A stretch of 64,000 nucleotides of DNA from Candidatus Calditenuaceae archaeon. GTDB lineage: Archaea > Thermoproteota > Nitrososphaeria_A > Caldarchaeales > Calditenuaceae. The position numbers were made by a program, and so were the translations under genes. Below are positions 1-64,000 of this stretch, piece after piece. A model generated the notes under the pieces. That model had not been told where the DNA came from and made no database searches. It saw nothing but the letters and a program-made list of their open reading frames with translations. The stretch spans positions 379-64,378 of the forward strand of contig JANXEU010000007.1 of the NCBI GenBank assembly GCA_025058055.1, read 5' to 3'. How positions within the stretch are numbered: position 1 is the first letter of the stretch; each line of letters begins with the position of its first letter.

Positions 1-1149
1 GTCATCCATTCCCCTCTCGTCGAGCCTTATGTGCATCTCGAGGTGCGGCGATGTTCCAGGTACTGTCCTGACTACGTTCTCCACGGCCGTCTGATAGACA
101 TTCACTCCCCTGATCTTCACGACGTAGTCCGTTCTGCCGAGAACGGTGCCTTTGAAGAATGTCCAGGTCCTGCCGCACTCGCAGGGTTCCGAGTGGTGCC
201 ACTCAACCACGTCCTTGGTCCTGTACTTTATGACGGGTTGTGCCAGTTGAGAGAAGCTGGTGACCACGTTCTCTCCGCGCTCTCCCTCTGCGACCACCTC
301 TCCACTCTCTGGATCCATAACGATGCAGTGGTAGTTCGATTCGTTGAGATGTGTGCCGTCCTGTTTGGGACACGCGGGTGCGATGGCACCTACTTCCGCA
401 ACGCCGTACAGTTCGTACGCCTTGACACCGAACGACGACTCTATCTCATCCCTGAGCTTCGGTAGGGCAGTAGGTCCGGGCTCTCCGGCACCGTAGAAGT
501 ATTTCAAGCCGAGGCTCTTTGGATCCACCCCCATCTTTCTCGCGGTCTCAGCGAGATACAACGCGTAAGTCGGCGTCGCAACCAGCACCGTGGGCCTGAG
601 CGACTGCATCTGCCTGATCCTGTCCTCCGTCCCGACACCACCACCCGAGATCACCCTGCCTCCAAGTCTCCTCACTCCCCAGTAACTGGACCAGAACCCG
701 GTGTACATCCCCCACCCGAATGCGAAGTAAAACGAGTCGGACGGCCTGATTCCTACTGCCCAAAAACCGTACGCCCAATCCTCACCGTATTTTATTGTGT
801 CGTAATGAGTAAACGGGATCCTCAGAGGGGTGCCGGTAGTTCCTGAAGTCTGGAAGACGTGCAGAACCTCCGAGGGGTCACAAGCCAGTGCCTCACCGAA
901 CGGAGGGGAGACCGACTGTGCAGCCGTGATCTCCTCTTTCGTTGTGACCGGCACTCGCTTCACGAAGTCCTCCATGGTCTTGACGTCGTCCACCTTGAGC
1001 CCAGCCTTGCGGAACTTCTCGTGGTAGAACCTTGAGTTCTCATATGCGTATTTCAATAACTGTTTAATTCGACGGAGCTGGACCTCTTCCAACCGCTTGC
1101 GAGGCATGCACTCCCAATACGAGCTCCAGAAACGATCGTCACTTCTCAT
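1..1149 (-). CDS. Phenylacetate-CoA ligase family (PaaK / coenzyme F390 synthetase-like) adenylate-forming enzyme, 3'-truncated by window edge
   Basis: Reverse-strand translation from the ATG at 1149-1147 reads an uninterrupted ~383-codon frame to position 1. It includes MRSDDRFWSSYWECMPRKRLEEVQLRRIKQLLKYAYENSRFYHEKFRKAGL, the P-loop LHVFQTSGTTGTPLRIPFTHYD, and ...YGVAEVGAIAPAC... typical of PaaK. The ORF track does not list it because no in-window stop exists. The listed + ORF 31..465 is its antisense shadow. Confidence 0.7.
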   Translation of the reverse strand, partial: MRSDDRFWSSYWECMPRKRLEEVQLRRIKQLLKYAYENSRFYHEKFRKAGLKVDDVKTMEDFVKRVPVTTKEEITAAQSVSPPFGEALACDPSEVLHVFQTSGTTGTPLRIPFTHYDTIKYGEDWAYGFWAVGIRPSDSFYFAFGWGMYTGFWSSYWGVRRLGGRVISGGGVGTEDRIRQMQSLRPTVLVATPTYALYLAETARKMGVDPKSLGLKYFYGAGEPGPTALPKLRDEIESSFGVKAYELYGVAEVGAIAPACPKQDGTHLNESNYHCIVMDPESGEVVAEGERGENVVTSFSQLAQPVIKYRTKDVVEWHHSEPCECGRTWTFFKGTVLGRTDYVVKIRGVNVYQTAVENVVRTVPGTSPHLEMHIRLDERGMDD

Positions 1150-1273
1150 AGTTCACATGAGCAGATCGCGTTTATTAATAAGCATACATATTCAATAACC
1201 GTTTACCTTGTGTGACCTCTGGATGGAAAGGTAGATTACTTAGACTGCATTTAAAACAACGAGGTGCCCTATT

Positions 1274-2734
1274 TTGGGGTTAAGGACCGGCCAGGATTAC
1301 CTTAAGAGCTTAAATGACGGTAGGGAGTTGTATATAGGAAACGAACTCGTGAAGGACCCTGCAACTCATCCTACCCTTCGTTATACTGCTCAGAGCGTGG
1401 CCAGATGTTACGATCTGCAGCTAGCGCGCGCTGACGAGGTGACTTTCGTTGAGAACGGAGAGAGGTTCAGTAACATCTGGCTACCGGTAAGGACTAAGGC
1501 AGACTTCGAGAGGGTGAGAAAAGGAGTAACCCTTTGGCACCGCACGACAGCCGGAATCTTCGGCAGGCTACACGATTACCTCACCATCTGGGTCACTACC
1601 CTTTACATGTTACATGACGTTCTCTCAAAACCCGATCCGAAGTTCGGTAAGAACATGATAGAATATTATTATTACGCGAGATCGAAAGACTTGGCACTTA
1701 CTCACGCGATCAGCATGCCTCAGATTGACAGATCACCTGGTGCTGGACGTAAACAGAACGAAGACCTTCACATCGTTGAGGTAAATGACAGAGGCGTCGT
1801 AATAGAGGGGTGCAGGACGGTCAGTACTTACGCACCCTTTGCGAATGAGTTCATCACTCTGCCTCAGCTACCTGCGAACCCGGACGAAGACCCCGATTAC
1901 GTGATAGGTTTCGCACTGCCGATGAACGCGAAGAACCTAGTATTCCTGTGCAGAGAGACCTACTCGTCTCCTGAAGCACCGTGGGATCACCCCTTGTCTA
2001 CGCTCTACGACGACCTAGACGCTCAAGCAGTCTTTGACAGGGTGTTAATACCTTGGGAGAGGATCTTCATCTATCGAGATCCCAAAATTAACTTTGAGAT
2101 CTATGACCCAATAATGGCTTACGCGACTTGGCAGGCGACTGTCAGGGCGATAGTCAAACTGGAGTTCATAATTGGTCTCGCGGCGAAGTGGGCAGAGATG
2201 TTGGGTATCGACGCCTATCCTAACGTGCAGGAGAGGATCGGATGGCTGATAGAATGGCGAAACGTCTTGAGCGCGGCGGTCGAAGGAGTAGAGCTGACTG
2301 CGCGACCCCACAACGGGTTCCTGATACCTGAGGTCTGGAAGACATGGCCGCTTGTCATGGTGCACGGTACCTACATCTACCCGATGGCGGTGGAGACATT
2401 GAGAGTGCTTACAGGAAGCGGCGTTATCATGAACCCACCGATGTCAGTTTTCAAGGATGAGAAGCTGCGCAAGTATGCTCACAAGTATTTCAGAGCGAAG
2501 GGAGCGTCGGCCTTCGACAGGCTACTCGTCTCGAAGTTCGTGCACGACATTACAGTGGGTTCGCTTGGTGGGAGGCTTCTCCAGTACGAGAGGTACTTCG
2601 CTGCAGATCCGTTCAGGGTCGCGATTGTTCACTACAGGTTCTCCGACAAAAGCCAGTTCAAGCAGCTCGTTGACGACCAGGCCGCATTCATCAAGTCGCT
2701 TATGAAAGAAGCTGGAATAAGCGAGGAAGGATGA
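1274..2734 (+). CDS. hpaB: 4-hydroxyphenylacetate 3-monooxygenase oxygenase component family (HpaB / 4-hydroxybutyryl-CoA dehydratase superfamily) flavin-dependent monooxygenase
   Basis: 486 aa. TGQDYLKSLNDGRELYIGNELVKDPATHP and VLIPWERIFIYRD match the HpaB N-terminal and C-terminal signature regions. The start codon is TTG; there is no in-frame ATG, and a TAG lies 30 nt upstream. Confidence 0.75.
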   Translation: MGLRTGQDYLKSLNDGRELYIGNELVKDPATHPTLRYTAQSVARCYDLQLARADEVTFVENGERFSNIWLPVRTKADFERVRKGVTLWHRTTAGIFGRLHDYLTIWVTTLYMLHDVLSKPDPKFGKNMIEYYYYARSKDLALTHAISMPQIDRSPGAGRKQNEDLHIVEVNDRGVVIEGCRTVSTYAPFANEFITLPQLPANPDEDPDYVIGFALPMNAKNLVFLCRETYSSPEAPWDHPLSTLYDDLDAQAVFDRVLIPWERIFIYRDPKINFEIYDPIMAYATWQATVRAIVKLEFIIGLAAKWAEMLGIDAYPNVQERIGWLIEWRNVLSAAVEGVELTARPHNGFLIPEVWKTWPLVMVHGTYIYPMAVETLRVLTGSGVIMNPPMSVFKDEKLRKYAHKYFRAKGASAFDRLLVSKFVHDITVGSLGGRLLQYERYFAADPFRVAIVHYRFSDKSQFKQLVDDQAAFIKSLMKEAGISEEG

Positions 2735-2738
2735 AGGA

Positions 2739-3263
2739 TTGTCGCAAACGACGGTCGCCGAAACTATTAAGGGGTTCATGAGATCTTATCCTCAGGGAGT
2801 GAGCGTTTCCACCACTACTCATAACTCCAAGCCCTGGGGGTTAACGGTAAGCTCGTTCACGTCGATATCACTGGACCCGCCGTTGGTGATGATCTCGATA
2901 GCCAAAGGTTCAAAGAGCCACGAAGTTTTCACGAAGTCCGATAACTTCGCAATAAATATGCTCGCTACGGGACAGGAGAGTATAGCGGAGATATTCGCAG
3001 GCAAAGTGCCTCCGGAGAGGAGGTTTGAACACGTGAGATACAGGTATGGCAAGTCCGGTGCTCCAATTCTCACGGATTGTAGTGCCTACCTAGACTGTAA
3101 AAATTACCGGACATACGACGGTGGTGATCACAGCATCATCCTGGGAGAAGTTATAGACGGTGCCGTGTCAGGACCGTTCTCGCCACTCGTCTACTTCAAC
3201 AGGAGGTACACTACAGTAGCCATCACGTATCTGGAAACAGTCTTTGCACCCGATCCATGGTGA
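2739..3263 (+). CDS. hpaC: Flavin reductase-like domain protein (HpaC-type reductase partner)
   Basis: 174 aa. Flavin_Reduct-like pattern (GLTVSSFTSISLDPPLVMISI ... ILGEV). It starts 4 nt after the hpaB stop, so it is probably translationally coupled. Confidence 0.7.
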   Translation: MSQTTVAETIKGFMRSYPQGVSVSTTTHNSKPWGLTVSSFTSISLDPPLVMISIAKGSKSHEVFTKSDNFAINMLATGQESIAEIFAGKVPPERRFEHVRYRYGKSGAPILTDCSAYLDCKNYRTYDGGDHSIILGEVIDGAVSGPFSPLVYFNRRYTTVAITYLETVFAPDPW

Positions 3264-3322
3264 CGTGATTTTTTATCAGGGTTGATTTAATAGATACGAG
3301 CAATGTAGGTTAGGGTATAGAC

Positions 3323-5437
3323 ATGAGCATGCAGAGTTTCTTCAACCCAAAGAGTGTTGCTATAATCGGCGCCTCACGCGACCCTAATAGACCGGGTAAC
3401 ACCATCCTCAAGAACTTGAAGTCAATGGGATACCGGGGTAGAGTGTTTCCGGTTAATCCGAATCTCACGGAGATTGACGGCCTCCAGTGCTATCCCGACG
3501 TCCTGAGCATAGATGAGGACGTGGAGAACGTTGTGATTTTAGTCTCCGCGGACCGGGCCGTGAGGGTAGCCGAGGAGATAGCTGAGAGGCGCAAGAGACG
3601 TAATGACGTTAAGGCAGTGATTTGCATATCTGGGGGATTCAGCGAGCTCAACACGTCCGAGGGCAGGGAAAGGGAGAGGAGGCTTGTAGAGACCCTTAAG
3701 GGATCTGGTGTGAGACTGATGGGACCCAACTGCGTAGGAGTAATTGACTGCTACAGCAGATTCACCACGAACTTCGATTTGGGTGACTATCCGACCGGCG
3801 GAATATCGCTAGTCTCTCAGAGTGGTGCTTTAGCGACTGCTTTCCTCTTCTGGGCACGACCCTTTAACAGAATTGGTCTCAGTAAGCTTGTCTCGATAGG
3901 GAACATGGCTGACGTGGACATGGTCGAGTGTATCGAGTACTTGGGTAATGATCCAACCACCGACGTGATAGGGGTTTACTTGGAGGGATACCGTGATCCG
4001 CGGAAGCTCTTTGAGACGATGAGGAACGTCTCGAGTGAGAAGCCAATAGTGCTGCTGAAGGCAGGTAGGTCTGAAATCGGGAGCAGTGCGGCACTTAGTC
4101 ACACGGCCTCATTAACGGGCTTGGACGCCCTCTACGACGCCGCCTCGAAGCAGTGTGGAGTCATCAGAGTCAAAGACGTGCTGGAATGGTATGAGACCCT
4201 CCACGCTATAGGGAAGCAACCGATTCCACAAGGCAACAGGGTGGCTGTGCTGACACATATCGGAGGCCCCGGAACGCTTACCGTCGATAGAATAGGGATT
4301 GGCCGAGTGCTCAGAATGGCAGCGATATCGGATCGCGGAAAGTCTGCCATAAGATCGATGGTTGCCCCAACAGCCACAGTATGCAGTCCGGATGGGTACA
4401 TCGACTTGACCGCCTCACATACAGAAGAGCTTCACTACAAAGTACTGAAGGTCTTGTTCGAGGAAGAGGGAGTAGACTCGGTCATTCAAGTGGTGGGACA
4501 CAGCATGTTTCTCTCTCAGACCCTCATGGCTGACAGGATCAGCACTGCCTTCGAAGAGGTGGGGAGAGCTAACAGGAAGACGTTTCTGAACGTCGTAGCC
4601 TTTGACGAGTCACTTCCGGAATTCAAGTTAGGACTGGAAAACAGGGGGTTGCCTGAGTTTCCGACACCCGAGATCGCCGTCACGGTCTTAGAGTACATGT
4701 ATTGGTACGCCAATAAGAGAAAGAGATTGGCATCGGCACCGAGACTTACTCCTTTGCCCCCTGCGCGATCAGAACCACCCGTCCTTGGAAGAGAGGTACT
4801 CCTAGAGAGCGAGGCCTATCCCATCCTGAAGAGATACGGTATCTCTGTGGCGGATTACAGGATTGAGACGAACTACGATGAACTCGAGGACGCGGCCGAG
4901 GAGATCGGATTTCCTGTAGTATTGAAGGCCCAGCACCAAAGGTTGATTCATAAAACAGATGCCGGAGCGGTGGCGCTGAACATCAGCGATGCGAGTGAGT
5001 TACGCGAGCGGTTTCATGAGGTCACAGAGAACGTGATCAGGCACATAGGTGAACCCCCATCGTCTTATTTGGTACAGAAGATGATAAAACCGGGTGCCGA
5101 GGTCATAGTCGGTGCTGTGCATGACGACTCCTTCGGACCTGTTATAAGCTTCGGCAGCGGAGGTGTGTTGGTTGAGCTCCTCAAGGACGTGAGCTCGAGA
5201 TTGATCCCTCTAAGTGAAGACGAGGCTGCGGAGATGATTCAAGAGACCTTCGCTTCAAGGTTGTTATCGGGGTTCAGAGGTGAGGAACCGAAGGACATCA
5301 ACGCCTTGGTAGAACTCTTGTTGAAGGTGAGCGAAATGATGCTTAAGGAGGGTTGGATTAAGGAGCTCGATCTCAACCCGGTCAAACCATTGAGAAAGGG
5401 ATACGCGGTGGTCGATGCGAGGATCGTGCTACGCTGA
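3323..5437 (+). CDS. Acyl-CoA synthetase (ADP-forming), fused alpha/beta subunits (CoA-binding + ATP-grasp; ACD family)
   Basis: 704 aa. The N-terminal CoA-binding Rossmann region reads KSVAIIGASRDPNRPGN. A succinyl-CoA-synthetase-like ligase-CoA domain and a C-terminal ATP-grasp follow (FPVVLKAQ..HKTDAGAVALN). Confidence 0.8.
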   Translation: MSMQSFFNPKSVAIIGASRDPNRPGNTILKNLKSMGYRGRVFPVNPNLTEIDGLQCYPDVLSIDEDVENVVILVSADRAVRVAEEIAERRKRRNDVKAVICISGGFSELNTSEGRERERRLVETLKGSGVRLMGPNCVGVIDCYSRFTTNFDLGDYPTGGISLVSQSGALATAFLFWARPFNRIGLSKLVSIGNMADVDMVECIEYLGNDPTTDVIGVYLEGYRDPRKLFETMRNVSSEKPIVLLKAGRSEIGSSAALSHTASLTGLDALYDAASKQCGVIRVKDVLEWYETLHAIGKQPIPQGNRVAVLTHIGGPGTLTVDRIGIGRVLRMAAISDRGKSAIRSMVAPTATVCSPDGYIDLTASHTEELHYKVLKVLFEEEGVDSVIQVVGHSMFLSQTLMADRISTAFEEVGRANRKTFLNVVAFDESLPEFKLGLENRGLPEFPTPEIAVTVLEYMYWYANKRKRLASAPRLTPLPPARSEPPVLGREVLLESEAYPILKRYGISVADYRIETNYDELEDAAEEIGFPVVLKAQHQRLIHKTDAGAVALNISDASELRERFHEVTENVIRHIGEPPSSYLVQKMIKPGAEVIVGAVHDDSFGPVISFGSGGVLVELLKDVSSRLIPLSEDEAAEMIQETFASRLLSGFRGEEPKDINALVELLLKVSEMMLKEGWIKELDLNPVKPLRKGYAVVDARIVLR

Positions 5438-7057
5438 GACCGCGTGCGGAGGTTGTTCCCTGAGCTTGAACCTCTGAATCTTTCCCGTTGGAGTCTTCGG
5501 CAGGTCGCTTGTGAAGATCACCCACGCAGGTACCTTGTAGCCAACACCTAACCTCATCATGACGTGACGCTTTATCTCCTCTGCGAGTTCGTCGCTGGCT
5601 GAATATCCGGCCTTTAAGACTACGTGTGCCTTGGGTCTGCCTAATCCGTCAGGAGTGTATGCTTGAACAACCGCACATTCAACTACCGCGTGATGTGAGA
5701 GGATGGCCGACTCAACCTCAACCGGCGAGACCCATACTCCACCAGACTTGATGAGGTCGTCTGCTCGCCCCATGTGAACGAAATATCCCTCCTCGTCGGC
5801 CACGTATAGGTCACCGGTGTAGAACCATTCGCCGAGGAAGTGCTCTCTGGTCTTCTCGTATCGCCTCCAGTACATCGCTGCGACGCTTCCACCCTTGACG
5901 AGCATCCTTCCAGGCTCGCCGTAATTGACCTCTTTCATCTGCTCATCGACAAGCTTAACCTCATATCCTGGAACAACGACTCCTGATGTCCCAGGCCTTA
6001 TTTTATCAGGTCTATTCGATACGAAGATATGGCACATCTCTGTCGTCCCGATTCCATCCAAGATGTCCTTCCCAAATGTCTGTTTCCACTTGTGATAAAT
6101 CGGCGCGGGAAGAGCCTCGCCGGCGCTTACGCAGTACCTGACGCTGTCGAGATTGAAGCTCGTAGCACCTCTGGAATCGACGTGAGCCAAGGCTCTACTG
6201 TAAAAGACGGGAACGGAGAAGAAGAGCGTCACACGGAACCTTTCGATCGATTTGAGTACGAACTCTGGATCAGGTGGACCCGACATGAGAACCGTTGAAG
6301 CCCCGAAGTATAGTGGCGCCCAGACCGAGTTTCCTAAGCCGTACGCGAAGAAGATCTTGCTAGTCGAGAAGTTGACATCGTTACGGCTCTCCTTCAGGAC
6401 GTGTCTGTAATAGGACTCGCATGAGTAGAGCGGATCGTGTTGGTAATGAATGACACCCTTCGGCGGCCCCGTAGTCCCAGAACTGTACTGCCAGTAACAG
6501 AAGTCGTCCTTGTGGAGCCTCTCTGGTTGCAGGTTTCCGCTCGCGTTCTTGATGAGTTCCTCGTAACTCAACGCCTTACCGATTCCCGACCCACCCACCG
6601 CTATTACCTTCCTGAGACGTCCGAGCCTGTCTGTTGCGTCTCGCACTTTCTCGAGTAGGTTGGCGTGAACTACCAAAGCCTTAGCGCGGCAGTCTCCTAA
6701 GACGAACTCGTAGAACTGTTTAGACTCAAGCGTCGATAAGAGGACCGGCTGAGCTCCCACCCTTATCGCGCCCAGCAGCACCTCGACGTACTCAATCGAG
6801 TCCGGCAGTATTATCGCGACCCTGTCCTCCATCTCAACTCCAATGTCAAGCAGTACGTTCCCGGCCCTGTTGATCCGCTCGTGCAGTTGAGCGTAAGTTA
6901 CGGACCTCCCGCTCTCGGCCTGTATATACGCAAGACGATCTCCAAGCCCCGATGTCACGTGCCTGTCCACGAGGTACTCGGTCAGGTTGAAGCTTTCTGG
7001 GACTTGAAAGTCCACCGGCTCACCGGTCAAATGTACCATCTTATCTCTCACTCGCAT
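5429..7057 (-). CDS. AMP-forming aromatic acid-CoA ligase (benzoate/4-hydroxybenzoate-CoA ligase family)
   Basis: 542 aa. The YSSGTTGPPKGVIH P-loop, WFYTGDLY motif and terminal PKTPTGKIQR lysine motif are present. An alternative ATG start lies 18 nt downstream (MVHLTGE). Confidence 0.75.
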   Translation of the reverse strand: MRVRDKMVHLTGEPVDFQVPESFNLTEYLVDRHVTSGLGDRLAYIQAESGRSVTYAQLHERINRAGNVLLDIGVEMEDRVAIILPDSIEYVEVLLGAIRVGAQPVLLSTLESKQFYEFVLGDCRAKALVVHANLLEKVRDATDRLGRLRKVIAVGGSGIGKALSYEELIKNASGNLQPERLHKDDFCYWQYSSGTTGPPKGVIHYQHDPLYSCESYYRHVLKESRNDVNFSTSKIFFAYGLGNSVWAPLYFGASTVLMSGPPDPEFVLKSIERFRVTLFFSVPVFYSRALAHVDSRGATSFNLDSVRYCVSAGEALPAPIYHKWKQTFGKDILDGIGTTEMCHIFVSNRPDKIRPGTSGVVVPGYEVKLVDEQMKEVNYGEPGRMLVKGGSVAAMYWRRYEKTREHFLGEWFYTGDLYVADEEGYFVHMGRADDLIKSGGVWVSPVEVESAILSHHAVVECAVVQAYTPDGLGRPKAHVVLKAGYSASDELAEEIKRHVMMRLGVGYKVPAWVIFTSDLPKTPTGKIQRFKLREQPPHAVSA

Positions 7058-7285
7058 ATGCTGAATATATCCGTATTTCGCAAGTTTCGTCGAGCCACGA
7101 GGCTCCCAAGGCTACCGCTCGGTCATCAAGCGACAAGTAGATATACGATCGGCTGTAATAATGGAAGGACTAATGACGAGGTTTGGTCTGGTATTGCCGA
7201 ACATAAATTTTGAAGAGGAGGGCCGGTTCTTTGATCTCGGGTCACTCGCGTTCTATCACCCCTACAGAATTGAGGTGCGTTTGTG

Positions 7286-9535
7286 ATGGTCACTCGTTAT
7301 GTAGGTAAGCCGATACTGCCCGAGGAGTCTATCGCATACGTCATGGGAAAGGGTATGTATGTAGACGACGTAAGGTCGAACGCGCCTCTTCACCTCGCAG
7401 TCCTCCGAAGCCCTTATCCTAACGCGATAATCAAGAAAATAGACTGTTCTGATGCGGTTTTGAAATCTAAACTAGTGCTTCTACCGAGGGACAACCAGAC
7501 GTTAATGAAGTCGGCAGCGATGCCCGCGAACTTCGATCACAAGGGCCGCTCTAATTTGGTGAGGCTACCTGCACTTCCTTCAGACCTTCGGGTAAGGTTC
7601 GAGGGGCAACCTGTTGCAGCTGTGGTAGCAGAGTCGCGTTATGAAGCCCATGATTTATTGGACTCAATATCAGTGGAATACGAACAACTACCACCAGTTA
7701 AGACGATTGATGAAGCCCTGAGAGGAGACGTTCTAGTGCACGAGGAAACGCAGTCGAACATATCTGTTGAAGTGATCTACTCCGGAGGAGAAATCGATAC
7801 GGCGTTCTCAGAGGCAAACCTAGTGATTGAGGACAGTCTGGAAATTCACAAGACGATGCCGAACCCAATAGAGACGCGTGGGATCCTCGCCGAGCTAGTC
7901 GGTGACAAGCTGAAAGTATGGAGCACAAACCAAGGGCTCTTCAGAATCAGAGACCAACTTACGGACACCTTAGGCCTTCCGAAGGAAAGTCTCATCGTTG
8001 AACACGTGGATGTAGGAGGAGCGTTCGGCGTCAAGTCGTTCCTCTACCCAGAACAAGTACTCGTTTGCTACGCGGCCCTCATTCTAAAGAGACCGGTGAA
8101 ATGGATAGAAACCAGAAGTGAGCACCTGAGGTGTACCACTCACTCCAGAGATGTGAGGGCGAACCTCTCACTAGCAGTAAAGAGGGACGGAAAAATATTG
8201 GGAATAAGAGGCACCGTGATCGCGGACATAGGAGCCTATAACATCTTCGTCAACCCTAATTACGCGCCATTCATCGCGCAACAGCTCACCGGTCCCTATG
8301 ACATCAGTGCGGGTGAGGTGAGGGCAATCTCGGTTTTCACCAACAAGACACCGCTAGGGCCGTACAGAGGGGCCGGCAGACCTGAGGCCGCTTACTTCTA
8401 CGAACGCATGGTTGACTTGGTGGCCGAGGAACTCGGACTCGACCCGGTGGAGGTGAGGAAGAGGAATCTCGTGCCGCGGGAGAAAATGCCTTACAGGAAC
8501 CCCTTCGGCCTAACTCTGGACGTCGAGGACTACAACGCCATACTCAACAAGGCCATCAAGGAGTTCAGATACGAGGAGTTGAAGAGGTCTGTCTCCGAAG
8601 CGAAGGCCAAGGGCGAACTGGTCGGTATAGGAGTCGTCAACTACATCGAATTGAACAGAGCATCCTTCGGTGAGTCTGCTAAGGTCATCTTGCGCTCGGA
8701 CGGTAAGCTTCAGCTGATGTTCGGTTCCTCACCTCACGGCCAATATCATCAAACGGTGTTCAGACAGCTGGCAGCCGATGAGTTGAGGGTCGGTTTAAAC
8801 GAGGTGGTTTGGATTAAACCCTCGAGCGATCTCCTGCCACAGGGCGTCGGTACTTTCGGAAGCAGGAGCGCTGTCATTGGTGGAGAGGCGGTCATCAGGG
8901 CCACACGCAAGCTAAAGCAGATCGTGCTTGAGAGGGCTTCCGAGATGTCGGGGGTTAACCTCGAGTCGCTGGACCTCGAGGACGGTTGGGTCATCAAAAG
9001 GGACGACGGCGAGAGGTTGATGCGAATGAGCGAGCTAATCAAGTCAGAAGAGATTGAGGTCTTCGAGTTCGTCAAGGGCGAAGACATCTTCTCTTACGGC
9101 GTTCACATGGCGGTCGTTGAACTGGACAAAGAGACTTACACCATCAAACGGATAAAGTACTTTGCGATTGACGACGCTGGAAGGGTAATCAATCCACTGA
9201 TAGCAGAGGCACAGGTCACGGGCGGCATCGCGCAGGGGCTTTCGCAAGTGCTCTATGAGAGCGTCGCATACAACGACGAGGGTCTCCTTTCTGTGGGAAG
9301 CATCCTCGAGGCCGGCGTACCTGCCGCTGCTGACCTTCCGATCGATCTAACCTCTGAGCTCCACGAATACCCGTCACACTACAGTCACGGAGTGCGAGGT
9401 ATAGGTGAGGCCGGCACGATCGGAGCTCTGCCCTGTATAGTCGCTGCGCTCGAGGACGCTCTCAACAGACGCCTAAGTTCGACTCGCGGCCTTGCACACG
9501 TGCTCTGGTCGTTAGTCAGCGGCCCACATGAATAA
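7286..9535 (+). CDS. Molybdopterin-dependent hydroxylase large subunit (xanthine dehydrogenase / aerobic CO-dehydrogenase CoxL family)
   Basis: ~749 aa. The ORF track starts at GTG 7283, immediately followed by ATG 7286. It contains the Ald_Xan_dh_C/C2 domains and the loop GPYRGAGRPEA. Confidence 0.8.
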   Translation: MVTRYVGKPILPEESIAYVMGKGMYVDDVRSNAPLHLAVLRSPYPNAIIKKIDCSDAVLKSKLVLLPRDNQTLMKSAAMPANFDHKGRSNLVRLPALPSDLRVRFEGQPVAAVVAESRYEAHDLLDSISVEYEQLPPVKTIDEALRGDVLVHEETQSNISVEVIYSGGEIDTAFSEANLVIEDSLEIHKTMPNPIETRGILAELVGDKLKVWSTNQGLFRIRDQLTDTLGLPKESLIVEHVDVGGAFGVKSFLYPEQVLVCYAALILKRPVKWIETRSEHLRCTTHSRDVRANLSLAVKRDGKILGIRGTVIADIGAYNIFVNPNYAPFIAQQLTGPYDISAGEVRAISVFTNKTPLGPYRGAGRPEAAYFYERMVDLVAEELGLDPVEVRKRNLVPREKMPYRNPFGLTLDVEDYNAILNKAIKEFRYEELKRSVSEAKAKGELVGIGVVNYIELNRASFGESAKVILRSDGKLQLMFGSSPHGQYHQTVFRQLAADELRVGLNEVVWIKPSSDLLPQGVGTFGSRSAVIGGEAVIRATRKLKQIVLERASEMSGVNLESLDLEDGWVIKRDDGERLMRMSELIKSEEIEVFEFVKGEDIFSYGVHMAVVELDKETYTIKRIKYFAIDDAGRVINPLIAEAQVTGGIAQGLSQVLYESVAYNDEGLLSVGSILEAGVPAAADLPIDLTSELHEYPSHYSHGVRGIGEAGTIGALPCIVAALEDALNRRLSSTRGLAHVLWSLVSGPHE

Positions 9536-9568
9536 CTACTTATTGAGCGGATAGAACTCTGAGACATA

Positions 9569-11992
9569 ATGCCCGAAGGGGGAGTTAAACCCGGCGAGCA
9601 CCGAACCCAGATGAAATTTAAGTGGATTGGAAGACCCATGAAGAGGAAAGAGGACCTGAGGTTCCTGACCGGAAAGGGGCTATTCACCGACGATCTGAAG
9701 ATTCATAACGCGCTTCACGCAGTTATCCTGAGAAGTCCATATCCGCATGCGAGGATAAAATCTATCGATACCCTCAGAGCGGAGAAGCTTCCTGGCGTTC
9801 GGGCGGTTTTAATTGGGGCGCACTTGAAAGACCTCATCTCACCCTTTAGGCACCTCATCGACGTCCCACCTTACTACCCAATGGCGGTTGACAAGGTTCG
9901 ATACGTCGGAGAGCCGGTGGTGGCGCTGGCTGCAGAGGACAAATACACCGCGAGGGACGCTACCGAATTGATCGACATCGATTACGAGCCTCTGGATGCC
10001 GTGGTGGATGTGAAAGACGCCTTGAGGGAGGGCGCGCCGCTGGTTCACGAGGGGTACGAGCGGAACGTTGCTTGGCACAGGGAGTTCTCGTACGGAGACC
10101 CGGAGGAGGCTTTTTCGAGAGCTGAATGGGTAGTCCGTGGCACTTACAGATTCCACAGGTACAGTTCCACGCCTCTGGAGCCCTACGCTTGTGCGGTCCA
10201 CTTCGACCGAGGCACGGGTGTACTGACGGTCTGGGACCAAAACCAACAGGTAGGGCTTTACAGGGCTAGGTTCCCAGCGGCCATGAGAATGCCAGAGCAC
10301 TTGGTCAGACACATCACTTTGGACATAGGTGGAGGGTTTGGAAACAAGGTTATGTGTTACAGCACCTCTGCAATCGTTGCAGCGCTCGGTATTCTCACTG
10401 AAAGACCTGTGAAGTGGATGGCCGCAAGGAGCGAGGACATGTCACAAGTCCAGTCTGCCGACAGGCTTGCGGAGGTTGAGATGGCTCTCAGGAAGAACGG
10501 TGAGATTATCGGAATGAAGGTCAAGATATTTGAGAACATAGGAGCTTGGCTGAGACATCCTGAACCTCAGACCATAACGAGAGGGTTCTTCACCTTCACC
10601 GGTGCGTACAGGATCAGGGACCTATACATCGACGCGACGGCGGTGTTCACGAACAAGGCCCCAACTGTCCCAAATAGAGGCTACGGATGCCATCCGGCGT
10701 ATTTCCATCTCGAGCGCATGGTCGATAAGGCGGCCACGGAGCTGGGGATCGACGGAGCAGAACTGCGTCTCAGGAACTTCGTCCGACCCGAGGAGATGCC
10801 ATACACGACTCCCCTTGGCTGTGTTTACGACGGCGGTGACTACCCTGAGGCCCTGAAGCTGGTGATGGAGAAGATAGGTTACTGGGAGTTCAGGAGGAAA
10901 CAGCCGGATTATTGGGCGAAAGGCGTATACAAGGGGATCGGAGCGATCCTGATAGTTGAGCCGGCCTCAACACACGCCTCCGTGACCGCTCTCTGGGGGT
11001 CACCGATTCACCAAAGGTACGCGAGCACAAGTGAAGCTGCGATGGTAAGGGTTCACCCTACAGGCAAAGTCGTAGCGGCCTTAGGTACTGTTCCTCAGGG
11101 ACAGGGACACGAGACAGTGGTTGCACAGATAGTTGCAGACGTGTTATCTATAGACCCTGATGACGTAGAGGTCTTGCCGGGTTTCGACTCTCACACGCAC
11201 CCGTTCGGTGGTGAGTCGGGAACCTACGCGAGCAGATTCGCGGTCGTCGGAGCGGGTGCCGTATACGGAGCTGCAGTCGCCGTGAGGGAGAAGGCGCTCA
11301 GGATCGCTGCTAACCTCCTTGAGGTGAGGGCCGAGGACCTAGAGATGCAGGACGGTCGCATTTACGTCAAGGAGGATCCGAGCAGGTACGTCACTTTACG
11401 GGAGGTTGCCAGAGCAGCCTACCATCAGCTCGCCATGCTGCCGAAGGGCGAGGATCCCGGGCTCGAGGAGACATACACCTACAGGTTCCCTGTGGGCGAA
11501 CCGGCAGACGAGAAACTGAGATCGAACTACAGCTCATCATATGCATACATGGCGGGCGGCTGTATCGTGGAGGTAGACCCTGAGACTGGAAGCGTGAAGG
11601 TTGAGAGGCTGGTGATCGTGCACGACGCAGGCACCGTTCTGAACCCGCTGATCATGGACGGACAGGTTCACGGCGCTACGTACCATGGCATCGCAGGAGC
11701 GCTCCTGGAGGAGTTCGCGTACTCTCAGGACGGTTATCCTCTCGCTACGAACTTCGTCGACTACTTGGCACCAACTTCGGCAGACACACCAGACATGGAG
11801 GTGTACCACACCGAGCACCCCTCTCCCTTCTCGCCACTCGGGTCAAAGGGCAGTGGAGAGGGAACCACTATTCTGATGCCGCCACTGCTTGCATGTGCCG
11901 TTGAAGACGCCCTGAGGCCCTTCGCAGTCGAAGTGAACGAGCTCCCTCTCTCACCGCAAAGGTTGTGGAGCCTTATCGCCCGGCGGCGATGA
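9569..11992 (+). CDS. Molybdopterin-dependent hydroxylase large subunit, second tandem paralog
   Basis: 807 aa. Same family as the upstream paralog but with a deviant loop (VPNRGYGCHPAYFHLERMVD). The start could alternatively be ATG 9611 (MKFKWIGRP). Confidence 0.8.
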   Translation: MPEGGVKPGEHRTQMKFKWIGRPMKRKEDLRFLTGKGLFTDDLKIHNALHAVILRSPYPHARIKSIDTLRAEKLPGVRAVLIGAHLKDLISPFRHLIDVPPYYPMAVDKVRYVGEPVVALAAEDKYTARDATELIDIDYEPLDAVVDVKDALREGAPLVHEGYERNVAWHREFSYGDPEEAFSRAEWVVRGTYRFHRYSSTPLEPYACAVHFDRGTGVLTVWDQNQQVGLYRARFPAAMRMPEHLVRHITLDIGGGFGNKVMCYSTSAIVAALGILTERPVKWMAARSEDMSQVQSADRLAEVEMALRKNGEIIGMKVKIFENIGAWLRHPEPQTITRGFFTFTGAYRIRDLYIDATAVFTNKAPTVPNRGYGCHPAYFHLERMVDKAATELGIDGAELRLRNFVRPEEMPYTTPLGCVYDGGDYPEALKLVMEKIGYWEFRRKQPDYWAKGVYKGIGAILIVEPASTHASVTALWGSPIHQRYASTSEAAMVRVHPTGKVVAALGTVPQGQGHETVVAQIVADVLSIDPDDVEVLPGFDSHTHPFGGESGTYASRFAVVGAGAVYGAAVAVREKALRIAANLLEVRAEDLEMQDGRIYVKEDPSRYVTLREVARAAYHQLAMLPKGEDPGLEETYTYRFPVGEPADEKLRSNYSSSYAYMAGGCIVEVDPETGSVKVERLVIVHDAGTVLNPLIMDGQVHGATYHGIAGALLEEFAYSQDGYPLATNFVDYLAPTSADTPDMEVYHTEHPSPFSPLGSKGSGEGTTILMPPLLACAVEDALRPFAVEVNELPLSPQRLWSLIARRR

Positions 11993-12604
11993 AATTATCT
12001 CAATCAGGTCGGACCTCGTGAGTTTAACGTTGTAGAGGCTAGAGAACTTCCATAGCCCAAAGAGCTGTGCGGCTGGGGTCCTATCGGCTACACAGTCCAC
12101 AGGAACCACCACCCTGTAACCTCTGTGAAAGAGCCCAGACACTGTGTGATAGACGCAAGTAGTTGTCACGGCACCCGCAACAACTATCGTGGACCTTTCA
12201 GGCTTCAACCCGCGTGATTTGAGAGCTGCCTCCAATTCCGAGCTTAAGAAGGGATCGTAACAGTCCTTCTCAACTACAACGTCGGTTGGCGTGAGGTTCA
12301 GCTCGTCTACCAACTCGAACCCCCACTCACCTTTACGTGGATACGTCCTTGACTCTAGACCGGCGAACCTCGGATCCTTAGGATCGAAGTGAACTTTGGT
12401 GAAGAAGACCCACGCACCATGAGCTCGAAACACATCGAGAAGTCTTATGACGTTGGGTAGTATCTCTTGAGAAGTCTCAAGATATTTGCGACCTCGCGGA
12501 TGACAATATTCACGTTGAAGGTCCACTACGATTAAAGCGTCGGAACTTCTGTCGAGCTTAATCGCGACCGGTTCGGGAACGCTCCATTCCTCGGGAATGG
12601 ACAT
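11951..12604 (-). CDS. Isochorismatase-family (cysteine) hydrolase
   Basis: The ORF track's start is TTG at 12631. The more plausible ATG at 12604 gives MSIPEEW... The isochorismatase hallmark ALIVVDLQREY is present. It sits 15-40 nt downstream of livM on the same strand. Confidence 0.6.
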   Translation of the reverse strand: MSIPEEWSVPEPVAIKLDRSSDALIVVDLQREYCHPRGRKYLETSQEILPNVIRLLDVFRAHGAWVFFTKVHFDPKDPRFAGLESRTYPRKGEWGFELVDELNLTPTDVVVEKDCYDPFLSSELEAALKSRGLKPERSTIVVAGAVTTTCVYHTVSGLFHRGYRVVVPVDCVADRTPAAQLFGLWKFSSLYNVKLTRSDLIEIISSPPGDKAPQPLR

Positions 12605-12646
12605 CAACGCGTTTTTGAACTTAGTGCGCAACTTAGATTCCCCACC

Positions 12647-13621
12647 TCAAAATATCAAACTGGTCCATCGTCTTAGAACCGAGACGAGCCCGTTTCTGAA
12701 AACGGAGAACAATATAACAAGCACCGCACCGTACACGCTGAGTGATATGGGTCCCAAATACCGAACATTTTCGTTGATGTACGTAAAGATAACAGAACCT
12801 ATAACGGGTCCCATGACAGATGCCAACCCGCCAAAAACCGCCATTACCTGAGAAAGGATGTCTATGCTCGCAAAAGAGTAGTAGATAGGAGCGACCAGCC
12901 CATTGAAGTATCCGTAGAGGGCTCCTGCTGCACCGATGACGAAACCAGATATCGAGGCTACAATCACCTTGACACGTGTAACGTTAATTCCGACGACCTC
13001 CGAGGCCAGCTCCTCGCTCTTTACAGCCTTCATTATAAGACCCCATCTGCTCCTTTCCAACAACCAGTACCTTACGACAATCCACAGAATCGCCAAAGAG
13101 ACCGCTATGAAGTAGTTCGTCAATTCCAAACCCAGTGTCGCTTCCAATGGGCCCAGGCTGAGGGTGGGTGGCCGAAAGCCTGTGTCACCTCCTGTGACGC
13201 TGACTAAACCAGTTACGACGTTCTCGAAGATGAGCTGAAAAGAGAGCGTTAGGATCGCAACGAAAGCGACTCCAAGCTTTCTGACGTTAGACACGTAGCT
13301 CAGACCCGCCGCGACTCCGGCCGACATCACCGAACCGATTACTATAGTAAGCCACTGACTCAACCCGAAGTGAAGGCTGAGCAAGCCGCTGACATAGGCT
13401 GAGATCCCCGCTAGCGCAGCGACGCAGAGGAAGAGCTGATTCGTTCCGCCGAACAGAAGCGCAAAGGAACCTGCGAACACGGTGAAGTACGCCATTTGAG
13501 TCAAAATCCTCCAGTAGTATCGTCCGGTGAAGACGAAAGGGAGAACTATCAGAACCGCGATGAGGGCTAGCAGCGCGTAAAACTTGAGACTGTCTGATGT
13601 CAGACCGGAGCTGGGTCGCAA
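12647..13621 (-). CDS. livM: Branched-chain amino acid-type ABC transporter permease (LivM-like)
   Basis: 324 aa polytopic membrane protein with the LivM/BPD_transp_2 pattern. Confidence 0.75.
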   Translation of the reverse strand: MRPSSGLTSDSLKFYALLALIAVLIVLPFVFTGRYYWRILTQMAYFTVFAGSFALLFGGTNQLFLCVAALAGISAYVSGLLSLHFGLSQWLTIVIGSVMSAGVAAGLSYVSNVRKLGVAFVAILTLSFQLIFENVVTGLVSVTGGDTGFRPPTLSLGPLEATLGLELTNYFIAVSLAILWIVVRYWLLERSRWGLIMKAVKSEELASEVVGINVTRVKVIVASISGFVIGAAGALYGYFNGLVAPIYYSFASIDILSQVMAVFGGLASVMGPVIGSVIFTYINENVRYLGPISLSVYGAVLVILFSVFRNGLVSVLRRWTSLIF

Positions 13622-13632
13622 ATCCTCCTCCC

Positions 13633-14322
13633 CTACGGAGCCATTGGGAATTCCTGCACACCTTTCTCCCTGAAGACCTTCTCGAAACCGTAGATCTCGT
13701 ATGAAGTCTTGCCTTGGTCGTAGAGCCTCCTGCTCTCCCTCTCCCTCTCCTCCCTCTGCTTGGCTCGCTGCAAAACTTCCGCCGCTATCTCCCGAGGTAC
13801 AACCACTACACCGTCGTCGTCACCTACTATCACATCACCAGGTTTCACTAGGACTCCGCCGCAGATGACAGGCACGTTGATTGAACCCGGGTGCATCTTC
13901 GAGGACCCAATCGGGGAGACGTGTCGCGCGAACACTGGAAAACCCATCCTCCGGATCTCGGCAACATCTCTAACCGAACCGTCAACGACCACGCCGGCGA
14001 TGCCTTGACGCTTCGCCTGATAGCTCATCAAACCTCCCCACATGACGCCTAGAAGTCCGCTAGCGGCGATCACGATGACGTCACCTGGCTTGGCGAGGGC
14101 CATTGCTCTGTGCACCGTAACGTTGTCTGCGGGGTAACTGTTCACAGTGAGGGCAGGTCCAACCAGCTTAACGTCTTGTGCTATAGGCTTGATCTCAGGG
14201 TCCATAACGCACCTGTATTCCTTACTGATCGACTCGTAAACTGTTGAAGCCCCGAGGTCTTTGAAAGCATCTATTATCTCCCTCGGTAACTTAGGAAAAT
14301 CCCTGTAGACTATCGAGGTCAT
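13633..14322 (-). CDS. RraA-family protein / class II HMG-CHA aldolase-like (4-hydroxy-4-methyl-2-oxoglutarate aldolase family)
   Basis: ~229 aa from ATG 14322 (MTSIVYRDFPKLPREIIDAFKDL...). The ORF track starts at GTG 14343. RraA fold motifs are present (GDVIVIAASG...GGLMS...GIAGVVVDGSVRD..GDVIVGDDDGVVVVP), plus a ~60 aa C-terminal extension as in ProA/LigK-type aldolases. Confidence 0.7.
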   Translation of the reverse strand: MTSIVYRDFPKLPREIIDAFKDLGASTVYESISKEYRCVMDPEIKPIAQDVKLVGPALTVNSYPADNVTVHRAMALAKPGDVIVIAASGLLGVMWGGLMSYQAKRQGIAGVVVDGSVRDVAEIRRMGFPVFARHVSPIGSSKMHPGSINVPVICGGVLVKPGDVIVGDDDGVVVVPREIAAEVLQRAKQREERERESRRLYDQGKTSYEIYGFEKVFREKGVQEFPMAP

Positions 14323-14381
14323 CCTTATCCCGGAGGATGCCACCTGCTAATATATCTGATTCGCGTCTGTTTGAGAACGGT

Positions 14382-15275
14382 TCACTCGAACTCTCCGAGA
14401 ATCCCCTCGGGTCTGCTGAGGAGGACGACAGCAGCTGCCAACAACATTATCACCACGGACATGAAGGTGCCGACCAAGAAGCTCGCAACCATGTAAACTA
14501 TCCCCAGCAGAACACCCGATATGACCGTTCCCAGGATGCTTCTCACGCCGCCGACCACGCTGATCAACAGCGCGAGCACCGTAATCTCTATGCCAGACTC
14601 AGGCCCAATAGTGGCCGCCAACCCCCTCATTATGCCCGCAGCTCCAGCGAGGCCGCAACCCAGCACGAAGGTGATGAGCCTCATTCTGTCAATGGGGATG
14701 CCCGTAATCTCTGCTCCGGTCTCGTTCTGAGAGACTGCCCTTATGGCCTTACCTATTATCGTCGCCCTCAAGAGCGCTGCTAGAAGCATGAGCAACCCCA
14801 AGGATATGAGAGCGGAGAGGATCGCCGAAAACCGAAACGACATCCCCATAATCGTGATGGTCTGAACCTCGGGTCTGATAGAAAGGTAAACTGTCGGGAA
14901 CTGATTGGTGAAGTAGCCGTGAAGCAAAAGATAGAGGCCCAAAGTGATGAAGAGCCCGAGGAGCACGCGCTGCTCGCCCACGGACCTGAAGGCCGGCAGC
15001 AGAACCACCTTATAGACGAAGCCTCCGAAGGCGGCTGCGAGAGCAACACCTGCGAATGTTGCAGGGAAGACACCAATCGAGGGAATGAGCAGTGCCGCCG
15101 AGACGGAGGCGATCACCGCGAACTCGCCGTGTGAGATGTTGAGAATGTGAGCCTGACCGAATATCATTGTGATTCCGACAGCGACTAGTGCCAGCTGAAG
15201 CCCAAAAGTCACGCCGTCAACGATAATCACAGGCAGCTGCGAGATAAGGACAGCGGGGTTTTCTGCCACCATCAC
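14382..15275 (-). CDS. livH: Branched-chain amino acid-type ABC transporter permease (LivH-like)
   Basis: 297 aa membrane protein. It overlaps the livF stop by 4 nt. Confidence 0.75.
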   Translation of the reverse strand: MMVAENPAVLISQLPVIIVDGVTFGLQLALVAVGITMIFGQAHILNISHGEFAVIASVSAALLIPSIGVFPATFAGVALAAAFGGFVYKVVLLPAFRSVGEQRVLLGLFITLGLYLLLHGYFTNQFPTVYLSIRPEVQTITIMGMSFRFSAILSALISLGLLMLLAALLRATIIGKAIRAVSQNETGAEITGIPIDRMRLITFVLGCGLAGAAGIMRGLAATIGPESGIEITVLALLISVVGGVRSILGTVISGVLLGIVYMVASFLVGTFMSVVIMLLAAAVVLLSRPEGILGEFE

Positions 15276-15997
15276 GATCCACCGAGATAGTTGGCTCTCA
15301 CCCGTGGGTCTTGAGTCAGCACACGTGCGTCGCCTTTCATAACCACACGCCCACCCTCAAGCACGTAGACGAGCTCGCAGACCTTGAGCACAAGAGTTAC
15401 CTTCTGCTCTACCAGCAGTATCGTGAGGTCCTCGTTAAGGTCGCTGAGAAGGCGAAGCGAGTTGAAAAGCTCCTCCGTCAATAGAGGCGCCAGACCAGTC
15501 GACGGTTCGTCCAGTAAAAGAAGTCGGGGAGAGGACATCAAAGCCCTTCCGATGGCGAGCATTTGTTGCTCTCCACCGCTGAGCGTTCCCGCCTTCTGGT
15601 TCAACCGCTCGCGCAACCTTGGGAACAAGGAGAAGACGTAATCGAGGTTCTTCTCTATCTGGTCCTTGGCACGCGCCGTGTACGCACCTAGCTCAAGGAT
15701 CTCCTTCACAGTCATTTTCGGGAAAAGTTCCTTCTCAGCAGGAACGTACGCAATCCCCATCTTGACCCTCTCGTACGCAGGTACACCGTTTAGCCGCTTC
15801 CCCTCGAGAATTACCTCGCCCTTCTTAGGTTGTATGAGGCCAGCAACGGCCCTCATGAGAGTGGTCTTTCCAGCTCCGTTAGGCCCAATAACTCCAACTC
15901 TCATCCTCCGCTCAGGGATCTCTAAGTTAACCCCCCAAAGGACCTGAAACTCACCGTAACCAGCCTCTAGACCCTTTACCTCTAGGTAGGCGGTCAA
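15272..15997 (-). CDS. livF: ABC transporter ATP-binding protein (LivF-like)
   Basis: Walker A GPNGAGKTT, signature LSGGEQQ, Walker B LLLLDEP. Confidence 0.8.
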   Translation of the reverse strand: MTAYLEVKGLEAGYGEFQVLWGVNLEIPERRMRVGVIGPNGAGKTTLMRAVAGLIQPKKGEVILEGKRLNGVPAYERVKMGIAYVPAEKELFPKMTVKEILELGAYTARAKDQIEKNLDYVFSLFPRLRERLNQKAGTLSGGEQQMLAIGRALMSSPRLLLLDEPSTGLAPLLTEELFNSLRLLSDLNEDLTILLVEQKVTLVLKVCELVYVLEGGRVVMKGDARVLTQDPRVRANYLGGS

Positions 15998-16737
15998 ATC
16001 TCCACGCTCCTCCCGAGATATGCCTCGATTACCCTGCTGCTCTCCGCAATCTCAGACGGCGTACCCTCTGCTATGATCTCACCGAAATTCAGAACAACGA
16101 CCCTCTGCGCCAACCTCATTACAGCCCTGAGAAGGTGCTCTATCCAGAGAATCGTAACGCCGCTCTCCTCGTTCACCCTCCTCAACAGCTTTACAGCCTC
16201 GTCCACTTCAGAGGGGTTTAACCCGCTCATGTACTCGTCAACGAGAAGGAGTTTCGGCTGCTGGACGAGGGCCCTCGCGAGTTCGACGGACTTCTTCTCC
16301 TGCAGGTTCAGCTTCTTCACCTCGATGTCCGCTTTACTCTCCAAACCCAAGAACCTCAGGACCTCCTCGGCTATACTTGTAGCGTCGGGCACCCCTCGTG
16401 CTCTCCCGCTCCCTATCGCGCCCACAGCGACGTTCTCTATGACCGTCATGTCACCGAAGGGCCGTGGAATTTGGAAGGTCCTCGACATCCCTAAACGCGC
16501 TCTCTCATAGGGCGGCAGTTTAGTGACGTCCCGACCGTAAAAGACTACTCTACCTGACGTGGGTGGGTAGAGGCCGTTGATCACGTTGAAGAGGGTTGTT
16601 TTCCCCGCCCCGTTAGGCCCTATTATCGCGAGAATCTCACCTTCCGATACGGAGAACGAGACGTTCTTCAGCGCCGGCAACCCACCAAAGCGCTTGCTGA
16701 CCTGATCTAAGGAGAGCGCGACAGGCCGACGATCCAT
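15994..16737 (-). CDS. livG: ABC transporter ATP-binding protein (LivG-like)
   Basis: Walker A GPNGAGKTT, signature MSGLNPSE-like, LLLVDE Walker B. It has a 4-nt overlap with livF. Confidence 0.8.
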   Translation of the reverse strand: MDRRPVALSLDQVSKRFGGLPALKNVSFSVSEGEILAIIGPNGAGKTTLFNVINGLYPPTSGRVVFYGRDVTKLPPYERARLGMSRTFQIPRPFGDMTVIENVAVGAIGSGRARGVPDATSIAEEVLRFLGLESKADIEVKKLNLQEKKSVELARALVQQPKLLLVDEYMSGLNPSEVDEAVKLLRRVNEESGVTILWIEHLLRAVMRLAQRVVVLNFGEIIAEGTPSEIAESSRVIEAYLGRSVEI

Positions 16738-16937
16738 TCTTCCACTGCATACTTTTGAATGATATTTAAATGTATAACATCAGGTACCTAAGTAAGGGAA
16801 AGTCGTGCGGTGAAGGTCTTTCACGTCGTCCGAGGAGAAGTCGGTTAATACCGCGTGAAAAACGCGGCACGGCCCCTCGATTCGCCTAAAAAGATATAAA
16901 AGGGGTGCTGTCTTTCTGCGGCCAGAGTAGGCAAGAA

Positions 16938-18857
16938 ATGGCGCGACACAGCCGCGACCTGAAGGACATGTACGAGTGGGCTGAATCGGACTACTTAGGG
17001 TTCTGGAAGAGCTTCGCTTCAAACGTGGACTGGTTCAGCAAATGGGACGAGGAGTTCTCTTGGGATCGAGAGGAGCACAAGTTCGAATGGTTCCGCGGCG
17101 CACAGACTAATTTATGCTATAACTGCGTCGATAGACATGCCACCGATCCGGAGCTCAGATGGAAACCCGCAATAGTGTGGTGGTCTGAGGGTGCCTCTTC
17201 GAGGAGGGCAATAACCTATTGCGAGTTGTTGGATAGGGTCAGCAGATTCGCCGCTGTTTTGAGGGACAGCGACGTGAAAAGAGGGGACAGGGTAGGGATC
17301 TACATGTCAATGGTGCCTGAGGCCCTGATAGCCATGCTCGCAGCGGTCCGAATTGGGGCGATCCACGTGAACTTCTTCTCCGGCTTGGGAGTGGAATCCG
17401 TTGCGAAGAGGGTCTCTGAGGTCTCACCGAAGATCATGATTGCATTGGACGTGGCCTATCGGCGCGGAAGAGAAATTCAACTCAAAAGTACGCTAGATGA
17501 AGCGCTAGAACTCTCAGGTCATCGTTGCAAGGTGCTCCTCTTTGAACGCAGGCCTGAAGGTGAACCACGCTTGGTGAACGGCGACGAGCGCCTCAGGCCG
17601 ACCACCCTCTCAGACGCGAGTGATCGCGACCGCGTCGAATGCTCGAAGATGGAGTCCAACGAACCAGCTTTCATCAACTTCACCTCTGGCACTACTGGAC
17701 GACCTAAGGGAGTAGTCCATGTTCACGGCGGTTTTCAAGTTGGAATGCCTGCGGCTACGCACATGACGTGCGGTATGAGAGCAGAAGACGTCAGCTTCTG
17801 TCTGGCAGACATAGGATGGATCGGAGGTACTGCTTATGCGGTTTACGCGCCTTTGTTTTTCGGGAGCACTACCGTGCTTTATGAGGGAGCGATCGATTAC
17901 CCGACATCCGACGTCCTTTGGAAGATCGTAGAGGCCGAGCGCGTCACTCTCATGTGGACCTCGCCCACCGCGATGAGATTGCTGATGAAGCACGGCCCTG
18001 AACCGGCAAGGAAACACGACATCACAAGCCTGCGATATGTCCTCTGTGGAGGCGAAGTCCTAACATCACCCGTTAGGAAATGGTTCGAGGAGAACGTTTT
18101 ACCTGAGGGAACGGTGCTCATCGATCACATGGGACAGACCGAGGCAGGATGTATGATGATAACTTACCCATTTGGGCTTGCGAGCGACCTGATCATTAAA
18201 CCCGGTGCTTGTGGCTTCCCGCTGCCCGGGATGATCGTGAGAGTCGTCGGTGAGGACGGAAAGCCCGTGCCGGTGGGGGTGAAAGGTGAGATGGTCGTCG
18301 AGAAGCCATTCCCAAGTCTTACGCCGACCGTCTGGGGCGACCACTCGAGATACGTTGAGGATTACTGGAGCAAATACCCTGGAAGGTACAGAGTGGGCGA
18401 TATGGCGTACGTCGATGCGGATGGTTACGTCTACTTGTTGGGTAGGGCTGATGAGACGCTCAAGGTCTCGGGACATAGGATTGGTGCGCCTGAGCTCGAG
18501 ACGGTTATTTCAGAGCTGCCAGAGGTCGCTGAGGTGGCTGTCGTTGGGGTCCCTGATGAAGTCAAAGGCGAGGTAGCCGTAGCCTACGTCGTTCTGAGGC
18601 AGGGCAAATCCCCCTCTAAGGATCTGACTGATGCCATCGCTACAGAGGTAAAGAGAAAGTACGGCGCGATCGCCGATGTCAGATATGTCGTGTTCGTGAG
18701 CTCCCTACCGAAGACACGGACCGGTAAGATAATGAGACACCTTCTCAAGGCCATCGCCCGAAGAACGGAGCTCCCCGATTACTCGAACATAGAGGAGGAG
18801 TCCATCGTCGCAGAGTTAGTGGCTAAAACGAATGAAGCGCTACAGAATGGGAAATGA
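16938..18857 (+). CDS. AMP-forming acetyl-CoA/short-chain acyl-CoA synthetase (ACS family)
   Basis: ACS N-terminal domain (DYLGFWKSFA...), P-loop FTSGTTGRPKGVVH, C-terminal LPKTRTGKIMR. The ORF track starts at GTG 16905; ATG 16938 (MARHSRDLKDMYEW) is preferred. Confidence 0.8.
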   Translation: MARHSRDLKDMYEWAESDYLGFWKSFASNVDWFSKWDEEFSWDREEHKFEWFRGAQTNLCYNCVDRHATDPELRWKPAIVWWSEGASSRRAITYCELLDRVSRFAAVLRDSDVKRGDRVGIYMSMVPEALIAMLAAVRIGAIHVNFFSGLGVESVAKRVSEVSPKIMIALDVAYRRGREIQLKSTLDEALELSGHRCKVLLFERRPEGEPRLVNGDERLRPTTLSDASDRDRVECSKMESNEPAFINFTSGTTGRPKGVVHVHGGFQVGMPAATHMTCGMRAEDVSFCLADIGWIGGTAYAVYAPLFFGSTTVLYEGAIDYPTSDVLWKIVEAERVTLMWTSPTAMRLLMKHGPEPARKHDITSLRYVLCGGEVLTSPVRKWFEENVLPEGTVLIDHMGQTEAGCMMITYPFGLASDLIIKPGACGFPLPGMIVRVVGEDGKPVPVGVKGEMVVEKPFPSLTPTVWGDHSRYVEDYWSKYPGRYRVGDMAYVDADGYVYLLGRADETLKVSGHRIGAPELETVISELPEVAEVAVVGVPDEVKGEVAVAYVVLRQGKSPSKDLTDAIATEVKRKYGAIADVRYVVFVSSLPKTRTGKIMRHLLKAIARRTELPDYSNIEEESIVAELVAKTNEALQNGK

Positions 18858-19090
18858 ATTCGTTTACAGCTCAAGGTATGATAGTGCGTTGAACCATAGA
18901 AACGTCGAGCGATCTCAAGCATGGTTTAATGAGCTTCTGCCTTCGGACATACCTCACGTTCGTGATCGCCCAGAGCCTAGACCCGAGAAGTTTTCTTCTC
19001 CTGTTGATGAATCCGTCGACGTCCCTTACGCGCTATCCAATTTCAGATTGAGAACCTGATTGTGTCATTGCACGCCTATCCGATTCAACA

Positions 19091-19100
19091 CGTTGATATA
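19091..19100 (+). promoter_or_regulatory. TATA box upstream of the SDR gene
   Basis: tgatataaag lies about 28-37 nt upstream of ATG 19128. Confidence 0.4.
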
Positions 19101-19127
19101 AAGCAAGTTAGGTTTGCTCTTAATGGC

Positions 19128-20078
19128 ATGAGGATACTAATCACAGGGACAGGTTTCATAGCGAGCTATGTGGCTAAGAAGCTCCTCGATACGGGCGATG
19201 AGGTCACGCTTTACGGCTATTTCGAGAACCCACAGGCTATGGCTAACGTGATCGGCGACTTGGAGAAGGTCGGGAGAGTTAAGGGCGACGTGCTCGAGAC
19301 AGATCATCTGATTCGTACAGTGAAGGAGCGGGAGGTGGATGCTATAGTACACACCGCTGCAGTACTTATCGCTGGTGCGAGGGAGAACCCCTTCAACGCG
19401 GTTAAGGTTAACGTGCTTGGAACGGCATCGGTTCTAGAGGCCGCTCGAACGACTGATGCCAAGAAGGTGGTGTACACGAGCTCCGGAAACGTCTATTCTA
19501 TGTTGAACCCGTTCATCAAATATCTTCCACCCGAAGGCGGCCTCGTTAAGGAAGACGACCAGACAATACCCGGGAGCGTTTACGGAACCACGAAACTCGC
19601 AAGCGAACTCTTAGGCTTGAACCACTCGCAGATATACGGAATCGACTTCGTGGCCCTCAGGCTTCCAACAGTCTACGGCGGCTGGCTTGGTGCCATGGGA
19701 CTAGCCAGCGTCGTGAGGGATATGTGCAGGGCCGCGCTGAGATCTGAACCTTTGACGGTTGAAGAGTACAAGAGCGAATGGTTGCATGTGAAGGATGCAG
19801 CGCTTGCCTGTCAACTCGCCGTTCACTCTAAGAACCTCAAGAACAGAATATTCAATATCGGTACCGCGAAAATAAACTCACTTCGCGAGGCACTTGACGC
19901 GATCTCCGAAGAGCTGAAAAGACCGATCAACAACATAACGATCAAGGAGGTCCAGCGACCGCTTAGGTATCCGGTGGATATAAGCAGGGCGAGGGAGGAG
20001 TTGGGGTTCGAGCCTCAATTCGACTTCAAGTCCGGTGTGATAGATGTCTTGAAGTGGGTACGTTCCTACTACGTCTGA
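19128..20078 (+). CDS. NAD-dependent epimerase/dehydratase (extended SDR) family oxidoreductase
   Basis: MRILITGTGFIASYVAKKLL Rossmann motif. The ORF track starts at GTG 19062. The ATG at 19128 is preceded by TGATATAAAG about 30 nt upstream. Confidence 0.7.
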   Translation: MRILITGTGFIASYVAKKLLDTGDEVTLYGYFENPQAMANVIGDLEKVGRVKGDVLETDHLIRTVKEREVDAIVHTAAVLIAGARENPFNAVKVNVLGTASVLEAARTTDAKKVVYTSSGNVYSMLNPFIKYLPPEGGLVKEDDQTIPGSVYGTTKLASELLGLNHSQIYGIDFVALRLPTVYGGWLGAMGLASVVRDMCRAALRSEPLTVEEYKSEWLHVKDAALACQLAVHSKNLKNRIFNIGTAKINSLREALDAISEELKRPINNITIKEVQRPLRYPVDISRAREELGFEPQFDFKSGVIDVLKWVRSYYV

Positions 20079-20204
20079 CTCCTCTTTCTAAAGGGCTGAA
20101 CGCAGAGCGTCAATCTCCGAACAAGAGGGCACGAATGGAAAGACTTCTAATTACACTCCGATAATCAAGAGGTTTAACGTTGCACCGCGATTAAGGGTCA
20201 ATAT

Positions 20205-20216
20205 TTATATATAAAT
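20205..20216 (+). promoter_or_regulatory. TATA box (tttatatataaa) for ligB-ligA-thioesterase operon
   Basis: A canonical archaeal A/T box lies 28-39 nt upstream of ATG 20244. It is too close to ATG 20226 to serve that start, which supports the downstream start. Confidence 0.55.
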
Positions 20217-20243
20217 GAATGCCATATGAATCTCGAGACGACC

Positions 20244-21062
20244 ATGGTAAAAATTGTGGGTGCATTTGCGACTTCTCACACGCCACAGATCCTCGTCCAG
20301 CCTAAGATCTCAGAAGAGTTCACTAGGCAGCTCCAAGAGGTCCACAACGCCCTTATGCAGGTGGGGAGGAGGATAAAGGAAGCGAACGCAGACACGATAA
20401 TAGTGTTCGGGTCGGATCACATGGAGACGTTCTGGTTGAACAACTACCCGCAACTACTTCTGTTCACGGGGAAGGAGGTTGGTGGGAAGTTCGCTGGGTA
20501 CGAGCTGAGGTTGCCAGCTGACCCGGAACTCTCCAAGGAGTTGCTCTACGGGTTAATTGATTTGGGATTCGACGTCTCCTTCGCCCATGAGCTTGAGCTT
20601 GACCACCCCTATATCTCACCGACGTATTGGGTGCTGAAGGGAGCACAGCACGACTCTTACAGACCGAGAATGATACCATTCCACATCAACAGCAACGTCG
20701 ACCCACGAATCAAACCGAGAAGGGCCTTCGAGCTCGGAAAGGCCATCAGACAGGTCTTGGACGGATCGAAGCTTCAGAACAGAGTTGCCCTGTTAGCGAC
20801 GGGGGGGCTGTCCCACTTCGTCGGCACGCCTTTCTACGGGAAGGTGGATGTCGAGGCTGATAACTTCCTCATCGAGAAGATGAAGGCAGGCAAGGGTTAC
20901 GAGCTGGCCGACCTTACGACGGACTGGCTCGATGAGCATGGCGAGTTCGAGTTCAGAACTTGGCTGACGCTGATAGGGGCCGTGAACAGCGCTCCTGCAG
21001 AGATCATCACTTATCAGAGGGCTTGGCACGCAGGATATTGCGTAGCCTCCTTTAAGGTTTAG
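20244..21062 (+). CDS. ligB: Class III extradiol ring-cleavage dioxygenase catalytic subunit (LigB family; protocatechuate 4,5-dioxygenase beta / gallate dioxygenase-like)
   Basis: MVKIVGAFATSHTPQ... parallels LigB MARVTTGITSSHIP. Fe-binding His motifs are present (GSDHME..., HELELDHPY). The ORF track starts at ATG 20226, but the TATA position favours 20244. Confidence 0.7.
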   Translation: MVKIVGAFATSHTPQILVQPKISEEFTRQLQEVHNALMQVGRRIKEANADTIIVFGSDHMETFWLNNYPQLLLFTGKEVGGKFAGYELRLPADPELSKELLYGLIDLGFDVSFAHELELDHPYISPTYWVLKGAQHDSYRPRMIPFHINSNVDPRIKPRRAFELGKAIRQVLDGSKLQNRVALLATGGLSHFVGTPFYGKVDVEADNFLIEKMKAGKGYELADLTTDWLDEHGEFEFRTWLTLIGAVNSAPAEIITYQRAWHAGYCVASFKV

Positions 21063-21081
21063 ATAAAGAGGTGAGAAGATA

Positions 21082-21384
21082 ATGGTGATCCTATACGGCT
21101 ATCCTGACCCGAAGTACCTGAATTTGTACAAACTCGGCAGAGCCATACACTTGGACCCGCAAGTAAGAGAGAAGTTCAAACTGGACAGAGAAGCGGTGAT
21201 GAACGAGTTCAAGCTCTCTGAGGAAGAAAAAGAGCTCGTCAGATCAGCCGACCCAGTCAAGTTGTTCAAGGCCGGTGTCTCACCCTATACAATCTTCTTC
21301 ATCTGCTGGGAGGGTTACGGATTCATGCAAAAGCCGATTGAAGAACAGATGATGTACAAAAGAATTAAAGAGACACAGCTCTAG
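21082..21384 (+). CDS. ligA: Small subunit of LigAB-type dioxygenase (LigA-like, PF07746-like) - tentative
   Basis: 100 aa ORF 20 nt after the ligB stop with a GGTGA Shine-Dalgarno-like element 9 nt upstream. Its size and position fit a LigA partner. Sequence-level assignment is not certain. Confidence 0.45.
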   Translation: MVILYGYPDPKYLNLYKLGRAIHLDPQVREKFKLDREAVMNEFKLSEEEKELVRSADPVKLFKAGVSPYTIFFICWEGYGFMQKPIEEQMMYKRIKETQL

Positions 21385-21390
21385 AGAATT

Positions 21391-21798
21391 ATGGTTAGAA
21401 GCGTAAAACTGAAGTTCGTGGTGGATTTTTTCGACATCGATGCAAGTGGATGGATAAACGGAGCTGTATACTTCCAATACAACAACAGAATTTTTGAAGA
21501 GTTGCTTAGGAGTAACGGCTACGAATTAAGAGGGCTACTGGAGCGAGGATACGGTTTTCCTCCGGTTCACTACAGAATCGACTACAAGAACGCGGTGATA
21601 TACGGTGACGTTCTTGAAGGTGAACAGGTGGTGACAAGGGTGGGTCGTTCCTCACTTGAGACTGAGTTCAACTTCAGGCGTGCCGATGGTGAATTGATCG
21701 CTCTGGGTACCGTGGTCAGAGTGTTCACAGACATGAGACGCAAGCAATCCGTACCTATTCCTGAAGAGCTGAGGGAGAGACTGTTAAGGGACTTATAG
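21391..21798 (+). CDS. Hotdog-fold acyl-CoA thioesterase (4HBT/YbgC-like)
   Basis: 135 aa. VVDFFDIDASGWINGAVYFQYNN... is the typical 4HBT N-terminal strand-helix. It starts 7 nt after the ligA-like stop. Confidence 0.6.
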   Translation: MVRSVKLKFVVDFFDIDASGWINGAVYFQYNNRIFEELLRSNGYELRGLLERGYGFPPVHYRIDYKNAVIYGDVLEGEQVVTRVGRSSLETEFNFRRADGELIALGTVVRVFTDMRRKQSVPIPEELRERLLRDL

Positions 21799-21845
21799 TG
21801 AAAACATCAATGTGATAACTAAGAAAAAGGGGCGTTTTATTTTCA

Positions 21846-23069
21846 CTACTGCGCAGGTCTGTAGGGCTCTACCGGTGAAGACCTGAATACGACTCTTGGT
21901 ACCCACTTCGCTCCAGGGTTGATCGAGCCGGGGTCTCCTCTCTCGAACTTGTAAAGGATTATTCTGGCCTCTTTGAACTCGCCCCACTCGGTATAGCTCA
22001 ACGGCCACGCGAGCAGCGGGTGATCGAATCTACTGGTCCTGATGTAGTCCGCCACCTTGACCGGATCGACAGATTGAGTCCTCTCGATTGCGTTGGCGAT
22101 GAGCAGTACGTTCAGATACCCGGTCGCTGCGTGGATGTCGAAGAACATGTTGTTAGTACGGTAGAAACGCTCAGCGATTTGTCTGTACTCTGGAGCATCG
22201 AAGTTTATGCACGAGAACTCCAGCAGTCCGGAGTTTATCAGACCGTCTTCTCCGAGGGCTGCCAGCCAGTTATCGACCGGAGTGTAGGAACCTACGAAGA
22301 ACCTAGGCCTCAGACCTATCTCCAGAGCCTGCTTGACGATCGTTGGACCGCCCGGCGGGTGACCCAGCGTAAGCACGACGTCTGGGTTGAGTGGCTGTAT
22401 CCTCCTCAGATAAGAGGTGAAGTCGGTCTCCCTCTGTGGTGCCTCTTCCATCTGATAATTGATGCCGCTGATGGTCTTTATCAGGCGATCTGAAGCGTCT
22501 CTAACCGCGAATCCCCACTCATAGGACGCTATGACGTTAGCGACGTTTCTGAGGTTCTGCTGCCTGATGAACTCAGCTACGGGCTGAGCGTTCATCGGGG
22601 CCGCTGGTAGACACGTTCTGAAGACATACCTGTTGGTTAACGTCAACAGCGTGTGAGACCCAGCCATGTGTAGCAAGAGGGTCACGCGAGCCTTGTTGGC
22701 CTCCGGTGTCAAAGCTGCGGCTATTCCGCTTGAGACTGGGCCGGTTACCGCTACGACCTTGTCCACATCGACGAGTCGTTGAAACGCCGCTACCGCCTCC
22801 TTGGCGTCGTTCTTATCGTCGTAAACCACCAGCTCGACGCGCGCGCCTAGAATGCCACCTCTGTCGTTGATCTCTTTTACCGCCATCTGAGCTCCAGCCA
22901 AGTGTTTCTTTCCCCACGTCGCGAAAGGTCCTGTTAGGGGGTTCAGCGCTCCTATCTTGACTGTCTCTACACCGAGTCTGGGTGCCAACAACGTCGGCAA
23001 CACAAACACTATGGCGATCGCAGCTACAATGACAGCTGCTACGCCCACCACTAAAATTCTCCTATTCAT
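21846..23069 (-). CDS. livK: Leu/Ile/Val-binding protein family ABC substrate-binding protein, membrane-anchored (LivK-like)
   Basis: Type I periplasmic-binding fold (IGALNPLTGPFATWGKKHLAGAQMAVKEIN) with an N-terminal TM anchor. The ORF track starts at GTG 23078; ATG 23069 is preferred. Confidence 0.75.
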   Translation of the reverse strand: MNRRILVVGVAAVIVAAIAIVFVLPTLLAPRLGVETVKIGALNPLTGPFATWGKKHLAGAQMAVKEINDRGGILGARVELVVYDDKNDAKEAVAAFQRLVDVDKVVAVTGPVSSGIAAALTPEANKARVTLLLHMAGSHTLLTLTNRYVFRTCLPAAPMNAQPVAEFIRQQNLRNVANVIASYEWGFAVRDASDRLIKTISGINYQMEEAPQRETDFTSYLRRIQPLNPDVVLTLGHPPGGPTIVKQALEIGLRPRFFVGSYTPVDNWLAALGEDGLINSGLLEFSCINFDAPEYRQIAERFYRTNNMFFDIHAATGYLNVLLIANAIERTQSVDPVKVADYIRTSRFDHPLLAWPLSYTEWGEFKEARIILYKFERGDPGSINPGAKWVPRVVFRSSPVEPYRPAQ

Positions 23070-23148
23070 GCAACCCACCAGATTGTGTTCTAAAATAAAA
23101 ATGCTTTGCAGGAAAGCGTATATGGTCGATGATCAGACCAGAGATCGT

Positions 23149-23856
23149 TTACTTACTCCGCTGCAACTGGAAGTACCTGTATTGTTGACGGGCCTCCCTG
23201 AGCGTCTTGCCGGACCTCACGGACTCGATGATCATCCTCTCCGCCTCTTCGATCTCCTTCGCGTCCCTGAGGACCTCACTCGCCCTCTCTTTGGGAACGC
23301 GGAGAAGCCCTGTGTCGTCGCCAACGATGATGTCGCCCGGCATGATCAGGACTCCGCCTGCCTGTACAGCCACGTTTATCCCATCTATCTGGAGCCGGTC
23401 CTTTCCGGTCCTAGGAATGGTACCTCTCGCGAAGATAGGATATCTGAATCTTAGTATGTTATCGTAATCTCTGAAGACGCCGTCTATCACGGTCCCCGCG
23501 ATCCCCAATTTCATCGCGGTAAAGGTCAGAATGTCTCCCCAACAGGTGTAGCTGGTCACGCCGCCGTTGTCAATCACGATAACGTCACCGGGTTGAGCGA
23601 GATCGAAAAGGTAGTCTCCGATGTCCTCCTTAGTTCCCTGCTCGGCTGGTGAGAGAGGGACGTACCTGACGGTTATGGCAGGGCCTGCGATCCTGACGCC
23701 TTGTACCATCGGACGTATGCCCTCTATTACTCCGCTGATCCTAGTGCGCTCCAATGAGTCAGATATGTTTGGTGTCGAAAGTTCCTTGAAAGCATCGACG
23801 ACGTCCCTTGAAGGTCTGCTCACCTCCTTAACCACAACGGGGTTATAATCACCCAT
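23149..23856 (-). CDS. RraA-family / HMG-CHA aldolase-like protein (paralog 2)
   Basis: MGDYNPVVVKEVSRPSRDVVDAFKEL...GDVIVIDNGG...GIAGTVIDGVFRD...GDIIVGDDTGLLRVP plus a C-terminal extension. The ORF track starts at GTG 23865. Confidence 0.7.
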   Translation of the reverse strand: MGDYNPVVVKEVSRPSRDVVDAFKELSTPNISDSLERTRISGVIEGIRPMVQGVRIAGPAITVRYVPLSPAEQGTKEDIGDYLFDLAQPGDVIVIDNGGVTSYTCWGDILTFTAMKLGIAGTVIDGVFRDYDNILRFRYPIFARGTIPRTGKDRLQIDGINVAVQAGGVLIMPGDIIVGDDTGLLRVPKERASEVLRDAKEIEEAERMIIESVRSGKTLREARQQYRYFQLQRSK

Positions 23857-23962
23857 CTCGTCCACACTCTCAAAGTCAGATTATTAAAAATGCTTGCTGC
23901 TGTTGTCGCAGAGTTAAAAGTTCTTGTCTGAGGGATAAATAGAACCTTGGCGATCCGAACTC

Positions 23963-24637
23963 ATGGTCTCGAGAAAGGTCGTGGACGAATTCGCGAAAAT
24001 TCCCACCTCAAACGTCTCCGACGCCCTCGACAGGTTCAGGATAAAGGGTGGGCTCGAGGACATTTCACCGATCGTGGACAACGTGAGAATCGCAGGTACG
24101 GCGTTCACGGTGAGGTTCGTTCCAGCCAATCAGGTAGAGTTGAAGCCCTGGGTCACGTACATAGACAAGGCCCAGCCTGGCGACGTGGTAGTGATCGATA
24201 ACGGCGGTAGGAAATATTGCACCGTTTGGGGAGGTCTTCTGTCCGCGAGAGCAAAGGACATGGGACTGAGGGGGACGGTGATCGACGGAGTCTGCAGGGA
24301 CATCGACGTTATCAGGGCGATTCGGTACCCGGTCTTCAGCAGAGGTCGGTTCATGATGACCGGTAAGGACAGGGTGCAGCTCGCGGGCCTCAACGAGCCG
24401 ATAAACATCGCAAACGTCCTCATCAAACCTGGTGACGTGATCGTCGCGGACGACAGCGGCGTCGTGGTGGTACCGCAAGAGAAGGCTGAAGAGGTGCTGG
24501 AGGCGGCGCTGGAGATCTACGAGAAAGAATCGAAGATCCTAGAGGAGGTGAAGCGGGGCGTACCGTTATCGGAGGCTAGGGCGAAATACGGTTACGGGGA
24601 ATTGCAGCGCCCCAAAGGCTTAACGCAATCGAAATAG
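23963..24637 (+). CDS. RraA-family / HMG-CHA aldolase-like protein (paralog 3)
   Basis: MVSRKVVDEFAKIPTSNVSDALDRF...GDVVVIDNGG...GLRGTVIDGVCRD...GDVIVADDSGVVVVP. It is divergent from paralog 2 and immediately upstream of the third Mo-hydroxylase. Confidence 0.7.
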   Translation: MVSRKVVDEFAKIPTSNVSDALDRFRIKGGLEDISPIVDNVRIAGTAFTVRFVPANQVELKPWVTYIDKAQPGDVVVIDNGGRKYCTVWGGLLSARAKDMGLRGTVIDGVCRDIDVIRAIRYPVFSRGRFMMTGKDRVQLAGLNEPINIANVLIKPGDVIVADDSGVVVVPQEKAEEVLEAALEIYEKESKILEEVKRGVPLSEARAKYGYGELQRPKGLTQSK

Positions 24638-24664
24638 TGGCCCCTAAATTGGGGGAAGACTACG

Positions 24665-27106
24665 TTGGAGTCCTTACCACCCGAAACGGTTCATAATTTA
24701 TCACGCAAAATAACAACAAGATGGATAGGCAGCCCAGTTAAAAGAAAGGAAGATCTCCGGTTCATAACAGGGAAGGGTCTATTCGTGGACGATTTCAGAT
24801 TCGATAACTGCCTCTATGTCGCATTCGTCAGAGGTAAGGTTGCTCATGCGAAGATAAGACACATAGAGACAGATAAAGCGTCCAGAGTGCGTGGGGTTGT
24901 GAAGGTTCTCACCGGCGAAGAGGTCGCCGATCTCGTCAAACCTTGGCCCCATCTAATTCCAACACCACCTTATTATGGAATCGCTGTTGATAAGATAAGA
25001 TATCAAGGCGAACCTGTGGCTATGGTAATAGCAGAAAGCAAATACGCTGCATGGGACGCGGCAGAGGCGATTGAAGTCTATTGCGAAGGGCTGCGGCCCT
25101 TGGTGACGATCGATGAGGCTTTATCACTCGATGCTCCCCTGATTCACGAGGGGTTCCCACGAAACGTTGCGTGGGAGAAGAAGTTCATTTACGGAGACGT
25201 TGATGGCGACTTCTCAAGGGCCGATAGGGTGGCAAGAGGAAGATACTATTATCACAGGTTCATATCCGCACCTCTGGAACCAACCGCGCTCGCCGCTGTC
25301 TACGATAGACATTCCGGACACCTGACCATCTACGACCAACACCAGCAGGCTCCGATGTATCACGCCAGATACTCCAGGGTGTTAGGCATACCGTCGAACA
25401 GAATTCGCATCAGAGTACCTGACCTAGGAGGAGGATTCGGAAACAAGCAGAGCGTCTACCCATACAGCGCACTAATCGGACTGGCAGCCTTGATAACGGG
25501 AAGACCAGTCAAATTCGTAGCTTCACGATCAGAGGACTTTCAAGCATTGATGCACTCCCCTGATAGATTGGCAAAAGTCGAAGCGGCCTACAAGCTCAAC
25601 GGTGAGGTAATTTCGGTGAGGATGAAGATCTATGACAACTTCGGCGCCTATCTCAGACATCCTGAACCCCATAACGTGACAAGGGCGTTCCCATCGATTG
25701 TCGGTCCTTACAGAATAAAGTCGATCGAGATTGACGCAACAGGGGTGTTCACCAACACCTGCCCGACCGGTCCCAACAGGGGGTACGGACAACAACACGC
25801 TAGCTTCTGCCTTGAGCGCATCATCGACAAGGTGGCTGAGGAGCTCGGATTGGATCCCGTTGAGCTCCGGACGGTCAATTTGATTAGGCGAAACCAGATG
25901 CCCTACGAGACACCCGTTGGATCAGTCTACGACGACGGCGATTACGCAGCAGCGTTGAGTTACGCACTAGAGCTAGCGGAATACGAACAACTCAAGCGAG
26001 AGCGGGAGAAGATGAGAGGAAACGGTGACTTGATGGGGTTGGGCGTTGCCACGATAGTGGAGGGAGGTGCGACCGCCTTCGGGTTCGCTAGGTTGTGGGG
26101 CGGGGATCCGGCCCATGTAGCGGGATATGCCTCCATGGCCGAGTCAGCGTCCGTTAGAGTTCACCCCGACGGGTCAATAACTGTCGCCATGGGAACAGTG
26201 CCACAGGGTCAAGGCCATGAAACCTCTGCTGCACAGATAGTCGCTGATGTTCTGGGCGTCACTCCCGACGACGTGACGGTGATTCCAGGCTTCGATAGCG
26301 ACACGCATCCCTACAGCGCCGCGGGATCAGGCACCTATGCAAGCAGGTTCTCCCAAATAGCAGTAGGCGCGCTGGTCGGAGCCTCACTGCGAATCCGAGA
26401 GAAGGTGTTACACATCGCCGCTCACAAGTTAGAGGCTAACCCTGCAGACTTGGAGATGAGGGACGGCATGATCTACATAAGGGGAAATCAGGAGCGGTTC
26501 ACGACCTTCAGAGAGATAGCTCGAATCGCGCACACCAGATTGGCCGATCTACCTCCGAACACAGAGGCCGGTCTGGATGCGTATTACACCTACCACTTCC
26601 CCTACAGCAAATCGGTCGGTGACGACCTGAGAGGGAACCTCTGTGGGTCATACGCTTTCTTAGCAGGCGTCGCGGCGGTGGTGATCGATAAGGAGACTGG
26701 CGCGGTAGATCTCAGGAGGTTGGTGGTAGTGCACGACTCCGGCAGGGCGTTGAACCCCATGATCCTCGAAGGACAACTGCACGGGGCCGTTGTCAACGGC
26801 ATCGGGGGTGCTCTTCTTGAGGGGTTCGAATATGATCAAGAAGGCAACCTTCTGACTTCAACTTTCGCGGATTATCTGCCTATATCGGCGACCGAGGTAC
26901 CCGAGCTCAGGTTCGGCCACATGGAGACCTCATCTCCTTTCACCCCGTTAGGCGCGAAAGGCAGCGGTGAGGGAGGAACCATATTGGTGCCGGTGCTGAT
27001 TGCCAATGCAATCAACGACGCCCTCAAACCATTAGGAGTCGAGATAACCACGTCGAGACTGACGCCATTCAACGTTTGGCGTTTCATGACCGGAAAAGGC
27101 CTCTGA
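24665..27106 (+). CDS. Molybdopterin-dependent hydroxylase large subunit (XDH/CoxL family), third paralog
   Basis: 813 aa with loop TGPNRGYGQQHASFCLERIID. It lies 27 nt downstream of the RraA-like gene and upstream of two hydrolases. Confidence 0.8.
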   Translation: MESLPPETVHNLSRKITTRWIGSPVKRKEDLRFITGKGLFVDDFRFDNCLYVAFVRGKVAHAKIRHIETDKASRVRGVVKVLTGEEVADLVKPWPHLIPTPPYYGIAVDKIRYQGEPVAMVIAESKYAAWDAAEAIEVYCEGLRPLVTIDEALSLDAPLIHEGFPRNVAWEKKFIYGDVDGDFSRADRVARGRYYYHRFISAPLEPTALAAVYDRHSGHLTIYDQHQQAPMYHARYSRVLGIPSNRIRIRVPDLGGGFGNKQSVYPYSALIGLAALITGRPVKFVASRSEDFQALMHSPDRLAKVEAAYKLNGEVISVRMKIYDNFGAYLRHPEPHNVTRAFPSIVGPYRIKSIEIDATGVFTNTCPTGPNRGYGQQHASFCLERIIDKVAEELGLDPVELRTVNLIRRNQMPYETPVGSVYDDGDYAAALSYALELAEYEQLKREREKMRGNGDLMGLGVATIVEGGATAFGFARLWGGDPAHVAGYASMAESASVRVHPDGSITVAMGTVPQGQGHETSAAQIVADVLGVTPDDVTVIPGFDSDTHPYSAAGSGTYASRFSQIAVGALVGASLRIREKVLHIAAHKLEANPADLEMRDGMIYIRGNQERFTTFREIARIAHTRLADLPPNTEAGLDAYYTYHFPYSKSVGDDLRGNLCGSYAFLAGVAAVVIDKETGAVDLRRLVVVHDSGRALNPMILEGQLHGAVVNGIGGALLEGFEYDQEGNLLTSTFADYLPISATEVPELRFGHMETSSPFTPLGAKGSGEGGTILVPVLIANAINDALKPLGVEITTSRLTPFNVWRFMTGKGL

Positions 27107-27183
27107 TACCTGCTTGCGTCGCTGCGATAGCTCCTAGAAGCTTGCCTTGACTCTCTCGTTCACAATCAGGAAACATTTAATAT

Positions 27184-28119
27184 TTGAACCCAGAATTCAC
27201 TGGCAACGTGAAATTCACCCACCGCATACAGCCTGAGAGAAAGCTGAGGGAGTATGCTTCTCTCCTCGAAGGCGTAGTTGATCTGCACGTACACACTGCG
27301 CCGGACGTACTGACGAGGGCGGTCGACGATTTAGAGTACATCAATTCTCTATCAGAGGTCGGCTACGTTGCCTATCTAGCAAAGAACCACTTCGTAGAGA
27401 CCGCGAGCAGGTCCTACATTTTATCTAAATTCAACGAAAAGGTAAGAGTGTTAGGAGGAGTAGTTCTCAATGAATCTGTCGGAGGGCTGAACCCCTCGGC
27501 TGTCGATAAGGCGTTGTCGATGGGTGCTGCCGAGGTTTGGATGCCTACTTTGGATGCTGAGAACCACATTAGGACGTTCGGAGCTGCACAGCTTCCCACA
27601 ACTCAACGAGTGAGAACGCTCAGTTCGTACAGGGCTCGATCCGCGTGCATAACAGTACTCAACACCGATGGTGAGCTGAAGCCGGAAGTCCAAGAGATCT
27701 TGGAGATGATAGCTGAGGCGGACGCGATTTTGGGCACGGGCCACCTATCTCTGAGGGAGGTCTACAAGGTCGTCGAGGGTGCTAGGAAGGCGGGGGTCAA
27801 GAAGATCTTGGTAACTCACCCGCACTTCAAGGCAACGCGTTTCTACGCCGACGACCAGATCAAATTGGCTGACATGGGAGCGGTCATGGAGCACTGCGCA
27901 GTGGCCGGATACGATCCGAAAGAACTCGCCGAGGACATCAGGAGAATCGGTGTCTCTAGGTGCATCGTCTCGAGTGACGCAGGTCAACCTCACAAGGGAC
28001 ACCCCGTCGATGTTCTCCTCAAGATGATCGAGGAACTGAAGGGCCAAGGAATATCAGACGCTGACATCGAGAGGCTGGTGGTCAAGAACCCGGCCAAGCT
28101 GGTAGAGAACTTCCTCTAG
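27184..28119 (+). CDS. Amidohydrolase-superfamily TIM-barrel metal-dependent hydrolase
   Basis: HxH (VVDLHVHTAPD), later His (ILGTGH, VTHPHF) and a terminal Asp (VSSDAGQPH) in amidohydrolase order. The ORF track starts at TTG 27184, GTG 27205 is also possible, and no ATG lies near the N-terminus. Confidence 0.5.
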   Translation: MNPEFTGNVKFTHRIQPERKLREYASLLEGVVDLHVHTAPDVLTRAVDDLEYINSLSEVGYVAYLAKNHFVETASRSYILSKFNEKVRVLGGVVLNESVGGLNPSAVDKALSMGAAEVWMPTLDAENHIRTFGAAQLPTTQRVRTLSSYRARSACITVLNTDGELKPEVQEILEMIAEADAILGTGHLSLREVYKVVEGARKAGVKKILVTHPHFKATRFYADDQIKLADMGAVMEHCAVAGYDPKELAEDIRRIGVSRCIVSSDAGQPHKGHPVDVLLKMIEELKGQGISDADIERLVVKNPAKLVENFL

Positions 28120-28442
28120 GCCATGAGTCACTCTTCACTCCCCGTCGAGCTGCTCGGTACGATCGAAGAACGCAGGGTTGACGGAATGTCCCGCAATAAG
28201 GTATCGCCCCGAGCGGTCGCGTACGCTGCGTCTCAGGACAACATGAGCTCTCAAACCGTTAAGGGACCTCTTGCCTCGCTTCGGGCAAGATCGCTGTGTG
28301 AACACTCCGGATTCAGGTACCTCTCGGGGCGGGTAACGCAAAGCGAACTGTTGGACACCCCGACCTCAAGGACGATGAGGTCAGAACTCTTTAGACCAAG
28401 GTGTCGTGTGGCACAGCCGGAGGGTGGAGGCAGGAGACAGGG

Positions 28443-29336
28443 ATGACGCTGAACAACGTGAAAATCAACGACGTGCACGTTCACGTGAACCCTTTCTCTA
28501 TGCTCCATAAACCGGCCCTCGAGTTCTTTGCCATGAATCAGGACTTTCGGCAGAACTGGAACCGAATAGAGAGGGACCCCTCATACGTGGTAAAAAGAAT
28601 GGACGAGGAGGGCGTTCAGAGAATCGTTCTCATTAACTACGTGGCTAAGGAGGTTATGGGGTACGACCTCTCGGTTAACGAATACGTCTTTCGATATTGT
28701 AGGGGTTACAGAGATAGATTGATCCCCTTCGGGGGAGTAGAAATTGGGTTAGACCATACCGAGTTCGCTCGGAGGATCGAGGAGGATTACTCGAAGTTCG
28801 AACTCGCAGGGTTAAAGCTACACCCTGTACATCAGCTTGTCTATGCGAACCAATACTTGCCGGAATACGGAGAAGCGCGCGTACGCAACTTAGAGACCCT
28901 CTATCAGTTCTGCAGCGACCACTCTGTCCCCCTCACCGTCCACACAGGATCCTCCATGTTCCCCGGTGCGCGGATCAAGTACGGAGACCCTCTCTACCTC
29001 GATGACGTGCTTGTCGACTTCCCAGAGCTCACCCTGATTATGGCGCATGGCGGTCGGCCCATCTGGATGGAGAAGGCGTTCTTTCTCATGCGCAGGCACA
29101 GGAACCTCTACTTAGACATCTCAGGCATTCCTCCGAACCGGCTCCTCGAGTACTTTCCTAGGATCACGGAGATCGCCGATCGGGTGATCTTCGGAAGCGA
29201 TTGGCCCAGCCCAGGCGTCAAGGGTATGAGAGCCAACGCTCTCGAGATACTGAAGCTACCTATCCCTGAGGACGTGAAGGAGAGGATACTGGGGCTGAAC
29301 TTCGAGCACCTCTTCAGGTCGCTTCGCGTAATATGA
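28443..29336 (+). CDS. Amidohydrolase-2 family hydrolase/hydratase (LigJ/LigI/ACMSD-like)
   Basis: MTLNNVKINDVHVHV..., ...HTGSS..., MAHGGRP..., GSDWP reproduce the PF04909 metal-ligand pattern. The ORF track's start 28401 lies inside the upstream gene region; ATG 28443 is preferred. Confidence 0.7.
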   Translation: MTLNNVKINDVHVHVNPFSMLHKPALEFFAMNQDFRQNWNRIERDPSYVVKRMDEEGVQRIVLINYVAKEVMGYDLSVNEYVFRYCRGYRDRLIPFGGVEIGLDHTEFARRIEEDYSKFELAGLKLHPVHQLVYANQYLPEYGEARVRNLETLYQFCSDHSVPLTVHTGSSMFPGARIKYGDPLYLDDVLVDFPELTLIMAHGGRPIWMEKAFFLMRRHRNLYLDISGIPPNRLLEYFPRITEIADRVIFGSDWPSPGVKGMRANALEILKLPIPEDVKERILGLNFEHLFRSLRVI

Positions 29337-29391
29337 CTATCAAAAGGTCTTTGCACCTTATATCTACCCGACAACCAGGTAGATCGGCGAC

Positions 29392-30159
29392 ATGCGGTGC
29401 GGTGTCTGCGACAAGGAAGAGGTACTGCCTTTCAGATGCGCTTACTGCGGACTGTATCACTGTGCTGAGCACAGGCTCCCCGAAGCTCACGACTGCAAAT
29501 ACCTCCACCTAGCCAAATCACCTGTCGAGATCGAGAAGGTCGAATCGACGATTCGCGAGAGGAGACCTATACGGGTGGGCATCAGGCTCAGCAGATCCGA
29601 GCTGATTAACTTAGTAATCGGCTCAGCACTCGTGAGCGCCGTCGGGTTCACGCTTCTCAGATTCGGAAGAATAGACACGGCGCACTTGGCGCTCGCAATC
29701 GGCGCGTTCACGGCCTCCTTTCTCGTTCACGAGCTAGCACACAAGTTCGAAGCTACAAGGCAAGGATACACCGCAGCCTTTAAGCTCTCGACCATAGGAG
29801 TCCTCCTCACACTCATATCGGTATTCTCTCCCTTGAAAGTCATCGCGCCTGGCGCGGTCAACGTTCACGGCCTCCCGACCTCAAAGGCACTCGCTCGAAT
29901 CGCAGCAGTTGGTCCATTAACCAACATCGTGATAGCGTTGGTGTGCTACATTGTCTCACTCGTCACACTGACGATCTCTCCAGCTTCTCAATTGGGCAGG
30001 GTCTCCTTCGTTGTTGGTTCTCTTAACTCCTTCCTGGCCCTTTTCAACATGCTTCCGTTCGGTCCTCTAGACGGGATGAAGGTGCTGAATTACAGCAAGA
30101 AGGCTTGGCTCGCGCTGTTCATACCGGCCGCACTCCTCACCCTCTACGGTTACCTTTGA
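29392..30159 (+). CDS. AN1-type zinc finger fused to site-2-protease/M50-like intramembrane metalloprotease
   Basis: The N-terminal CGVCDKEEVLPFRCAYCGLYHCAEHRLPEAHDC is an AN1 C6H2 pattern. Multiple TM helices carry HELAHKF (HExxH) and NMLPFGPLDG (the S2P LDG motif). Confidence 0.7.
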   Translation: MRCGVCDKEEVLPFRCAYCGLYHCAEHRLPEAHDCKYLHLAKSPVEIEKVESTIRERRPIRVGIRLSRSELINLVIGSALVSAVGFTLLRFGRIDTAHLALAIGAFTASFLVHELAHKFEATRQGYTAAFKLSTIGVLLTLISVFSPLKVIAPGAVNVHGLPTSKALARIAAVGPLTNIVIALVCYIVSLVTLTISPASQLGRVSFVVGSLNSFLALFNMLPFGPLDGMKVLNYSKKAWLALFIPAALLTLYGYL

Positions 30160-30177
30160 CCCCTCGCAAGACGTGAG

Positions 30178-30696
30178 ATGACCAACAGAGATATAGAGGC
30201 GTCCTTGGATAGATGCGGTTTGGAAGAGGGAGCGGAGAAGGAGGCCGCGATACTTCAGCAGATCAGGAGGGTCAGGAGCAAGTTCGGGAGAAGACATCAA
30301 CCCGACATCGAGGATTATCTCGAGGTGATATACGCCCTAGATCGGGTCAAAGGCTACACCACATCATCTGACGTCGCTCTTCACCTCAACGTCAAGCTTC
30401 CTGCGGTCACGAAGATGCTCAAGAGACTTCACGAGCTGGGATACATCAAGTACGAGCGTTACAGAGGTTTCGTCCTCACGGCGAGCGGCCGCGAGCTGGC
30501 CTCCGAGGTGCTGCGAAGACACGGCGTCTTAGTAGATTTCCTGAGAGTTTTGGGAGTCACAGAAGAGGTTGCGGAGGCGGAAGCCGAGTACCTCGAACAC
30601 GGCCTGAGCAGTGACACTCTGAAGAGACTCATCGGCGTTATAGAACTCTTCAGAAGGAAGCCCGAATTACTTCAGGAGCTTTCAAAATCTCATTAG
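30178..30696 (+). CDS. DtxR/MntR-family metal-dependent transcriptional regulator
   Basis: HTH (SSDVALHLNVKLPAVTKMLKRLHELGYI) plus a dimerisation helix region (RRHGVLVDFLRVLGV). Confidence 0.7.
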   Translation: MTNRDIEASLDRCGLEEGAEKEAAILQQIRRVRSKFGRRHQPDIEDYLEVIYALDRVKGYTTSSDVALHLNVKLPAVTKMLKRLHELGYIKYERYRGFVLTASGRELASEVLRRHGVLVDFLRVLGVTEEVAEAEAEYLEHGLSSDTLKRLIGVIELFRRKPELLQELSKSH

Positions 30697-30734
30697 TTGA
30701 CCTCAGGTTTGCGGTATTCAGAACGTCGTGAGCT

Positions 30735-31667
30735 CTACACGATCTCCACAGAGCCGTAGGCTGTTACGAACTTGTCGAGGTGCTGGATCCTCTTAGCTGG
30801 ATGTGGGTGCGTGCTGAAAAGGTCTGCTAGCGGGCTAGGCTTAGTTCTGCGCAACCTGTCAATGACCCCTTCTATGTTCACGTCGGGATCTACAAAAGTC
30901 TCAGGATCCGAGATGAAGAACATCTTGAGAGATTCTGTTCTAACTCGCTCCTCTGGTCTAACCCTGCCCGTAAGTGCCATGATTCTAACAAGCGCTCTCT
31001 GCAGCTTCCTCGCACCACCTGGCACGACTACCGCTGCGTGCGAGTCCGCGTAATACTCTCTCAACCTACTCATCAAGAAGACGAAGATGTTGAAGACGAA
31101 GCTTAGGACCATCAGCGCCAACCCCACGAGCAACGCGTATCCCCCGCCGTTGCGTCGACCTCCGCCAAACGCGCCCGACATGTAGAGCGAGTAGCCTATG
31201 TAGTAAATGATCGCGGGAAGGAGACTGATCATTAACATCACCATAACATCCCTGTGCTTAAGGTGCCCCACTTCGTGGGCTAGGACAGATTCAAGCTCGT
31301 CGCGCGGCATTCGCCTCAAGATGCCCCTAGTGACCGCGACCATCGGTCCCGTGACTGGGCTTCCGTAAGCGAAAGCGTTTGGAAGGTCTATCTCAGCGAT
31401 CATGACCTTGGGCTCTCGAGAGAGGCCGCTTCTCTGCGCGAGGTTCCTGACCGACTCGTATAACCACCCCTCGGACACGTTATCGGCGGGCCTCGCGTGA
31501 TATACCGCGTTTATGATGTACGGTCCAAAGAGCCACTGAATCAAGTTAAGGGCTAGCACGAAACCGATCACGCCGTAGAAGTAAAACGCCGGCAACCCGA
31601 GATAGAGGATAATACCTGTGAGCACGAGCGCTGCCGCTCCGAAGACCGCGAACCACACACCGACCAT
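30735..31667 (-). CDS. htpX: HtpX-like M48 zinc metalloprotease
   Basis: HEVGHLKHRD zincin motif, TM helices and a C-terminal THPHPAKRI. The ORF track starts at TTG 31712; ATG 31667 (MVGVWFAVFG) is more likely. Confidence 0.75.
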   Translation of the reverse strand: MVGVWFAVFGAAALVLTGIILYLGLPAFYFYGVIGFVLALNLIQWLFGPYIINAVYHARPADNVSEGWLYESVRNLAQRSGLSREPKVMIAEIDLPNAFAYGSPVTGPMVAVTRGILRRMPRDELESVLAHEVGHLKHRDVMVMLMISLLPAIIYYIGYSLYMSGAFGGGRRNGGGYALLVGLALMVLSFVFNIFVFLMSRLREYYADSHAAVVVPGGARKLQRALVRIMALTGRVRPEERVRTESLKMFFISDPETFVDPDVNIEGVIDRLRRTKPSPLADLFSTHPHPAKRIQHLDKFVTAYGSVEIV

Positions 31668-31800
31668 CGTCAGCCTAAGCTTCAGTAACGAGACTCCTAC
31701 TGCCGCTGTCAATTCTTACATCACCTCTAACTAGCGTTGACGGTTTCGATATTTATCCATTGAAGGATAACAATGAGATGTAAATGACTTGATGTAAAAG

Positions 31801-31872
31801 TGGGGCCGGCCGGACTCGAACCGGCGACCTCCACCGCGTCAGGGTGGCGTCATGCCTCTAGACCACGGCCCC
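31801..31872 (-). tRNA. tRNA-Val (anticodon GAC), no intron, CCA not encoded
   Basis: The reverse complement reads GGGGCCGUGGUCUAGAGGCAUGACGCCACCCUGACGCGGUGGAGGUCGCCGGUUCGAGUCCGGCCGGCCCCA. It has a 7-bp acceptor stem, a GGUUCGAGUCC T-arm, anticodon loop CUGACGC (U33, G34-A35-C36, G37) and discriminator A. Coordinates are +/-2 nt. Confidence 0.85.
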
Positions 31873-31895
31873 CAAACGCTGGCTATCGTACCACG

Positions 31896-31902
31896 TTATA
31901 AA
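31896..31902 (-). promoter_or_regulatory. TATA box (TTTATAA on - strand) about 25-30 nt upstream of tRNA-Val 5' end
   Basis: The reverse complement of 31873-31910 reads ggtttcgTTTATAAcgtggtacgatagccagcgttt followed by the tRNA G1. Confidence 0.5.
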
Positions 31903-32279
31903 CGAAACCACATTAGGTCGTTGCAAGAGCAAGTGGTTGGGGATGAGGCCAGTCGCTCCAGACTGACCTGTGAGGAGGGAAGAGCCGAGCCGACCCGCTA
32001 ATCAGCGTCAACTTCCTGCTAACATCGATTTCAGAATATCACGAATACACAGACGAAGCTCACAAACGAAGTTATCGAACTCGTTACTTCGATGTGTGAG
32101 TTTTCTCCTACAGGGCGTAAGTGCTGAGATCTCTCTTCCCGCGTGGCGAATAAAGAACCCTACCTAGCGTGACGTGTCGCACAATGAAACCGAATCGAAA
32201 TAACTGCGCTCAAACGCTCACCTGAACTCAGGAGGATAGCTGAAAAGAAGTCGGTTTTTGGCGGAGGGAGAGTTGGAGC

Positions 32280-33914
32280 TCAATCGAAGCTGGGGGTCTT
32301 TCCCTCTTCCTCGCCAGGCTTACCCTTTTCCTCCTTCTTCTTCGATGATGCGATGACGTCATCAATTCTGAGAATCATGGCAGTGGCCTCGAAGCTGGAC
32401 TTTAGCGCTTGGACTTTGACCCTGATGGGTTCAATGACTCCGTTCGCGAACATGTCCTCCACCTTACCTGTGAAGACGTTGATGCCGTAGGTTATTCCGT
32501 TCTCAGCGTGCCTGTTCCGCAACGCGGTCATTATGTCGATGGGGTCGAGCCCTGAGTTCTCGGAGAGGGTTTTGGGAATGGCCTCTAAGGCCTCTGCGTA
32601 GGCCAGCATGGCGAGCTGTTCCTTCCCCGGATATTTGGCAGCCTCCTCTCTCACCGCCCTTGCGAGCTCAACCTCCACTGCACCACCACCTGGAACGAAC
32701 CTGTTGTCCTCGACGATGTTGATGACATTCATGATCGCGTCGTTGAGCGCGCGCTCTGCTTCATCTAGCTGCCTCTCAAGGCCTGCTCTGATTAGTACAG
32801 CGACCGCCTTGGGATCCTTACATCCCTCGACGAAGACCATCCTGTCCTCACCGATCTTCCTCTCCTCGACCAAGCCGGCGCATCCGAGGTCCTTAGGCTG
32901 GAGGTCCTCGAAGTTGGTGATTATCCTTCCTCCTGTCGCCTTCTCGAGCTTCTCCATATCGCTCCGCTTAACTCTCCTGACCGCTAGTATTCCCTTCTTG
33001 GCTAAGAAGAACTGCGCGGCATCGTCTATCCCTTTCTGACAGAAGACGACGTTGGCACCGACACTCGCGACCTTGTTGACCATCTCCTCGAGTATTCTGT
33101 GCTCCTCATCGAGGAACTGCTTCATCAGTTCTGGGCTCCTTATCCTTATCTCAGCGCTGAACTCTGTCTTTTCGATCTCGAACGGAGCATCGATCAACGC
33201 GACGCTCGCGTTCCTGACGACCTTCGGCATGGCAGGATGAACGACCTCCTTGTCGACGATGATTCCCTTTACGACGTCCGACTCAAGGAGGCTCTTGCCC
33301 ATCTTCTTTATGATCTGGATGTCTTCCTTGTCGGCCTTCAGCTTTCCGTTTACCTCCTTGACAACGCTGAGCACCGACTCAATTGCAAGGTCTGCGATGT
33401 GGTCGGTCGCGAACCCTAGGGACTTGCTCCCTAGCGATGTCTTCACGATCTTCTTCAGGGTTGACCGGTCCTGAAGGCTGACGTTTTTCGCAATTTCATC
33501 TAGCCTCTTCAGGGCCGTGACCATCGCCCTCCTGTACCCAGTTATTACGGTGCTCGGATGAACCTTCTGATCAATCAGCTCCTCCGCTTTCTTGAGCAGC
33601 TCACCGGCGAGCACCACCGCGGTCGTGGTCCCGTCTCCCACCATCTTGTCTTGAGTCTTCGCGACCTCGATGATCATCTTGGCCGCCGGATGCTCAACGT
33701 CCATCTTCTCGAGGATGGTGGCACCATCGTTGGTAACCACAACGTCCCCTATCGAGTCGACCAGTATCTTGTCCATGCCCTTGGGGCCGAGGGTTGTCTT
33801 CACGATCTCCGCGATGATCTTCGCTGCGGCTATGTTGTTTCGCTGAGCAGCTCTTCCTCTGGTCCTAGAAGTCCCTTCCTTCAGTATGATTACGGGCTGG
33901 CTAGACAATGCCAT
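32280..33914 (-). CDS. ths: Thermosome subunit (group II chaperonin)
   Basis: 544 aa. [12 protein letters not shown], the ATP-binding [27 protein letters not shown] and a C-terminal Gly/Glu/Lys-rich tail are present. Confidence 0.95.
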
Positions 33915-33946
33915 CTCAGATCACCTCTCTGACCCATTCAGTGCCT

Positions 33947-33955
33947 TAATTTAAC
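33947..33955 (-). promoter_or_regulatory. TATA box (TTAAATTAA on - strand) for thermosome gene
   Basis: It lies about 35 nt upstream of ATG 33914 and is preceded by G-rich BRE-like ggggttaaattaagg. Confidence 0.5.
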
Positions 33956-34148
33956 CCCTTTTCCAACGTCCTTGAACAACGTATTTGAAAAGCCCACAAA
34001 ATTGTAAAGTTATACGCCAAGAATTGAGGAGGAGATTCTCGTGACCGCGTTACTCTCGTCCCCACTTCGGATTAACCTGAGACGCGCCCGATCTCACACT
34101 CCGTCGACGTGTAACGTATTTTAGTGTGTTGCACGCTCGTAAAATGGA

Positions 34149-34544
34149 TTGGTCAGGGAGTTCGCTTACAAAGGGTACACGGTCGAGCAGCTCCAGAAAA
34201 TGAGCATGGACGAGTTCATCAAGTTGCTTCCTAGCAGACGGAGGAGGACACTCAAAAGAGGGATGACCGACGCGCAGAGAAAGCTCCTAGAGAGGGTCAG
34301 GAAGTACAAGAGGCTAGGCGTGAGCAAACCTATTCGGACTCATGCTCGAGAAATGGTAATACTTCCTGAGATGGTCGGCTTGACTGTAGCCGTTCACAAC
34401 GGCAAGGAGTTCGTACCGGTCGAGATCGTCCCCGAGATGATAGGCCACAGGTTGGGTGAGTTCGCGATAACCAACAAGCGCGTCGTCCACGGAAGACCGG
34501 GCGTCGGTGCGACGAAGAGCTCCATGTACGTCCCGTTGAAGTAG
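34149..34544 (+). CDS. rps19p: 30S ribosomal protein uS19 (S19P; eukaryotic S15 family)
   Basis: [36 protein letters not shown] and the diagnostic [16 protein letters not shown] motif. The start is TTG; an in-frame TAA lies 9 nt upstream and there is no in-frame ATG. Confidence 0.85.
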
Positions 34545-34619
34545 GACTGTGAGCCAACCCCGACCGGAAATCGAACAGGCTTTTGACTTCTTGCGGTCTC
34601 AGTTTCAGAGGCGCTGGAG

Positions 34620-35927
34620 CTAAAGGTGAAACTCACCGGCCCTAACACCCGCTGAGGCCCTCTCCGTCGATGTAATGGAGAAGGCCTCCCTGATCATTCG
34701 CTCATGGGCCGGCGTGAGGACTTTCCCCCTCCTCGACATCATCCTCCTCGCGGTCTCGATGGCCGACTCCAACCTCAACCCGATGAGTTCCGCCCCCAAC
34801 TGCCTCGCGTAGATAGTGAAGGGTGGGACGTCGTCAGTCACGCAACCGTATAGATGGCTGAAGGCACCTATCCTCCTTCCCGAGAACACGGTCGTCCCTA
34901 TCGAGGCCTTCACGTGATCACCGAGCACCGGTCCCAAGAAGACGCGCCCTGTGTCGATGGTTCCCGACTTAGTCTTCACGCGCACAACTCCGTAGGTGTT
35001 CTTGAGGTTGGAGAAGGTAGTCCCTGCGCCGAGGTTGACCCATTCTCCCACGTAAGTGTCGCCGACGTATCCGTGGTGCCTCTTGTTCGAGAAACTGAGG
35101 AAGATCGAACGCTCAACCTCGCCACCGATCCTGCACGACTCACCGATAAAGGAGTTGCGCACGAATGAGTTCGGGAAGACGATTGACGACTTCCCTATGA
35201 CGCACGGCCCCTCGATCCTTGAGCCGGACATCAGGATCGTACCTTCCTCAAGGACTACAGGCCCTCTCCTGACGTCGAGTGTCACATTAGGCTCCACGAC
35301 GGCCCCTTTGCCGACTAAGACTCTGCGCCGATCTCCCAACACCGATACACCCTCATGGACTTCTCCCTCCCACTCCCTTGCCTCAACGGACGAGAGATCT
35401 GACTCGAGTAGTTCAAGGCTGATGCTCACGAGGTCCCAGAATCCGGTAACGCTTCTGATGTCGGGCACCTCTTTGAGCTCCTCCACACGCCTCAAGAGCC
35501 CGGTCGCGTCTATGGGATAGTGTGACGAACCTCTGAACGACTCCACCAGGTCCTCCCGCGTCAGAAGGGCCCCAACCAACTGCCCACCAGACACTACAGC
35601 GCACCTCCTTCTCCGGAGGTCTCTAAGGGCACGGAGAACCTCACCGACTGGCGGAAAGCAAGCGTTTACGATGAGCACGTCATCGGACTTTATCGCATCG
35701 GGTTCGTTGATCCTACAGTCTGGTAGCCTCTCGCGAAGCGCCTCAGTTAGGTATATCCTGGTGAAGACTACAACCGGATCCTTCCCTCCCAACTCCGTCC
35801 TCCGATATCTGTCCAGAATCGACATGCTTCCAAGCACGAGCTCACAGAGGGCCCTCGTCAACGTCAGCGGCTCGAAGGGCTCAACGTCCGGTTCGATAAC
35901 TCCCAGCTGGCTGGTTAGAGCGGTCAT
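34620..35927 (-). CDS. Left-handed beta-helix (hexapeptide-repeat) protein with degenerate nucleotidyltransferase-like N-terminal region
   Basis: The C-terminal half is rich in hexapeptide repeats (VIGKSSIVFPNSFVRNSFIGESCRIGGEVERSIF...). Its ATG abuts the upstream ACS stop codon. Confidence 0.55.
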   Translation of the reverse strand: MTALTSQLGVIEPDVEPFEPLTLTRALCELVLGSMSILDRYRRTELGGKDPVVVFTRIYLTEALRERLPDCRINEPDAIKSDDVLIVNACFPPVGEVLRALRDLRRRRCAVVSGGQLVGALLTREDLVESFRGSSHYPIDATGLLRRVEELKEVPDIRSVTGFWDLVSISLELLESDLSSVEAREWEGEVHEGVSVLGDRRRVLVGKGAVVEPNVTLDVRRGPVVLEEGTILMSGSRIEGPCVIGKSSIVFPNSFVRNSFIGESCRIGGEVERSIFLSFSNKRHHGYVGDTYVGEWVNLGAGTTFSNLKNTYGVVRVKTKSGTIDTGRVFLGPVLGDHVKASIGTTVFSGRRIGAFSHLYGCVTDDVPPFTIYARQLGAELIGLRLESAIETARRMMSRRGKVLTPAHERMIREAFSITSTERASAGVRAGEFHL

Positions 35928-37856
35928 TCAACTCCTACCCGAGAGTTCACGTTCGAGGACCTGCTTCGCCTCTAGCACCTCCCTAACGCTGGCGTCGTCC
36001 TCAAGAGTGGAGAGGTCGCCGAGCTCAGAACCGGTCAGAACGGCCCTGATCACCCTCCTCATGATCTTACCCGTTCTGGTCTTGGGTAGCCGATCCACAA
36101 CGACGACCCGCTCGACGTATGCCACGGCACCCATCTCTCTTCTTACCAGCTCCCTCACCTCTTCAGACAGCCTCTCTCTGTCGGCGTTTAGACTGATTTT
36201 AGGTGTGACCAGAACCACCAACGCCTCGCCCCTAATGGGATCGGGAACCGATACGACCGCAGCCTCTGCGACCGCGGGATGTCGAGAAGCGACGTTTTCT
36301 ACGTCAGCCGGCGCGAGCCTGTGACCCGCGACCTTGACAACGTCGTCCACCCTCCCGAGTATGTAGACGTATCCGTCGGAGTCGAGGTATCCGTAGTCAC
36401 CGGTCAAATACACTCCGAACTTCTGCCAGTAGGTCCTCACGTAACGATCCGGATCGCCCCAGATGGTGTACATGAACGCAGGTGGTGTCGGTGGGTAGAC
36501 CACCACGTTGCCGCGCTCATAGGGCCCCAGCTCCCGACCGCCGTCATCGATCACGCCTATCTTTATTCCCGGATAGGGAAGACCCACGGACCCTTGTCTG
36601 TAGGCTATGGCTCCCGCTATGCCATACCCTCCAGGTGCAGCTATGAATCCGCTGTTCTCGGTCTGGCCCCAAGTCTCTATCACGGCGCAGTCGTCTCTGT
36701 CCTTTGCGACGTTTCGGCGGAGCCACCTCCACGCTTCCTCACCCAATATCTCGCCTGCGCTGACGATGATCCTCAGAGACCTTAGGGAGTATTTCCCTGG
36801 GATCTGATCGCCGTACCTCATGAGCAACCTGACCGCCGTCGGCGCAACCCACATGCTCGTGACCTGATGTTCGTCGACGATCTCCCACCAGATCCCCGAA
36901 TGCGGATGGTCGGGTGCGTCCTCATACCAGAGAACGGTCGCACCGTTGAGCAGGGGGCCGTAAATACTGTAGCTGTGGCCGTTTATCCAGCCTATGTCTG
37001 GGGTGGAGAAGAACACGTCGTTGTCTCCCCAGTTGAAGAGCCACTTGTTGTGTGCGTACGCCCACACCATGTACTGGCCGTGCAGGTGCATGACGCCCTT
37101 CGGCCTCCCCGTTGTGCCGGACGTGTAAAGTATGAAGAGCGGATCCTCGGACCTGACGGGTTCGGGCTCAACGACTGGAGCCTTCTCGACCTCCGAGAGC
37201 AGATCGTGATACCAGTAATCAATGGATCGATTCATCTTTACGTCGATGCCGGGCCTCTTCACGACGATCACGCTCTCCACAGATCCCGCCCTCTCAACTG
37301 CACCGTCGACCACCTCCTTGAGCGGAATTACCTTCCCTCTCCTGAACATGGCATCTGCCGTTACGACGACCCTTGACTGAGAGTCCGCGATCCTCTCCGC
37401 AAGCGCTTGGACACCGAACCCGCTGAAGACGACGCTGTGCACCGCACCGAGCCTGGCGACGGAGAGAACGGCGATCATCGCCTCTGGTATCATCGGCATG
37501 TAGACCGTGACTCTGTCGCCCTTTCTGAGGCCTAAAGATTTGAGGGCGAGGGAGAACCTGTTCACCTCCCTCAACAGATCCCAGTAGGTCAGGTGACGCG
37601 ATTGCCGATCACGACCGACCCACGTAAGAGCGACCTTCGTGGCTCTGCCGCGTTTGATGTTCCTGTCTAAACAGTTGAAGGAGATGTTCGTCTCTCCGCC
37701 TACGAACCACCGGTAGAAGGGTGGATTGGAGTCGTCCAAGGTGATGTCCCATTTCTTAAACCACTCGAGCTCGGCCGCCACCCTCTCCCAGAACTTCGTC
37801 GGTTCGCGCATCGACTCCTCCCAGAGCTTGCGATGGGCCGCGATGACCCCATTCAT
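35928..37856 (-). CDS. AMP-forming acetyl-CoA synthetase family enzyme
   Basis: 642 aa. ACS N-terminal domain (EPTKFWERVAAELEWFKKWD), P-loop YTSGTTGRPKGVMH, LPKTRTGKIMRR. Confidence 0.85.
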   Translation of the reverse strand: MNGVIAAHRKLWEESMREPTKFWERVAAELEWFKKWDITLDDSNPPFYRWFVGGETNISFNCLDRNIKRGRATKVALTWVGRDRQSRHLTYWDLLREVNRFSLALKSLGLRKGDRVTVYMPMIPEAMIAVLSVARLGAVHSVVFSGFGVQALAERIADSQSRVVVTADAMFRRGKVIPLKEVVDGAVERAGSVESVIVVKRPGIDVKMNRSIDYWYHDLLSEVEKAPVVEPEPVRSEDPLFILYTSGTTGRPKGVMHLHGQYMVWAYAHNKWLFNWGDNDVFFSTPDIGWINGHSYSIYGPLLNGATVLWYEDAPDHPHSGIWWEIVDEHQVTSMWVAPTAVRLLMRYGDQIPGKYSLRSLRIIVSAGEILGEEAWRWLRRNVAKDRDDCAVIETWGQTENSGFIAAPGGYGIAGAIAYRQGSVGLPYPGIKIGVIDDGGRELGPYERGNVVVYPPTPPAFMYTIWGDPDRYVRTYWQKFGVYLTGDYGYLDSDGYVYILGRVDDVVKVAGHRLAPADVENVASRHPAVAEAAVVSVPDPIRGEALVVLVTPKISLNADRERLSEEVRELVRREMGAVAYVERVVVVDRLPKTRTGKIMRRVIRAVLTGSELGDLSTLEDDASVREVLEAKQVLERELSGRS

Positions 37857-37913
37857 CGAAATCTAGGCTGACGGCCATCCGATAAATCCGTTTCAACGAG
37901 TTAAAGGTGCTCC

Positions 37914-38444
37914 TCAACTAGCTCTCAAGAGGCCGACTATGTGGGGGAGCTCCTCGGAGATGAGCTCGGCAGCCAGCCTTGCACCATCCGGGGAACCCGG
38001 AAATGCTAATACAACACAGCCCATGACGATTCCGGCGGTGGCCCTGCTTAGCATCGCAGCGGCACCTATCCTCCTGAAGCTCTCGATCCTAAGGACCTCT
38101 CCAAACCCCGGCAACTCCTTCTCAAAGAGCGGCCTCAGAGCCTCGACGGTGACGTCCTTCCTAGCGACCCCAGTACCCCCTATCACGATGAAGACGTCAC
38201 AACCTTCTCCGATGCCCTTGAGCACGGCTTCACGTATCTGCTTGACGTCGTCGTCAACGACTCCGTACCTCAATACAGAGTGACCCTTTCGATCGAGCAC
38301 CTCCGTCACCGCATCGCCCGAGTCGTCGACTACCTTATCGCCGCGCTGGAGAGCCTCGTACCGCGAGGTGCTAGCAGTCACGACACCGATCTTGATGGTC
38401 TTTGGTGCCCTTTCCCTATGCTCCTTAACAGCACCGGTGCCCAT
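37914..38444 (-). CDS. moaB: MoaB/MogA-family molybdopterin adenylyltransferase-like protein
   Basis: IGVVTASTSRYE...DDSGDAV..., GGTGVARKD and a GxxDG-like pattern of the MogA/MoaB fold. Confidence 0.7.
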   Translation of the reverse strand: MGTGAVKEHRERAPKTIKIGVVTASTSRYEALQRGDKVVDDSGDAVTEVLDRKGHSVLRYGVVDDDVKQIREAVLKGIGEGCDVFIVIGGTGVARKDVTVEALRPLFEKELPGFGEVLRIESFRRIGAAAMLSRATAGIVMGCVVLAFPGSPDGARLAAELISEELPHIVGLLRAS

Positions 38445-38468
38445 GTCTTGATGGCCACGAACTCTCTA

Positions 38469-39413
38469 TTAATTCCGAGCCCGTCTTATCTGCTCGGCGA
38501 ATTCAATCACCTCGCCTGCAAGCCTCTTAGCGACCTCGCGCGAGGTCATTATCGTGTCCGTGACCAAAACCTCGATACCGAACCTCGACTTGAGAGAGTG
38601 TGCCTGATCGGAATCGATCCTGTCGATCACCAGACCCTCAATGAGGCCGTCGAAGAACTCAGCTACTCCGAGTACGCCCTTCTCGTACCCGTAGGCCTCG
38701 AGGAGTTTGTCCGCGGGCCCTCTGATAGCCTTACCTCCAACTATCGGGCTCACGGCGACCTTCACGGCTTCTGACAGCCTGATCTCTTCGATGACCCCTC
38801 GTGTCTCGAGTATGGGGTGAATGCTGAGGATGGGGTTACTGGGTGCGAAGACCATCGTCTCTGCGGACCTAAGTGCCTCAACGACGCCAGGCGCCGGATG
38901 CTCGGACGGCGACCTCTCCCACCTGACATCGATTACTCGGGGCTCGGTCCGACGTTTCACGAAGTACTCCTGAAAAGTCATGGGGCCCTCATCCGTGACT
39001 ACGACGCTTACGACCCTGTAATCGGTCATGGGCAACACTCTACATCTCAATCCTAACCTCCTCGAGATCACCTCGGTTGCCTCCGTGAGGCTGAACCCCT
39101 CGGCGAGCATCTTGTTCCTCATCAGGTTGACGGCCATGTCAGAGTCGCCGATCTTGAACCAGTTCTCGAAACCCAACACCCCAATCATCTCGTTGCACCT
39201 GAAGGTGTCGCCCTTTATTCCCCAGCCCCTCTCCCAGTCGCCGATGCCGGAGAGAGCGTAAATGACGGTGTCGATGTCCGGGGAAACGTGGAGCCCGTAT
39301 ATCACCTCGTCGTCAGCGGTATTCACGATCACCACCAGCGCCTCGCCCAAGAGGTCGTAGAGACCGGCTGCAAGCCTCGACCCACCGACTCCTCCGGAGA
39401 ACAGAACCATCAA
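38469..39413 (-). CDS. cofD: 2-phospho-L-lactate transferase (CofD family; F420 biosynthesis)
   Basis: VLFSGGVGGSRL, VIVNTADDEVIYGLHVSPDIDTVIYALSGI..GWGIKGDTF, FKIGDSDMA, FQEYFVKRRT, APSNPILSIHPIL and AVSPIVGGKAIRGPADKLL closely track the archaeal CofD sequence. Confidence 0.85.
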   Translation of the reverse strand: MMVLFSGGVGGSRLAAGLYDLLGEALVVIVNTADDEVIYGLHVSPDIDTVIYALSGIGDWERGWGIKGDTFRCNEMIGVLGFENWFKIGDSDMAVNLMRNKMLAEGFSLTEATEVISRRLGLRCRVLPMTDYRVVSVVVTDEGPMTFQEYFVKRRTEPRVIDVRWERSPSEHPAPGVVEALRSAETMVFAPSNPILSIHPILETRGVIEEIRLSEAVKVAVSPIVGGKAIRGPADKLLEAYGYEKGVLGVAEFFDGLIEGLVIDRIDSDQAHSLKSRFGIEVLVTDTIMTSREVAKRLAGEVIEFAEQIRRARN

Positions 39414-40051
39414 AGAGGATTACCCCACTTATCCATGAACGCTATCTCGCTCAACGGCCTCCTTCTGGGTGGCCTCTCTCCGCCGGGGGACCCGATCTCG
39501 ATCAGGGCCTGTGGCTCCACGTCCTCAGGTACGTTCAGCACCCTTCTGACGGCCTCCGGTGCAAAAAGCGGCCCGCTCCTCCAACAGGCACCAAGCCCCA
39601 ACGCGTGCAGCGCAAGTAGGAGGTTCTGAATGAAGGCCGCGACCGATTGGACGGCCATCAAGTACTCGAACCTCCTCCTTCGCTCATCGGGATACACGTC
39701 CATGTCGTCCATGGTGAGACAGACTACCAACAGCGCCGAGGCCCTTAAAGTCCTCTTCACGGACTCCCTCACGATCGTCTCGATCCTCCACTCCGGGTGG
39801 CCGTCTGCTCTGAGGTCACTCCTCCAGACCATCGCCATCTCCTCGAGCAGTTTAACGATGAGGGGCCTGTCTTTCACTATCACCACCCTCCAAGGTTGCG
39901 CGTTGTGGGCGCTGGGTGCACAGGACGCGACCTCCAACGCAGCGACTATCAGCTCAGTCGGAACTTCAACCTCTCTGAGAAGCTTCGAGGATCTCCTCGA
40001 CTTGATCAGATCCAATAGCTTCAACTTCTCCGGGGAGATCTGCTGCACCAT
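39410..40051 (-). CDS. Nitroreductase-family flavoprotein (FbiB-C-terminal-like or BluB-like)
   Basis: LLDLIKSRRSSKLL...HNAQPWRVVIV is the nitroreductase N-terminal signature. Its stop overlaps the cofD start (ATGA). The ORF track's start at 40108 would overlap the upstream gene; ATG 40051 (MVQQISPEKLKLLDLIKSRRS) is preferred. Confidence 0.6.
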   Translation of the reverse strand: MVQQISPEKLKLLDLIKSRRSSKLLREVEVPTELIVAALEVASCAPSAHNAQPWRVVIVKDRPLIVKLLEEMAMVWRSDLRADGHPEWRIETIVRESVKRTLRASALLVVCLTMDDMDVYPDERRRRFEYLMAVQSVAAFIQNLLLALHALGLGACWRSGPLFAPEAVRRVLNVPEDVEPQALIEIGSPGGERPPRRRPLSEIAFMDKWGNPL

Positions 40052-40088
40052 CACGAGTGCTTCCAAAGGGCCGGTGATATCCTTCGCT

Positions 40089-40730
40089 CTACAACGATCT
40101 CGCCACAAGCTCCGCTACTCGAAGGTCTTCAAGCGTGTTCACGTTGATCGCTAGGCGCGGTTCCTCCACCGTCACGAAGAAGGGATCCGAGAGCACCTCA
40201 CCGACCGGTACAGCTCCATACCTTATCATCCTGATACCTGTGGGGAAATAATGCTTGCCTTCATGGCTGAAACGTGTTACACTTCTGAGCGGAACTCCCA
40301 CCGACTTGGCGAGATGCTCGCTGACAACAACCACCACGTAGTTCCTGTCGGCCAAGTCGCCTGCGCTGTGACGCACCAGCAAACCATCGATCACCTGTGG
40401 AACGAGAAACGGGACGTCCGCGGAGAAGGTCACGTAGAGACCCGGCCCCAGCTTCTCGAGAGCCGCCTTGAGGTCTTCATAGTATCCGAGCCCTGCAGCC
40501 ACCAAGACGTCGTAGCCTACCTGCCGAAGGAAACTCGTCGTCTTGGGTGTGTTCGTGCTGGTGACGCATATTAGGCCCTTGAGCCCTCTCACTCCAATCA
40601 AACGGTCTAGAACGTGTTCGATCATCATCTTGCCAGCCAACTCCATCAGCGGCTTCTCGGTCGCGGTGCCCATCCTCGTCCCCTTGCCGCCGGCCATGAG
40701 AAGGCCAATGTGCGTCGGAGAGGGGTACAT
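40089..40730 (-). CDS. cobY: CobY-like GTP:adenosylcobinamide-phosphate guanylyltransferase / MobA-like NTP-transferase
   Basis: IGLLMAGGKGTRMGTATEKPLMELAGKMMIEHV...ICVTSTNTPKTTSFL...GLGYYEDL closely parallels archaeal CobY (ALIMAGGKGTRMG..EKPLIKL...ATSPNTPKT...GKGYIEDL). Confidence 0.65.
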   Translation of the reverse strand: MYPSPTHIGLLMAGGKGTRMGTATEKPLMELAGKMMIEHVLDRLIGVRGLKGLICVTSTNTPKTTSFLRQVGYDVLVAAGLGYYEDLKAALEKLGPGLYVTFSADVPFLVPQVIDGLLVRHSAGDLADRNYVVVVVSEHLAKSVGVPLRSVTRFSHEGKHYFPTGIRMIRYGAVPVGEVLSDPFFVTVEEPRLAINVNTLEDLRVAELVARSL

Positions 40731-40754
40731 CGGCCGGCATGCCGGAGTTCTATC

Positions 40755-40766
40755 GGGTTTTAAACA
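40755..40766 (-). promoter_or_regulatory. TATA-like box (TTTAAAA on - strand) for cobY-nitroreductase-cofD operon
   Basis: It lies about 30 nt upstream of the cobY ATG (40730), in the divergent intergenic region shared with tbp. Confidence 0.4.
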
Positions 40767-40802
40767 GTGTCGATCGGGTGCACTCGCCTTCCCATTATAA
40801 AC

Positions 40803-40834
40803 ATTTAAATGCGTAAAGGGGCGGGGCTTTAAAT
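40803..40834 (+). promoter_or_regulatory. Two direct copies of CTTTAAATG (TATA-like) upstream of tbp
   Basis: catTTAAATgcg lies at about -38 and ctTTAAATggg at about -15 relative to the tbp start. Confidence 0.4.
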
Positions 40835-40843
40835 GGGCAGATC

Positions 40844-41425
40844 ATGGCGCAGGAGTATCCTGAACCAAAGATCGAGATCCAGAACGTCGTGGCCTCTGTG
40901 ACGCTGAACCAGAGACTGGACCTTCAGTCGATTCAGAACGCCTTTCCTCAAGTGGACTATAAGCCAGCCCAGTTCCCAGGTCTAGTGTTCAGGCTTGAGA
41001 GGCCGAAGACCGCGACGCTGATCTTCAGCAGCGGCAAGATGGTCTGCACAGGCGCGAAGAGCGAGGAGGAGTCTAAGAGGGCCGTGAAGAGGGTGGTGAG
41101 GCTGTTGAAGGAGAAGGGTTTCTTGGTGAGCGAGGACGCGATCATCGAGGTCCAGAACATCGTCGCCTCCATCGACCTCTTCGGTCGGATCAACCTCGAG
41201 AGGGCCGCGCAGGTCCTGGAGACCGTGATGTACGAGCCCGAGCAATTCCCAGGCCTCATCTACAGGATGTCTGAACCGAAGGTCGTGATCTTGATGTTCG
41301 CTAGCGGCAAGCTCGTCTGCACGGGCGCCAAGACAGAGGCCGAGGTCCACGAGGCGGTGATGAGGCTCTCGGAGGAGTTAAGAAGGAAGGGACTGATCAC
41401 ATACGTCACCCGCGTGAACAAGTAG
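40844..41425 (+). CDS. tbp: TATA-box binding protein
   Basis: 193 aa with two direct repeats (IQNVVASVTLNQRLDLQSI.../IQNIVASIDLFGRINLERA...) and a PGLVFRL/PGLIYRM pair. Confidence 0.95.
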   Translation: MAQEYPEPKIEIQNVVASVTLNQRLDLQSIQNAFPQVDYKPAQFPGLVFRLERPKTATLIFSSGKMVCTGAKSEEESKRAVKRVVRLLKEKGFLVSEDAIIEVQNIVASIDLFGRINLERAAQVLETVMYEPEQFPGLIYRMSEPKVVILMFASGKLVCTGAKTEAEVHEAVMRLSEELRRKGLITYVTRVNK

Positions 41426-41431
41426 TGTTAT

Positions 41432-42115
41432 GTGTCCTGTTTAAATCCTGGGCATCACAAATTTAAGTGTGGAGTAGGCTTGATTAAGGTAAGGGCCCGG
41501 ATGCCGATCTACTGCCCTTGGGCCATGCTCCTGAGGTCTCTGGGTAATACCTGTGAACTCATCACTTGTGTACCTAGGGCCAAGTACCTCGGAGTGAACG
41601 CGTTAGTGAAGGTGAGGTCACCTGAGTTAGGAGCTGAAGAGTTGAGCGAGAGGGTCTCAACGGTGCAGGGTGTCGAGCGCGCCGTCTTTTACGACGCCCT
41701 TGAGGCAGGGAGTTACGTCGGAACTGTGATGACGAAAGTTTGTGCCTGCGCGCGATCCGGTGTACCGTTTAACAGGTTGCTAATGGCTAAGGAATCGGAA
41801 GGCGGTATCAGCTTTGAGTTTCTTTTTCAAGACCCCGACGAGTTCAGCGAATTCATCAAGGAGGCGGACGCCAGAGGGTACTCTGTGAACGTCGAGGAAG
41901 TTAGACCGGTTGAAAAAACATCAATTCAAACCCAACTCACTCGAACCCAGATGCAACTTCTCGCAGCGGCGCTACACATCGGTTTCTACGAGGTGCCCAA
42001 GAAGGCCGGAATGAGGGAGCTGGCACACCTCTTCGGCACTTCACCAAGAGCCGTCTCTGAAGTACTTAGGAGAGCTCACAAGAAGTTAGTTTCTTCAGCA
42101 TTAGCCTCAACCTAG
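41432..42115 (+). CDS. HTH_10 (bacterio-opsin-activator-type) transcriptional regulator
   Basis: C-terminal LTRTQMQLLAAALHIGFYEVPKKAGMRELAHLFGTSPRAVSEVLRRAHKKLV is the HTH_10 pattern. The N-terminal ~25 aa from the ORF track may be over-extension; Met 41501 is an alternative start. Confidence 0.55.
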   Translation: MSCLNPGHHKFKCGVGLIKVRARMPIYCPWAMLLRSLGNTCELITCVPRAKYLGVNALVKVRSPELGAEELSERVSTVQGVERAVFYDALEAGSYVGTVMTKVCACARSGVPFNRLLMAKESEGGISFEFLFQDPDEFSEFIKEADARGYSVNVEEVRPVEKTSIQTQLTRTQMQLLAAALHIGFYEVPKKAGMRELAHLFGTSPRAVSEVLRRAHKKLVSSALAST

Positions 42116-42279
42116 AAATTCTGAGCGCAATTATGACAATAGAATTCGCTTAGTATACGTCTGCACCAGAGCGAATATGCCGGGTCAAAAACTAGCTTGG
42201 CAGCCAGCTCTCGCGGTCGCGCGTATCTGTTGATGTTCTTTAGGTTCAGCAGTAGTGTAATTGAATTAACTTTCAGGAC

Positions 42280-43086
42280 TTAGCGATTACCGGTATCAAC
42301 GGCAGGCCTCCAATTGATAATCTTCTGTTCTAATAGAGCAACAGTAGTGAACATTGAGAGTCCCAGACTTGCCATGACCAAGCATATGGCGGCCGATAGC
42401 GCAACGTCAACATAGTAAATGCTCGCCAGTAACAGGTAACCTAGACCACCAGTAGAGCCTGCCATTTCGCCGACGACTGAGCCTACCACGGATAGGACCG
42501 ACGCGATCTTGAGTGCTGCGAAGACGTTCGGAAGTGCTGCCCTCAGTCTGACCTCGGTGAAGACCTTTCGCTCGTCGGCGCCTAAGGACTTCAAGAGGTC
42601 GGTTAACTCCTGATCGACGTATTTCAACCCCGAGACGGTCCCAACAGTTACTGGGAAATAAGAGACTAGCGCTGCCATGATGATCTTCGCCCAAACGTCG
42701 TAACCGAGCCAGAAGGTCAGAAGGGGAGCCATCGCGACTAGCGGGACAGCCTTGCTCGTGACGACGATGGGGTAGAGAATTCTCTCTAAGAATCTCGAGT
42801 AATACATCATTACTCCGATCCCGAAGCCTACTCCGGCACCTATCGCAAACCCAGCAACGGACTCGAAGGCAGTCATGCTGAAATGTCTTAAGAGGAACGA
42901 GGGCCCAGTATTGCGGATTGAGGCTGCCAAGTCTGAGACCGCGGGGAGTATCACCCTAGGGATGCTGTTGGTACGCGCGAACAGCTCGACAGCTAGCGTT
43001 AACAGACCTAGAAGCGCAACCGACGGCCACCACTCTTTCATCGTCGTCAAAGTCCCGCTGATCAAACTCCCCTTTGTCCGGGTCAA
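42280..43086 (-). CDS. ABC transporter permease (NitT/TauT/Ssu family)
   Basis: BPD_transp_1 signature region with 6 TM helices. It has a 4-nt overlap with the ATPase gene. Confidence 0.75.
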   Translation of the reverse strand: MTRTKGSLISGTLTTMKEWWPSVALLGLLTLAVELFARTNSIPRVILPAVSDLAASIRNTGPSFLLRHFSMTAFESVAGFAIGAGVGFGIGVMMYYSRFLERILYPIVVTSKAVPLVAMAPLLTFWLGYDVWAKIIMAALVSYFPVTVGTVSGLKYVDQELTDLLKSLGADERKVFTEVRLRAALPNVFAALKIASVLSVVGSVVGEMAGSTGGLGYLLLASIYYVDVALSAAICLVMASLGLSMFTTVALLEQKIINWRPAVDTGNR

Positions 43087-43868
43087 CTCGCCATCATCAA
43101 CCTCGGAATCCTGAGAGCCTTCCGAACGCTGATGACGTGTTCGTAGTACCGCTCGCTCTCAAGTAATCTAGGATCGCGAGCCGGACCCAAATCCACGCGA
43201 ACCTCGGTCACCTTTTGCCCGGGTCTCGCTGAAAGAACGACCACTCGATCAGAGAACAGAACCGCTTCGTACACGTTGTGAGTTATTAAAAGCGCCGTTA
43301 TGTGGGTCGGTTCACATAGCCTCAGCATGTCGAAGTTCAACATCTCTCGGTTCATCTCGTCGAGGGCTGCAAAAGGCTCGTCTAGAAGTAGAACTCTTGG
43401 AGACTGTATCATCGCTCGAGCTAAAGCGCAACGTTGTTGCATCCCAATCGAGAGCTCGTTGGGGTAACTGTGCTCGAAGCCTCCCAGCCCTATCGCTCTG
43501 AGTAAATTTACCGCTTTTCGCTTGACGCGGTCGTCGGTCCTGCCCCTGATCCGGAGAGGAAGCAGAACGTTCTCCAACACGCTCCTCCACGGCAAGAGAG
43601 TCGGTTTCTGAAAGACGACACCTATCTCTCCACGTCTTCTGGGAAGATCTGGCTCCTCTCCGTCTATCAACACTCTACCGCTAGTAGGCTTCAAGAGGCC
43701 TGCAGCGACTTTGAGCAGCGTGGTCTTCCCACAGCCCGAGGGCCCCAGCAACGCAACTTTCTCGCCTGCTTCAACGTGGATGGAAATGGGGCCGAGCGCG
43801 TCAACGAAGTTCCCGTTCTTCGATCTATAACGTACTGTCAGCTCGTCCACCGATATTTCTGCACCCAT
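43083..43868 (-). CDS. ABC transporter ATP-binding protein (NitT/TauT/Ssu family)
   Basis: Walker A GPSGCGKTT, signature LSIGMQQR, Walker B LLLLDEP. Confidence 0.8.
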   Translation of the reverse strand: MGAEISVDELTVRYRSKNGNFVDALGPISIHVEAGEKVALLGPSGCGKTTLLKVAAGLLKPTSGRVLIDGEEPDLPRRRGEIGVVFQKPTLLPWRSVLENVLLPLRIRGRTDDRVKRKAVNLLRAIGLGGFEHSYPNELSIGMQQRCALARAMIQSPRVLLLDEPFAALDEMNREMLNFDMLRLCEPTHITALLITHNVYEAVLFSDRVVVLSARPGQKVTEVRVDLGPARDPRLLESERYYEHVISVRKALRIPRLMMAS

Positions 43869-43872
43869 TTGC

Positions 43873-45258
43873 TCAGACCCCCAGCTTTCCTGGGTTCATG
43901 ATGCCGTTGGGGTCCACCCTTCGCTTGAAGTCCATCATGGCCTGCAGTTTCTCTGGAAAGAGGGCACCCAGCCTATCGTTTACGAGGTGCGAATGCAAGT
44001 CAAACTTGTAGCCGACTCCAGCGAACCTCTTCCTCAACGCCGCAAGCGTTTCGGCATCACCTTCCACAAAGAGCCCGAAGTGCGCGTACGGAGCACCTCT
44101 TATCCAGAAGAGGTTCACTTCGATTAAGGGGGCCCACTCCTCGTGCGCGGAGACCTCTTCAACAACGTCCCAAACTCTGTTATGGTGATGATAAAAGACT
44201 AAGTAAAGTAAATGTCTGTGAGGATCTCGTTCTTTTATGTGCCTGATTATGTATGGTGTCTGTGGAAGGCCGAACACCCCTGATAGTATTCTGTCGATGG
44301 AGACCCGATCCGTCACCTTAACACGGTCGATGCTTCCGCTACAACGTTCCACGTAACTCTTGAAGGTCGCAGCTAAGTGCCTATTTGTCGGGTAGGCGGC
44401 CATAACGTACCACCCCTCTCTAGCCCTGCTTGATCTGGTGAGGTCTTCCATCAACCTGCCATAACCCGAGTTTCTCACCGTTAGGTGCCAGAACTGAACT
44501 CTGTCTCGAATTAAGAGGTCAATGAACTCTGCCACTGAGCTCAGTTCACGAAAGTAACCCTCTGCGAGGACGTGATCCCATAAAGGTCGTAGCATCAGAC
44601 CCACCTCTACGACCACACCAACGGTTCCCATGCTGTGCGTGACTGTCTCGACTTCGTCCGACTGAAGTTCCAGCACCTCGCCCTTAGGTGTAACCAGCCT
44701 CAAGGAGGATACGTTGTCCCAGATAAGTCCGTACTCATATGACCCGATACCTCTACTGCCACCCACAACGAATCCACCGACTGTGGCCAGAGGATAGCTG
44801 GTGGGGTAGACTCTGAGGTCTAGGCCCCTAGCACGAACGTGCTGCATTAGCGTTCCAAACCTACATCCGCCCTCCACCCGAACCGTCGAATCATCGATCC
44901 TTCCAACTCCGTTCATCAATCTCATGTCCATCAGTATCCCTCCTCTGATAGGAAGGACGCCTCCCACGTTGTTGCCTGTCCCCCCGCCTTTCGGTACGAC
45001 CGGGATGCCGTGTGAGTCGGCAAAGCTCAACAACCATATCACTTCCTCCAAGCATCGAGGAAAAACCACCACGTCTGCTACGGCAGAGCCGATGAGCTCA
45101 GAAAAAGCCGGAGATATCCAGGCCCATTCGGTTGAGAGTTTCCTCCTGACCCACTCTTCTCGGTAGGTCCGACCCCTGAACTTCTTCTCGATTTCGCTCA
45201 AAAGGTCTTCATCCACAACAACCCTCTCGTGCCCCTCACAGCTATTTGGCAGAGACAT
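43873..45258 (-). CDS. FAD-linked oxidase (PCMH-type FAD-binding domain; GlcD/D-lactate dehydrogenase-like)
   Basis: 461 aa. FAD_binding_4 pattern (VVVFPRCLEEVIWLLSFADSHGIPVVPKGGGTGNNVGG) and C-terminal ...MDFKRRVDPNGIMNPGKL typical of FAD-linked oxidases. Confidence 0.7.
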   Translation of the reverse strand: MSLPNSCEGHERVVVDEDLLSEIEKKFRGRTYREEWVRRKLSTEWAWISPAFSELIGSAVADVVVFPRCLEEVIWLLSFADSHGIPVVPKGGGTGNNVGGVLPIRGGILMDMRLMNGVGRIDDSTVRVEGGCRFGTLMQHVRARGLDLRVYPTSYPLATVGGFVVGGSRGIGSYEYGLIWDNVSSLRLVTPKGEVLELQSDEVETVTHSMGTVGVVVEVGLMLRPLWDHVLAEGYFRELSSVAEFIDLLIRDRVQFWHLTVRNSGYGRLMEDLTRSSRAREGWYVMAAYPTNRHLAATFKSYVERCSGSIDRVKVTDRVSIDRILSGVFGLPQTPYIIRHIKERDPHRHLLYLVFYHHHNRVWDVVEEVSAHEEWAPLIEVNLFWIRGAPYAHFGLFVEGDAETLAALRKRFAGVGYKFDLHSHLVNDRLGALFPEKLQAMMDFKRRVDPNGIMNPGKLGV

Positions 45259-46246
45259 CCATTACGACCTCCTCGGCCCTCACCTCTCTGGACAGCTTGC
45301 CGCCCTCAACTAAGAGCCTGCTAAGACCGATCAGAGGTTCGCGCTCGATCACTCCCACTTTAGCAGGATCCCTCGCGCCCATTAGCTCAAGCCCTATCGA
45401 GAACCTCTCAAGGAGAACATCGCGGTCTGTAGGAGGGTTGTAATCGCGGTAACTCATCGCTATGTCCACGGCCTGCTCTCTATTCGAGTAGGCCCAAGCT
45501 ATCCCCTTTCTAACCGCGTTCAGGAAACGCCTTACGACGTCGGCGTTCGCGTTCAGGTATTCCTCGTTGCCGAAGATGACCAGCGAAGGAAAGTTGAGCC
45601 CCAGATCACCGAAACGAATGAACTCCACGTCTATCCCCACTTTCCTGAACGAGGCCAGATCGGTGACCCAACCGACGGCCGCGTCGACTCTTCCTGACGC
45701 CAGAGGAGTTACCACATCGAAACCGATGTTCACTTTGTTCACCGAATCTGTCCTCAGCCCTTCCCTTTTGAGCAGCAAGTCGAACTGCAGGTCCTGTGTC
45801 GACCCAATCAGGGCTCCGACGGTCTTTCCTTGAAGGTCTGCCACAGATCGCGCTCTCGATGCCTTCAGCACGAATATTCCAGCGGGGTTCTCCTTGAAGA
45901 CCTGAAAGACGACCTTGAGCTTAGCCCCTTTGTCTATGGCTGAGAGGACCACGTCCAAAGTCGCGAGGCCGAGGTCGGCCTTCCCGGATGTGACCAGCTC
46001 AACGGCGTACGGGCTGTTCTTTCCGGGTACGATCTCTAACGCGATGCCTTCGTCCCTGAAGAAGCCTCTGCTCAACGCCGCGAAGTAGGGTACGTGGTGC
46101 CCGTCGAGAGCCCCGTAGTTGAGGACGAACCTGACGTGCCTCATTTCAGCAGGTTTGCCGTCTGACGACGGGTTGGAGAGGAACGCTGCCGTCGCGACGA
46201 TCGCGACCGCCATCAAAGCTAGCAGTAAGACTATTTTGGACCTCAC
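45242..46246 (-). CDS. ABC substrate-binding protein (NMT1/THI5 / SsuA-TauA-like), membrane-anchored
   Basis: The N-terminal TM/signal (MRSKIVLLLALMAVAIVATAAF) is followed by an NMT1-like fold (FVLNYGALDGHHVPYFAALSRGFF). It overlaps the oxidase start by 17 nt. Confidence 0.65.
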   Translation of the reverse strand: MRSKIVLLLALMAVAIVATAAFLSNPSSDGKPAEMRHVRFVLNYGALDGHHVPYFAALSRGFFRDEGIALEIVPGKNSPYAVELVTSGKADLGLATLDVVLSAIDKGAKLKVVFQVFKENPAGIFVLKASRARSVADLQGKTVGALIGSTQDLQFDLLLKREGLRTDSVNKVNIGFDVVTPLASGRVDAAVGWVTDLASFRKVGIDVEFIRFGDLGLNFPSLVIFGNEEYLNANADVVRRFLNAVRKGIAWAYSNREQAVDIAMSYRDYNPPTDRDVLLERFSIGLELMGARDPAKVGVIEREPLIGLSRLLVEGGKLSREVRAEEVVMDVSAK

Positions 46247-46566
46247 GGCCGCCCTCGATTTCCTCCTCTAGTTAAATTCGTCGCGGGTTTATTGTTGAAA
46301 ATTTATGCGGAATTATCATAATCACAGCAAATTGTGAGTGCGCGTACGACGCAAGACCAGATTCGACCGGCGTAGCGATCCTCGAAGGAGAGGCTTGGCT
46401 CAGGCGAAGTGGCCGGTGTGTGCCTGGATCCCGAAGTCCGACCGGGCATATTTTCTCACCTGTGGGCCAACGCCAGTAGAAGTAGCCCGCCATTTGAGTA
46501 GACGAAGATCAACATAAATCGGTCTTGTCTCAGAACGCCGCAGTCTCTCAGTTATTTGAGCGTGCC

Positions 46567-46579
46567 CTTAATTTATAAA
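46567..46579 (+). promoter_or_regulatory. TATA box (TTAATTTATAAAG) upstream of methyltransferase-ATP-grasp gene
   Basis: It lies 45-80 nt upstream of the candidate starts (TTG 46626 / ATG 46647). Confidence 0.35.
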
Positions 46580-46646
46580 GAAATAGGTATTTTATCAGGT
46601 AACATCGAACCGAATTGACGACCTGTTGGTGGCTAAACAGAGGACG

Positions 46647-48542
46647 ATGAGGGACGTTCCCTGGGGGACGGGCCCGGTGCCTCTGGAGGAGAGGGAAGAA
46701 CGCGACTGGTGGAGGAAGCTCTTCAACGACGTGTATCTGCTAACAGACGGCGATGTCGTCTGCAACAGGCGGCTGACCGAGTACGAGGTCGATATCGTAA
46801 TCGATCTCCTCGATTTGGACAAGGATGACCCGCTGCTGGATCTCTGCTGTGGAAACGGTAGACACTCCCTCGAGCTTGCGAGGCGGGGCTTCAGGAAGGT
46901 TTACGGGCTTGACTACTCGCAAACCCTCCTAAACGTCGCGAGGGACTCTGCACTCAGCGAGGGCCTTCTCGTCGACTTCCGGCAAGGAGACGCGAGGCGC
47001 CTGCCTTACGAGGACAACGCTTTCAACGCCGTCATAATGATGGGAAACAGCTTCGGTTACTTCAGGGATGAGGCTGACAACATTAGAGTGCTGAGGGAGG
47101 TTCACCGAGTCCTACGACCCTACGGCAGGCTGCTGATGGACTTGACTGACGCAGAGTGCTTCCGAAATACTTTCGAACCTGTAAGAGCTGAGGTTCACGA
47201 CCACACGCTCGTCGTTAGGTTGAGGGAGCTCTCGAGGGACCGTAGTAGGTTCTTCACACGAGAGATCGTCATCTCGGGTGATGCGATCGTAGCGGATCAG
47301 GTCTACGGCATCAGGCTTTACACGTTCGACGAGCTGAAGCGACTCTTGAGAGAGGCGGGATTCGTGAACGTCGCTCTTAGGACCAAACTCACCTACAATC
47401 CAGTCGATAAGGACCCCGGAATGATGGGCTCGAGGATGGTCGTTACAGCTCTGGCATCTAAAGAACCGAAGAACACAGGGAACAAACCGCTGATAGTGGT
47501 CCTTCTGGGCGATCCGAGAAGGCCGCATCCCGTTAAACCGGGATTCAGGTTCGACGAGGACGACGTTCACGCGGTAAACGAACTCAGGTCTGCTCTGCAC
47601 GGCATCGGAGACTACACGTACGCGTTCCTGGACGACCACTCAAAGATGCTACACTTCTTGATGGAGAAGAGGAACTCGATTCACATGGTCCTTAACCTCT
47701 GCGACGACGGCTTCTTCAACGATCCCTACAAGGAGGGACACGTGGCTGCGGTTCTGGACGTATTAGACGTGAGGTACACCGGAGCCGGACCCGCATGTCT
47801 CAGCATTTGCTACGACAAGTCCGCGGTGAAGGCCGTTGCCCGATCGATGGGCATTCCCGTTCCATATCACTTGGTGGTCAACAGCGTTAGGGAACTGCGT
47901 TCCGTGTCGACCCGACTTCTGCCGGCAGTAGTGAAGCCGAACTACGGGGACAACAGCTGGGGCATAACCAGTGAGAGCCTCGTTAAGACCACGGAAGAGC
48001 TCGTGAACGCCTTCAGGTCCCTCCGAGAGGAGTGGAAATACTCGGGCCCAGTGATCGTTGAGAAGTTCATAGAAGGTGACGACCTGACGGTCTCGATGAT
48101 CGGAAACCCACCGAACCTAATCTTCTTACCGGTCCTCAAGGAGGATTACTCCCAACTCCCCGCCGGGCTACCGCGAATTTTGACGTACGACGCGAAGTGG
48201 AACCCCAACTCTCCCTACTGGCGAGTCAATTCCGTTCCGGCACACCTGGACGACGGCCTCCGGGCTAAGCTACTCAAGTGGAGCGAGAAGCTCTTCGTGA
48301 GGTTGGGATGCAGAGACTACGCGCGGTTTGACTGGAGGCTTGGTAGCGACGGAGTTCCGAGGTTGCTCGAGGCCAACCCTAACCCCGGTTGGGTGTGGGA
48401 CGGCCACCTCCGCAAGGCTTGCAAGCACGCTGGGTGGACCTATGAGAGGATGTTCAAAGAGATCATCAGAGCTGCGGAGAAGAGATACGCGTTAAAGAAC
48501 CAAAACGGCAACGAGTTCAAGCATCTGTACCCCTCAACTTGA
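46647..48542 (+). CDS. Fusion protein: class I SAM-dependent methyltransferase (N-terminal) + D-alanine-D-alanine-ligase-like ATP-grasp domain (C-terminal)
   Basis: N-terminal half: motif I VIDLLDLDKDDPLLDLCCGNGRHSLELARRG plus the post-I acidic and motif II/III pattern. C-terminal ~330 aa: Ddl-like pre-ATP-grasp (LIVVLLGDPR...DYTYAFLDD) and ATP-grasp (LPAVVKPNYGDNSWGI..., VIVEKFIEGDDLTVSMIGN, RFDWRLGSDGVPRLLEANPNPG). The ORF track starts at TTG 46626. Confidence 0.7.
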   Translation: MRDVPWGTGPVPLEEREERDWWRKLFNDVYLLTDGDVVCNRRLTEYEVDIVIDLLDLDKDDPLLDLCCGNGRHSLELARRGFRKVYGLDYSQTLLNVARDSALSEGLLVDFRQGDARRLPYEDNAFNAVIMMGNSFGYFRDEADNIRVLREVHRVLRPYGRLLMDLTDAECFRNTFEPVRAEVHDHTLVVRLRELSRDRSRFFTREIVISGDAIVADQVYGIRLYTFDELKRLLREAGFVNVALRTKLTYNPVDKDPGMMGSRMVVTALASKEPKNTGNKPLIVVLLGDPRRPHPVKPGFRFDEDDVHAVNELRSALHGIGDYTYAFLDDHSKMLHFLMEKRNSIHMVLNLCDDGFFNDPYKEGHVAAVLDVLDVRYTGAGPACLSICYDKSAVKAVARSMGIPVPYHLVVNSVRELRSVSTRLLPAVVKPNYGDNSWGITSESLVKTTEELVNAFRSLREEWKYSGPVIVEKFIEGDDLTVSMIGNPPNLIFLPVLKEDYSQLPAGLPRILTYDAKWNPNSPYWRVNSVPAHLDDGLRAKLLKWSEKLFVRLGCRDYARFDWRLGSDGVPRLLEANPNPGWVWDGHLRKACKHAGWTYERMFKEIIRAAEKRYALKNQNGNEFKHLYPST

Positions 48543-48990
48543 CGAGCTTCGTCTTCCCATAGGGCTTCGTTGTGACGACGCCGCGTCTCTCTAGCTGCTT
48601 GATGACTCTGTGTGCCTTGACCCGTGAAATGCCAAGCCTTCTGGCGATCTCCTTCTGCGTCATCGGACCGGTACTCGACAGAAGATCGACGACCCTACTC
48701 TCCTCGTCCAGAAGACCGACTAGTTTCGTGGCTTGCGTGGGAGCCGCCAGCACGAATGCGAGTGTGACTCCGAGACCTACCGCGCCTATGACCACTAAAA
48801 TTCCGAGAACAGGGCCGAACGACATCACTTGATGACACATGGGACAATGCACCGTCATTGGAGGAAACGGTTGAACCGAGAGTACTGCCGCGACGGGAAG
48901 GATCAAGGCTACGGTAGAGATCACGAGGAGGGTCAGCAGAGCTCTGTTCACGAATAAACTTAGACGCCTCCTTATGATAACCGTTTTCAA
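48517..48990 (-). CDS. Membrane-anchored winged-helix (MarR/TrmB-like) transcriptional regulator
   Basis: Two predicted TM helices are followed by a C-terminal wHTH (MTQKEIARRLGISRVKAHRVIKQLERRGVV). Confidence 0.5.
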   Translation of the reverse strand: MKTVIIRRRLSLFVNRALLTLLVISTVALILPVAAVLSVQPFPPMTVHCPMCHQVMSFGPVLGILVVIGAVGLGVTLAFVLAAPTQATKLVGLLDEESRVVDLLSSTGPMTQKEIARRLGISRVKAHRVIKQLERRGVVTTKPYGKTKLVKLRGTDA

Positions 48991-49099
48991 TTCGGTGGGC
49001 TGGGAGACACGAAATCTAACTCATTGAGCCTGAGATTGAGATCTCTGAGTGTTGCGGGGAGCACCGATCTCCACACCTCGAGATGAACGAGTGCGGGGC

Positions 49100-49723
49100 C
49101 TAATGATTAAAGATCCAAGAAGCGAAAACCCAAGCGCCAATTCCCACGAGTATAAGGCTCCATATCCTATCGAAGTCAATCCAAAGCCTCTTCAGTGACC
49201 CTATACCCAGCACGAGGTAAACGGAGGCCGCAAAAGACGCCATTACTAAGACGGATGCGGTTGAGTGAAGCGCGATCATGTACAGACCTCCTGTCAAGCT
49301 CCCGGTCGCTCCTCCGTAAATGGAACAGTAGAGCGCGAAGAACGGCATCACCGATGGTATCGACCCATGAACTACACCTAACGCTGCGCCCAATGGGATC
49401 ATCTCAAGCCTTGAGCGCTTCAGCCCGAAGTACCAGTGTGTCCTTCTGAGAAGCCTGTAGGCTCCGAAGGCGATCAACGCCACAGCCGACGCCGGTGCGG
49501 TGACAGAGTTCAGCCACGATGTCGCGATGGAGATGGGCAGGAGCGAGAGCATCGCCAGAGTATGCCCAGCACCCAACAGTCCGACGGTAATGAACACCTC
49601 TCCTCTGCTCTTGTTCATCATACCTCGATGGACGCTGAGCAACCATCCAGACGTAGGGTTAGCACCGTGAATTAGCCCCATGTAGATGACCGTTGAGGCT
49701 ATGACTTCTTCAGGGAGGACCAT
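49100..49723 (-). CDS. Integral membrane protein (about 6 TM), possible metal/small-solute transporter
   Basis: Hydrophobic throughout with a His/Asn N-terminal motif (IHGANPTSGW). No confident family assignment. Confidence 0.4.
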   Translation of the reverse strand: MVLPEEVIASTVIYMGLIHGANPTSGWLLSVHRGMMNKSRGEVFITVGLLGAGHTLAMLSLLPISIATSWLNSVTAPASAVALIAFGAYRLLRRTHWYFGLKRSRLEMIPLGAALGVVHGSIPSVMPFFALYCSIYGGATGSLTGGLYMIALHSTASVLVMASFAASVYLVLGIGSLKRLWIDFDRIWSLILVGIGAWVFASWIFNH

Positions 49724-49727
49724 GAAC

Positions 49728-51119
49728 TCACGCTGACGGGTAACAGAAACTGTCCGAGCTCGAGTCGCCGCCCTCGAGCCTCACCTGATGGGCCTTCGCT
49801 TGGCCGAAATCAACGAAGAACCTGTCATCGACCGAAAGTTGCCCACCCTCAGAGTTGAGCTTAACCAACCATCCGTAAAGTCCCTCGGGATAGAATATCG
49901 GATCCCACGAGCTGTAAAGCGAGTTGGTCACATACACCCTCCTACCGTCTCTGCTCACCTCTACCATCTGCGGCGCACCGGTAAGTCTCCTTCCTGACGG
50001 ATGATCTGCTCTGTGAACTATTCCACCCAGCTTCGCTATCGACTTGAGCTTGGGCTCGAAGGGGTTGCTTACGTCGTAGCATCTCAGCTCTCCCGTACCC
50101 CAGCAGGAGACGTAGAGGTATCTATCGTCAACTGAGAGAACTATATCGGTCACCAATGGTGGAACGGCTCCGAAGGGCTTCAGGACGCCAGGCAAAAGGT
50201 TCTCTTCTAGCGGAACGGCCTCTATTTCGATCACCTTGCTCACATCCCAGCGGTTATCCTCCTTGTGCCAGAGCCAGATGCTGGAGCTTAGGTCCTTAAC
50301 GCTGATGACGACGTTCGCGAACCCCATCAACTTGGTGGGCTCGTGAAAAGGTCTCAACTCGAGCACCATCCGCTGCTCCTTCCCAAGCTCGATCGATTTT
50401 AGATGCTTCCTTTTCCTGAGGTCCCAGAAGTGAATCCTGTTACCGTAAAGGCCTTTGACAAGCGCGTCTAAGTCGAGCCCGTTCTCGAAGTACTTGGGGA
50501 CGGTCCACTCACTGGATATCATGACCTCTTCTGTGAGGTGCCACCAGAAATCGTAAGCCAAGTACTGGTCTCCCCGGTCGATCTCGAACCTTCCAAGTGG
50601 CTCGAGGGTCCTGTGGTCGAGCAACAAAACGCCTCCCGGACCTTCGTCACCAGTGCCGCCTAGACCGCTGAGGTAGACCGCATCCGGTCCACAATGTACG
50701 GTGTGAATTCTCGAGTATCCGCTGACCTCTCTTATCCTCTCACCTCTGATCTTCTTGACGAGCGTAGGCCTACGCGGATCTGGTTTCGTGTCAATCACGT
50801 AGACGTTCGAGGACCTCAACCCAGGCACTATCAGATACCGTCTCTCTAAAGTGGGGTCGCCATAGGGGCACAGCATGGAGCTACAGGCGTTCCATCCGAA
50901 GTGGTGAAGCTCGTCCCCGATCTCGGGAAGCTCTACCCTGTGTAAGATCTGGCTGTAGGTATCAGATTTCGGATCAACGTCTACGACGGCCAGGAAGTCC
51001 GGCTTCTGCAGACCTGTGCCAGTGTAAAGCCCGGCGACATACGCTATCGTCTCAGGAGGGCCTCTAACCGCCTCTCTCGGCGTCGGGTAAAAAGTCTGGT
51101 CGGGTTTGAGCCTGCTCAC
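49728..51119 (-). CDS. Selenium-binding protein family (SBP56 / methanethiol oxidase-like)
   Basis: 463 aa. FYPTPREAVRGPPETIAYVAGLYTGTG...DFLAVVDVDPKSDTYSQILHRVELPEIGDELHHFGWNACSS closely matches the SBP56 N-terminus. The start is GTG. Confidence 0.85.
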   Translation of the reverse strand: MSRLKPDQTFYPTPREAVRGPPETIAYVAGLYTGTGLQKPDFLAVVDVDPKSDTYSQILHRVELPEIGDELHHFGWNACSSMLCPYGDPTLERRYLIVPGLRSSNVYVIDTKPDPRRPTLVKKIRGERIREVSGYSRIHTVHCGPDAVYLSGLGGTGDEGPGGVLLLDHRTLEPLGRFEIDRGDQYLAYDFWWHLTEEVMISSEWTVPKYFENGLDLDALVKGLYGNRIHFWDLRKRKHLKSIELGKEQRMVLELRPFHEPTKLMGFANVVISVKDLSSSIWLWHKEDNRWDVSKVIEIEAVPLEENLLPGVLKPFGAVPPLVTDIVLSVDDRYLYVSCWGTGELRCYDVSNPFEPKLKSIAKLGGIVHRADHPSGRRLTGAPQMVEVSRDGRRVYVTNSLYSSWDPIFYPEGLYGWLVKLNSEGGQLSVDDRFFVDFGQAKAHQVRLEGGDSSSDSFCYPSA

Positions 51120-51137
51120 GCGCTACACACAAATCTA

Positions 51138-51151
51138 GTCATATATATAAT
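51138..51151 (-). promoter_or_regulatory. AT-rich TATA element (TTAATTATATATAT on - strand) upstream of SBP56 gene
   Basis: It lies 20-33 nt upstream of GTG 51119 within a strongly AT-rich ~60 nt stretch. Confidence 0.45.
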
Positions 51152-51446
51152 TAAAATGATTACTCAATAGGTCCAATATTATATTGCATTAATGCCCGAG
51201 AGGAGGTTGGAGAGGGTCTGAGTGGGTGGAAAACCGCGGAGTTCACGTTCTAGCGCGGTTGGGAGCGGTTCGACCAAAAGGGCTTTGGAGACCTGCCTCA
51301 GCTGCTCGAGGGCCTTGAAGCCCAATGCCGACACGTGGGAGCGTGATCGAACTAAGAAGTCCTCGGGCTGAGAGGCTATGCTCGGACGGTGATATCTTTT
51401 TATGGACGCCGTAGTGTCGCATTCACGCAAAAAGGTGAAAGATGAG

Positions 51447-51719
51447 ATGAGCACTTCGGACGTGACCGTGTTGGTAGGGAAGAAGCCAGCGATGAGCTAC
51501 GTTCTAGCGTGTCTGATAGCGTTGCAACAGGGCCAGAACATCACGTTGAAGGCTAGGGGTAAGGCGATCAGCAGGGCAGTGGACGTAGTTCAGATACTTC
51601 GAAACAGGTTCCTGAGGGACCTGAGGGTGCAGCAGATAAACTTGGGGACCGAGACGCTGAAGGGGCAGGACGGCCGCGACGTCAACGTCAGCACCATCGA
51701 GATCAAAATAGCCCACTGA
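51447..51719 (+). CDS. albA: Alba (Sso10b) chromatin/RNA-binding protein
   Basis: VTVLVGKKPAMSYVLACLIALQQGQNITLKARGKAISRAVDVVQILRNRF...VSTIEIKI is the Alba fold signature. The ORF track starts at ATG 51402; Met 51447 gives the canonical length. Confidence 0.85.
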   Translation: MSTSDVTVLVGKKPAMSYVLACLIALQQGQNITLKARGKAISRAVDVVQILRNRFLRDLRVQQINLGTETLKGQDGRDVNVSTIEIKIAH

Positions 51720-51765
51720 ACTAAAGTCGACAGGTGCGGAGCGATGAGCTGGGGGACCAGGGGAG

Positions 51766-52263
51766 TTGAGACTTCCGGTTTGCGAGTTCGACGTCAGGAC
51801 CGGAACCCTCTGCCCGAAATGCGAGCCCCTCATCTCGTCCGGTGCGTTATCACCGGAAGACCTACGAGCGATGAGGGAGCTTCTGGAGGCAGAGCTTCAG
51901 TTTCCCCAGCTCAAGACAGCTGAATACGTAAAAACCATACGAGCAAGCGGAATTTTCTTTGTCTTGCTTCGATATTACGCCGACCTGAGGCAGTTCAAGT
52001 TCAGACTTGAGCGACACCTTTCTCAGAGGCTAGGCGCTCAGGTGAACGTCATCGAGTACGCTGGGAGCGTGAACGCGTTGCTGGAGCAGCTCTTGAAGCC
52101 TGCAAGGGTGACCGGCATCAGCAGGGTGTGGCTTCCTGACGGAACCGAGCAACTCCTCGTGAAGGTGGACAAGATGTCCTCCGTTACCATCGGAATAGAC
52201 AGAGTTACCGATGTGCTCAAGGCCCTCCGGGGCATTGAGGTAGTAATCGAAGAGGCCGGGTGA
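51766..52263 (+). CDS. Putative RNA-binding protein: N-terminal Cys4 zinc ribbon + NusA-like KH region
   Basis: CEFDVRTGTLCPKCE zinc ribbon. The C-terminal VNVIEYAGSVNALLEQLLKPARVTGISRV...IGIDRV resembles archaeal NusA-like KH repeats. Tentative. Confidence 0.4.
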   Translation: MRLPVCEFDVRTGTLCPKCEPLISSGALSPEDLRAMRELLEAELQFPQLKTAEYVKTIRASGIFFVLLRYYADLRQFKFRLERHLSQRLGAQVNVIEYAGSVNALLEQLLKPARVTGISRVWLPDGTEQLLVKVDKMSSVTIGIDRVTDVLKALRGIEVVIEEAG

Positions 52264-52264
52264 C

Positions 52265-53161
52265 TCAGGTCAGTAGCCCTATGTAACGAGAGGCGCTGTC
52301 GGGTAACACGGTAACTACGAGGCCCTCTTCTAAATCCTGTGCCACGGAGATGGCCGCATAGACATTCGCACCTGCCGACGGCCCCGTGAGAAGTCCGAAC
52401 CTCCTCGCTAGGACGCGGGCCGTGTTATACGCATCCTCAGTCCTGACGAACACTCGAACGTCGGCAAAGCTATCGTCGTAAATCTTGGGAACGATCGCGT
52501 TGTACATGTTCTTCAGCCCCTCGATGCCGTGAAGCGGTTCGGCCGGCTGGACCTCCACCAACCTCACGTCTCTGATGACCTCCTTCAACCTCTTCCCCGC
52601 ACCCATAAGCGTTCCCGACGTGCCGACCCCCGCGACGAAGTGCGTTACCTTCCCTAATGTCTGCTCTATGATCTCCGGCCCGGTAGTCTCGTAGTGAGCC
52701 CTCAGGTTGGATGGGTTGTCGTATTGATTCGCGTAAAAGTATCGCTTTGGGTCGGATTCGTAGATCTCCCTCGCCTTCCTGATGGCGCCGTCGATGCCCT
52801 CGAGCGCGTCTGAGACGATGATCTCTGAGCCGAGATACCTCAAAAGGGCGAGCTTTTGCTGGCTGATGCTGCCCGGTACTACTAGGGTGACACCTATTCC
52901 AAGGGAGGCTCCCACCAACGCGAGCCCCAACCCCATGTTCCCCGACGTAGCATCGAGTATCCGTTTCTCTTGGGTCAGCGCACCGCTCCTCAATGCGTCC
53001 ATCACTATGTATAGGGCAGGCCTGTCCTTGACCGAGCCGCCAGGGTTCATGAACTCGGCTTTAGCCATGAGCCTCACCCCTCTCCGGTCTCCCAGTAGCC
53101 GCGTCAAATCGATCATAGGCGTCCTGCCGATAGCGCTCAGCACGCTTCCGAGCTCCATCAC
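52265..53161 (-). CDS. cysK: Cysteine synthase / O-acetylserine sulfhydrylase family (PLP-dependent, fold type II)
   Basis: GRTPMIDL, PGGSVKDRPA (PLP-lysine motif) and GVGTSGTLMG glycine loop. Confidence 0.8.
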   Translation of the reverse strand: MMELGSVLSAIGRTPMIDLTRLLGDRRGVRLMAKAEFMNPGGSVKDRPALYIVMDALRSGALTQEKRILDATSGNMGLGLALVGASLGIGVTLVVPGSISQQKLALLRYLGSEIIVSDALEGIDGAIRKAREIYESDPKRYFYANQYDNPSNLRAHYETTGPEIIEQTLGKVTHFVAGVGTSGTLMGAGKRLKEVIRDVRLVEVQPAEPLHGIEGLKNMYNAIVPKIYDDSFADVRVFVRTEDAYNTARVLARRFGLLTGPSAGANVYAAISVAQDLEEGLVVTVLPDSASRYIGLLT

Positions 53162-53243
53162 CGAAACTTGTATTGTCCTGTTATAATTTCAACGTAAGCA
53201 GTAACACCAGAACCAACAAATCCAGAAGCCATCTCCTTCCGGT

Positions 53244-54815
53244 GTGGGCAATTGGGATACAAATGACGCACTAGAGTATCACGAGAACACCAAGCACAGC
53301 TACGTATCCGTTAGGCTGCGAGGGCGAGGTCTGGACTGGGAGAACATGCCTTACCCCTTCAAAGTTTACCCTGATGCACCTAGGGTCGAGCTTCCCAGTT
53401 CCTTTCCCTCACCAACCGCCACCCTCTTCGAGGCGCTGCGCCGTCCTGAATCGCGAACGCTCCGAGAGATCGAGCTGCCGCTGATCGCGGAGCTCCTCTT
53501 CTATAGTGCCGGCATCACCAGAATTAAGGACTACGGATGGGGAAGGGTCTACTTCAGGGCGGCAGCTGCCACAGGCAACCTCCACGAGACTGAGCTCTAC
53601 TTAGTCGTGGGTGGTGGAGGAGATCTGGAACCCGGAGTTTACCACTTCGATCCTTGTGAGTTCTGCCTGTCGCAGATCAGAAGAGGTGATTACAGGCAGC
53701 GCTTGGCTAGGTCTACGCGCTCGGCCGAAGTGCTGGAATCCGGCCTGACGGTCGTTCTCAGCTCCGTGGCGTGGAGGAACGCTTGGAAGTACGGCCCGAG
53801 GTCCTACAGACACTGGTTCTGGGACGGTGGCGCTCTATGCGCGAACCTGCTGGCCGTCTCGAGGGCCGAGGGTCTCGAGCCAGAGGTCCTGATGGGGTTC
53901 GTAGACGAGGAGGTCAACGCTCTGATCGGCGCCGAGCAGCCTAGGGAGGCGGCGATAGCAGTCGTGGCCCTGAAGGGGCTCGAGTCGAGCCACCCGGGCT
54001 CGAGCCCGTCCACCGACCCAATTCGGTACCGGCCGATGCCCTACTCGAGGCGCGAGGTCCAGTATAGAGAGATCGCTGAGGCCCACGCATCCTCCTGCCT
54101 CCGCGACGCCGACGAGGTGGCGAGGTGGAGGGACGGTGCCGGGCGGCTGAGGCCGACCAGCGACCTTGAGCCCCCTGCGGCCAGCTGGCTGTGGGCCGAC
54201 CTGCGCCCCCTACCGCTCGGCGAAGCGATCCTGTTACGGGGCTCGGCGAGGAGGTTCACCCAGACACCAATACGCGGCGAGGTGCTACGCGCCGTGACGT
54301 GGGCGATGTGCGCCCCGATCGAGGCTGACTTCGTCCCGAGAGGACTGACGACGCTGCTGGAGCGGTTCGCGATCGTGAACGCGGTCGATGGACTCGATCC
54401 AGGCTCCTACCTTCATGAGCGCGGGAGCCTCGAGCTCCGCCTCCTTAAGCCTGGGAACTTCAGGAGGGTAGCGGGGTACCTCTGCTTGGAGCAGGGCCTG
54501 GGGAGCGACGCCTCGGTCGTCTTCTTCCTGATGGCGAGGCTCGGGGAGGTCCTCGGACACATGGGCAACAGGGGCTACAGGGCGGTCCAGTTCGAGGCGG
54601 GGGTCAGGGTCGGACTGGCGTACCTAGTCGCGTACTCGCTGGGGATCGGCGCGACCGGGCTGACGTTCTACGACGACGTCCGGGAGTTCTTCGCGCCTGC
54701 CTCGGACGGCATGGAGAACATGATGGTGGTGGCGCTTGGGAACCCGTCCTACAGGTCCAGGCCCGGCAGGATTCACGTCCGGGAGTGCAGGCACCCGGCC
54801 TTTAGGAGGTCGTGA
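53244..54815 (+). CDS. Tandem-domain SagB-type dehydrogenase (nitroreductase superfamily; McbC/SagB-like)
   Basis: The N-terminal EYHENTKHSY is the SagB-domain hallmark. A second nitroreductase-like domain begins around LLRGSARRFTQTPI. This gene, especially its 3' half, is visibly more GC- and CpG-rich than the surrounding DNA. Confidence 0.7.
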   Translation: MGNWDTNDALEYHENTKHSYVSVRLRGRGLDWENMPYPFKVYPDAPRVELPSSFPSPTATLFEALRRPESRTLREIELPLIAELLFYSAGITRIKDYGWGRVYFRAAAATGNLHETELYLVVGGGGDLEPGVYHFDPCEFCLSQIRRGDYRQRLARSTRSAEVLESGLTVVLSSVAWRNAWKYGPRSYRHWFWDGGALCANLLAVSRAEGLEPEVLMGFVDEEVNALIGAEQPREAAIAVVALKGLESSHPGSSPSTDPIRYRPMPYSRREVQYREIAEAHASSCLRDADEVARWRDGAGRLRPTSDLEPPAASWLWADLRPLPLGEAILLRGSARRFTQTPIRGEVLRAVTWAMCAPIEADFVPRGLTTLLERFAIVNAVDGLDPGSYLHERGSLELRLLKPGNFRRVAGYLCLEQGLGSDASVVFFLMARLGEVLGHMGNRGYRAVQFEAGVRVGLAYLVAYSLGIGATGLTFYDDVREFFAPASDGMENMMVVALGNPSYRSRPGRIHVRECRHPAFRRS

Positions 54816-54858
54816 GGTCGGCCAACCCCTTTACTGTTATATGGGATGATTCAGCACT

Positions 54859-55437
54859 ATGATTATGGTGATGGACTCCAAGGTGAGGGCGATCACGAGG
54901 AGCGATGTGGTCACGATCGATGAGGACTCGACGGTCGAGGAGGCCGCGAAGCTGATGGGGTCAAAAGGGATCGGTGCGCTCGCGGTGACGAGGAATGGGA
55001 GGATCGTGGGGATCATCACGGAGAGGGATGTCCTCAAGCGCGTGGTCGCTGAGGGGAGGGACCCTAAGCTCACGAAGGTGAGGGACGTGATGACCTCGCC
55101 GCCGATAACCGTTGGCCCCGACACGACCATCAGGGAGGCGATAGACCTGATGAACAGGAGGAGGATCAGGAGGCTCTTGGTCGAGGAGGAGGGCAGGATC
55201 GTGGGGATCTTCACGCAGAGGGACATTCTCGCCCTTACGAGGATCTGCCTCTACTGCGTCAAGGAGGTCTCCCTGCTCGCCCCGACCGATGACGGCGAAC
55301 CTTTGATCGTCTGCGGTTGCGGAGCCATCTATCACAAGTCCTGCGCGACGACGGTCGTCTACTGCCTTGACTGCTCAACTAGATTGATCGAGGTGATTCG
55401 GGCACCAGCTCCGGAAGACACCTTGGCTGGCGACTGA
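54859..55437 (+). CDS. CBS-domain pair protein with C-terminal Cys-rich zinc-ribbon-like module
   Basis: Two CBS motifs (VVTIDEDSTVEEAAKLM...ALAVT, PITVGPDTTIREAIDLM...RLLV) are followed by CLYCVKE...CGCGAIYHKSCATTVVYCLDCS. Confidence 0.7.
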   Translation: MIMVMDSKVRAITRSDVVTIDEDSTVEEAAKLMGSKGIGALAVTRNGRIVGIITERDVLKRVVAEGRDPKLTKVRDVMTSPPITVGPDTTIREAIDLMNRRRIRRLLVEEEGRIVGIFTQRDILALTRICLYCVKEVSLLAPTDDGEPLIVCGCGAIYHKSCATTVVYCLDCSTRLIEVIRAPAPEDTLAGD

Positions 55438-55524
55438 GCACTCTTAGGTCTCACCCGCCGATCGCTAGAGGGTCTCACGAAGACTCAGTTGATATACGGG
55501 AAGCAGAAAAGAGCTCTAGGAGCG

Positions 55525-57084
55525 ATGACGTCTCAGGTGAGGTTCGAGGAGATCAGCCCAGCTGACTTCTTCTACAGGAATAGAGATCTGGCTGGGTTCA
55601 CAAATCCGGCGAGGTCGCTTTACATGTGCATTCGAGAGCTCGTGGAGAACAGCCTCGACGCGACCGAGATCATCAGGGTTCCACCGAACGTCTGGGTCCA
55701 GCTGGAACCGGTCAACGGCGAGAGCGAACGAATCCTCAAGTTGACGGTCAAGGACAACGGGGTAGGAGTCGATGGTGACAAGATACCGAAGGCCTTCGGG
55801 ACGGTCCTTTACGGCAGCAAGTACGGCTTCAAGCAGTCGAGGGGGACTTTCGGCGTCGGAGGCACGATGGCCTTGCTTTACGGCCAGATCACGACGAACC
55901 AGGCTTTCACGATTGCCTCAAGCACCGGGGGCAAGGAGATCCACGAGTACAAGATGATGATAGACATCGTAGACAACAAGCCGAAGGTCTTAGAACACAA
56001 AGTCCTCCCGAACCAGAGGCGGTGGAGGGGGACGATTGTCAAGGTAACGCTGGAGGGTGATTACGCCGGCAGCAGGTCCAAGATCCTTGAGTACTTCACG
56101 ATGAGCGCAATCGTCAACGCGAACGCCAACATCGTCTTCGTGGATCCGAGGTACCGACTCTACGTCTTCAGGAGAGTGATAGAGGATGTCCCCGAACCTC
56201 CAAAGGAGGGGAGACCTCACCCGCTGGGCGTGGACGTCGAGACTGTGAACAGACTGCTCGCCAACACCAAGTCGAGGGACGTTCGGTCATTCCTGGTCGC
56301 GGAGTTCCAGAGGATGGGCCCGAAGACCGCGGAGGAGGTGCTCAAGCTAGCGGGAATAGATCGCGACAGGAAGGTCAAGGACGTCTCCCACGACGAGGTC
56401 ACGAAACTCGTTGAGGCGTTCAAGAGCTACGGCAAGTTCAGGGCACCCGAGACCAGCACGATCAGTCCCGTCGGGGTCAAGTTCATCGAGGCCGGGCTCA
56501 GGGCGATCTATAGGCCCGACTTCCTGCACGTCGTTCAGAGACCCCCCTCAAGCTACTCCGGAATACCCTTCGTCGTGGAGGCGGCCATAGCATACGGTGG
56601 CTCAATCGAGCCCTCGGAGGAGATCCACCTCCTGAGGTTTGCGAACAAGATACCTCTGCTCTACGACGAGAAGGCCGACGTTTCTTGGAAGGTGATATCG
56701 GAGAGGATCGACTGGAGCTCTTACAAGGTCCAGAAGGGGATGCCTGTTTTGGTGCTGACAAGCGTCTGCTCGCCGAAGGTGCCCTACAAGACGGTCGGGA
56801 AGGAGGCGATCTCGGACCGGCCCGAGATCGAGAGGGAGCTCACGATCGCGATCAGGGAGTGCGCCAGGAACTTGAGACTCTACCTCAGCAGGCTAGAGAA
56901 GGGCGAGGCAGCCAAGAGGAGGCTTAGCGTCTACGCGAGGTACCTCCCGATGATCGCGAAGAACTCAGCCTACGTTGCGGGCACGGATCCACCGGACGTG
57001 ATGCCCTTGCTCAGATCAATAGGCGTCACGGCCCGGATGGTTGAGGAAGAGACGAGGGCTCTCGCCGAAGAGCTAGCTTCCTGA
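55525..57084 (+). CDS. top6B: DNA topoisomerase VI subunit B
   Basis: Bergerat ATPase fold motifs (YMCIRELVENSLDA, KDNGVGV, GTFGVGG), an H2TH region and the transducer domain. The ORF track starts at ATG 55489; Met 55525 (MTSQVRFEEISPADFF) fits the family N-terminus. Confidence 0.9.
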   Translation: MTSQVRFEEISPADFFYRNRDLAGFTNPARSLYMCIRELVENSLDATEIIRVPPNVWVQLEPVNGESERILKLTVKDNGVGVDGDKIPKAFGTVLYGSKYGFKQSRGTFGVGGTMALLYGQITTNQAFTIASSTGGKEIHEYKMMIDIVDNKPKVLEHKVLPNQRRWRGTIVKVTLEGDYAGSRSKILEYFTMSAIVNANANIVFVDPRYRLYVFRRVIEDVPEPPKEGRPHPLGVDVETVNRLLANTKSRDVRSFLVAEFQRMGPKTAEEVLKLAGIDRDRKVKDVSHDEVTKLVEAFKSYGKFRAPETSTISPVGVKFIEAGLRAIYRPDFLHVVQRPPSSYSGIPFVVEAAIAYGGSIEPSEEIHLLRFANKIPLLYDEKADVSWKVISERIDWSSYKVQKGMPVLVLTSVCSPKVPYKTVGKEAISDRPEIERELTIAIRECARNLRLYLSRLEKGEAAKRRLSVYARYLPMIAKNSAYVAGTDPPDVMPLLRSIGVTARMVEEETRALAEELAS

Positions 57085-57655
57085 TCAGGAGTAGAGCGGC
57101 ATAGGCTAACACGCCTGCGAGCGTGACCCATCCTATGAGGTCCACGTAGTTGAGGATCAGGTCGACCATGCCCTCGCCGTAGAACGAGAGGAAGAGGCTC
57201 ACGGGGATGAACCGGGCTGCACGCCCTATCGCAGCTGCAACGATGAACCCTTTAACGTCCCTCATCCCTAGAGCCCCGGCGCCGATGGTGAACACCTTGA
57301 AGGGGAGTGGTGTGAACGCGGCCAGTCCGACCGCGAGAGCACCGTAGCGATCGAAGTATCGCTCGAGAGCGGAGATGTTTCGCTTCCCCGCGACCCTGAG
57401 CAGCAGCGGCCTCCCGAACCTCCTTCCTAAATAGTAGCCTACCAAACCACCTGCGACCGAGGAGACGACCGTTATCGCGCCGTAGAGCGGGCCGTTGGCA
57501 GGGTCTAGCAGCACCATCGGTACCAGAAGCGCATCAGGTGGGACAGGGAAGAATATCGACTCGGTGAAGGAGAGCAGAGCCAGCCCGAAGGGGCCTATGT
57601 GAAGGAGGTGGTTCCGCGCGAACTCTATCATCGCCTCAAGCAGGTCCCTCAGCAA
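57026..57655 (-). CDS. DedA / SNARE-associated (TVP38/TMEM64) family membrane protein
   Basis: The DedA core (GPFGLALLSFTESIFFPVPPDALLVPMVLL...) is followed by a GRRFGRP loop. Its 3' end overlaps the top6B 3' end convergently by ~59 nt. Confidence 0.7.
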   Translation of the reverse strand: MLRDLLEAMIEFARNHLLHIGPFGLALLSFTESIFFPVPPDALLVPMVLLDPANGPLYGAITVVSSVAGGLVGYYLGRRFGRPLLLRVAGKRNISALERYFDRYGALAVGLAAFTPLPFKVFTIGAGALGMRDVKGFIVAAAIGRAARFIPVSLFLSFYGEGMVDLILNYVDLIGWVTLAGVLAYAALLLIRKLALRREPSSLPQPSGP

Positions 57656-57731
57656 CTGCTGTGTCCTAAAGCCGTTGATGATTTAAAGGTCCCTGACCAA
57701 AACCATTATACCGCCGAACCGGTGGAACTGC

Positions 57732-58529
57732 GTGGAGGTACTACTGGTTTACACGCGGCTTAAGGAGGCGAGCGTTGCTCTTGCGTCCAAACTCGAAAAC
57801 CTGATCTCGGGAAGTGGTCACCGCGTGACCGTTATGGACGTCGACTCCTTACAGGAGAGGCGGTTCGATGTGGACTTGGGTGTAGCCATCGGTGGCGACG
57901 GCACCATACTCAGGACCTTTTATCACCTCGAGGAACCAGAGACACCAGTTCTTCCGGTCTCGGTGGGAAGGGGAGGATATTTGGCCGAGGTGGGGCCGGA
58001 GATGGCTCAGGAGGCGGTGGAGAAGGTCGTCGGGGGCTCCTACTATACGGAGAGGCACATGAGGGTGAGGGTGGAGGTCGATGGCGACGTCGTCGCAGAC
58101 GCCGTCAACGACGCCTACGTCTCTGCCACGGAGCCCGGCAAGGTGATCGAGTACTCCATCGCACTCGACGGGTTCGTCCTCAACGGCATCGTCAGTGACG
58201 GTCTGGTGGTCTCAACTCCCGTGGGATCGACGGCCTACAACTTCTCCTGCGGAGGGCCTGCGGTGGACGACACGATGGAATGCTTCGTCATGGCCCCAGT
58301 CGCTCCGATCACGTATTTCAGACCGTTGGTCGTTTCGGGTCTTAAGACACTCGAGCTAAACGTTATAGGAGGCAGAGCGTCCGTCCTCTGCGACGGCTTC
58401 GCCAGGACTGACGTCACGAACTCCGTGAGGTTCTTCAGATCGCCTCACTACGCCGTCATCGTCAGGGTCGGCAGGGGGCCCCTCTTCGAGAGGAGGTTGA
58501 GGAAGAGGCTAGGTTGGACGGTGAGGTGA
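57732..58529 (+). CDS. ppnK: NAD(+) kinase
   Basis: AIGGDGTILRTF GGDG motif, NDAYVSATEPGK and VSTPVGSTAYNFSCGGP conserved blocks. The start is GTG per the ORF track. Confidence 0.8.
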   Translation: MEVLLVYTRLKEASVALASKLENLISGSGHRVTVMDVDSLQERRFDVDLGVAIGGDGTILRTFYHLEEPETPVLPVSVGRGGYLAEVGPEMAQEAVEKVVGGSYYTERHMRVRVEVDGDVVADAVNDAYVSATEPGKVIEYSIALDGFVLNGIVSDGLVVSTPVGSTAYNFSCGGPAVDDTMECFVMAPVAPITYFRPLVVSGLKTLELNVIGGRASVLCDGFARTDVTNSVRFFRSPHYAVIVRVGRGPLFERRLRKRLGWTVR

Positions 58530-58933
58530 AGAAGGACAGGTACGTGGTTTTGGACGCTACTCCATTAATCGTCAGCCCATCGGTCCCCACGGGCGAGGCT
58601 GTTGCCGTAACGACGCCCTCGGTCGTCTATGAGCTCCTCAGAACCACGTCAGAGGTTCAGGAGGCGCGAATCACGGCGCTGCTGGAGGCGGGCCACCTCA
58701 ACGTCATGACGCCGTCCAAAAGCTACTTGGAGAGGGTCTGGCGGTCTATGAACAAAAGGGAGAAGTCTGGCGCGTCGGAGGCTGACGTTGAGGTGATAGC
58801 CATAGCCCTGCAGCTGGCCGACGCTGGAAACGACGTCGTCCTCCTCTCAGATGACTCAGTCGTCCAGAAGGTCGCGGCGAAATTGGGGATCCGCTGCAGG
58901 GGGGTGAAGTATCCTAAGCGTGAAGGAGCATGA
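58514..58933 (+). CDS. PIN-domain protein (VapC/Nob1-like nuclease fold)
   Basis: Acidic quartet positions VVLDATP, ...SEADVEVIAIA and VVLLSDD. It overlaps ppnK by 16 nt and the next gene by 4 nt. Confidence 0.5.
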   Translation: MDGEVKKDRYVVLDATPLIVSPSVPTGEAVAVTTPSVVYELLRTTSEVQEARITALLEAGHLNVMTPSKSYLERVWRSMNKREKSGASEADVEVIAIALQLADAGNDVVLLSDDSVVQKVAAKLGIRCRGVKYPKREGA

Positions 58934-59817
58934 GGAGGTTCAGGGTCGCGGTGGTAGGGCATTTAGTCATAGACGAGGTCGTCGTCAAGGCCGGCTCTTA
59001 CTCCTCGATCGGCGGAGTGCCTACCTACGCTGGGCTTTCGATAGCCGCGCTGGGGCACGAGCCACACGCCGTGACCGTCGTCGGCGCCGACGGACTTCAA
59101 GCTCTGAAGGAGCTGGAAGGGCTCGGAGTCTCAGTTGATAGGGCCACGGTTTCCGGGGACCGAACCACGAGGTTCAGGATCGTTTACTCGGACGACCAGA
59201 GGGAGATGTGGCTGCTCAGCAGGGCACCGGACATACTCGTGGAGTCCCTGGGGGAGGAATTCGACGCGGTCTACCTAGGGCCGGTGGCTGGAGAAGTTAA
59301 GGCAGAGCTACTCGATAAGGCTAGGCTCTTCAGGTGGTCGCTGCTCGACCCTCAGGGTCTGATGCGCAGATTCGGCGAGGGAGGCAGGCTGACCTCCTTG
59401 GACCCCATCGATCCGGACGCGTTCAAGAGCGTCAGGGTGATCAAGCTCGCATGGGAAGAGGCTAGGGCCCTCGGATACAACAGCCCTGAGCAGGCTGTGA
59501 ACGAGCTGAGCCGGACGATCGGGTCTACCATAGCGGTTACTCTGGGAAGGAGAGGTGTCCTCGTCTCAAACGGCGACCGCGAAGTCAGGGGACGGATCGA
59601 TTTAGAACCGGTAGACGCAACGGGTGCCGGGGACGTCTTCGGCGGAGCCTTCTTGGTGGGTCTGATGGAGACAGGAGACCTTTCTGAGGCGACGGCCCTA
59701 GGCCTCTCTGCATCGGCCGAGAGGGTGATGAGGATGGGGCCAGTGAGGCTGGATGGAAACGCGATCAGGAGGAGGGCCAGAGAGACCCTCAGGAGGCTTG
59801 AAGTGAGCCGACGGTGA
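58930..59817 (+). CDS. PfkB-family carbohydrate/nucleoside kinase
   Basis: N-terminal GG region (VVGHLVIDEVV...GGVPTYAG) and C-terminal anion-hole motif VDATGAGDVFGGAF. Confidence 0.75.
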   Translation: MRRFRVAVVGHLVIDEVVVKAGSYSSIGGVPTYAGLSIAALGHEPHAVTVVGADGLQALKELEGLGVSVDRATVSGDRTTRFRIVYSDDQREMWLLSRAPDILVESLGEEFDAVYLGPVAGEVKAELLDKARLFRWSLLDPQGLMRRFGEGGRLTSLDPIDPDAFKSVRVIKLAWEEARALGYNSPEQAVNELSRTIGSTIAVTLGRRGVLVSNGDREVRGRIDLEPVDATGAGDVFGGAFLVGLMETGDLSEATALGLSASAERVMRMGPVRLDGNAIRRRARETLRRLEVSRR

Positions 59818-59832
59818 TCAGGTCTTCAAGGG

Positions 59833-60423
59833 TCACAGTTTGAGCCTGTTCACCAAGCTCCTTGCCAACTCCAGCTCCTCCGGCGAATCTACGTCCATCA
59901 GCTCCAGAGGGTCGACCTCGACGGCAACGGCCGACCCGATGTGACGCATCACCACCCTCTTTGCTCCCTCGTCGCCTTCTAGGGCCATCAAGTCCTTGAA
60001 GTACCTCGAGCTGAAGGCCACCGGGCTGCGAACCTCCCCAGCGACTGCGCAGTAAGCTATCCCTTCCCCACAGGCCTTCACCAACTTGTTCAGCGTTTCG
60101 GACCTCACGAAGGGCATGTCGCCGGGACAGATGATCACACCTTCAGCCCTCGCCATCACCGCTTCAACCCCCTTCCTTATGCTCGAGGACATCCCTGATG
60201 ACCAATCCGAGTTCAGGACCACCTCCACGCCCTTCGGCAGAACGCTCCGGACCCGTTCAGCCATGTAGCCGAGCACGACCACGACGGGACTGCATTCAGA
60301 GCCAAGAGCCGCCTCGACAACCCTCCTCACCACCTCCTTCCCCCCGACCTCTTCGACCAGCTTGAACCCTCCCCTCATCCTAATCGAGGCACCCGCACCG
60401 AGAACAATGGCCGCGAACCTCAT
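59833..60423 (-). CDS. MobA/MocA-like molybdenum cofactor nucleotidyltransferase (likely molybdopterin cytidylyl- or guanylyl-transferase)
   Basis: FAAIVLGAGASIRMRGG-KL (the GxGxSxRMG loop of MobA/MocA) and a C-terminal ...CPGDMPFV. The ORF track starts at TTG 60438; ATG 60423 is preferred. Confidence 0.65.
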   Translation of the reverse strand: MRFAAIVLGAGASIRMRGGFKLVEEVGGKEVVRRVVEAALGSECSPVVVVLGYMAERVRSVLPKGVEVVLNSDWSSGMSSSIRKGVEAVMARAEGVIICPGDMPFVRSETLNKLVKACGEGIAYCAVAGEVRSPVAFSSRYFKDLMALEGDEGAKRVVMRHIGSAVAVEVDPLELMDVDSPEELELARSLVNRLKL

Positions 60424-60462
60424 TCCATTTTCACCCAACTCAACGTAACATTCTTATACCAT

Positions 60463-60475
60463 CTTATTACAATAA
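60463..60475 (+). promoter_or_regulatory. TATA-like box (TTATTACAATAAT) upstream of small K-rich ORF
   Basis: It lies 18-30 nt upstream of ATG 60493. The divergent MocA-like gene starts on the other side. Confidence 0.35.
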
Positions 60476-60492
60476 TTGCTGAGTGATGGAAG

Positions 60493-60624
60493 ATGCCAGC
60501 TAAGAAGGTGAAGAAGAAGGCAGCGAAGAAGAAGGTGGCGAAGAAGGCTCCGGCCAAAAAGAAGCCGGTTGCCAAGCCACCGGAGAAGCCACCAGCACAG
60601 GCAGCCCCACCGGCCGGGACATAA
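60493..60624 (+). CDS. Unannotated 43-aa lysine/alanine/proline-rich basic protein
   Basis: ATG...TAA reads MPAKKVKKKAAKKKVAKKAPAKKKPVAKPPEKPPAQAAPPAGT, with host-like AAG/GCG codon usage. It is below the ORF-track size cutoff. The two listed minus-strand ORFs here (60420..60656, 60500..60706) are low-complexity antisense shadows (FFFAAFFFTF...). Confidence 0.4.
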   Translation: MPAKKVKKKAAKKKVAKKAPAKKKPVAKPPEKPPAQAAPPAGT

Positions 60625-60662
60625 GCTTCCCCAGGCCCCAACACAAGACGATGCATTTTTTG

Positions 60663-60911
60663 TTACTTCGCTTCCGTTCTCTTCGATCTGTTCCTGATCT
60701 CCTCAATTAGCTCCTCTCTGGTCTTACCCTCGGTAGGTATGCCAAGGCGCTCGGCCAGCCTGTAAACCTCGTCATCCGACCCGACCCGGGAGGCCTCAGC
60801 CTTCAGCCTTCCCAGAGTTCTCCCCCACCTCACCAGAACCTCTGGCTTCAATAGCACCCAGATGAGGATGATGGCCGCGATCAGCAGAAGGGCCTCTGTT
60901 ACCGAGATCAA
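60663..60911 (-). CDS. tatA: TatA/TatE-like twin-arginine translocase component
   Basis: A single N-terminal TM helix (LLLIAAIILIWVLL) is followed by the amphipathic KPEVLVRWGRTLGRLKAEA, like the FGPxKLPExxRxLG motif. Confidence 0.55.
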   Translation of the reverse strand: MISVTEALLLIAAIILIWVLLKPEVLVRWGRTLGRLKAEASRVGSDDEVYRLAERLGIPTEGKTREELIEEIRNRSKRTEAK

Positions 60912-60917
60912 TGGAGC

Positions 60918-61208
60918 TCACTTCTTCTCCTTGAGCTTCGCCGCGATCTCGTCCGCTATCTGATCCTTCGTCTTGCCCTCGGTCTCGATTCCGAGCGACC
61001 TAGCGATCGATATTATGTCCGCTGAGGACTGCGGAGCAGCGAGTGATGTGGGCTCGCCGACGCCCGATCTCAACTCCTCTTGAAGGTCCCTAGAGGCCCT
61101 TTCGTACTCCCTCCTCGCCTGACCTATCGCCCTAGCAATCTTCGGGATCTTCTCAGGGCCCCAGAGGAGTAAGATGGCAACTACAACGAGCACGATCACC
61201 CACTCCAT
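60918..61208 (-). CDS. tatA: TatA/TatE-like twin-arginine translocase component (tandem paralog)
   Basis: MEWVIVLVVVAILLLWGPEKIPKIARAIGQARREYERA is a near-canonical TatA TM+hinge+amphipathic helix. Its C-terminal tail is similar to the neighbouring paralog (LGIETEGKTKDQIADEI vs LGIPTEGKTREELIEEI). The ORF-track ORF 60918..61754 is an over-extension running antisense into rfcS. Confidence 0.65.
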   Translation of the reverse strand: MEWVIVLVVVAILLLWGPEKIPKIARAIGQARREYERASRDLQEELRSGVGEPTSLAAPQSSADIISIARSLGIETEGKTKDQIADEIAAKLKEKK

Positions 61209-61341
61209 GCCCTGGATCAAGGCCTTTTCCCAACCGCTGTTTCGCCCTCCACGTAAAAAGGTTTCCCGGCAACGCGCAGAGACCTGCACGGGGCTCGGAC
61301 TAGCTTTAACTAATATTGTGTGGTCGGGGGTAACTAACGGA

Positions 61342-62313
61342 ATGAGCGAGGGCATCCCTTGGATCGAGAAGTACAGGCCAAAATCGCTCAGGGACGTGAT
61401 CGACCAGGAGCCGATTGTTGAGGCGCTGACGGGTCTACTGAAGACGAAGGGCATCCCCCACATGATCTTCACCGGCCCCCCGGGCGTAGGGAAGACTGCC
61501 GCGGCACACGCCCTCGCGAGAGACCTCTTCGGCGATAGGTACGTCGAGGACGGACACTTCCTCGAGATCAACGCATCTGATGAGCGCGGTATCGATGTGA
61601 TCAGGGAGAAGGTCAAGACGTTCGCTAGGATGATCCCAATGGCTGGACCGGGCTTCAAGATACTGCTCCTCGACGAGTCGGACATGCTTACGGCCGAGGC
61701 CCAGCACGCCTTCAGGCGGGTGATGGAGCAGTTCTCTGCGACCTGCAGGTTCATCCTCGCGGCGAACTACCTCAACAGGATCATTGAACCTATACAGTCC
61801 CGATGCGCGGTGTTCAGGTTCAGGGCGATCGACGAGTCCGGCGTTAGGAAAATGGTCGAAAGGGTCTCAAAATCTGAGGGGATAAGCGTGGAAGAGGGGG
61901 CCCTGAAGGCCCTCTACGAGGTCTCCGAGGGCGACCTGAGGAAGGTCTTGAACGTCCTGCAGACCGCTTCGATCTACTCTCGAACCGTGACGGCCGACCT
62001 CGTTTACAGGGTCGTGGGGTTCGCGGCTGCTGTCGATGTGAGGAGGATGATGGAGCTGGCCCTGAACGGCAAGCTCGACGAGGCCAAACGGGTCCTCAGA
62101 CAAGCCCTCTACGTCAACGGCGTGTCCGAGAGGGAGATCTTGAACCGGATGTACGCCGAGGTCTTCTACATCCCCGTGAGGGAGGTCGACAAAGCTAGGA
62201 TCCTCAGCCTGCTAGGAGAGATCGATTACCGCATATCACAGGGCGCCACGCCAGAGGTTCAGATCATGACGGTCCTCGCGACCCTTCAATCAGCTTCCCA
62301 GGCCCTCAAGTAG
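61342..62313 (+). CDS. rfcS: Replication factor C small subunit
   Basis: PWIEKYRPKSLRDVIDQE, Walker A GPPGVGKTAAAHALARDLFG, DEAD-like LLDESDMLT, and a SRC-like arginine finger region (QSRCAVFRF). The ORF track starts at ATG 61174; the family N-terminus fits Met 61342 (MSEGIPW). No intein. Confidence 0.9.
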   Translation: MSEGIPWIEKYRPKSLRDVIDQEPIVEALTGLLKTKGIPHMIFTGPPGVGKTAAAHALARDLFGDRYVEDGHFLEINASDERGIDVIREKVKTFARMIPMAGPGFKILLLDESDMLTAEAQHAFRRVMEQFSATCRFILAANYLNRIIEPIQSRCAVFRFRAIDESGVRKMVERVSKSEGISVEEGALKALYEVSEGDLRKVLNVLQTASIYSRTVTADLVYRVVGFAAAVDVRRMMELALNGKLDEAKRVLRQALYVNGVSEREILNRMYAEVFYIPVREVDKARILSLLGEIDYRISQGATPEVQIMTVLATLQSASQALK

Positions 62314-62388
62314 AGCGTCAGAACCCTTAAGTCAATCTCGCGCTCGGAGCCTTTGATACGACTGAGGTACTTTCTCGTTCTCCGCGTC

Positions 62389-62946
62389 ATGAAGTCCACC
62401 GAACGAGAGTCGGCTCCGTTTGTCGTCAACACACATATAGTTGGTCTAGCTAGAACCGCTGTGCCCGCTAAGGTCGACAAGATAACGTCTGAGGTCGTGA
62501 GGTTGCTGAACGATCCGGCGCTCAAGGGCTTAGCCACGCTGAGGCACTACCCGATGGAGAAGAGGATCTACGCGCGGTTCGGGAGATGCGGGTTCGCTCT
62601 GGACCTTCTGTTCGACTCGGGGAGGGAGACCAGACACGTCTCGATACTGGTCGAGGCAGTGGCTTCGGGATCGGGAAGGAGAGGTAAGCGGGGGTTCTTG
62701 AAGTCTCAGGGTACCGTGACCGCCCACTTCGTCGAACTGGTAGGCAACACGAGGCGTTACAGGACGATCAGGTCGGCTTACAGGGACGCGGACGAGCTCT
62801 TCTCCCAAGTGGAGAAGGTCAGGGCCGAGTTCTACAGGAGGTACGAGGAGATCAGGGCAAGGGTTCCAGAAGCGGTGGGAAGGGTAGAGGCCGAGGTCTT
62901 CCACTCTATCGGCGTGAGAGAGCCAGACCTCTTCCTCGGAGTCTAG
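62389..62946 (+). CDS. Hypothetical protein
   Basis: Intact ORF with host-like codon usage and no recognisable motifs. The start is uncertain (the ORF track starts at 62353). Confidence 0.35.
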   Translation: MKSTERESAPFVVNTHIVGLARTAVPAKVDKITSEVVRLLNDPALKGLATLRHYPMEKRIYARFGRCGFALDLLFDSGRETRHVSILVEAVASGSGRRGKRGFLKSQGTVTAHFVELVGNTRRYRTIRSAYRDADELFSQVEKVRAEFYRRYEEIRARVPEAVGRVEAEVFHSIGVREPDLFLGV

Positions 62947-63383
62947 CTCAGATACCTCTCGATCATCGACTTGAACTTCTGCTTAGGCATGGCGCCCACT
63001 ATCGCGTCTATCGGCTTTCCTCCCCTGAAGACCATGAAGGTCGGTATGCTCATTATCCCGAACCTCGCCGCGGTCCTCGGGTTCTCATCGACGTTTAGCT
63101 TGGCGAACACCACTCTTCCCGCCATCTCCTTGGCTAGGTCCTTCACCACTGGAGCCATGAACCTGCAGGGCATGCACCACTCAGCCCAGAAGTCCACGAT
63201 CACCAAGCCGTGAGACTTAACGAACTCGTCGAAGTTCGCGTCCGTCAGGTCAACAGGAGCATCTATCGACTGCTGCGGCTTGGGGTCGTCACCGCTGACC
63301 GAGGATCGCATCCGATCCCATAGCTTCCTGTTTTTGATCTTCTCAAGTTCTGAGTCGTCCAACCCGCTCATGCTCCCATTCAA
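62943..63383 (-). CDS. trx: Thioredoxin with ~40 aa N-terminal extension
   Basis: VIVDFWAEWCMPCRFMAPV (WCxPC active site) and FAKLNVDENP...GIMSIPT of the Trx fold. Confidence 0.8.
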   Translation of the reverse strand: MNGSMSGLDDSELEKIKNRKLWDRMRSSVSGDDPKPQQSIDAPVDLTDANFDEFVKSHGLVIVDFWAEWCMPCRFMAPVVKDLAKEMAGRVVFAKLNVDENPRTAARFGIMSIPTFMVFRGGKPIDAIVGAMPKQKFKSMIERYLS

Positions 63384-63515
63384 CGTTTTGGCTGGTAAAT
63401 AGGGTTGCCTCAGGACGCTGCGAGACGTATGTCCTCATCAACCGTCTAATTGCGCGATTTACGGGGCTTAGTCGGTGCGAATCGGTGAAATACCGCTAGC
63501 CGGTGAGGAGGCTCG

Positions 63516-64000
63516 ATGAGGGTCGTCTCTTTGGTTCCCAGCGTCACCGAAAGCCTTTACGCTCTGGGGATGCATGACGAAGTAGTCGGCATAACCTATG
63601 CTTGCCCTAACCCCGAGCCCAATCACCACAGGAGGGTAGTTGTAAGGCCTGTGCTGAATACCGAGAACATGGGCCAGCTCGAGATCGATAATGCGGTGAG
63701 GGAACACCTAGCGGCACGTAAGCCTCTTTACGAGATTGACTATGAAGCCATTCTCAACCTCAGGCCCGATTTGATAGTGGTTCAGGACCTGTGCCACGTC
63801 TGCGCCGTAACCCCTTCGCAGGTCCAGGTCGAGGGCCTTCCGAGGACGATCGCTGTCGCGCCGAAGACGGTGAACGAGTCCCTTCAGTCGATCCTCGAGT
63901 TGGCTAGGCTCGTGGGGAGGGAGGCGGAGGGCAAGGAACTGGTTGAACGATTGAGAATGAGGCTCGATTTGGTGCGGGACTTGGTCTCGGGGCTCGAGGT
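63516..64000 (+). CDS. Periplasmic-binding-protein type 2 (BtuF/FepB-like cobalamin/siderophore-binding) protein, 3'-truncated by window edge
   Basis: From ATG 63516, preceded by a GGTGAGGAGG Shine-Dalgarno-like element, the frame reads MRVVSLVPSVTESLYALGMHDEVVGITYAC... (the PF01497 LxPSxTExLxxLG motif) through ...IVVQDL to the window end. It is absent from the ORF track because no in-window stop exists. Confidence 0.6.
   Translation, partial: MRVVSLVPSVTESLYALGMHDEVVGITYACPNPEPNHHRRVVVRPVLNTENMGQLEIDNAVREHLAARKPLYEIDYEAILNLRPDLIVVQDLCHVCAVTPSQVQVEGLPRTIAVAPKTVNESLQSILELARLVGREAEGKELVERLRMRLDLVRDLVSGLE

Follow-up and report, generated by a model that had tools for sequence, protein, structure and literature searches.

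A probable two-subunit class III extradiol dioxygenase operon with an adjoining hotdog thioesterase in a Calditenuaceae archaeon

Three closely packed open reading frames (ORFs) in a Candidatus Calditenuaceae archaeon raise the question of whether they specify a two-subunit ring-cleavage enzyme with its large-subunit gene first, and what a thioesterase gene is doing immediately behind it. The ORFs lie on the forward strand at 20244-21798 of the window, the 64,000-nt stretch of contig JANXEU010000007.1 (GCA_025058055.1) that we analysed, in the order large subunit, small subunit, thioesterase. Read from the sequence, the spacers are 19 nt between the LigB and LigA genes and 6 nt between the LigA and thioesterase genes. 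The reading we favour, with a probability of about three in four, is a three-gene operon for a heteromeric class III extradiol dioxygenase and an aryl-CoA-hydrolysing thioesterase in a thermophilic member of the Calditenuaceae (Aigarchaeota). All three family assignments made in the first-pass annotation (LigB, LigA and 4HBT-type) held, with Pfam domains above their cutoffs and every ORF on the plus strand. The nearest genomes to the locus were Ca. Calditenuis fumarioli and Ca. Calditenuaceae, and a search of a genome collection with LigB as a single-sequence query matched three close Caldarchaeales loci. Assemblies of the sequencing runs SRR15826899 and SRR15826900 also contain the locus. The window also carries thermosome and TBP genes, which fit an archaeal host, and its only match in an Rfam scan was a tRNA-Val gene (31801-31872).

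The first gene (20244-21062, +) encodes the large catalytic subunit of a LigB-family class III extradiol dioxygenase, 272 aa long. PF02900 (LigB) spanned residues 13-263 of the longer, 278-aa form of the ORF (E = 6.8e-28; 97.9 bits against a cutoff of 26.3). H12, H121, H191 and E236 were invariant among 14 homologues, and H59 was kept in 13 of the 14 (P0014 has Gln). The set H12, H59, H121, H191 and E236 corresponds to H12, H59, H124, H192 and E239 of DesB; the 2-His-1-Glu Fe(II) ligands (H12, H59 and E236) and the catalytic acid/base pair (H121 and H191, DesB His124 and His192) are both present. We took the residue roles from PMC3962378, in which the iron ligands are His12, His59 and Glu239 in DesB and His12, His61 and Glu242 in LigB. 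The fourth DesB iron ligand, Asn57, is replaced by Ser57, and Thr13, which binds the substrate carboxylate in DesB, is Ala in most of the large-subunit orthologues. The Pfam score and the full set of iron-binding and catalytic His/Glu residues together confirm the LigB-family identity first proposed for this ORF.

Membership of the family did not extend to membership of a subfamily. As a single sequence, the large subunit found its best solved-structure match in DesB; as an orthologue profile, LigB (1b4u_B) came slightly ahead (142.5 bits, E = 1.3e-40), followed by DesB (137.6 bits, E = 4e-39) and MhpB (133 bits, E = 8.6e-38), with a weak match to the HpaD-type PDB entry 8iq8 (42 bits). On these scores the subunit is equidistant from LigB, DesB and MhpB. 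None of the curated equivalog cutoffs for protocatechuate 4,5-dioxygenase, gallate dioxygenase, MhpB or HpaD was reached. The protocatechuate 4,5-dioxygenase beta model NF009903 gave 70.8 against 317 bits, the gallate dioxygenase model NF009904 gave 76 and 28 against 412 bits, and the homoprotocatechuate 2,3-dioxygenase model TIGR02298 (HpaD/HpcB) gave 29.1 against 316 bits. MhpB (2,3-dihydroxyphenylpropionate 1,2-dioxygenase) and HpaD/HpcB of E. coli belong to the same LigB superfamily and act on catecholic acids with alkanoate side chains, such as an HpaB hydroxylase would make, and the MhpB profile score is almost equal to those of LigB and DesB. Both E. coli enzymes, however, are single-subunit proteins without a LigA partner, and the HpaD-type resemblance is slight.

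The start of the large subunit needed correction. The NCBI entry from the same genome (MCS7094457.1), labelled 'hypothetical', runs for 278 aa from ATG 20226, which the first-pass annotation suspected of lying 18 nt too far upstream. Comparison bore this out. ATG 20244 was invariant across five orthologous loci, and in four (L001, L009, L010 and L011) an in-frame stop occurs three codons upstream of its position. The N-termini of LigB and DesB both begin where ATG 20244 falls, and the predicted N-terminus MARVTTGITSSHIP aligns, as had been noticed, with the LigB N-terminus MVKIVGAFATSHTP. From these alignments we take ATG 20244 (272 aa), not ATG 20226, to be the true start.

The upstream sequence is consistent with this choice. 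A TATA-box-like element, TTTATATA (20204-20211, +), is the putative operon promoter and forms part of the A/T-rich stretch tttatatataaa, which runs on to 20215; this stretch had earlier been placed at 20205-20216, and its actual coordinates are 20204-20215. L009 has an identical TTTATATA with the same spacing to its ATG (31-32 nt upstream). In archaea, the centre of the TATA box lies about 26-27 nt ahead of the transcription start, so that an element at 20204 would place the start near 20234. Transcription would then probably begin past ATG 20226 and about 10 nt short of ATG 20244, giving the first gene a very short leader. The only repeats that a scan found in the promoter region were two palindromes, that of the TATA element and the short GTTTAAC, and a bacterial promoter/terminator scan, a method inapplicable to archaea, returned matches at chance level only. 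At the other end, a T-rich tract read from the sequence, TTTTATTTT (21835-21843, +), is a candidate archaeal terminator; it lies 37 nt past the thioesterase stop codon, where the convergent gene for the binding protein has its 3' end.

The second ORF (21082-21384, +) encodes 100 aa, and its assignment as a LigA-family small subunit draws on Pfam, predicted fold and synteny. PF07746 (LigA) matched above its cutoff, as the first-pass annotation had anticipated (40.6 against 25.3 bits, E = 2.9e-10), and an orthologue profile matched DesB residues 321-374 (E = 6e-07). The AF2 model (pLDDT 81) is all-helical, with seven helices. In Foldseek searches of the PDB its top nine matches were the DesB C-terminal domain and LigA (1bou_A), with probabilities of 0.99-1.00, TM of about 0.6 and weak E-values (0.14-0.8). 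The predicted fold thus best matches these two proteins, which argues for the LigA-like character first suggested. The accompanying description of the ORF as of LigA size was right as to family and wrong as to length, since authentic LigA has 139 aa (1b4u_A). Compared with LigA or the C-terminal domain of DesB, the small subunit lacks about 35-40 residues, and the stretch that carries the DesB carboxylate binder Tyr412' has no counterpart in it. The profile alignment stops at DesB 374, equivalent to residue 69; an ungapped extension beyond that point tentatively puts the invariant Phe72 at DesB 377. In DesB, Glu377' binds the third hydroxyl of gallate, and LigAB has Phe there (PMC3962378). Scores against the protocatechuate 4,5-dioxygenase alpha equivalogs stayed at 16-27 bits against cutoffs of 109-161 (TIGR02792, 16.3 against 108.6; NF009919, 26.7 against 141).

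LigA domains also occur outside dioxygenases, and the 100-aa ORF might instead be a stand-alone LigA-domain protein, for example a RiPP precursor with a borosin SonA-type or NHLP-type leader. The orthologue profile also matched SonA 'LigA domain-containing' RiPP precursors (E = 1e-05), Foldseek ranked SonA-type precursors after DesB and LigA, there was a weak NHLP-clan match (NF038399, E = 0.0019), and the relatives recovered by exhaustive search are mostly small and stand-alone. We consider this extremely unlikely. The DesB C-terminal domain and LigA were the best matches in both sequence and fold, no methyltransferase or other maturase gene lies next to the ORF, and its coupling to LigB is strict even among widely diverged loci. 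The invariant Phe72 likewise falls, tentatively and by way of the ungapped extension, at the position taken by Phe in LigAB and by Glu377' in DesB.

The exhaustive profile search with the small protein recovered 44 relatives, almost all of them stand-alone proteins of 70-125 aa, and none was a fusion of gallate-dioxygenase length (~418 aa). We therefore rejected an origin by recent splitting of a DesB-like gene.

The large and small subunits would be expected to be partners, given their conserved adjacency and their short spacers. In every Caldarchaeales locus examined, the gene that comes right after LigB is LigA, across LigB identities from 52% to 100%. The B-A spacers measure 3-19 nt, and every orthologous locus has a GGTG(A) or GGG motif in this position; here it is the Shine-Dalgarno-like GAGGTGA (21068-21074, +) within the 19-nt spacer, with a putative role in translation. 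In three non-archaeal relatives with a detectable LigA, taken from plasmid records and metagenome loci, the order was small-then-large (A-then-B 3, B-then-A 0). The inversion relative to Sphingobium claimed at first pass is therefore real and conserved in the clade, but it is less unusual than it seemed, because the DesB/GalA fusion has its LigB part before its LigA part. Alpha/beta fusions in the opposite order also exist (NF009912). In the literature that we searched, we found no two-subunit class III enzyme whose large-subunit gene precedes the small one.

Among the characterised enzymes, DesB (Sphingobium sp. SYK-6, PDB 3WKU), like GalA, shares the order of parts with the locus and is the best solved-structure match of the small protein as well as of the single large-subunit sequence. 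In contrast to the two ORFs found here in different frames, it consists of a single 418-aa chain that dimerises by domain swapping, and the nearest relatives of our small subunit are stand-alone. The archaeal enzyme further differs from DesB in Ser for Asn57, apparently in Phe72 for Glu377' (a tentative equivalence), and in a shorter lid that has nothing corresponding to Tyr412'. LigAB of the same strain (PDB 1B4U/1BOU) likewise consists of separate alpha and beta polypeptides; its LigB is the best profile match of the large subunit and its LigA (1bou_A) is among the top fold matches of the small one. There, however, ligA precedes ligB and LigA has 139 aa, whereas here LigB comes first and the small subunit has 100 aa.

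The third gene (21391-21798, +) encodes a 135-aa hotdog acyl-CoA thioesterase of the 4HBT/YbgC class, assigned from Pfam, PDB relatives and a DxD motif. PF13279 (4HBT_2) gave E = 3.3e-16 (60.3 bits, cutoff 25.5) and PF03061 (4HBT) gave E = 6.3e-09 (36.5 bits, cutoff 20.6). The PDB relatives were 2cye, 2av9 and a 4-hydroxybenzoyl-CoA thioesterase, 5wh9. The motif D15-I-D17-A-S-G-W aligned with D-L-D-P-L-G-H of 2cye; the N-terminal catalytic Asp of the Pseudomonas 4HBT enzyme is Asp17, and by family resemblance D17 would have the same role here. With the Pseudomonas-type 4-hydroxybenzoyl-CoA thioesterase, YbgC and FadM the protein shares both Pfam domains, the DxD motif with Asp17, a single hotdog domain and a similar length. 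It differs from YbgC-type thioesterases in standing outside a tol-pal context and in scoring below their equivalogs (TIGR00051 for YbgC/FadM, 47.3 against 68.7 bits; tol-pal YbgC, 37.2 against 141).

We considered whether this gene belongs with the dioxygenase at all. It is confined to Calditenuaceae loci; in Caldarchaeum, and at further Caldarchaeales loci with a LigB-LigA pair, no such gene follows LigA. It is lacking beside orthologous LigB-LigA pairs of 84% identity (L001, L002 and L014) and beside the paralogous pairs L003-L006. Absence from sister lineages implies that it is dispensable for the dioxygenase. Its GC3 is also lower than that of its neighbours (0.54 against 0.64-0.70), which allows for an unrelated, recently inserted gene. 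On this basis the thioesterase could be a general acyl-CoA enzyme with no part in ring cleavage, which happens to have been inserted between LigA and the convergent gene for the binding protein: loci either carry or lack it at one and the same junction, a clean polymorphism, its GC3 stands apart, and the models that it matches are generic YbgC/FadM-type ones, below their cutoffs. The distribution of its homologues makes such an insertion unlikely. Every detectable homologue, in three clusters among 5.8 billion clustered proteins, directly follows LigB-LigA. These homologues come from at least three Calditenuaceae lineages, and they keep a spacing of 4-6 nt after LigA although they are only 69-76% identical, which argues for selection on co-expression.

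If the thioesterase does belong to the operon, it could act before or after ring opening. The first-pass annotation took its presence to suggest a substrate or product handled as a CoA thioester, and this was not supported: the gene is restricted to Calditenuaceae and absent from Caldarchaeum and others that keep LigB-LigA, and the characterised relatives of the dioxygenase bind a free carboxylate. The restricted distribution speaks against cleavage of a ring that is still bound as a CoA thioester; it favours a thioesterase that sets an aromatic acid free.

A dioxygenase that cleaves a catecholic acyl-CoA (3,4-dihydroxyphenylacetyl-CoA or protocatechuoyl-CoA), or whose product is carried as a CoA ester, with the thioesterase freeing the ring-opened acid, is nevertheless compatible with several features of the locus. 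The thioesterase lies 6 nt downstream, a position kept in at least three Calditenuaceae lineages, and the island contains several CoA ligases. The small subunit is some 35-40 residues short and has no counterpart of the Tyr412' stretch, so that the pocket could be more open, and the DesB carboxylate binder Thr13 is Ala in most orthologues. We nonetheless judge this very unlikely. The thioesterase-free loci, orthologous and paralogous, indicate that the core enzyme works without one. To our knowledge, no LigB-type enzyme cleaves a CoA ester. The adjacent ADP-forming acyl-CoA synthetase and HpaB hydroxylase belong to families that act on or produce free acids, and DesB and LigAB, the two relatives whose substrate complexes we cite, bind free-acid substrates (PMC3962378). 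The most specific version, in which the short-lidded LigB-LigA enzyme opens the ring of a catecholic acyl-CoA such as tyrosine-derived 3,4-dihydroxyphenylacetyl-CoA and the thioesterase releases the ring-fission product, is a long shot. If true, it would mean extradiol cleavage at the CoA-thioester level, which is without characterised precedent in the LigB superfamily.

The operon sits within an aromatic-acid catabolic island that includes an HpaB/flavin reductase pair, CoA ligases and a CHA-type aldolase. An HpaB-family phenol 3-hydroxylase oxygenase (1274-2734, +; PF11794, PF03241) and a flavin reductase (2739-3263, +; PF01613) are the likely source of the catechol substrate. In L001, genes for HpaB, flavin reductase, an ADP-forming acyl-CoA synthetase and a CoA ligase directly precede LigB-LigA, and in L003/L004 an HpaB gene begins 18 nt past the stop codon of LigA in a paralogous pair. 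The many nearby CoA ligases remarked on earlier were recovered as four AMP-binding genes (4-1131, 5429-7057 and 35928-37856, all minus strand; 16905-18857, +) and an ADP-forming acyl-CoA synthetase (3323-5437, +). Immediately upstream of LigB is an extended SDR of the NAD-dependent epimerase/dehydratase family (19128-20078, +; PF01370, E = 6.6e-34), a candidate pathway dehydrogenase; the alignment with its orthologues begins at residue 23 of its longest ORF. It is kept in this position in L007 and L009-L011; in L015 an epimerase-family gene, which may or may not be an orthologue, adjoins LigAB. Downstream, a convergent Liv-type periplasmic solute-binding protein gene (21846-23078, -; PF13458, E = 1.4e-59) is syntenic in L001, L007 and L009-L011. 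It is followed by a divergent pair of RraA-like genes of the class II aldolase/oxaloacetate decarboxylase family (23149-23865, -; 23963-24637, +; PF03737, E = 2e-36 and 2e-41), both below the CHA-aldolase cutoffs and syntenic in L001 and L009.

A third RraA-like gene (13633-14343, -) reached the 4-carboxy-4-hydroxy-2-oxoadipate aldolase/oxaloacetate decarboxylase model NF006731 (202 bits, cutoff 179) and fell below the ligK_PcmE model TIGR02798 (168.7 against 304.5 bits). The presence of this apparent CHA-aldolase-type (LigK/GalC) gene in the island hints at the downstream pathway. Among the neighbours, NCBIfam and PDB comparison recognised no LigI- or LigJ-type amidohydrolase: the Amidohydro_2 protein (28401-29336) had no NCBIfam match and only the uncharacterised PDB relatives 3irs and 3cjp, and a neighbouring DUF6282 protein had no PDB relatives. 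The locus differs in this from the LigAB pathway, and we rejected a simple Sphingobium-type pathway. Nor were HpaE-I-type genes seen, and thus neither textbook downstream pathway is complete.

We propose the following scheme. Transcription would start from the TATA element at 20204, with GAGGTGA serving as ribosome-binding site of the second gene and the thioesterase probably translationally coupled to LigA. The 272-aa subunit, with its 2-His-1-Glu iron site and two catalytic histidines, would be Fe(II)-dependent, and the 100-aa helical LigA-type subunit would cap the active site in the manner of LigA in LigAB and of the C-terminal domain in DesB. The predicted complex would cleave a catecholic aromatic acid adjacent to both hydroxyl groups. 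Its most likely substrate would be the product of the linked HpaB-type hydroxylase, for example 3,4-dihydroxyphenylacetate or protocatechuate. After ring opening, the product would pass to the neighbouring dehydrogenase, hydrolase and RraA-type aldolase. The thioesterase most likely hydrolyses aryl-CoA arising from the nearby CoA ligases or from aromatic amino-acid breakdown, and may either supply free acid for the dioxygenase or rescue CoA from dead-end thioesters.

Dioxygenase genes of this kind have been noted in the same archaeal lineage before. Beam et al. (2015; PMC4681859), in the passages available to us, describe LigA and LigB homologues in one operon of Ca. Calditenuis aerorheumensis, propose the breakdown of lignin-like or other aromatics, and place the genes in other Aigarchaeota as well. 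Those passages name no substrate and do not mention gene order, a thioesterase or a start codon; with its Rieske-type oxygenase, the locus described there may be a different one. We found no characterised archaeal LigB-type ring-cleavage enzyme in the literature searched.

The locus is a further case of a well-known kind of enzyme and leaves the current view of how such dioxygenases work unchanged; what is noteworthy is the gene order, the archaeal host and the small correction of a start codon. The large-then-small order, held throughout the clade, mirrors the fused gallate dioxygenases, and the comparative data yield a corrected start for a protein that NCBI calls 'hypothetical'. They also connect HpaB-type hydroxylation, the hydrolysis of aryl-CoA and ring cleavage in a way that can be tested. 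An extradiol dioxygenase of hot-spring Aigarchaeota, two-subunit and thermostable, would be a potentially useful biocatalyst, and would add this lineage to those with aerobic catabolism of aromatics.

Three consecutive ORFs on the plus strand occupy positions 20226–21798. Pfam assigns the first to LigB (PF02900; E = 6.8e-28, 97.9 bits, cutoff 26.3) and the second, which encodes 100 aa, to LigA (PF07746; E = 2.9e-10, 40.6 bits, cutoff 25.3); the 135-aa product of the third hits both 4HBT_2 (E = 3.3e-16) and 4HBT (E = 6.3e-09). The LigB–LigA spacer is 19 nt and the LigA–thioesterase spacer 6 nt. The ORF calls and the Pfam matches of all three products bear out the trio of dioxygenase subunits and thioesterase proposed in the first-pass annotation, including the LigA assignment of the 100-aa ORF, which scores above the family cutoff. 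The window also carries genes for a thermosome subunit and a TATA-binding protein, and every close homologue of the three proteins came from a Caldarchaeales (Aigarchaeota) genome, sources including Ca. Calditenuis fumarioli, Ca. Calditenuaceae and Ca. Caldarchaeum sp. The NCBI entry for the large subunit in the same genome (MCS7094457.1, 278 aa) is named 'hypothetical protein'.

That 278-aa product begins at ATG 20226, which the first-pass annotation had moved 18 nt downstream, and the correction is well supported. ATG 20244 and the codons that follow are invariant in five orthologous loci, but conservation does not extend to ATG 20226. Four Caldarchaeales loci (L001, L009, L010 and L011) have an in-frame stop three codons before the conserved ATG, so the six-residue extension is impossible there. 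LigB, DesB (the fused gallate dioxygenase of Sphingobium sp. SYK-6) and the NCBIfam models all begin at the methionine of ATG 20244. The reported A/T-rich element is present at 20204–20215, one base from where it had been placed, and its TTTATATA sequence is kept in L009 at the same distance, 31–32 nt before the ATG. By standard archaeal promoter geometry, we infer a transcript start near 20234, downstream of ATG 20226. Some 20 nt before the TATA element is a short palindrome, GGTTTAACGTTGCACC (20171–20186), a possible regulator binding site whose GTTTAAC core is also conserved in L009. HTH_10 regulators adjoin LigB-LigA in two paralogous loci (L003 and L005), and another is encoded at 41432–42115.

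In a single-sequence search of solved structures, the large subunit matched DesB best (E = 1.4e-16), followed by MhpB and the LigB beta chain. Scored with a 14-homologue profile, these three were nearly equal (LigB 142.5 bits, DesB 137.6, MhpB 133.2), with HpaD-type, AmnB-type and DOPA-dioxygenase-type enzymes far lower. The iron ligands of DesB are His12, Asn57, His59 and Glu239, and its catalytic acid and base are His124 and His192 (PMC3962378). The archaeal counterparts are H12, S57, H59, E236, H121 and H191; H12, H121, H191 and E236 are invariant in the family alignment and H59 is nearly so, whereas the ligand Asn57 of DesB is replaced by serine. The subunit came close to none of the curated equivalog models tested (protocatechuate 4,5-dioxygenase, gallate dioxygenase, MhpB and HpaD). 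Its sequence places the large subunit securely among the class III extradiol dioxygenases, but homology does not specify the substrate.

The first-pass annotation had matched the 100-aa product (21082–21384) to LigA by size, and structure prediction supports a LigA-like fold. An AlphaFold2 model built from 11 sequences is all-helical (mean pLDDT 81). The nine best Foldseek matches in the PDB were DesB chains and LigA (1bou_A), with probabilities of 0.99–1.00, TM about 0.6 and rmsd about 1.5 Å over 67 columns, although the E-values are weak for so small a domain. Aligned as a profile, 15 orthologues matched DesB residues 321–374, inside its LigA-like C-terminal domain (E = 6e-07), and LigA itself only weakly. 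Compared with LigA and the DesB domain, the archaeal protein is about 35–40 residues shorter, at both ends, which leaves nothing in it to correspond to the DesB Tyr412' loop. When the alignment is extended without gaps, an invariant Phe72 tentatively falls at the position of Glu377', the gallate-specifying residue of DesB, where the two-subunit protocatechuate 4,5-dioxygenase LigAB has Phe (PMC3962378). The protein might have been a recently detached DesB domain, but when 1.84 billion cluster representatives were searched exhaustively with the profile, only 44 relatives came up (E ≤ 1e-3), nearly all of them stand-alone proteins of 70–125 aa. We therefore rejected that origin in favour of a narrow, separate family. 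Borosin RiPP precursors (SonA), annotated as 'LigA domain-containing', also match the profile (E ~1e-05), which reflects the common helical LigA domain.

The inverted gene order noted earlier is real. LigB precedes LigA in every Caldarchaeales locus retrieved (L001–L007 and L009–L014, with LigB 52% to 100% identical to that of the window), with spacers of 3–19 nt and a GGTG(A) Shine-Dalgarno-like motif in nearly all. In contrast, LigA precedes LigB in all three of the more distant relatives with a detectable LigA-like ORF: a metagenome contig (L015), a Burkholderia plasmid (L018) and a Roseomonas plasmid (L019). Thus, the inversion is clade-specific. As architecture it has precedent, since DesB and GalA have the same order within one chain, and fusions of the opposite order are known too (NF009912); we see no reason to expect a mechanistic effect. 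A second LigB-LigA pair, paralogous to this one (269 aa, ~53–55% identical to the window protein), also occurs in Caldarchaeales genomes, at 1–137 (minus) in L001 and at 8001–9122 in L003 and L004. In L001 it lies just beyond a PaaK-like ligase, so in this genome the paralogue may sit immediately beyond the left end of the window.

In the thioesterase (21391–21798, plus), D15 and D17 form a DxD motif in register with the N-terminal aspartates of 4HBT/YbgC-class enzymes; the protein's scores fall short of the YbgC/FadM subfamily cutoffs. Among 5.8 billion clustered proteins searched, homologues turned up in just three clusters, all encoded 4–6 nt after LigA in LigB-LigA loci; tblastn added Ca. 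Calditenuis fumarioli (69% identity). A probable further copy lies at the truncated end of L013, a Calditenuaceae SAG contig, where an apparent divergent start, possibly frameshifted, follows the LigA stop (3415–3499) before the contig ends. The Caldarchaeum loci L001, L002 and L014 (LigB 83–84% identical) have a clean junction and no thioesterase, nor do the paralogous loci L003–L006 have one. GC3 is 0.54 in this gene, lower than in its neighbours (0.64–0.70). Its absence from the Caldarchaeum and paralogous loci argues for a lineage-specific, co-expressed accessory over a core part of ring cleavage. This distribution weakens the earlier suggestion that substrate or product is a CoA thioester, and ring cleavage at the CoA-ester level is quite improbable. 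More conservatively, the enzyme would release a free aromatic acid from aryl-CoA, or recycle CoA.

The operon lies in an aromatic-acid island of ~29 kb. This opens with a PaaK-like ligase cut by the window edge (4–1131, minus), HpaB and a flavin reductase (1274–3263), an ADP-forming acyl-CoA synthetase (3323–5437) and an AMP-forming ligase (5429–7057). A ~13-kb block (7283–20078) then intervenes before LigB-LigA, whereas in the Caldarchaeum locus L001 the HpaB, reductase, synthetase and ligase genes stand directly ahead of LigB-LigA. The block holds two molybdenum-hydroxylase large subunits (7283–9535, 750 aa; 9569–11992, 807 aa), an isochorismatase-family gene, a Liv-type ABC transporter with an embedded RraA-like gene (13633–14343, minus), an acetyl-CoA-synthetase-like ligase and an extended SDR. 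The longest SDR ORF runs from GTG 19062 (19062–20078); orthologues, called at 316 aa, align from residue 23, and the true start is probably ATG 19128. Downstream of the operon are a solute-binding protein, two RraA-like genes (23149–23865, minus; 23963–24637, plus), a third molybdenum-enzyme large subunit (24665–27106, 813 aa), a DUF6282 protein (27184–28119; E = 2.5e-68) and an Amidohydro_2 protein.

The strongest hint of function is linkage to HpaB, both in L001 and in L003 and L004, where it follows directly, 18 nt after the paralogous LigA: the dioxygenase may cleave the catechol that an HpaB-type hydroxylase produces. One RraA-like product, that of 13633–14343, passes the curated cutoff for 4-carboxy-4-hydroxy-2-oxoadipate (CHA) aldolase (202 against 179 bits), which suggests a lower pathway of the protocatechuate or gallate kind. 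It is the only one of the three RraA-like paralogues to pass this CHA aldolase/oxaloacetate decarboxylase cutoff, and its gene sits between two ABC permease genes, as in L003. No LigI/LigJ-type hydrolases were recognisable among the neighbours, and no HpaE–I-type genes were seen. Homoprotocatechuate, protocatechuate or another catecholic acid are all candidate substrates.

All three molybdenum large subunits belong to the xanthine dehydrogenase family, and no FAD or 2Fe-2S subunit gene adjoins them among ORFs of 150 aa or longer. Nearest to the 813-aa protein are archaeal glyceraldehyde dehydrogenase alpha and CO dehydrogenase, whose cutoffs it does not reach; it could oxidise the ring-fission semialdehyde. 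The DUF6282 protein, with no NCBIfam or PDB relative, is a candidate for a pathway step; its position between the molybdenum enzyme and Amidohydro_2 genes is syntenic in L009. Elsewhere in the window, a 638-aa ORF (46626–48542) fuses an N-terminal SAM-methyltransferase to a C-terminal D-Ala-D-Ala-ligase-type ATP-grasp domain, and 49728–51119 (minus) encodes a full-length homologue of the SBP56 selenium-binding protein (E = 4e-185), whose family includes methanethiol oxidases.

This kind of enzyme is well known, and Beam et al. 2015 (PMC4681859) had already described an operon with homologues of LigA and LigB in Ca. Calditenuis aerorheumensis and in other Aigarchaeota. To this our analysis adds the corrected start, the large-then-small subunit order across the clade, the linkage to HpaB and the narrow distribution of the coupled thioesterase.

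Follow-up and report, generated by a model that had tools for sequence, protein, structure and literature searches.

A conserved archaeal gene cluster combining RraA-like, molybdenum hydroxylase-family and amidohydrolase-fold proteins, probably one section of an aromatic or furan-type acid breakdown pathway

The locus lies in a 64,000-nucleotide stretch of DNA from a Candidatus Calditenuaceae archaeon (hereafter the window) and carries two divergent RraA genes, RraA2 and RraA3, the latter followed in the same orientation by genes for an XDH-family large subunit (XDH3), a DUF6282 protein and an Amidohydro_2 protein (Table 1). The open reading frames and Pfam matches agreed with the gene identities and operon-like layout given in a preliminary description. 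As proposed there, RraA2 and RraA3 stand about 100 nt apart (97-106 nt when measured; the ATG at 23856 is the RraA2 start chosen by gene callers in relatives), and XDH3 follows RraA3 after 27 nt. The two hydrolase genes placed in succession behind XDH3 have the identities and orientation described, but are not contiguous, since 323 nt containing a ligase remnant separate them. An alignment of five genomes shows no invariant parts of the RraA2/RraA3 spacer other than the AT boxes and the start regions. The two TATA-like boxes, TAAATA (23936-23941) and TTATTA (about 23881-23886, minus-strand reading), suggest back-to-back archaeal promoters. Downstream of RraA2, and in the same orientation, lies the gene for the solute-binding protein.

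Table 1. Features of the locus and of the surrounding island (positions in the window)
Feature	Position	Strand	Evidence
HpaB-type hydroxylase, flavin reductase, ADP-forming acyl-CoA synthetase	1274-5437	+	Pfam
AMP-forming CoA ligase paralogue	5429-7057	-	Pfam; tblastn 1.4e-105
XDH1, XDH large subunit	7283-9535		
XDH2, XDH large subunit	9569-11992		
RraA1, LigK/GalC-like (CHA aldolase / oxaloacetate decarboxylase type)	13633-14343	-	NF006731, 3NOJ, Pfam
SDR/epimerase-family oxidoreductase	19062-20078	+	Pfam
LigB and LigA extradiol dioxygenase subunits, 4HBT-type thioesterase	20226-21798	+	Pfam
Liv-type solute-binding protein (Peripla_BP_6)	21846-23078	-	Pfam 1.4e-59
RraA2	23149-23856 (ORF 23149-23865)	-	Pfam PF03737 2e-36
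Divergent spacer, two conserved TATA-like boxes	23857-23962	.	5-genome alignment
RraA3	23963-24637	+	Pfam PF03737 2e-41
XDH3, XDH-family large subunit	24665-27106	+	Ald_Xan_dh_C, MoCoBD_1, MoCoBD_2, E 1e-23 to 1e-75
DUF6282 protein	27208-28119 (alternative start 27184)	+	PF19799 2.5e-68; weak PTE match
AMP-forming CoA ligase remnant, decayed 3' end	28153-28443	+	tblastn, local alignment
Amidohydro_2 protein	28443-29336	+	PF04909 3.3e-33

The gene arrangement is not due to chance, as the order recurs across relatives. Synteny had been named as a check on the preliminary reading, and the cluster order is kept in at least eight independent Caldarchaeales assemblies (L175, L003/L010, L004, L005, L006, L090 and L177; 65-88% amino acid identity), with a rearranged form in L007/L092 and the same gene set in shuffled order in L009. 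Synonymous divergence (dS) has reached saturation, with dN/dS values of 0.016-0.067 across all cluster genes (RraA2 0.059, RraA3 0.016, XDH3 0.049, Amidohydro_2 0.067). Intergenic gaps are short (27-40 nt), the genes abut in L007, and the solute-binding protein gene adjoins RraA2 in all Calditenuis-type relatives. RraA3 and XDH3 stay adjacent even in L007/L092 and L091, in which DUF6282 and the ligase lie elsewhere. The coupling of an RraA-fold protein to a hydroxylase stands as a real adjacency, but a lineage-restricted one: an XDH gene adjoins RraA at 4 of the 80 nearest RraA3 loci, all in the lineage of the cluster. DUF6282 occurs with the RraA pair and without any XDH in L176, L012 and L013; in L176, DUF6282, RraA3 and RraA1 form a stand-alone unit.

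RraA2 and RraA3 had been read in LigK terms, which the profiles did not bear out. Both score below the NCBIfam CHA-aldolase cut-off (94 and 114, respectively, against 179), and in the PDB they match the RraA-like protein 3K4I best (RraA2 4e-47; RraA3 2.6e-50, residue-level alignment) rather than 3NOJ (4e-18 and 1.4e-18), which assigns them by sequence to a 3K4I-like subgroup and not to LigK orthologues. By the same comparisons, the LigK-like paralogue is RraA1 (NF006731, 202 bits against 179; 3NOJ 3e-41), located 10 kb upstream of the pair and embedded in a Liv-type ABC operon. The catalytic Arg-Asp pair of 3NOJ is invariant across all RraA paralogues. In the alignment RraA2 also keeps the Asp equivalent to 3NOJ D102, where RraA3, which retains the pair as 'VCRD', has Gly. 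In bacteria, 3K4I-like RraA genes almost always stand side by side in sets of two or three paralogues, next to genes for redox enzymes and dehydratases; here, in contrast, the pair is divergent, not tandem, and the redox neighbour is an XDH-family protein instead of a FAD_binding_2 or DHO_dh/Fer4 protein. In agreement with the earlier remark that no described pathway was known to join an RraA-fold aldolase directly to a molybdenum hydroxylase, a literature search found no paper connecting RraA-like proteins with XDH-family enzymes.

By its three Pfam domains, XDH3 is the large, molybdopterin-binding subunit of a hydroxylase of the XDH/CoxL family; it keeps the GGGFGNK motif and the Glu of the C-terminal GSGEGG, and it lacks the AYxCSFR loop of CODH. 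It reached no NCBIfam equivalog cut-off. Its top model, glyceraldehyde dehydrogenase subunit alpha, scored 537 bits against a cut-off of 790; the paralogue nearest to this model is XDH1 (666 bits). Among its PDB matches, CoxL-type 8UEM (3e-141) stands above any N-heterocycle hydroxylase; the others include quinoline 2-oxidoreductase 1T3Q (1e-113), 6-hydroxypseudooxynicotine dehydrogenase 7DQX (3e-98), Sulfolobus oxidoreductase 4ZOH (2e-93) and nicotinate dehydrogenase 3HRD (1e-46). The best cultured homologue (40% identity, 4e-176) belongs to Geobacillus kaustophilus pHTA426, in a cluster of the order XdhC-MocA-XDH_L-CoxG-XDH_M-2Fe2S-AMP ligase-enoyl-CoA hydratase. Identity to hmf-type bacterial enzymes is 37-40%, and many XDH3 homologues carry the JGI annotation 2-furoyl-CoA dehydrogenase large subunit. 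XDH3 is an orphan at the locus: no Fe-S or FAD subunit gene was found in the 64-kb window, and Fer2_2 had no match in the window or the relatives. Note that multiple CoxM and CoxS copies have been reported in Caldarchaeales MAGs (PMC10547907).

The DUF6282 protein is an amidohydrolase-superfamily TIM barrel with invariant H29, K59, H179, H204, E228 and D257, and its profile matches the PHP/PTE family only, weakly (7.7e-4). The PTE/PHP group includes lactonases, and we propose DUF6282 as a candidate lactone hydrolase or hydratase. Among the 63 bacterial DUF6282 genomes with enough downstream sequence, RraA follows DUF6282 in 26, and both RraA and a GalB-like PIG-L gene do so in 19; LigB is also present at 11 of the bacterial DUF6282 RraA loci. 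Many bacteria carry DUF6282 within GalB-GalC-GalA-like clusters; in bacteria it showed no association with XDH or ligase. The Amidohydro_2 protein has the HxH...H...H...D pattern noted before (H12, H14, H167, H202 and D253, invariant in a 25-sequence alignment). It matches PDB 3IRS (1e-16 with the single sequence, 5e-22 with the profile), and ACMSD, LigY, LigW, LigJ and LigI distantly only, which places it by sequence in a BB4693/3IRS-like clade of metal-dependent hydrolase, hydratase or decarboxylase fold. The LigJ terms of the preliminary description do not hold for it, as it falls outside the LigJ and LigI clades (E 0.038 and 0.18). In the profile searches, neither hydrolase fell in a TatD or housekeeping clade, a placement that had been named in advance as one that would refute the preliminary reading. 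The Amidohydro_2 clade has no consistent gene context elsewhere.

In the spacer between DUF6282 and Amidohydro_2 lies what is left of the 3' end of a gene for an AMP-forming CoA ligase. All close relatives have this gene intact, and in L175, L003, L005, L090 and L177 it stands at this position. The remnant matches residues 434-513 of the L175 ligase in tblastn (E 6.6e-8), and the local alignment extends to residue 525 (score 90 against 29 +/- 4 for shuffles, 0/2000); the remnant ORF has no Pfam match. The ligase paralogue elsewhere in the window is 36% identical to the lost ligase and lies head-to-head with XDH1-XDH2. XDH2/3-type genes are joined, in six different arrangements, by ligases of a single archaeal family whose members are 36-58% identical to each other. 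Together with the hmf-like setting of the closest bacterial XDH homologue, the operon ligase favours an acyl-CoA substrate for XDH3 over oxalomesaconate or 2-pyrone-4,6-dicarboxylate (PDC), which had been named among the first candidate substrates for the segment. Since the ligase has been lost while XDH3 is under purifying selection, XDH3 would use another ligase or need no CoA ester.

The genes at the left end of the conserved island (HpaB to the ADP-forming synthetase) also occur in L003 and L005. In L175, L003 and L005, the LigB/LigA/thioesterase genes also stand beside the unit of binding protein and RraA2, and the window LigB matches the LigB of bacterial DUF6282 clusters at 146 bits. 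The SDR gene adjoins DUF6282 and Amidohydro_2 in the Caldarchaeum-type relatives L011, L012, L013 and L009. A Rhodococcus plasmid follows the same logic, with an RraA pair, oxidoreductase, acyl-CoA synthetase, amidohydrolase, LigB-like gene and CHA aldolase; RidA is present in this analogous cluster.

Our results suggest that the cluster is probably one section of an aromatic or furan-type acid breakdown pathway, and probably a variation on known catabolic logic, not a new kind of system. The segment would be the central part of a conserved operon for catabolism in a Calditenuis-like hot-spring archaeon (order Caldarchaeales), within an island of about 28 kb whose products would take up and degrade aromatic or heteroaromatic carboxylic acids; the leftward promoter would serve RraA2 and the solute-binding protein, and the rightward one RraA3, XDH3, DUF6282, the CoA ligase and Amidohydro_2. 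The gene identities, synteny, purifying selection, ligase remnant and family contexts are direct results of the analysis; the substrates and the reaction sequence in the following scheme are inferred, with a probability of roughly 45%. The Liv-type ABC system would import the acid, and the AMP ligase (in this genome reduced to its 3' remnant, with the paralogue remaining) would convert it to the CoA thioester. XDH3, with Fe-S and FAD subunits encoded elsewhere, would hydroxylate the thioester with water, comparable to what the Mo-dependent furoyl-CoA dehydrogenase does in the Trudgill pathway. DUF6282 would open either the lactone-type tautomer so formed or a pyrone, for example PDC, from LigAB ring cleavage, and Amidohydro_2 would act on the opened product, for example by hydration. 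The 4HBT thioesterase or the ADP-forming synthetase would take off CoA, and the RraA-fold class II aldolases would split a 4-hydroxy-2-oxo acid, all inside a LigAB/HpaBC aromatic-acid island.

In support of this acyl-CoA scheme are the conserved synteny, the low dN/dS and the conserved spacer boxes; the ligase intact in relatives and the single ligase family accompanying XDH2/3-type genes; the hmf-like G. kaustophilus cluster and the JGI furoyl-CoA labels; the catalytic Glu of XDH3 and its missing CODH Cu-site loop; the PTE/PHP affinity of DUF6282 and its linkage to RraA (and LigB) in bacteria and L176; and the Arg-Asp pair, the Rhodococcus plasmid and the CoxM/CoxS copies. Against it stand the loss of the ligase from a genome with a selected XDH3, the modest identity of XDH3 to hmf-type enzymes with no equivalog threshold reached, the lack of Fe-S/FAD subunit genes in 64 kb, DUF6282 loci without XDH or ligase in bacteria and without XDH in L176, L012 and L013, and the inconsistent context of the Amidohydro_2 clade. 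In addition, a furoate-type route ends in 2-oxoglutarate and needs no aldolase, and HpaB and LigAB suggest an aromatic route that depends on O2 and may be a distinct pathway, just co-located with the cluster.

The main rival, which we consider unlikely, is that XDH3 is an aldehyde oxidoreductase of a meta-cleavage pathway, oxidizing either the LigAB semialdehyde (replacing LigC/HpaE) or an RraA-released aldehyde, with DUF6282 and Amidohydro_2 as analogues of LigI and LigJ; the second variant parallels the KDG aldolase and Mo glyceraldehyde oxidoreductase of the archaeal non-phosphorylative Entner-Doudoroff pathway. Although LigAB is present, the scanned ORFs of at least 150 aa in the 64-kb window included neither an Aldedh-family nor a LigC-type gene, and the top NCBIfam model and the 4ZOH match of XDH3 fit this role; however, XDH1, not XDH3, is closest to that model, and the nearest bacterial XDH3 homologues accompany AMP ligases and CoA-ester enzymes, not aldolases or dioxygenases. 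The RraA3-XDH3 pair persists without DUF6282 or ligase nearby, and XDH3 remains under purifying selection after ligase loss, but the RraA-XDH linkage is absent outside one lineage. Likewise, a loose complementarity of SDR without XDH beside DUF6282 (L012, L013) and XDH without SDR (L003, L005, L090) is offset by the presence of both in the window, L175 and L009.

Degradation of an N-heteroaromatic carboxylate (nicotinate, picolinate or dipicolinate type) appears improbable. Here, XDH3 would hydroxylate the free heterocycle next to the ring N, the amidohydrolase-fold enzymes would open a lactam or amide or decarboxylate (cf. enamidase, PicC), and RraA would cleave the oxo-acid. XDH3 is related to 1T3Q, 7DQX and 3HRD, but scores higher with 8UEM. 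XDH2 is paired with an isochorismatase-family hydrolase in the window and in L007, a family that includes the maleamate amidohydrolase NicF; the Amidohydro_2 profile has weak matches, at about 1e-4, to ACMSD and to decarboxylases of aromatic acids, and RidA occurs in the Rhodococcus cluster. However, this would leave the conserved ligase, thioesterase and ADP-forming synthetase unexplained, and the bacterial DUF6282 context is gallate-like and nitrogen-free. Finally, it is very improbable that the neighbours share no pathway, with RraA2/RraA3 as regulators (cf. E. coli RraA on RNase E) or unrelated lyases and XDH3 as a stand-alone CoxL-like paralogue: the single-lineage adjacency, the many CoxL copies in Caldarchaeales (PMC10547907) and the erosion seen in the ligase would fit, but the order is kept despite saturated synonymous divergence, gaps are short or absent, L009 repeats the gene set in shuffled order, DUF6282 and RraA are linked in both archaea and bacteria, and the Arg-Asp pair is invariant in RraA. 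Moreover, RNase E is a bacterial protein.

As in the furoyl-CoA (Trudgill/hmfABCDE) systems of Cupriavidus basilensis HMF14 and G. kaustophilus, genes for an AMP-forming ligase, a Mo dehydrogenase of the XDH family and a hydrolase of CoA thioesters share one locus. Here, however, no Fe-S/FAD subunit genes, XdhC or CoxG adjoin XDH3, identity is 37-40%, the ligase is a pseudogene, the thioesterase is 4HBT-type and not the enoyl-CoA-hydratase-type HmfE, and LigAB, HpaBC and two genes each of the RraA and amidohydrolase-fold kinds are extra. G. kaustophilus is among the hmfABCDE-type furoate degraders, the furoate pathway is predicted where genes for a ligase, a Mo dehydrogenase and a thioesterase lie close together, and no enzyme of that pathway has been assigned to lactone hydrolysis (PMC3223595). 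With protocatechuate 4,5-cleavage (LigABCIUJK) and gallate (GalABCD) degradation, the island shares LigB/LigA, the CHA-type aldolase RraA1 and metal-dependent hydrolase/hydratase-fold enzymes, and bacterial DUF6282 lies directly beside GalB-like (PIG-L), GalC-like (RraA) and GalA-like (LigB) genes. It differs in the 3IRS-clade Amidohydro_2, the 3K4I-like RraA2/RraA3 and the presence of Mo and CoA-ester enzymes, and no LigC, LigI, LigU/GalD, LigJ or GalB orthologues were found in the island. CoA-dependent aromatic hydroxylation modules (e.g. salicylyl-CoA 5-hydroxylase and 4-hydroxybenzoate-to-gentisate systems) also combine a ligase, a hydroxylase and a thioesterase, 4HBT-type as here, at one locus; their hydroxylases are flavin or Rieske enzymes, whereas the candidate here is a molybdenum enzyme. 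Within the same archaeal lineage, Calditenuis aerorheumensis has an operon that includes LigA/LigB; the main text of its report does not mention RraA, nor describe XDH, DUF6282 or Amidohydro_2 as operon members. According to that text, the LigA/LigB operon, for which it names no specific aromatic substrate, is present in other Aigarchaeota and is highly transcribed in situ (Beam et al. 2016, PMC4681859).

The cluster made up of the divergent RraA-like genes RraA2 and RraA3, the XDH-family molybdenum large subunit XDH3 and the two amidohydrolase-fold hydrolases, DUF6282 and Amidohydro_2, occupies the right end of a catabolic island of HpaBC/LigAB aromatic-acid type. All the genes named in the preliminary description were found where it had placed them, with strong Pfam support; the spacer between RraA2 and RraA3, put there at about 100 nt, measures 97 to 106 nt, and the gap between RraA3 and XDH3 is indeed 27 nt. 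In support of the synteny that it had proposed as a test, the same order, with a binding protein and RraA2 on the minus strand diverging from RraA3, XDH3, DUF6282 and, further on, Amidohydro_2, recurs in the closest relative (L175, whose cluster proteins share 82-91% amino acid identity with those of the window), in L003/L010 (L003 being Candidatus Calditenuis fumarioli) and at the related loci L004, L005, L006, L090 and L177. A variant order, RraA3-XDH3-RraA2 with XDH3 abutting RraA3, occurs in L007/L092. Note that the TBP, thermosome and topoisomerase VI-B genes of the window are archaeal, the closest named relatives of the organism being Candidatus Calditenuis fumarioli and Candidatus Caldarchaeum (order Caldarchaeales).

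We read the cluster, with a probability of roughly 0.45, as a hybrid catabolic operon that combines a ligase, molybdenum hydroxylation, hydrolases, CoA release and RraA cleavage. An acid would be activated by the ligase, and its CoA ester would be hydroxylated with water by XDH3; DUF6282 and Amidohydro_2 would then open the product hydrolytically and process it further, the 4HBT thioesterase or the ADP-forming synthetase would release CoA, and the RraA proteins would perform the predicted aldol cleavage. In addition, DUF6282 and the RraA proteins are likely to act on the ring-fission product of the island. As a whole, the cluster is a variant of known catabolic logic and not a new principle.

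Coordinates of the island, its surroundings and the comparison loci (window positions unless a locus is named)
Feature	Position	Strand	Remark
Catabolic island	1274-29336
HpaB hydroxylase, flavin reductase, ADP-forming acyl-CoA synthetase			first block
AMP-forming ligase paralogue	5429-7057	minus	second block; head-to-head with XDH1/XDH2
Extra DNA	7058-20225		between AMP ligase and LigB
XDH1	7283-9535		second block
XDH2	9569-11992		second block
XDH2-isochorismatase pair	9569-12631		isochorismatase-family hydrolase convergent; third block
Liv-type ABC operon	12647-16737	minus	fourth block
RraA1	13633-14343	minus	inside the ABC operon
Acetyl-CoA-synthetase-like ligase, SDR			fifth block
LigB, LigA			sixth block
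4HBT thioesterase	21391-21798		sixth block
Solute-binding protein		minus	last block
RraA2	23149-23856	minus	last block
TTATTA-type box			about 29 nt ahead of RraA2 start
TAAATA box	23936-23941		about 25 nt ahead of RraA3 start
RraA3	23963-24637	plus	last block
XDH3	24665-27106	plus	last block
DUF6282	27208-28119	plus	last block
ORF at ligase position	28123-28446		ligase remnant
Amidohydro_2	28443-29336	plus	last block
AN1-M50 and DtxR genes	29392-30696
tRNA-Val	31800-31872		immediately right of island
MoCo-related genes	37914-38444; 40089-40730; 59833-60438
SBP56 homologue	49728-51119	minus
DUF6282 module, L043	9989-13201		bacterial
DUF6282 module, L078	9902-15752		bacterial
DUF6282 module, L061	9998-13488		bacterial
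Operon with intact ligase, L175	4254-10894		closest relative, GCA_033581515.1
DUF6282-RraA, L176	10001-12347		Aigarchaeota MAG
Rhodococcus koreensis cluster, L173	82834-90657		plasmid NZ_CP070611.1

The operon layout first proposed had left out a CoA ligase. In every close relative an intact AMP-forming ligase of 525-531 aa lies between DUF6282 and Amidohydro_2, and the window holds a remnant of it. Here the position is taken by a 323-nt spacer, whose sole ORF had no Pfam match and aligns in frame with residues 433-525 of the L175 ligase, reaching its last residue (tblastn E 6.6e-8; local alignment score 90 against 29 ± 4 for shuffles, with 0 of 2000 shuffles as high). The match is clear only with the L175 ligase; the ligases of L003 and L005, which are more distant, gave no significant match. 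The remnant implies that the window operon is a derived form from which about 430 ligase codons have been lost. A ligase paralogue (36% identity) is present in the second block of the island.

XDH3 carries the hammerhead and the two MoCo-binding domains (PF01315, PF02738 and PF20256), and its 'GGGFGNK' and 'GAKGSGEGG' motifs, the latter with the catalytic Glu, align with the same motifs of 8UEM and 1N5W. It is not a form I CoxL CO dehydrogenase, since 'GPNRG--YGQQ' replaces the 8UEM 'VAYACSFR' and the AYxCSFR Cu-site loop is absent. XDH3 scored 510 with TIGR02416 against a cut-off of 991, and reached no NCBIfam equivalog threshold. Partner genes of the Fer2_2/FAD_binding_5 type for XDH1-XDH3 were found neither in the 64-kb window, where a CoxS query was run and the ORFs not yet covered were scanned against Pfam, nor in L003, L005, L007, L090 and L092; Caldarchaeales MAGs hold multiple CoxM and CoxS copies (PMC10547907).

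One archaeal ligase family occurs beside XDH2/3-type genes in six different arrangements. The best cultured homologue of XDH3 (40% identity) is the large subunit of an hmf-like cluster on Geobacillus kaustophilus pHTA426, together with XdhC, MocA, CoxG, the M and 2Fe-2S subunits, an AMP ligase and an enoyl-CoA hydratase; G. kaustophilus is among the hmfABCDE-type furoate degraders, in whose pathway no enzyme has been assigned to lactone hydrolysis (Wierckx et al., PMC3223595). An HmfA-type enzyme is recognised there by close homology to HmfA and by genes for a CoA ligase and a CoA-thioester hydrolase in its vicinity. The comparison for XDH3 was made with the G. kaustophilus hmf-like large subunit (40% identity); a 4HBT thioesterase is encoded in the window, and the ligase is present in the relatives and a remnant here. 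Many XDH3 homologues are labelled furoyl-CoA dehydrogenase large subunit by JGI. The company of the ligase family and the context of the G. kaustophilus homologue point to an acyl-CoA as the putative substrate of XDH3.

Synonymous divergence of the window from L175 has reached saturation (dS 1.4-2.6), and dN/dS is 0.016-0.067 across all cluster genes, so the genes are functional and their order has been maintained. The acyl-CoA reading is weakened by the purifying selection on XDH3, which persisted after its own operon had lost the ligase. The main rival makes XDH3 the aldehyde-oxidation step otherwise missing from the island; in its favour, no Aldedh or LigC gene was present among the scanned ORFs. 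We consider this rival rather unlikely. A nitrogen-heterocycle pathway is less likely and, in our view, improbable. Mere co-location of the genes is the least credible reading, and a very improbable one for an order so maintained.

The last step of the proposed route would fall to the RraA proteins. Those of the window form three orthogroups, all with the RraA-like fold (PF03737; 2e-46, 2e-36 and 2e-41 for RraA1, RraA2 and RraA3, respectively). Measured against the HMG/CHA aldolase equivalog cut-offs of NF006731 (179 bits) and TIGR02798 (304.5 bits), RraA1 passed the first with 202 bits and fell below the second with 168.7, and both RraA2 (94 and 87.2 bits) and RraA3 (114.2 and 104.5 bits) were below both. 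The best PDB match was 3NOJ for RraA1 (3e-41) and the uncharacterised 3K4I for RraA2 and RraA3 (4e-47 and 3e-50). Judged by sequence, RraA1 is the LigK/GalC-like paralogue; LigK orthology, which had been read into RraA2 and RraA3, has to be given up for these two. The pair formed by the catalytic Arg123 and the metal-binding Asp124 of 3NOJ is invariant in 13 of 13 aligned sequences from all three orthogroups, the RraA3 'VCRD' aligning with the 3NOJ 'GVRD'. The second-shell Asp102 is Gly in the RraA3 and RraA1 types ('WGGLL'); the RraA2 type alone retains the Asp ('WGDIL'). RraA1 lies between two permease genes of the Liv-type operon, an adjacency also seen in L007 and L001.

When metagenomes were scanned with the RraA2/3 alignment, an XDH gene accompanied 4 of the 80 closest loci, only those with at least 81% identity (Calditenuis lineage), and the other 76 (45-57% identity) had neither XDH nor DUF6282. 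The link between aldolase and Mo-hydroxylase that had been proposed is thus real and specific to this lineage. Nearly all of the 76 loci contain two or three adjacent RraA paralogues, with GntR regulators, Tct/TAXI transporters, AcnX, PrpD, an FAD_binding_2 flavoprotein, a DHO_dh+Fer4 protein and a 481-aa SDH_alpha-like protein as recurrent neighbours; the general theme is paired RraA paralogues beside a redox enzyme. The bacterial form (L094-L169, for example L114, L103 and L133) runs GntR, DHO_dh+Fer4, SDH_alpha-like (481 aa), two or three RraA, FAD_binding_2 and TAXI/TRAP, an alternative form having AcnX, PrpD and TctABC. These tandem operons give the impression of an uncharacterised organic-acid system of wide distribution, in which the RraA lyase may be heteromeric. 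Literature searches on heteromeric RraA, RraA-like with XDH, furoyl-CoA dehydrogenase with archaea, and oxalomesaconate with archaea returned nothing relevant, and a search on DUF6282 found no mention of the family.

DUF6282 (PF19799, 230 bits against a gathering score of 26.8) has confirmed relatives at 594 sites in the species-genome collection. We surveyed its context in 76 non-Caldarchaeales genomes, 63 of which had at least 2 kb of downstream sequence. Among these 63, an RraA1-like gene lay closely downstream in 26, a PIG-L-family gene stood between DUF6282 and RraA in 21, and both followed DUF6282 in 19; a 388-aa LigB-type dioxygenase was also present in 11 of the DUF6282/RraA loci. PIG-L is the family of GalB, the oxalomesaconate hydratase of the gallate pathway. 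In many bacteria (L015-L089) the module reads DUF6282, PIG-L (GalB-like), RraA (LigK-like), LigB (388 aa), transporter and DUF1932 dehydrogenase; a GalB/GalC cluster with DUF6282 occurs, for example, in Alicyclobacillus fructus. In two strict anaerobes, Clostridium asparagiforme and Enterocloster lavalensis, the module lacks the LigB dioxygenase. The smallest form of the association is that of L176, where DUF6282 is followed only by a convergent pair of RraA3 and RraA1 type, with unrelated genes beside. These contexts imply that DUF6282 acts one or two steps ahead of an RraA-type aldolase, the most economical guess being lactone opening (PDC-type) or hydration.

By sequence neither hydrolase falls in TatD, so the DNase or housekeeping reading, which would have spoken against the preliminary description, was rejected for both. 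The metal-ligand pattern that it had noticed in Amidohydro_2 is invariant over 25 homologues. The closest solved relative of this protein is the uncharacterised BB4693 (3IRS; 1e-16 with the single sequence, 5e-22 with the profile). Its profile is only distantly similar to ACMSD, aromatic-acid decarboxylases, LigY, LigW, LigJ (0.038) and LigI (0.18), and orthology to LigJ or LigI was discarded, the protein lying outside both clades. Homologues of 45-50% identity occur widely among other archaea and bacteria; no neighbour was common to the three genomic contexts inspected, from Thermoplasmata, Bipolaricaulota and a 2.3-Mb contig, and the linkage with DUF6282 is specific to Caldarchaeales.

The logic of the cluster resembles that of the Trudgill furoyl-CoA pathway and of the protocatechuate-4,5/gallate lower pathway; however, orthology to LigC, LigI, LigJ, LigU, GalB and HmfE fails in it, as does LigK for RraA2/3. 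A parallel logic, with a flavoprotein instead of the Mo enzyme, is found on a Rhodococcus koreensis plasmid, whose cluster encodes a CHA aldolase, a LigB-like 'hypothetical', two RraA, an FAD oxidoreductase, an acyl-CoA synthetase, RidA and an amidohydrolase. The LigAB operon of Calditenuis aerorheumensis, of unknown substrate, is reported to rank with the most strongly transcribed loci in situ, in a paper whose main text makes no mention of RraA and does not place XDH, DUF6282 or Amidohydro_2 in the operon (PMC4681859).

The cluster gives specific testable functions to DUF6282, the 3K4I-like RraA and the 3IRS-like Amidohydro_2 proteins, and bears on the diet of aerobic hot-spring Aigarchaeota. 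DUF6282, beside GalB/GalC/GalA-type genes, could act on pyrone/furanone carboxylates as a lactonase or hydratase, paired RraA paralogues could form a heteromeric lyase, and an XDH-family enzyme might act on CoA esters in archaea. It is unlikely that all of this combines into an undescribed route of thermophilic Caldarchaeales, in which a (hetero)aromatic carboxylic acid would pass through a CoA ester, XDH-family Mo hydroxylation with water and hydrolytic DUF6282 ring opening to a heteromeric RraA2/RraA3 lyase tied to the Mo enzyme. If it did, DUF6282 would be the missing lactonase of Trudgill-type pathways and the LigI analogue of bacterial gallate clusters, and DUF6282, the 3K4I-like RraA subgroup and the 3IRS-like Amidohydro_2 clade would receive their first functions.

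Finally, some features of the surroundings deserve mention. In a five-genome comparison, the sole conserved elements of the divergent spacer were two AT-rich boxes, which may be back-to-back archaeal TATA boxes; in Rfam and tRNA scans tRNA-Val was the sole match, and the spacers contained no RNA element. The stretch from the minus-strand AMP ligase to LigB is about 13 kb longer in the window than in L003 and L005; the additional DNA carries the XDH1, XDH2 and isochorismatase genes, the RraA1-containing ABC operon, the acetyl-CoA-synthetase-like ligase and the SDR. The XDH2-isochorismatase pair, conserved in L007/L092, may be a Mo-hydroxylase/amidase module of its own, perhaps directed at an N-heterocycle. 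G+C is 0.49-0.57 at 1-32000, across the catabolic island, against 0.58-0.62 at 52-60 kb, a stretch that includes the topoisomerase VI-B and NAD kinase genes. To the right of the cluster, an AN1 zinc-finger fused to an M50-type peptidase domain is followed by a DtxR-family repressor, a pair conserved at this position in L175, L005 and L177, and the window also encodes a full-length homologue of the SBP56 selenium-binding protein (Pfam E 4e-185).

Follow-up and report, generated by a model that had tools for sequence, protein, structure and literature searches.

The window, by which we mean the whole 64-kb stretch of DNA that was analysed, comes from a Candidatus Calditenuaceae archaeon (Caldarchaeales, formerly Aigarchaeota), a hot-spring archaeon. 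An earlier note on this DNA had proposed an operon of four cofactor genes encoding a CobY-like nucleotidyltransferase (NTP transferase), a nitroreductase (NTR), CofD and MoaB. We found all four open reading frames on the minus strand, with the extents proposed there (Table 1). A TATA-like element was located within the 113-nt divergent intergenic region that separates the NTP-transferase gene from a TBP gene on the other side. It is a putative promoter, from which the operon transcript would be leaderless or have a short leader.

Table 1. Genes and other features of the locus, with positions counted from the first letter of the window
Feature	Positions	Strand	Models and remarks
CobY-like NTP transferase, 213 aa	40089-40730	-	PF12804; TIGR00454; NF045495
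FbiB-C-terminal-type nitroreductase ('FbiE'-like), 213 aa from ATG 40051	39410-40051	-	PF00881; TIGR03553
Nitroreductase, alternative longer ORF from TTG 40108	39410-40108	-	
CofD (2-phospho-L-lactate / enolpyruvyl transferase)	38469-39413	-	PF01933 153.8 bits; TIGR01819 290.3 bits
MoaB-type molybdopterin-binding protein (MoCF_biosynth)	37914-38444	-	PF00994 97 bits; TIGR00177 112.4 bits
TATA-like element TTTAAAA	40758-40764	-	read from sequence; 28-34 nt upstream of NTP-transferase ATG

The overlapping arrangement that had been described holds for the nitroreductase and CofD but probably not for the NTP transferase and the nitroreductase. The CofD start overlaps the nitroreductase stop codon. 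With TTG 39413 as that start the two genes share 4 nt, and with ATG 39410 they share 1 nt; the junction reads TTGATG, however, and not the literal ATGA claimed for it. Between the NTP-transferase stop codon (40089-40091) and ATG 40051 there are 37 nt. This ATG is most likely the nitroreductase start, giving 213 aa as in relatives, and the two genes would overlap in the window only with TTG 40108 as start. In relatives they overlap by 4 nt. The gap between CofD and MoaB was measured at 24 nt rather than 25 nt, and the two are probably co-transcribed. CofD is as clear as had been stated, passing the TIGR01819 cutoff of 257.45 bits, and MoaB also scored above its TIGR00177 cutoff (85.35 bits).

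Among NCBIfam models the NTP transferase scored best on TIGR00454, with 99.6 bits, and on NF045495, a CobY model, with 71.6 bits. Both scores fall under the curated cutoffs (174.7 and 250, respectively), as do those of the other members of the CobY-like clade. A cobS-linked control, P0009, also failed both (144 and 119.5 bits), so these cutoffs are strict for this phylum. On TIGR00454 the CobY-like clade was placed below cobS-linked homologues (99.6 versus 144 bits). The CofC models PF01983 and TIGR03552 gave no match to the window protein at E<=0.01, and members of its clade reached at most 24 bits (cutoff 105) in a comparison where the CofCs of neighbouring lineages scored 125-166 bits. In a PDB sequence search the closest match was M. 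jannaschii CobY (E 3e-14), with no CofC/FbiD structure at E<1. The AF2 model of the protein (pLDDT 92) had CobY 3RSB as its top Foldseek match (TMt 0.83), and CofC/FbiD structures were absent from its top 50 fold matches. Profile, structure-database and fold comparisons thus all uphold the suggestion that this enzyme is kin to CobY rather than to CofC. In the tree, CobS-linked CobYs including that of M. jannaschii formed a clade with 89% bootstrap, with the cofD-linked proteins outside it; monophyly of the two cofD-linked subclades received 57% NJ bootstrap.

Residues R13, K19, G26, K/R27, G153, T180 and D183 of MjCobY contact GTP or are conserved (PMC4626045). In the NTP transferase R13, K19, G26 and R27 are kept as R19, K26, G33 and K34, while G153, T180 and D183 are kept as G165, T199 and D202; G8, G79 and N177 also have equivalents (G14, G82, N196). 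In its residues for GTP binding and in its predicted fold the protein thus agrees with M. jannaschii CobY. Several other positions are changed. The Asn that is invariant in cobS-linked CobYs (98%; N155 equivalent) is replaced by R/K167 in 8/8 clade members, and the invariant Asp (90%; D158 equivalent) by R/H170, again in 8/8. These positions follow the catalytic Gly, and the window protein has Arg at both. An invariant Lys (100%; K126 equivalent) is replaced by Leu, Val or Glu, and a Tyr (98%; Y121 equivalent) by His or Ser. In an hhalign comparison the 167/170 segment corresponded to FGxxSxxxH of CofC, a stretch in which G163 and S166 of FbiD bind the PEP carboxylate (PMC6450877); the placing of R167 and R170 here follows from that correspondence. 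FbiD also has a Mg/phosphate motif of three aspartates, D116, D188 and D190 (PMC6450877). In the NTP transferase the first of these is kept (D105) and the D-x-D position reads N196-x-N198, as in CobY. The CobY-like clade keeps N-x-N where CofC/FbiD have D-x-D and so has not converged on the metal site of CofC, a point against its having taken over from CofC.

For the nitroreductase, the best NCBIfam model was the FbiB C-terminal model TIGR03553 (127.9 bits, under the cutoff of 249.55), which is presumably tuned to fused actinobacterial FbiB proteins; the score against PRK13294 was 129.7 bits. The best PDB match was the C-terminal domain of Mtb FbiB (4XOM; E 1.5e-24, 37% identity over 180 aa), the next nitroreductase following at 3e-14. 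P289 and M372 line the methylene pocket of FbiB (PMC6450877). These two residues alone were compared: in the 213-aa nitroreductase M372 is conserved as Met132 and P289 corresponds to Ala48. The gene is also coupled to F420 genes, overlapping cofD in the window and having orthologues in NTR-CofD-CofC(-CofE) clusters of other archaea. The profile score, the PDB match and these CofC-linked orthologues support the proposal that the nitroreductase is an FbiB-C-type enzyme which would reduce dehydro-F420-0, implying the PEP route, and we infer this activity for it. Stand-alone 'FbiE' homologues have already been predicted in archaea, according to the statement in PMC8498797 that cites Braga et al. 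2020. A BluB-like enzyme, the other suggestion made for this gene, did not gain support. The score on TIGR02476 was 64.9 bits against a cutoff of 150, about half the FbiB-C score, the BluB structure 2ISJ was a weak PDB match (E 4.7e-7), and the orthologues adjoin CofD, CofC and CofE.

The CobY-like gene, the nitroreductase and CofD also occurred together elsewhere in Caldarchaeales, on at least seven further contigs and with two sets of flanks (loci L001/L006, L002/L008, L003, L007, L010, L011, L012/13 and L014/15). A scan of genomes with an alignment of the CobY-like clade gave three species representatives. Every recovered CobY-like locus had the nitroreductase and CofD directly downstream. 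MoaB follows CofD in window-type loci and is missing in L012-L015, which are flanked by Rieske/cytochrome b upstream and by peptidase M19 or a racemase downstream. Since L012-L015 keep the trio amid other flanks, the trio is a conserved unit; MoaB is a passenger outside this F420 unit. Neither the window nor any of the trio loci contained CobS, CobT or another cob gene.

Distant CobYs, taken from among the matches listed in a metagenome scan, were used as controls. CobS was found within 3 kb in 74/80 of these metagenomic loci, and neither nitroreductase nor CofD lay beside the control CobY in any of the 80. With the nitroreductase-CofD pair at all CobY-like loci and at 0/80 controls, the gene arrangement is not due to chance. 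Clustering with cob genes in relatives, which the earlier note had raised as a point against its reading, was observed for distant homologues (29-38% identity) but not for the protein's own clade. An orthologous NTR-CofD pair followed by a CofC passing TIGR03552 was found in Caldarchaeum (L016), Nitrososphaerales (L017, with CofE alongside) and Nezhaarchaeales (L018). In an NJ tree of the nitroreductases, the seven CobY-like-linked ones fell within one clade of 23, which held none of the six CofC-linked ones. Two related lineages (L099, L100) carry NTR-CofD without any adjoining guanylyltransferase, so a cofC may lie outside such a cluster. The genomes that bear the trio are all rather closely related, and the independent observations are therefore few. 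Both points weigh against the reading that CofC has been replaced, as does the 57% bootstrap for the cofD-linked subclades.

The absence of CofC from the locus was confirmed, none being found within the 64-kb window. Beyond the locus no cofC was found in searches that were partial rather than genome-wide. A word-indexed search with Caldarchaeum CofC returned 9 matches, all from Caldarchaeum where named and none from Calditenuaceae. When 1.84 billion representatives were searched in full with a HMMER profile, 8860 matches of the CofC family emerged, and among the best 10 new ones none was labelled Calditenuaceae. Indirect linking of CofC clusters connected four to contigs with a CofC-type NTR and none to a contig that bears the trio, contigs of 1.55 and 1.39 Mb among these. 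On this basis cofC is presumed absent from the genome, but a divergent or unlinked copy may exist, which counts against its displacement.

The comparisons establish the gene identities and families, the conserved linkage and a complementary pattern of CofC versus CobY-like genes. The membership in the CobY family, the NTR-CofD linkage and the presence of CofC in sister lineages support the idea that the CobY-like enzyme replaces CofC. We consider it somewhat probable that a CobY paralogue non-orthologously displaced CofC in the F420 side-chain operon, where it would feed a dehydro-F420 route completed by a stand-alone reductase. GTP would be held by the conserved CobY-type glycine-rich loop, and GMP would be transferred to the phosphate of phosphoenolpyruvate (or 2-phospho-L-lactate), the substrates that we propose, yielding EPPG (or LPPG). 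This step would be the phospho-anhydride chemistry that CobY performs on adenosylcobinamide phosphate. CofD would then transfer the activated moiety to Fo, giving dehydro-F420-0, which the stand-alone FbiB-C-type nitroreductase would convert to F420-0 with FMNH2. CofE, encoded elsewhere, would add glutamate, and MoaB would be co-transcribed only. We found no description of the CobY-for-CofC swap in the literature; the reductase part has already been predicted there. We are evenly divided on the wider claim that the 'CofC' step of Calditenuaceae arose independently from CobY with its own GTP loop and, together with an FbiE-type reductase, makes up a fully PEP-dependent archaeal route. The step would then have originated twice, the second time by recruitment from the cobamide nucleotide-loop pathway, whose chemistry is analogous.

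Cobalamin salvage has been reported in a published analysis of a Calditenuis genome (PMC4681859). Such salvage would need a CobY activity, which counts against displacement and would suit an ordinary CobY for cobamide salvage, with incidental F420 neighbours and with a canonical cofC at another site in the genome serving F420. CobY is the top match by family, by sequence and by fold, the NxN motif and the residues for GTP binding are retained, and cofC can be unlinked from NTR-CofD. We nevertheless judge this unlikely. The clade scores far under the CobY cutoffs and under cobS-linked homologues (99.6 versus 144 bits), lies outside the clade that joins M. jannaschii and environmental CobYs, and has replaced the equivalents of the CobY-invariant N155 and D158. 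NTR-CofD invariably follows it directly, in two flank contexts, and it never adjoins cobS, compared with 74/80 control CobYs (among the matches listed); no Calditenuaceae CofC was found in partial searches. Guanylylation of AdoCbi-P and of PEP/2-PL is the same chemistry. A bifunctional enzyme for both, as the sole CobY/CofC-type enzyme of the genome, would be compatible with this, with the retained CobY core and with F420 linkage alongside the cobalamin salvage reported in the family (PMC4681859). It is an improbable solution, as there are no cob genes in the window or at any trio locus and the loss of CobS-linked-invariant residues favours a changed rather than a widened substrate.

CofC homologues of altered specificity yield 3PG-F420 (PMC8764529), and the CobY-like clade has a substrate site that resembles neither that of CobY nor that of CofC. 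Another phospho-acid (e.g. 3-phospho-D-glycerate) might be activated, giving a modified F420 side chain and leaving the nitroreductase with another role. We think this quite improbable, since the nitroreductase is closest to FbiB-C and orthologous to those of NTR-CofD-CofC-CofE clusters, which fits a PEP-derived dehydro intermediate, whereas formation of 3PG-F420 requires no reduction (PMC8764529). A MobA-type molybdenum-cofactor guanylyltransferase paired with MoaB, with CofD and the nitroreductase as unrelated neighbours, is highly improbable. MobA models do match the NTP transferase at 40-58 bits, and MoaB shares the transcription unit in window-type loci, but CobY-family models score about twice as high and MobA structures are far weaker (E about 3e-3). 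The scores, and the lack of MoaB in L012-L015 where NTR-CofD is always present, rule out this pairing as the main reading.

Predictions of F420 producers usually demand cofC/fbiD. If a CobY paralogue has indeed displaced CofC, they would rate lineages with such a substitute as incomplete, or its gene would wrongly be annotated as that of a cobamide enzyme. In a large F420 review, Aigarchaeota were not among the predicted producers and the phylum was named once, in passing. The displacement would also mean that the F420 phosphodiester and cobamide nucleotide-loop steps share chemistry and can swap enzymes. For the debate on 2-PL versus PEP (PMC6450877, PMC8764529), the tight coupling of FbiE and CofD in Nitrososphaerota and in further archaea is relevant. 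FbiD/CofC showed neither GTP binding nor activity without FbiA/CofD (PMC6450877). Heterologous F420 production might profit from a guanylyltransferase whose GTP site is intrinsic.

Among known systems, CobY (M. jannaschii MJ1117; PDB 3RSB/2MZB), the archaeal GTP:adenosylcobinamide-phosphate guanylyltransferase, shares with the NTP transferase its family, glycine-rich GTP loop, R19/K26, G165 and the N196-x-N198-T motif. By analogy, transfer of GMP to a phosphate would be expected of the window protein. The NTP transferase differs in scoring under the cutoffs, in lying outside the cobS-linked clade, in being linked to an FbiE-type NTR and CofD rather than to cobS/cobT, and in having Arg in place of the N and D after the catalytic Gly of CobY. 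CofC/FbiD (PDB 2I5E, 6BWG, 7P97), the 2-phospho-L-lactate / PEP guanylyltransferase of F420 biosynthesis, belongs with it to a common MobA-like superfamily (hhalign probability 93.6%). The CobY-like gene fills the operon context that CofC has in Caldarchaeum, Nitrososphaerales and Nezhaarchaeales, and the same reaction is proposed for it. Unlike CofC, the NTP transferase has a GGxGxRMG GTP loop and an NxN rather than a DxD Mg/phosphate motif, and its gene precedes the NTR instead of following CofD.

The C-terminal domain of M. tuberculosis FbiB (4XOM/4XOO/4XOQ) provides the best NCBIfam and PDB matches of the nitroreductase, with the M372 equivalent kept; the window enzyme differs in being archaeal, unfused to CofE, below the TIGR03553 cutoff and changed from P289 to Ala. 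It is stand-alone like the 'FbiE' dehydro-F420-0 reductases of Thermomicrobium roseum, which PMC8498797 relates from Braga et al. 2020, and its gene is directly coupled to cofD. In the canonical archaeal F420 cluster NTR-CofD-CofC(-CofE), as found in Nitrososphaerales and Nezhaarchaeales, an orthologous NTR and CofD follow each other in the same order and are tightly packed, but the window lacks the CofC after CofD and has an additional gene, of the CobY family, ahead of the NTR.

Four tightly spaced ORFs were read from the window sequence on the minus strand at 37914-40730, and family models agree with the gene order given in the earlier note: a CobY-like NTP transferase, a nitroreductase, CofD and MoaB. 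Starting the nitroreductase at ATG 40051 gives a 213-aa protein, the same size as in relatives, and leaves 37 nt after the NTP-transferase stop. The proposed nitroreductase/CofD overlap is present, but its sequence is TTGATG rather than ATGA, and it spans 4 nt or 1 nt depending on the start codon chosen; MoaB does follow CofD, one nucleotide closer than the 25 nt claimed. A TTTAAAA element lies 28-34 nt 5' of the operon's first ATG, in an intergenic region that also serves a divergent TBP gene. NCBI proteins MCS7094475.1 and MDW8186713.1 (Candidatus Calditenuaceae archaeon, 101-kb contig) match the nitroreductase at 100% identity; the Calditenuaceae are placed in Caldarchaeales, Nitrososphaerota.

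Window genes and clusters at homologous loci (NTR, nitroreductase; trio, CobY-like/NTR/CofD; L-prefixed coordinates refer to fetched loci)
Feature	Coordinates	Strand	Remarks
MobA-like NTP transferase, PF12804	40089-40730	-	213 aa
Nitroreductase-family protein	39410-40108	-	likely start ATG 40051
CofD	38469-39413	-	equivalog model 290.3 bits, cutoff 257.45
MoaB-type MoCF_biosynth protein	37914-38444	-	first codon 24 nt past CofD
Molybdopterin large subunit	7283-9535	+	family by Pfam
Molybdopterin large subunit	9569-11992	+	by eye from translation
Molybdopterin large subunit	24665-27106	+	by eye from translation
MocA-type molybdenum-cofactor cytidylyltransferase	59833-60438	-	TIGR03310 130 bits, below cutoff
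RraA-like paralogue	13633-14343	-	by eye
RraA-like paralogue	23149-23865	-	by eye
RraA-like paralogue	23963-24637	+	by eye
Methyltransferase/ATP-grasp fusion	46626-48542	+	638 aa
SBP56 selenium-binding-protein homologue	49728-51119	-	full-length, 616 bits
Weak nitroreductase-family match	53244-54815	+	523 aa; 33 bits, C-terminal half
Peripla_BP_2 binding protein	63516-63998	+	truncated by window end
Divergent trio			1.55-Mb contig, GCA_041641295.1
Divergent trio			673-kb contig, GCA_038868395.1
NTR-CofD-CofC	L016:5983-8137		Caldarchaeum sp.; same order
NTR-CofD-CofC	L017:6001-9142		Nitrososphaerales MAG; CofE alongside
NTR-CofD-CofC	L018:6001-8353		contig with NTR labelled Nezhaarchaeales by NCBI
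NTR-CofD only	L099:4001-5589		Aigarchaeota MAG GCA_033581295.1
NTR-CofD only	L100:4001-5571		JGI hot-spring contig

Among the other window genes, the three molybdopterin large subunits are paralogues of the xanthine-dehydrogenase/CO-dehydrogenase family, and with the MocA-type gene nearby they make the presence of MoaB in this region plausible. The RraA/demethylmenaquinone-methyltransferase-like paralogues lie among ABC-transporter, amidohydrolase and ring-cleavage genes (LigB, HpaB with flavin reductase), suggesting an aromatic or organic-acid catabolic island. The fusion, of unusual architecture, joins a SAM-methyltransferase domain to a C-terminal D-Ala-D-Ala-ligase-type ATP-grasp domain and is kept in three relatives (L001-L003); one of these (L002) also keeps the 523-aa protein, a SagB-type double domain by eye, next to a CBS-domain gene. 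A full-length SBP56 homologue is also encoded. The Peripla_BP_2 (cobalamin/siderophore-type) protein is the only possibly cobamide-related gene seen in the window.

The NTP transferase is CobY-like and not CofC-like, as proposed, by HMM, PDB sequence and fold matches alike. Its top NCBIfam models, both below cutoff, were the CobY-type TIGR00454 (99.6 bits, cutoff 174.7) and methanogen CobY NF045495 (71.6 bits, cutoff 250); MobA models scored about 40 bits and CofC models gave no match. The closest solved structures by sequence were M. jannaschii CobY 2MZB/3RSB (E 3e-14), while the CofC/FbiD entries 2I5E, 6BWG and 7P97, all part of the structure set searched, did not match at E<1. The AlphaFold model (pLDDT 92, pTM 0.90) had CobY 3RSB as its top fold match (TMt 0.83), and no CofC/FbiD structure was among the 50 best. 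Profile-profile comparison detected remote homology to CofC (probability 93.6%), as expected since both belong to the MobA-like superfamily.

For the nitroreductase, the leading models were FbiB C-terminal TIGR03553 (127.9 bits, below the cutoff of 249.55) and full-length FbiB PRK13294 (129.7 bits). BluB, the alternative suggested earlier, reached 64.9 bits and was abandoned. Among solved structures 4XOM, the FbiB C-terminal domain, came closest (E 1.5e-24, 37% identity over 180 residues; next nitroreductase 3e-14). M372, proposed to line the FbiB methylene pocket, is kept as Met and P289 is replaced by Ala (residue roles from PMC6450877). This likeness, with operonic coupling to cofD and elsewhere to cofC and cofE, supports the suggested role as a dehydro-F420-0 reductase. 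Such a role is not new in kind: PMC8498797, citing Braga et al. 2020, describes stand-alone reductases demonstrated in Thermomicrobia and notes "FbiE" homologues in archaeal genomes. The phosphoenolpyruvate (PEP)/dehydro-F420 reading differs from the position that 2-phospho-L-lactate is the starting compound in archaea (PMC8764529).

The trio was confirmed by local HMM scan in all fetched homologue loci of the CobY-like gene, and every NTP transferase in them scored best on TIGR00454/CobY, not CofC. Homologues 50-63% identical to the window protein show the full order including MoaB. The divergent trios (33-35% identity), found by way of the nitroreductase, sit between unrelated neighbours: Rieske/cytochrome b genes upstream and, on the downstream side, a peptidase M19 or alanine-racemase-like gene, with MoaB missing. 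MoaB, present in the window-type loci only, is a passenger that is probably co-transcribed. At 29-38% identity, distant homologues are ordinary CobYs: cobT-cobS-cobY is the order at the two loci inspected, and CobS lies within 3 kb in 74/80 metagenomic CobY loci, none of which carried a nitroreductase or CofD. In a NJ tree, CobS-linked proteins and M. jannaschii CobY formed one clade (89% bootstrap), with the cofD-linked proteins outside it in two subclades (joint monophyly 57%).

In other lineages the genes that come after orthologous nitroreductases (50-59% identity) are CofD and, behind it, a canonical CofC passing TIGR03552 at 125-166 bits. Bathyarchaeia also carry close nitroreductase homologues. 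Together with the compact nitroreductase-CofD-CofC operon shared by Caldarchaeum, Nitrososphaerales and the Nezhaarchaeales-labelled contig, this suggests that the PEP route is widespread in these archaeal lineages. In a NJ tree of 100-odd homologues, seven CobY-like-linked nitroreductases fell within one clade of 23 (63% bootstrap) that contained none of the six CofC-linked ones, a pattern that fits a single replacement inside Caldarchaeales. Across the 64-kb window, local HMM scanning found none of CofC, CofE, CobS and CobT. Two more lineages have the nitroreductase-CofD pair but lack an adjoining CofC or CobY-like gene; linkage of the guanylyltransferase gene is thus not obligatory, and its absence from a cluster alone permits limited inference. 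A word-indexed search with Caldarchaeum CofC yielded nine proteins; those that carried a name were all from Caldarchaeum, and none was labelled Calditenuaceae. A full profile search with HMMER across 1.84 billion representatives gave 8860 CofC-family hits; the top ten of those not seen before were again Caldarchaeum wherever a name was given, and four of these could be tied indirectly to contigs with CofC-type nitroreductases and none to trio-bearing contigs.

The linkage, the complementary CofC pattern and the residue changes described below make it reasonably probable that, in a clade centred on Calditenuaceae, a CobY paralogue has displaced CofC non-orthologously. As the earlier note had suggested, the CobY-like enzyme would stand in for CofC at the guanylyltransferase step and, together with CofD and the FbiE-type reductase, would provide a PEP-dependent route to F420-0. 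A literature search found no paper on a CobY-type enzyme in F420 biosynthesis. It is also possible that the protein is an ordinary or dual-role CobY, since the published Calditenuis analysis (PMC4681859) reports cobalamin salvage together with an F420 pathway.

The proposed displacement of CofC by the CobY paralogue can also be viewed at the residue level. M. jannaschii CobY residues that reportedly contact or respond to GTP (PMC4626045) are kept in the window protein, so guanylyltransferase activity is very likely retained. Near-invariant N (98%) and D (90%) of CobS-linked CobYs become R/K167 and R/H170 in the cofD-linked clade, while K126 and Y121, likewise nearly invariant in the CobS-linked proteins, become L/V/E and H/S (window numbering). 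By hhalign, G165-I-R167-M-I-R170 aligns with the CofC motif FGxxSxxxH, which in M. tuberculosis FbiD, the CofC counterpart, includes the PEP carboxylate binders G163 and S166 (PMC6450877). Two new arginines at this position would be expected if the substrate had changed from a bulky corrinoid to a small phospho-acid bearing a carboxylate. Where CofC/FbiD carry the Mg-binding D-x-D, the cofD-linked clade keeps the N-x-N of CobY, which counts against convergence on the CofC metal site.
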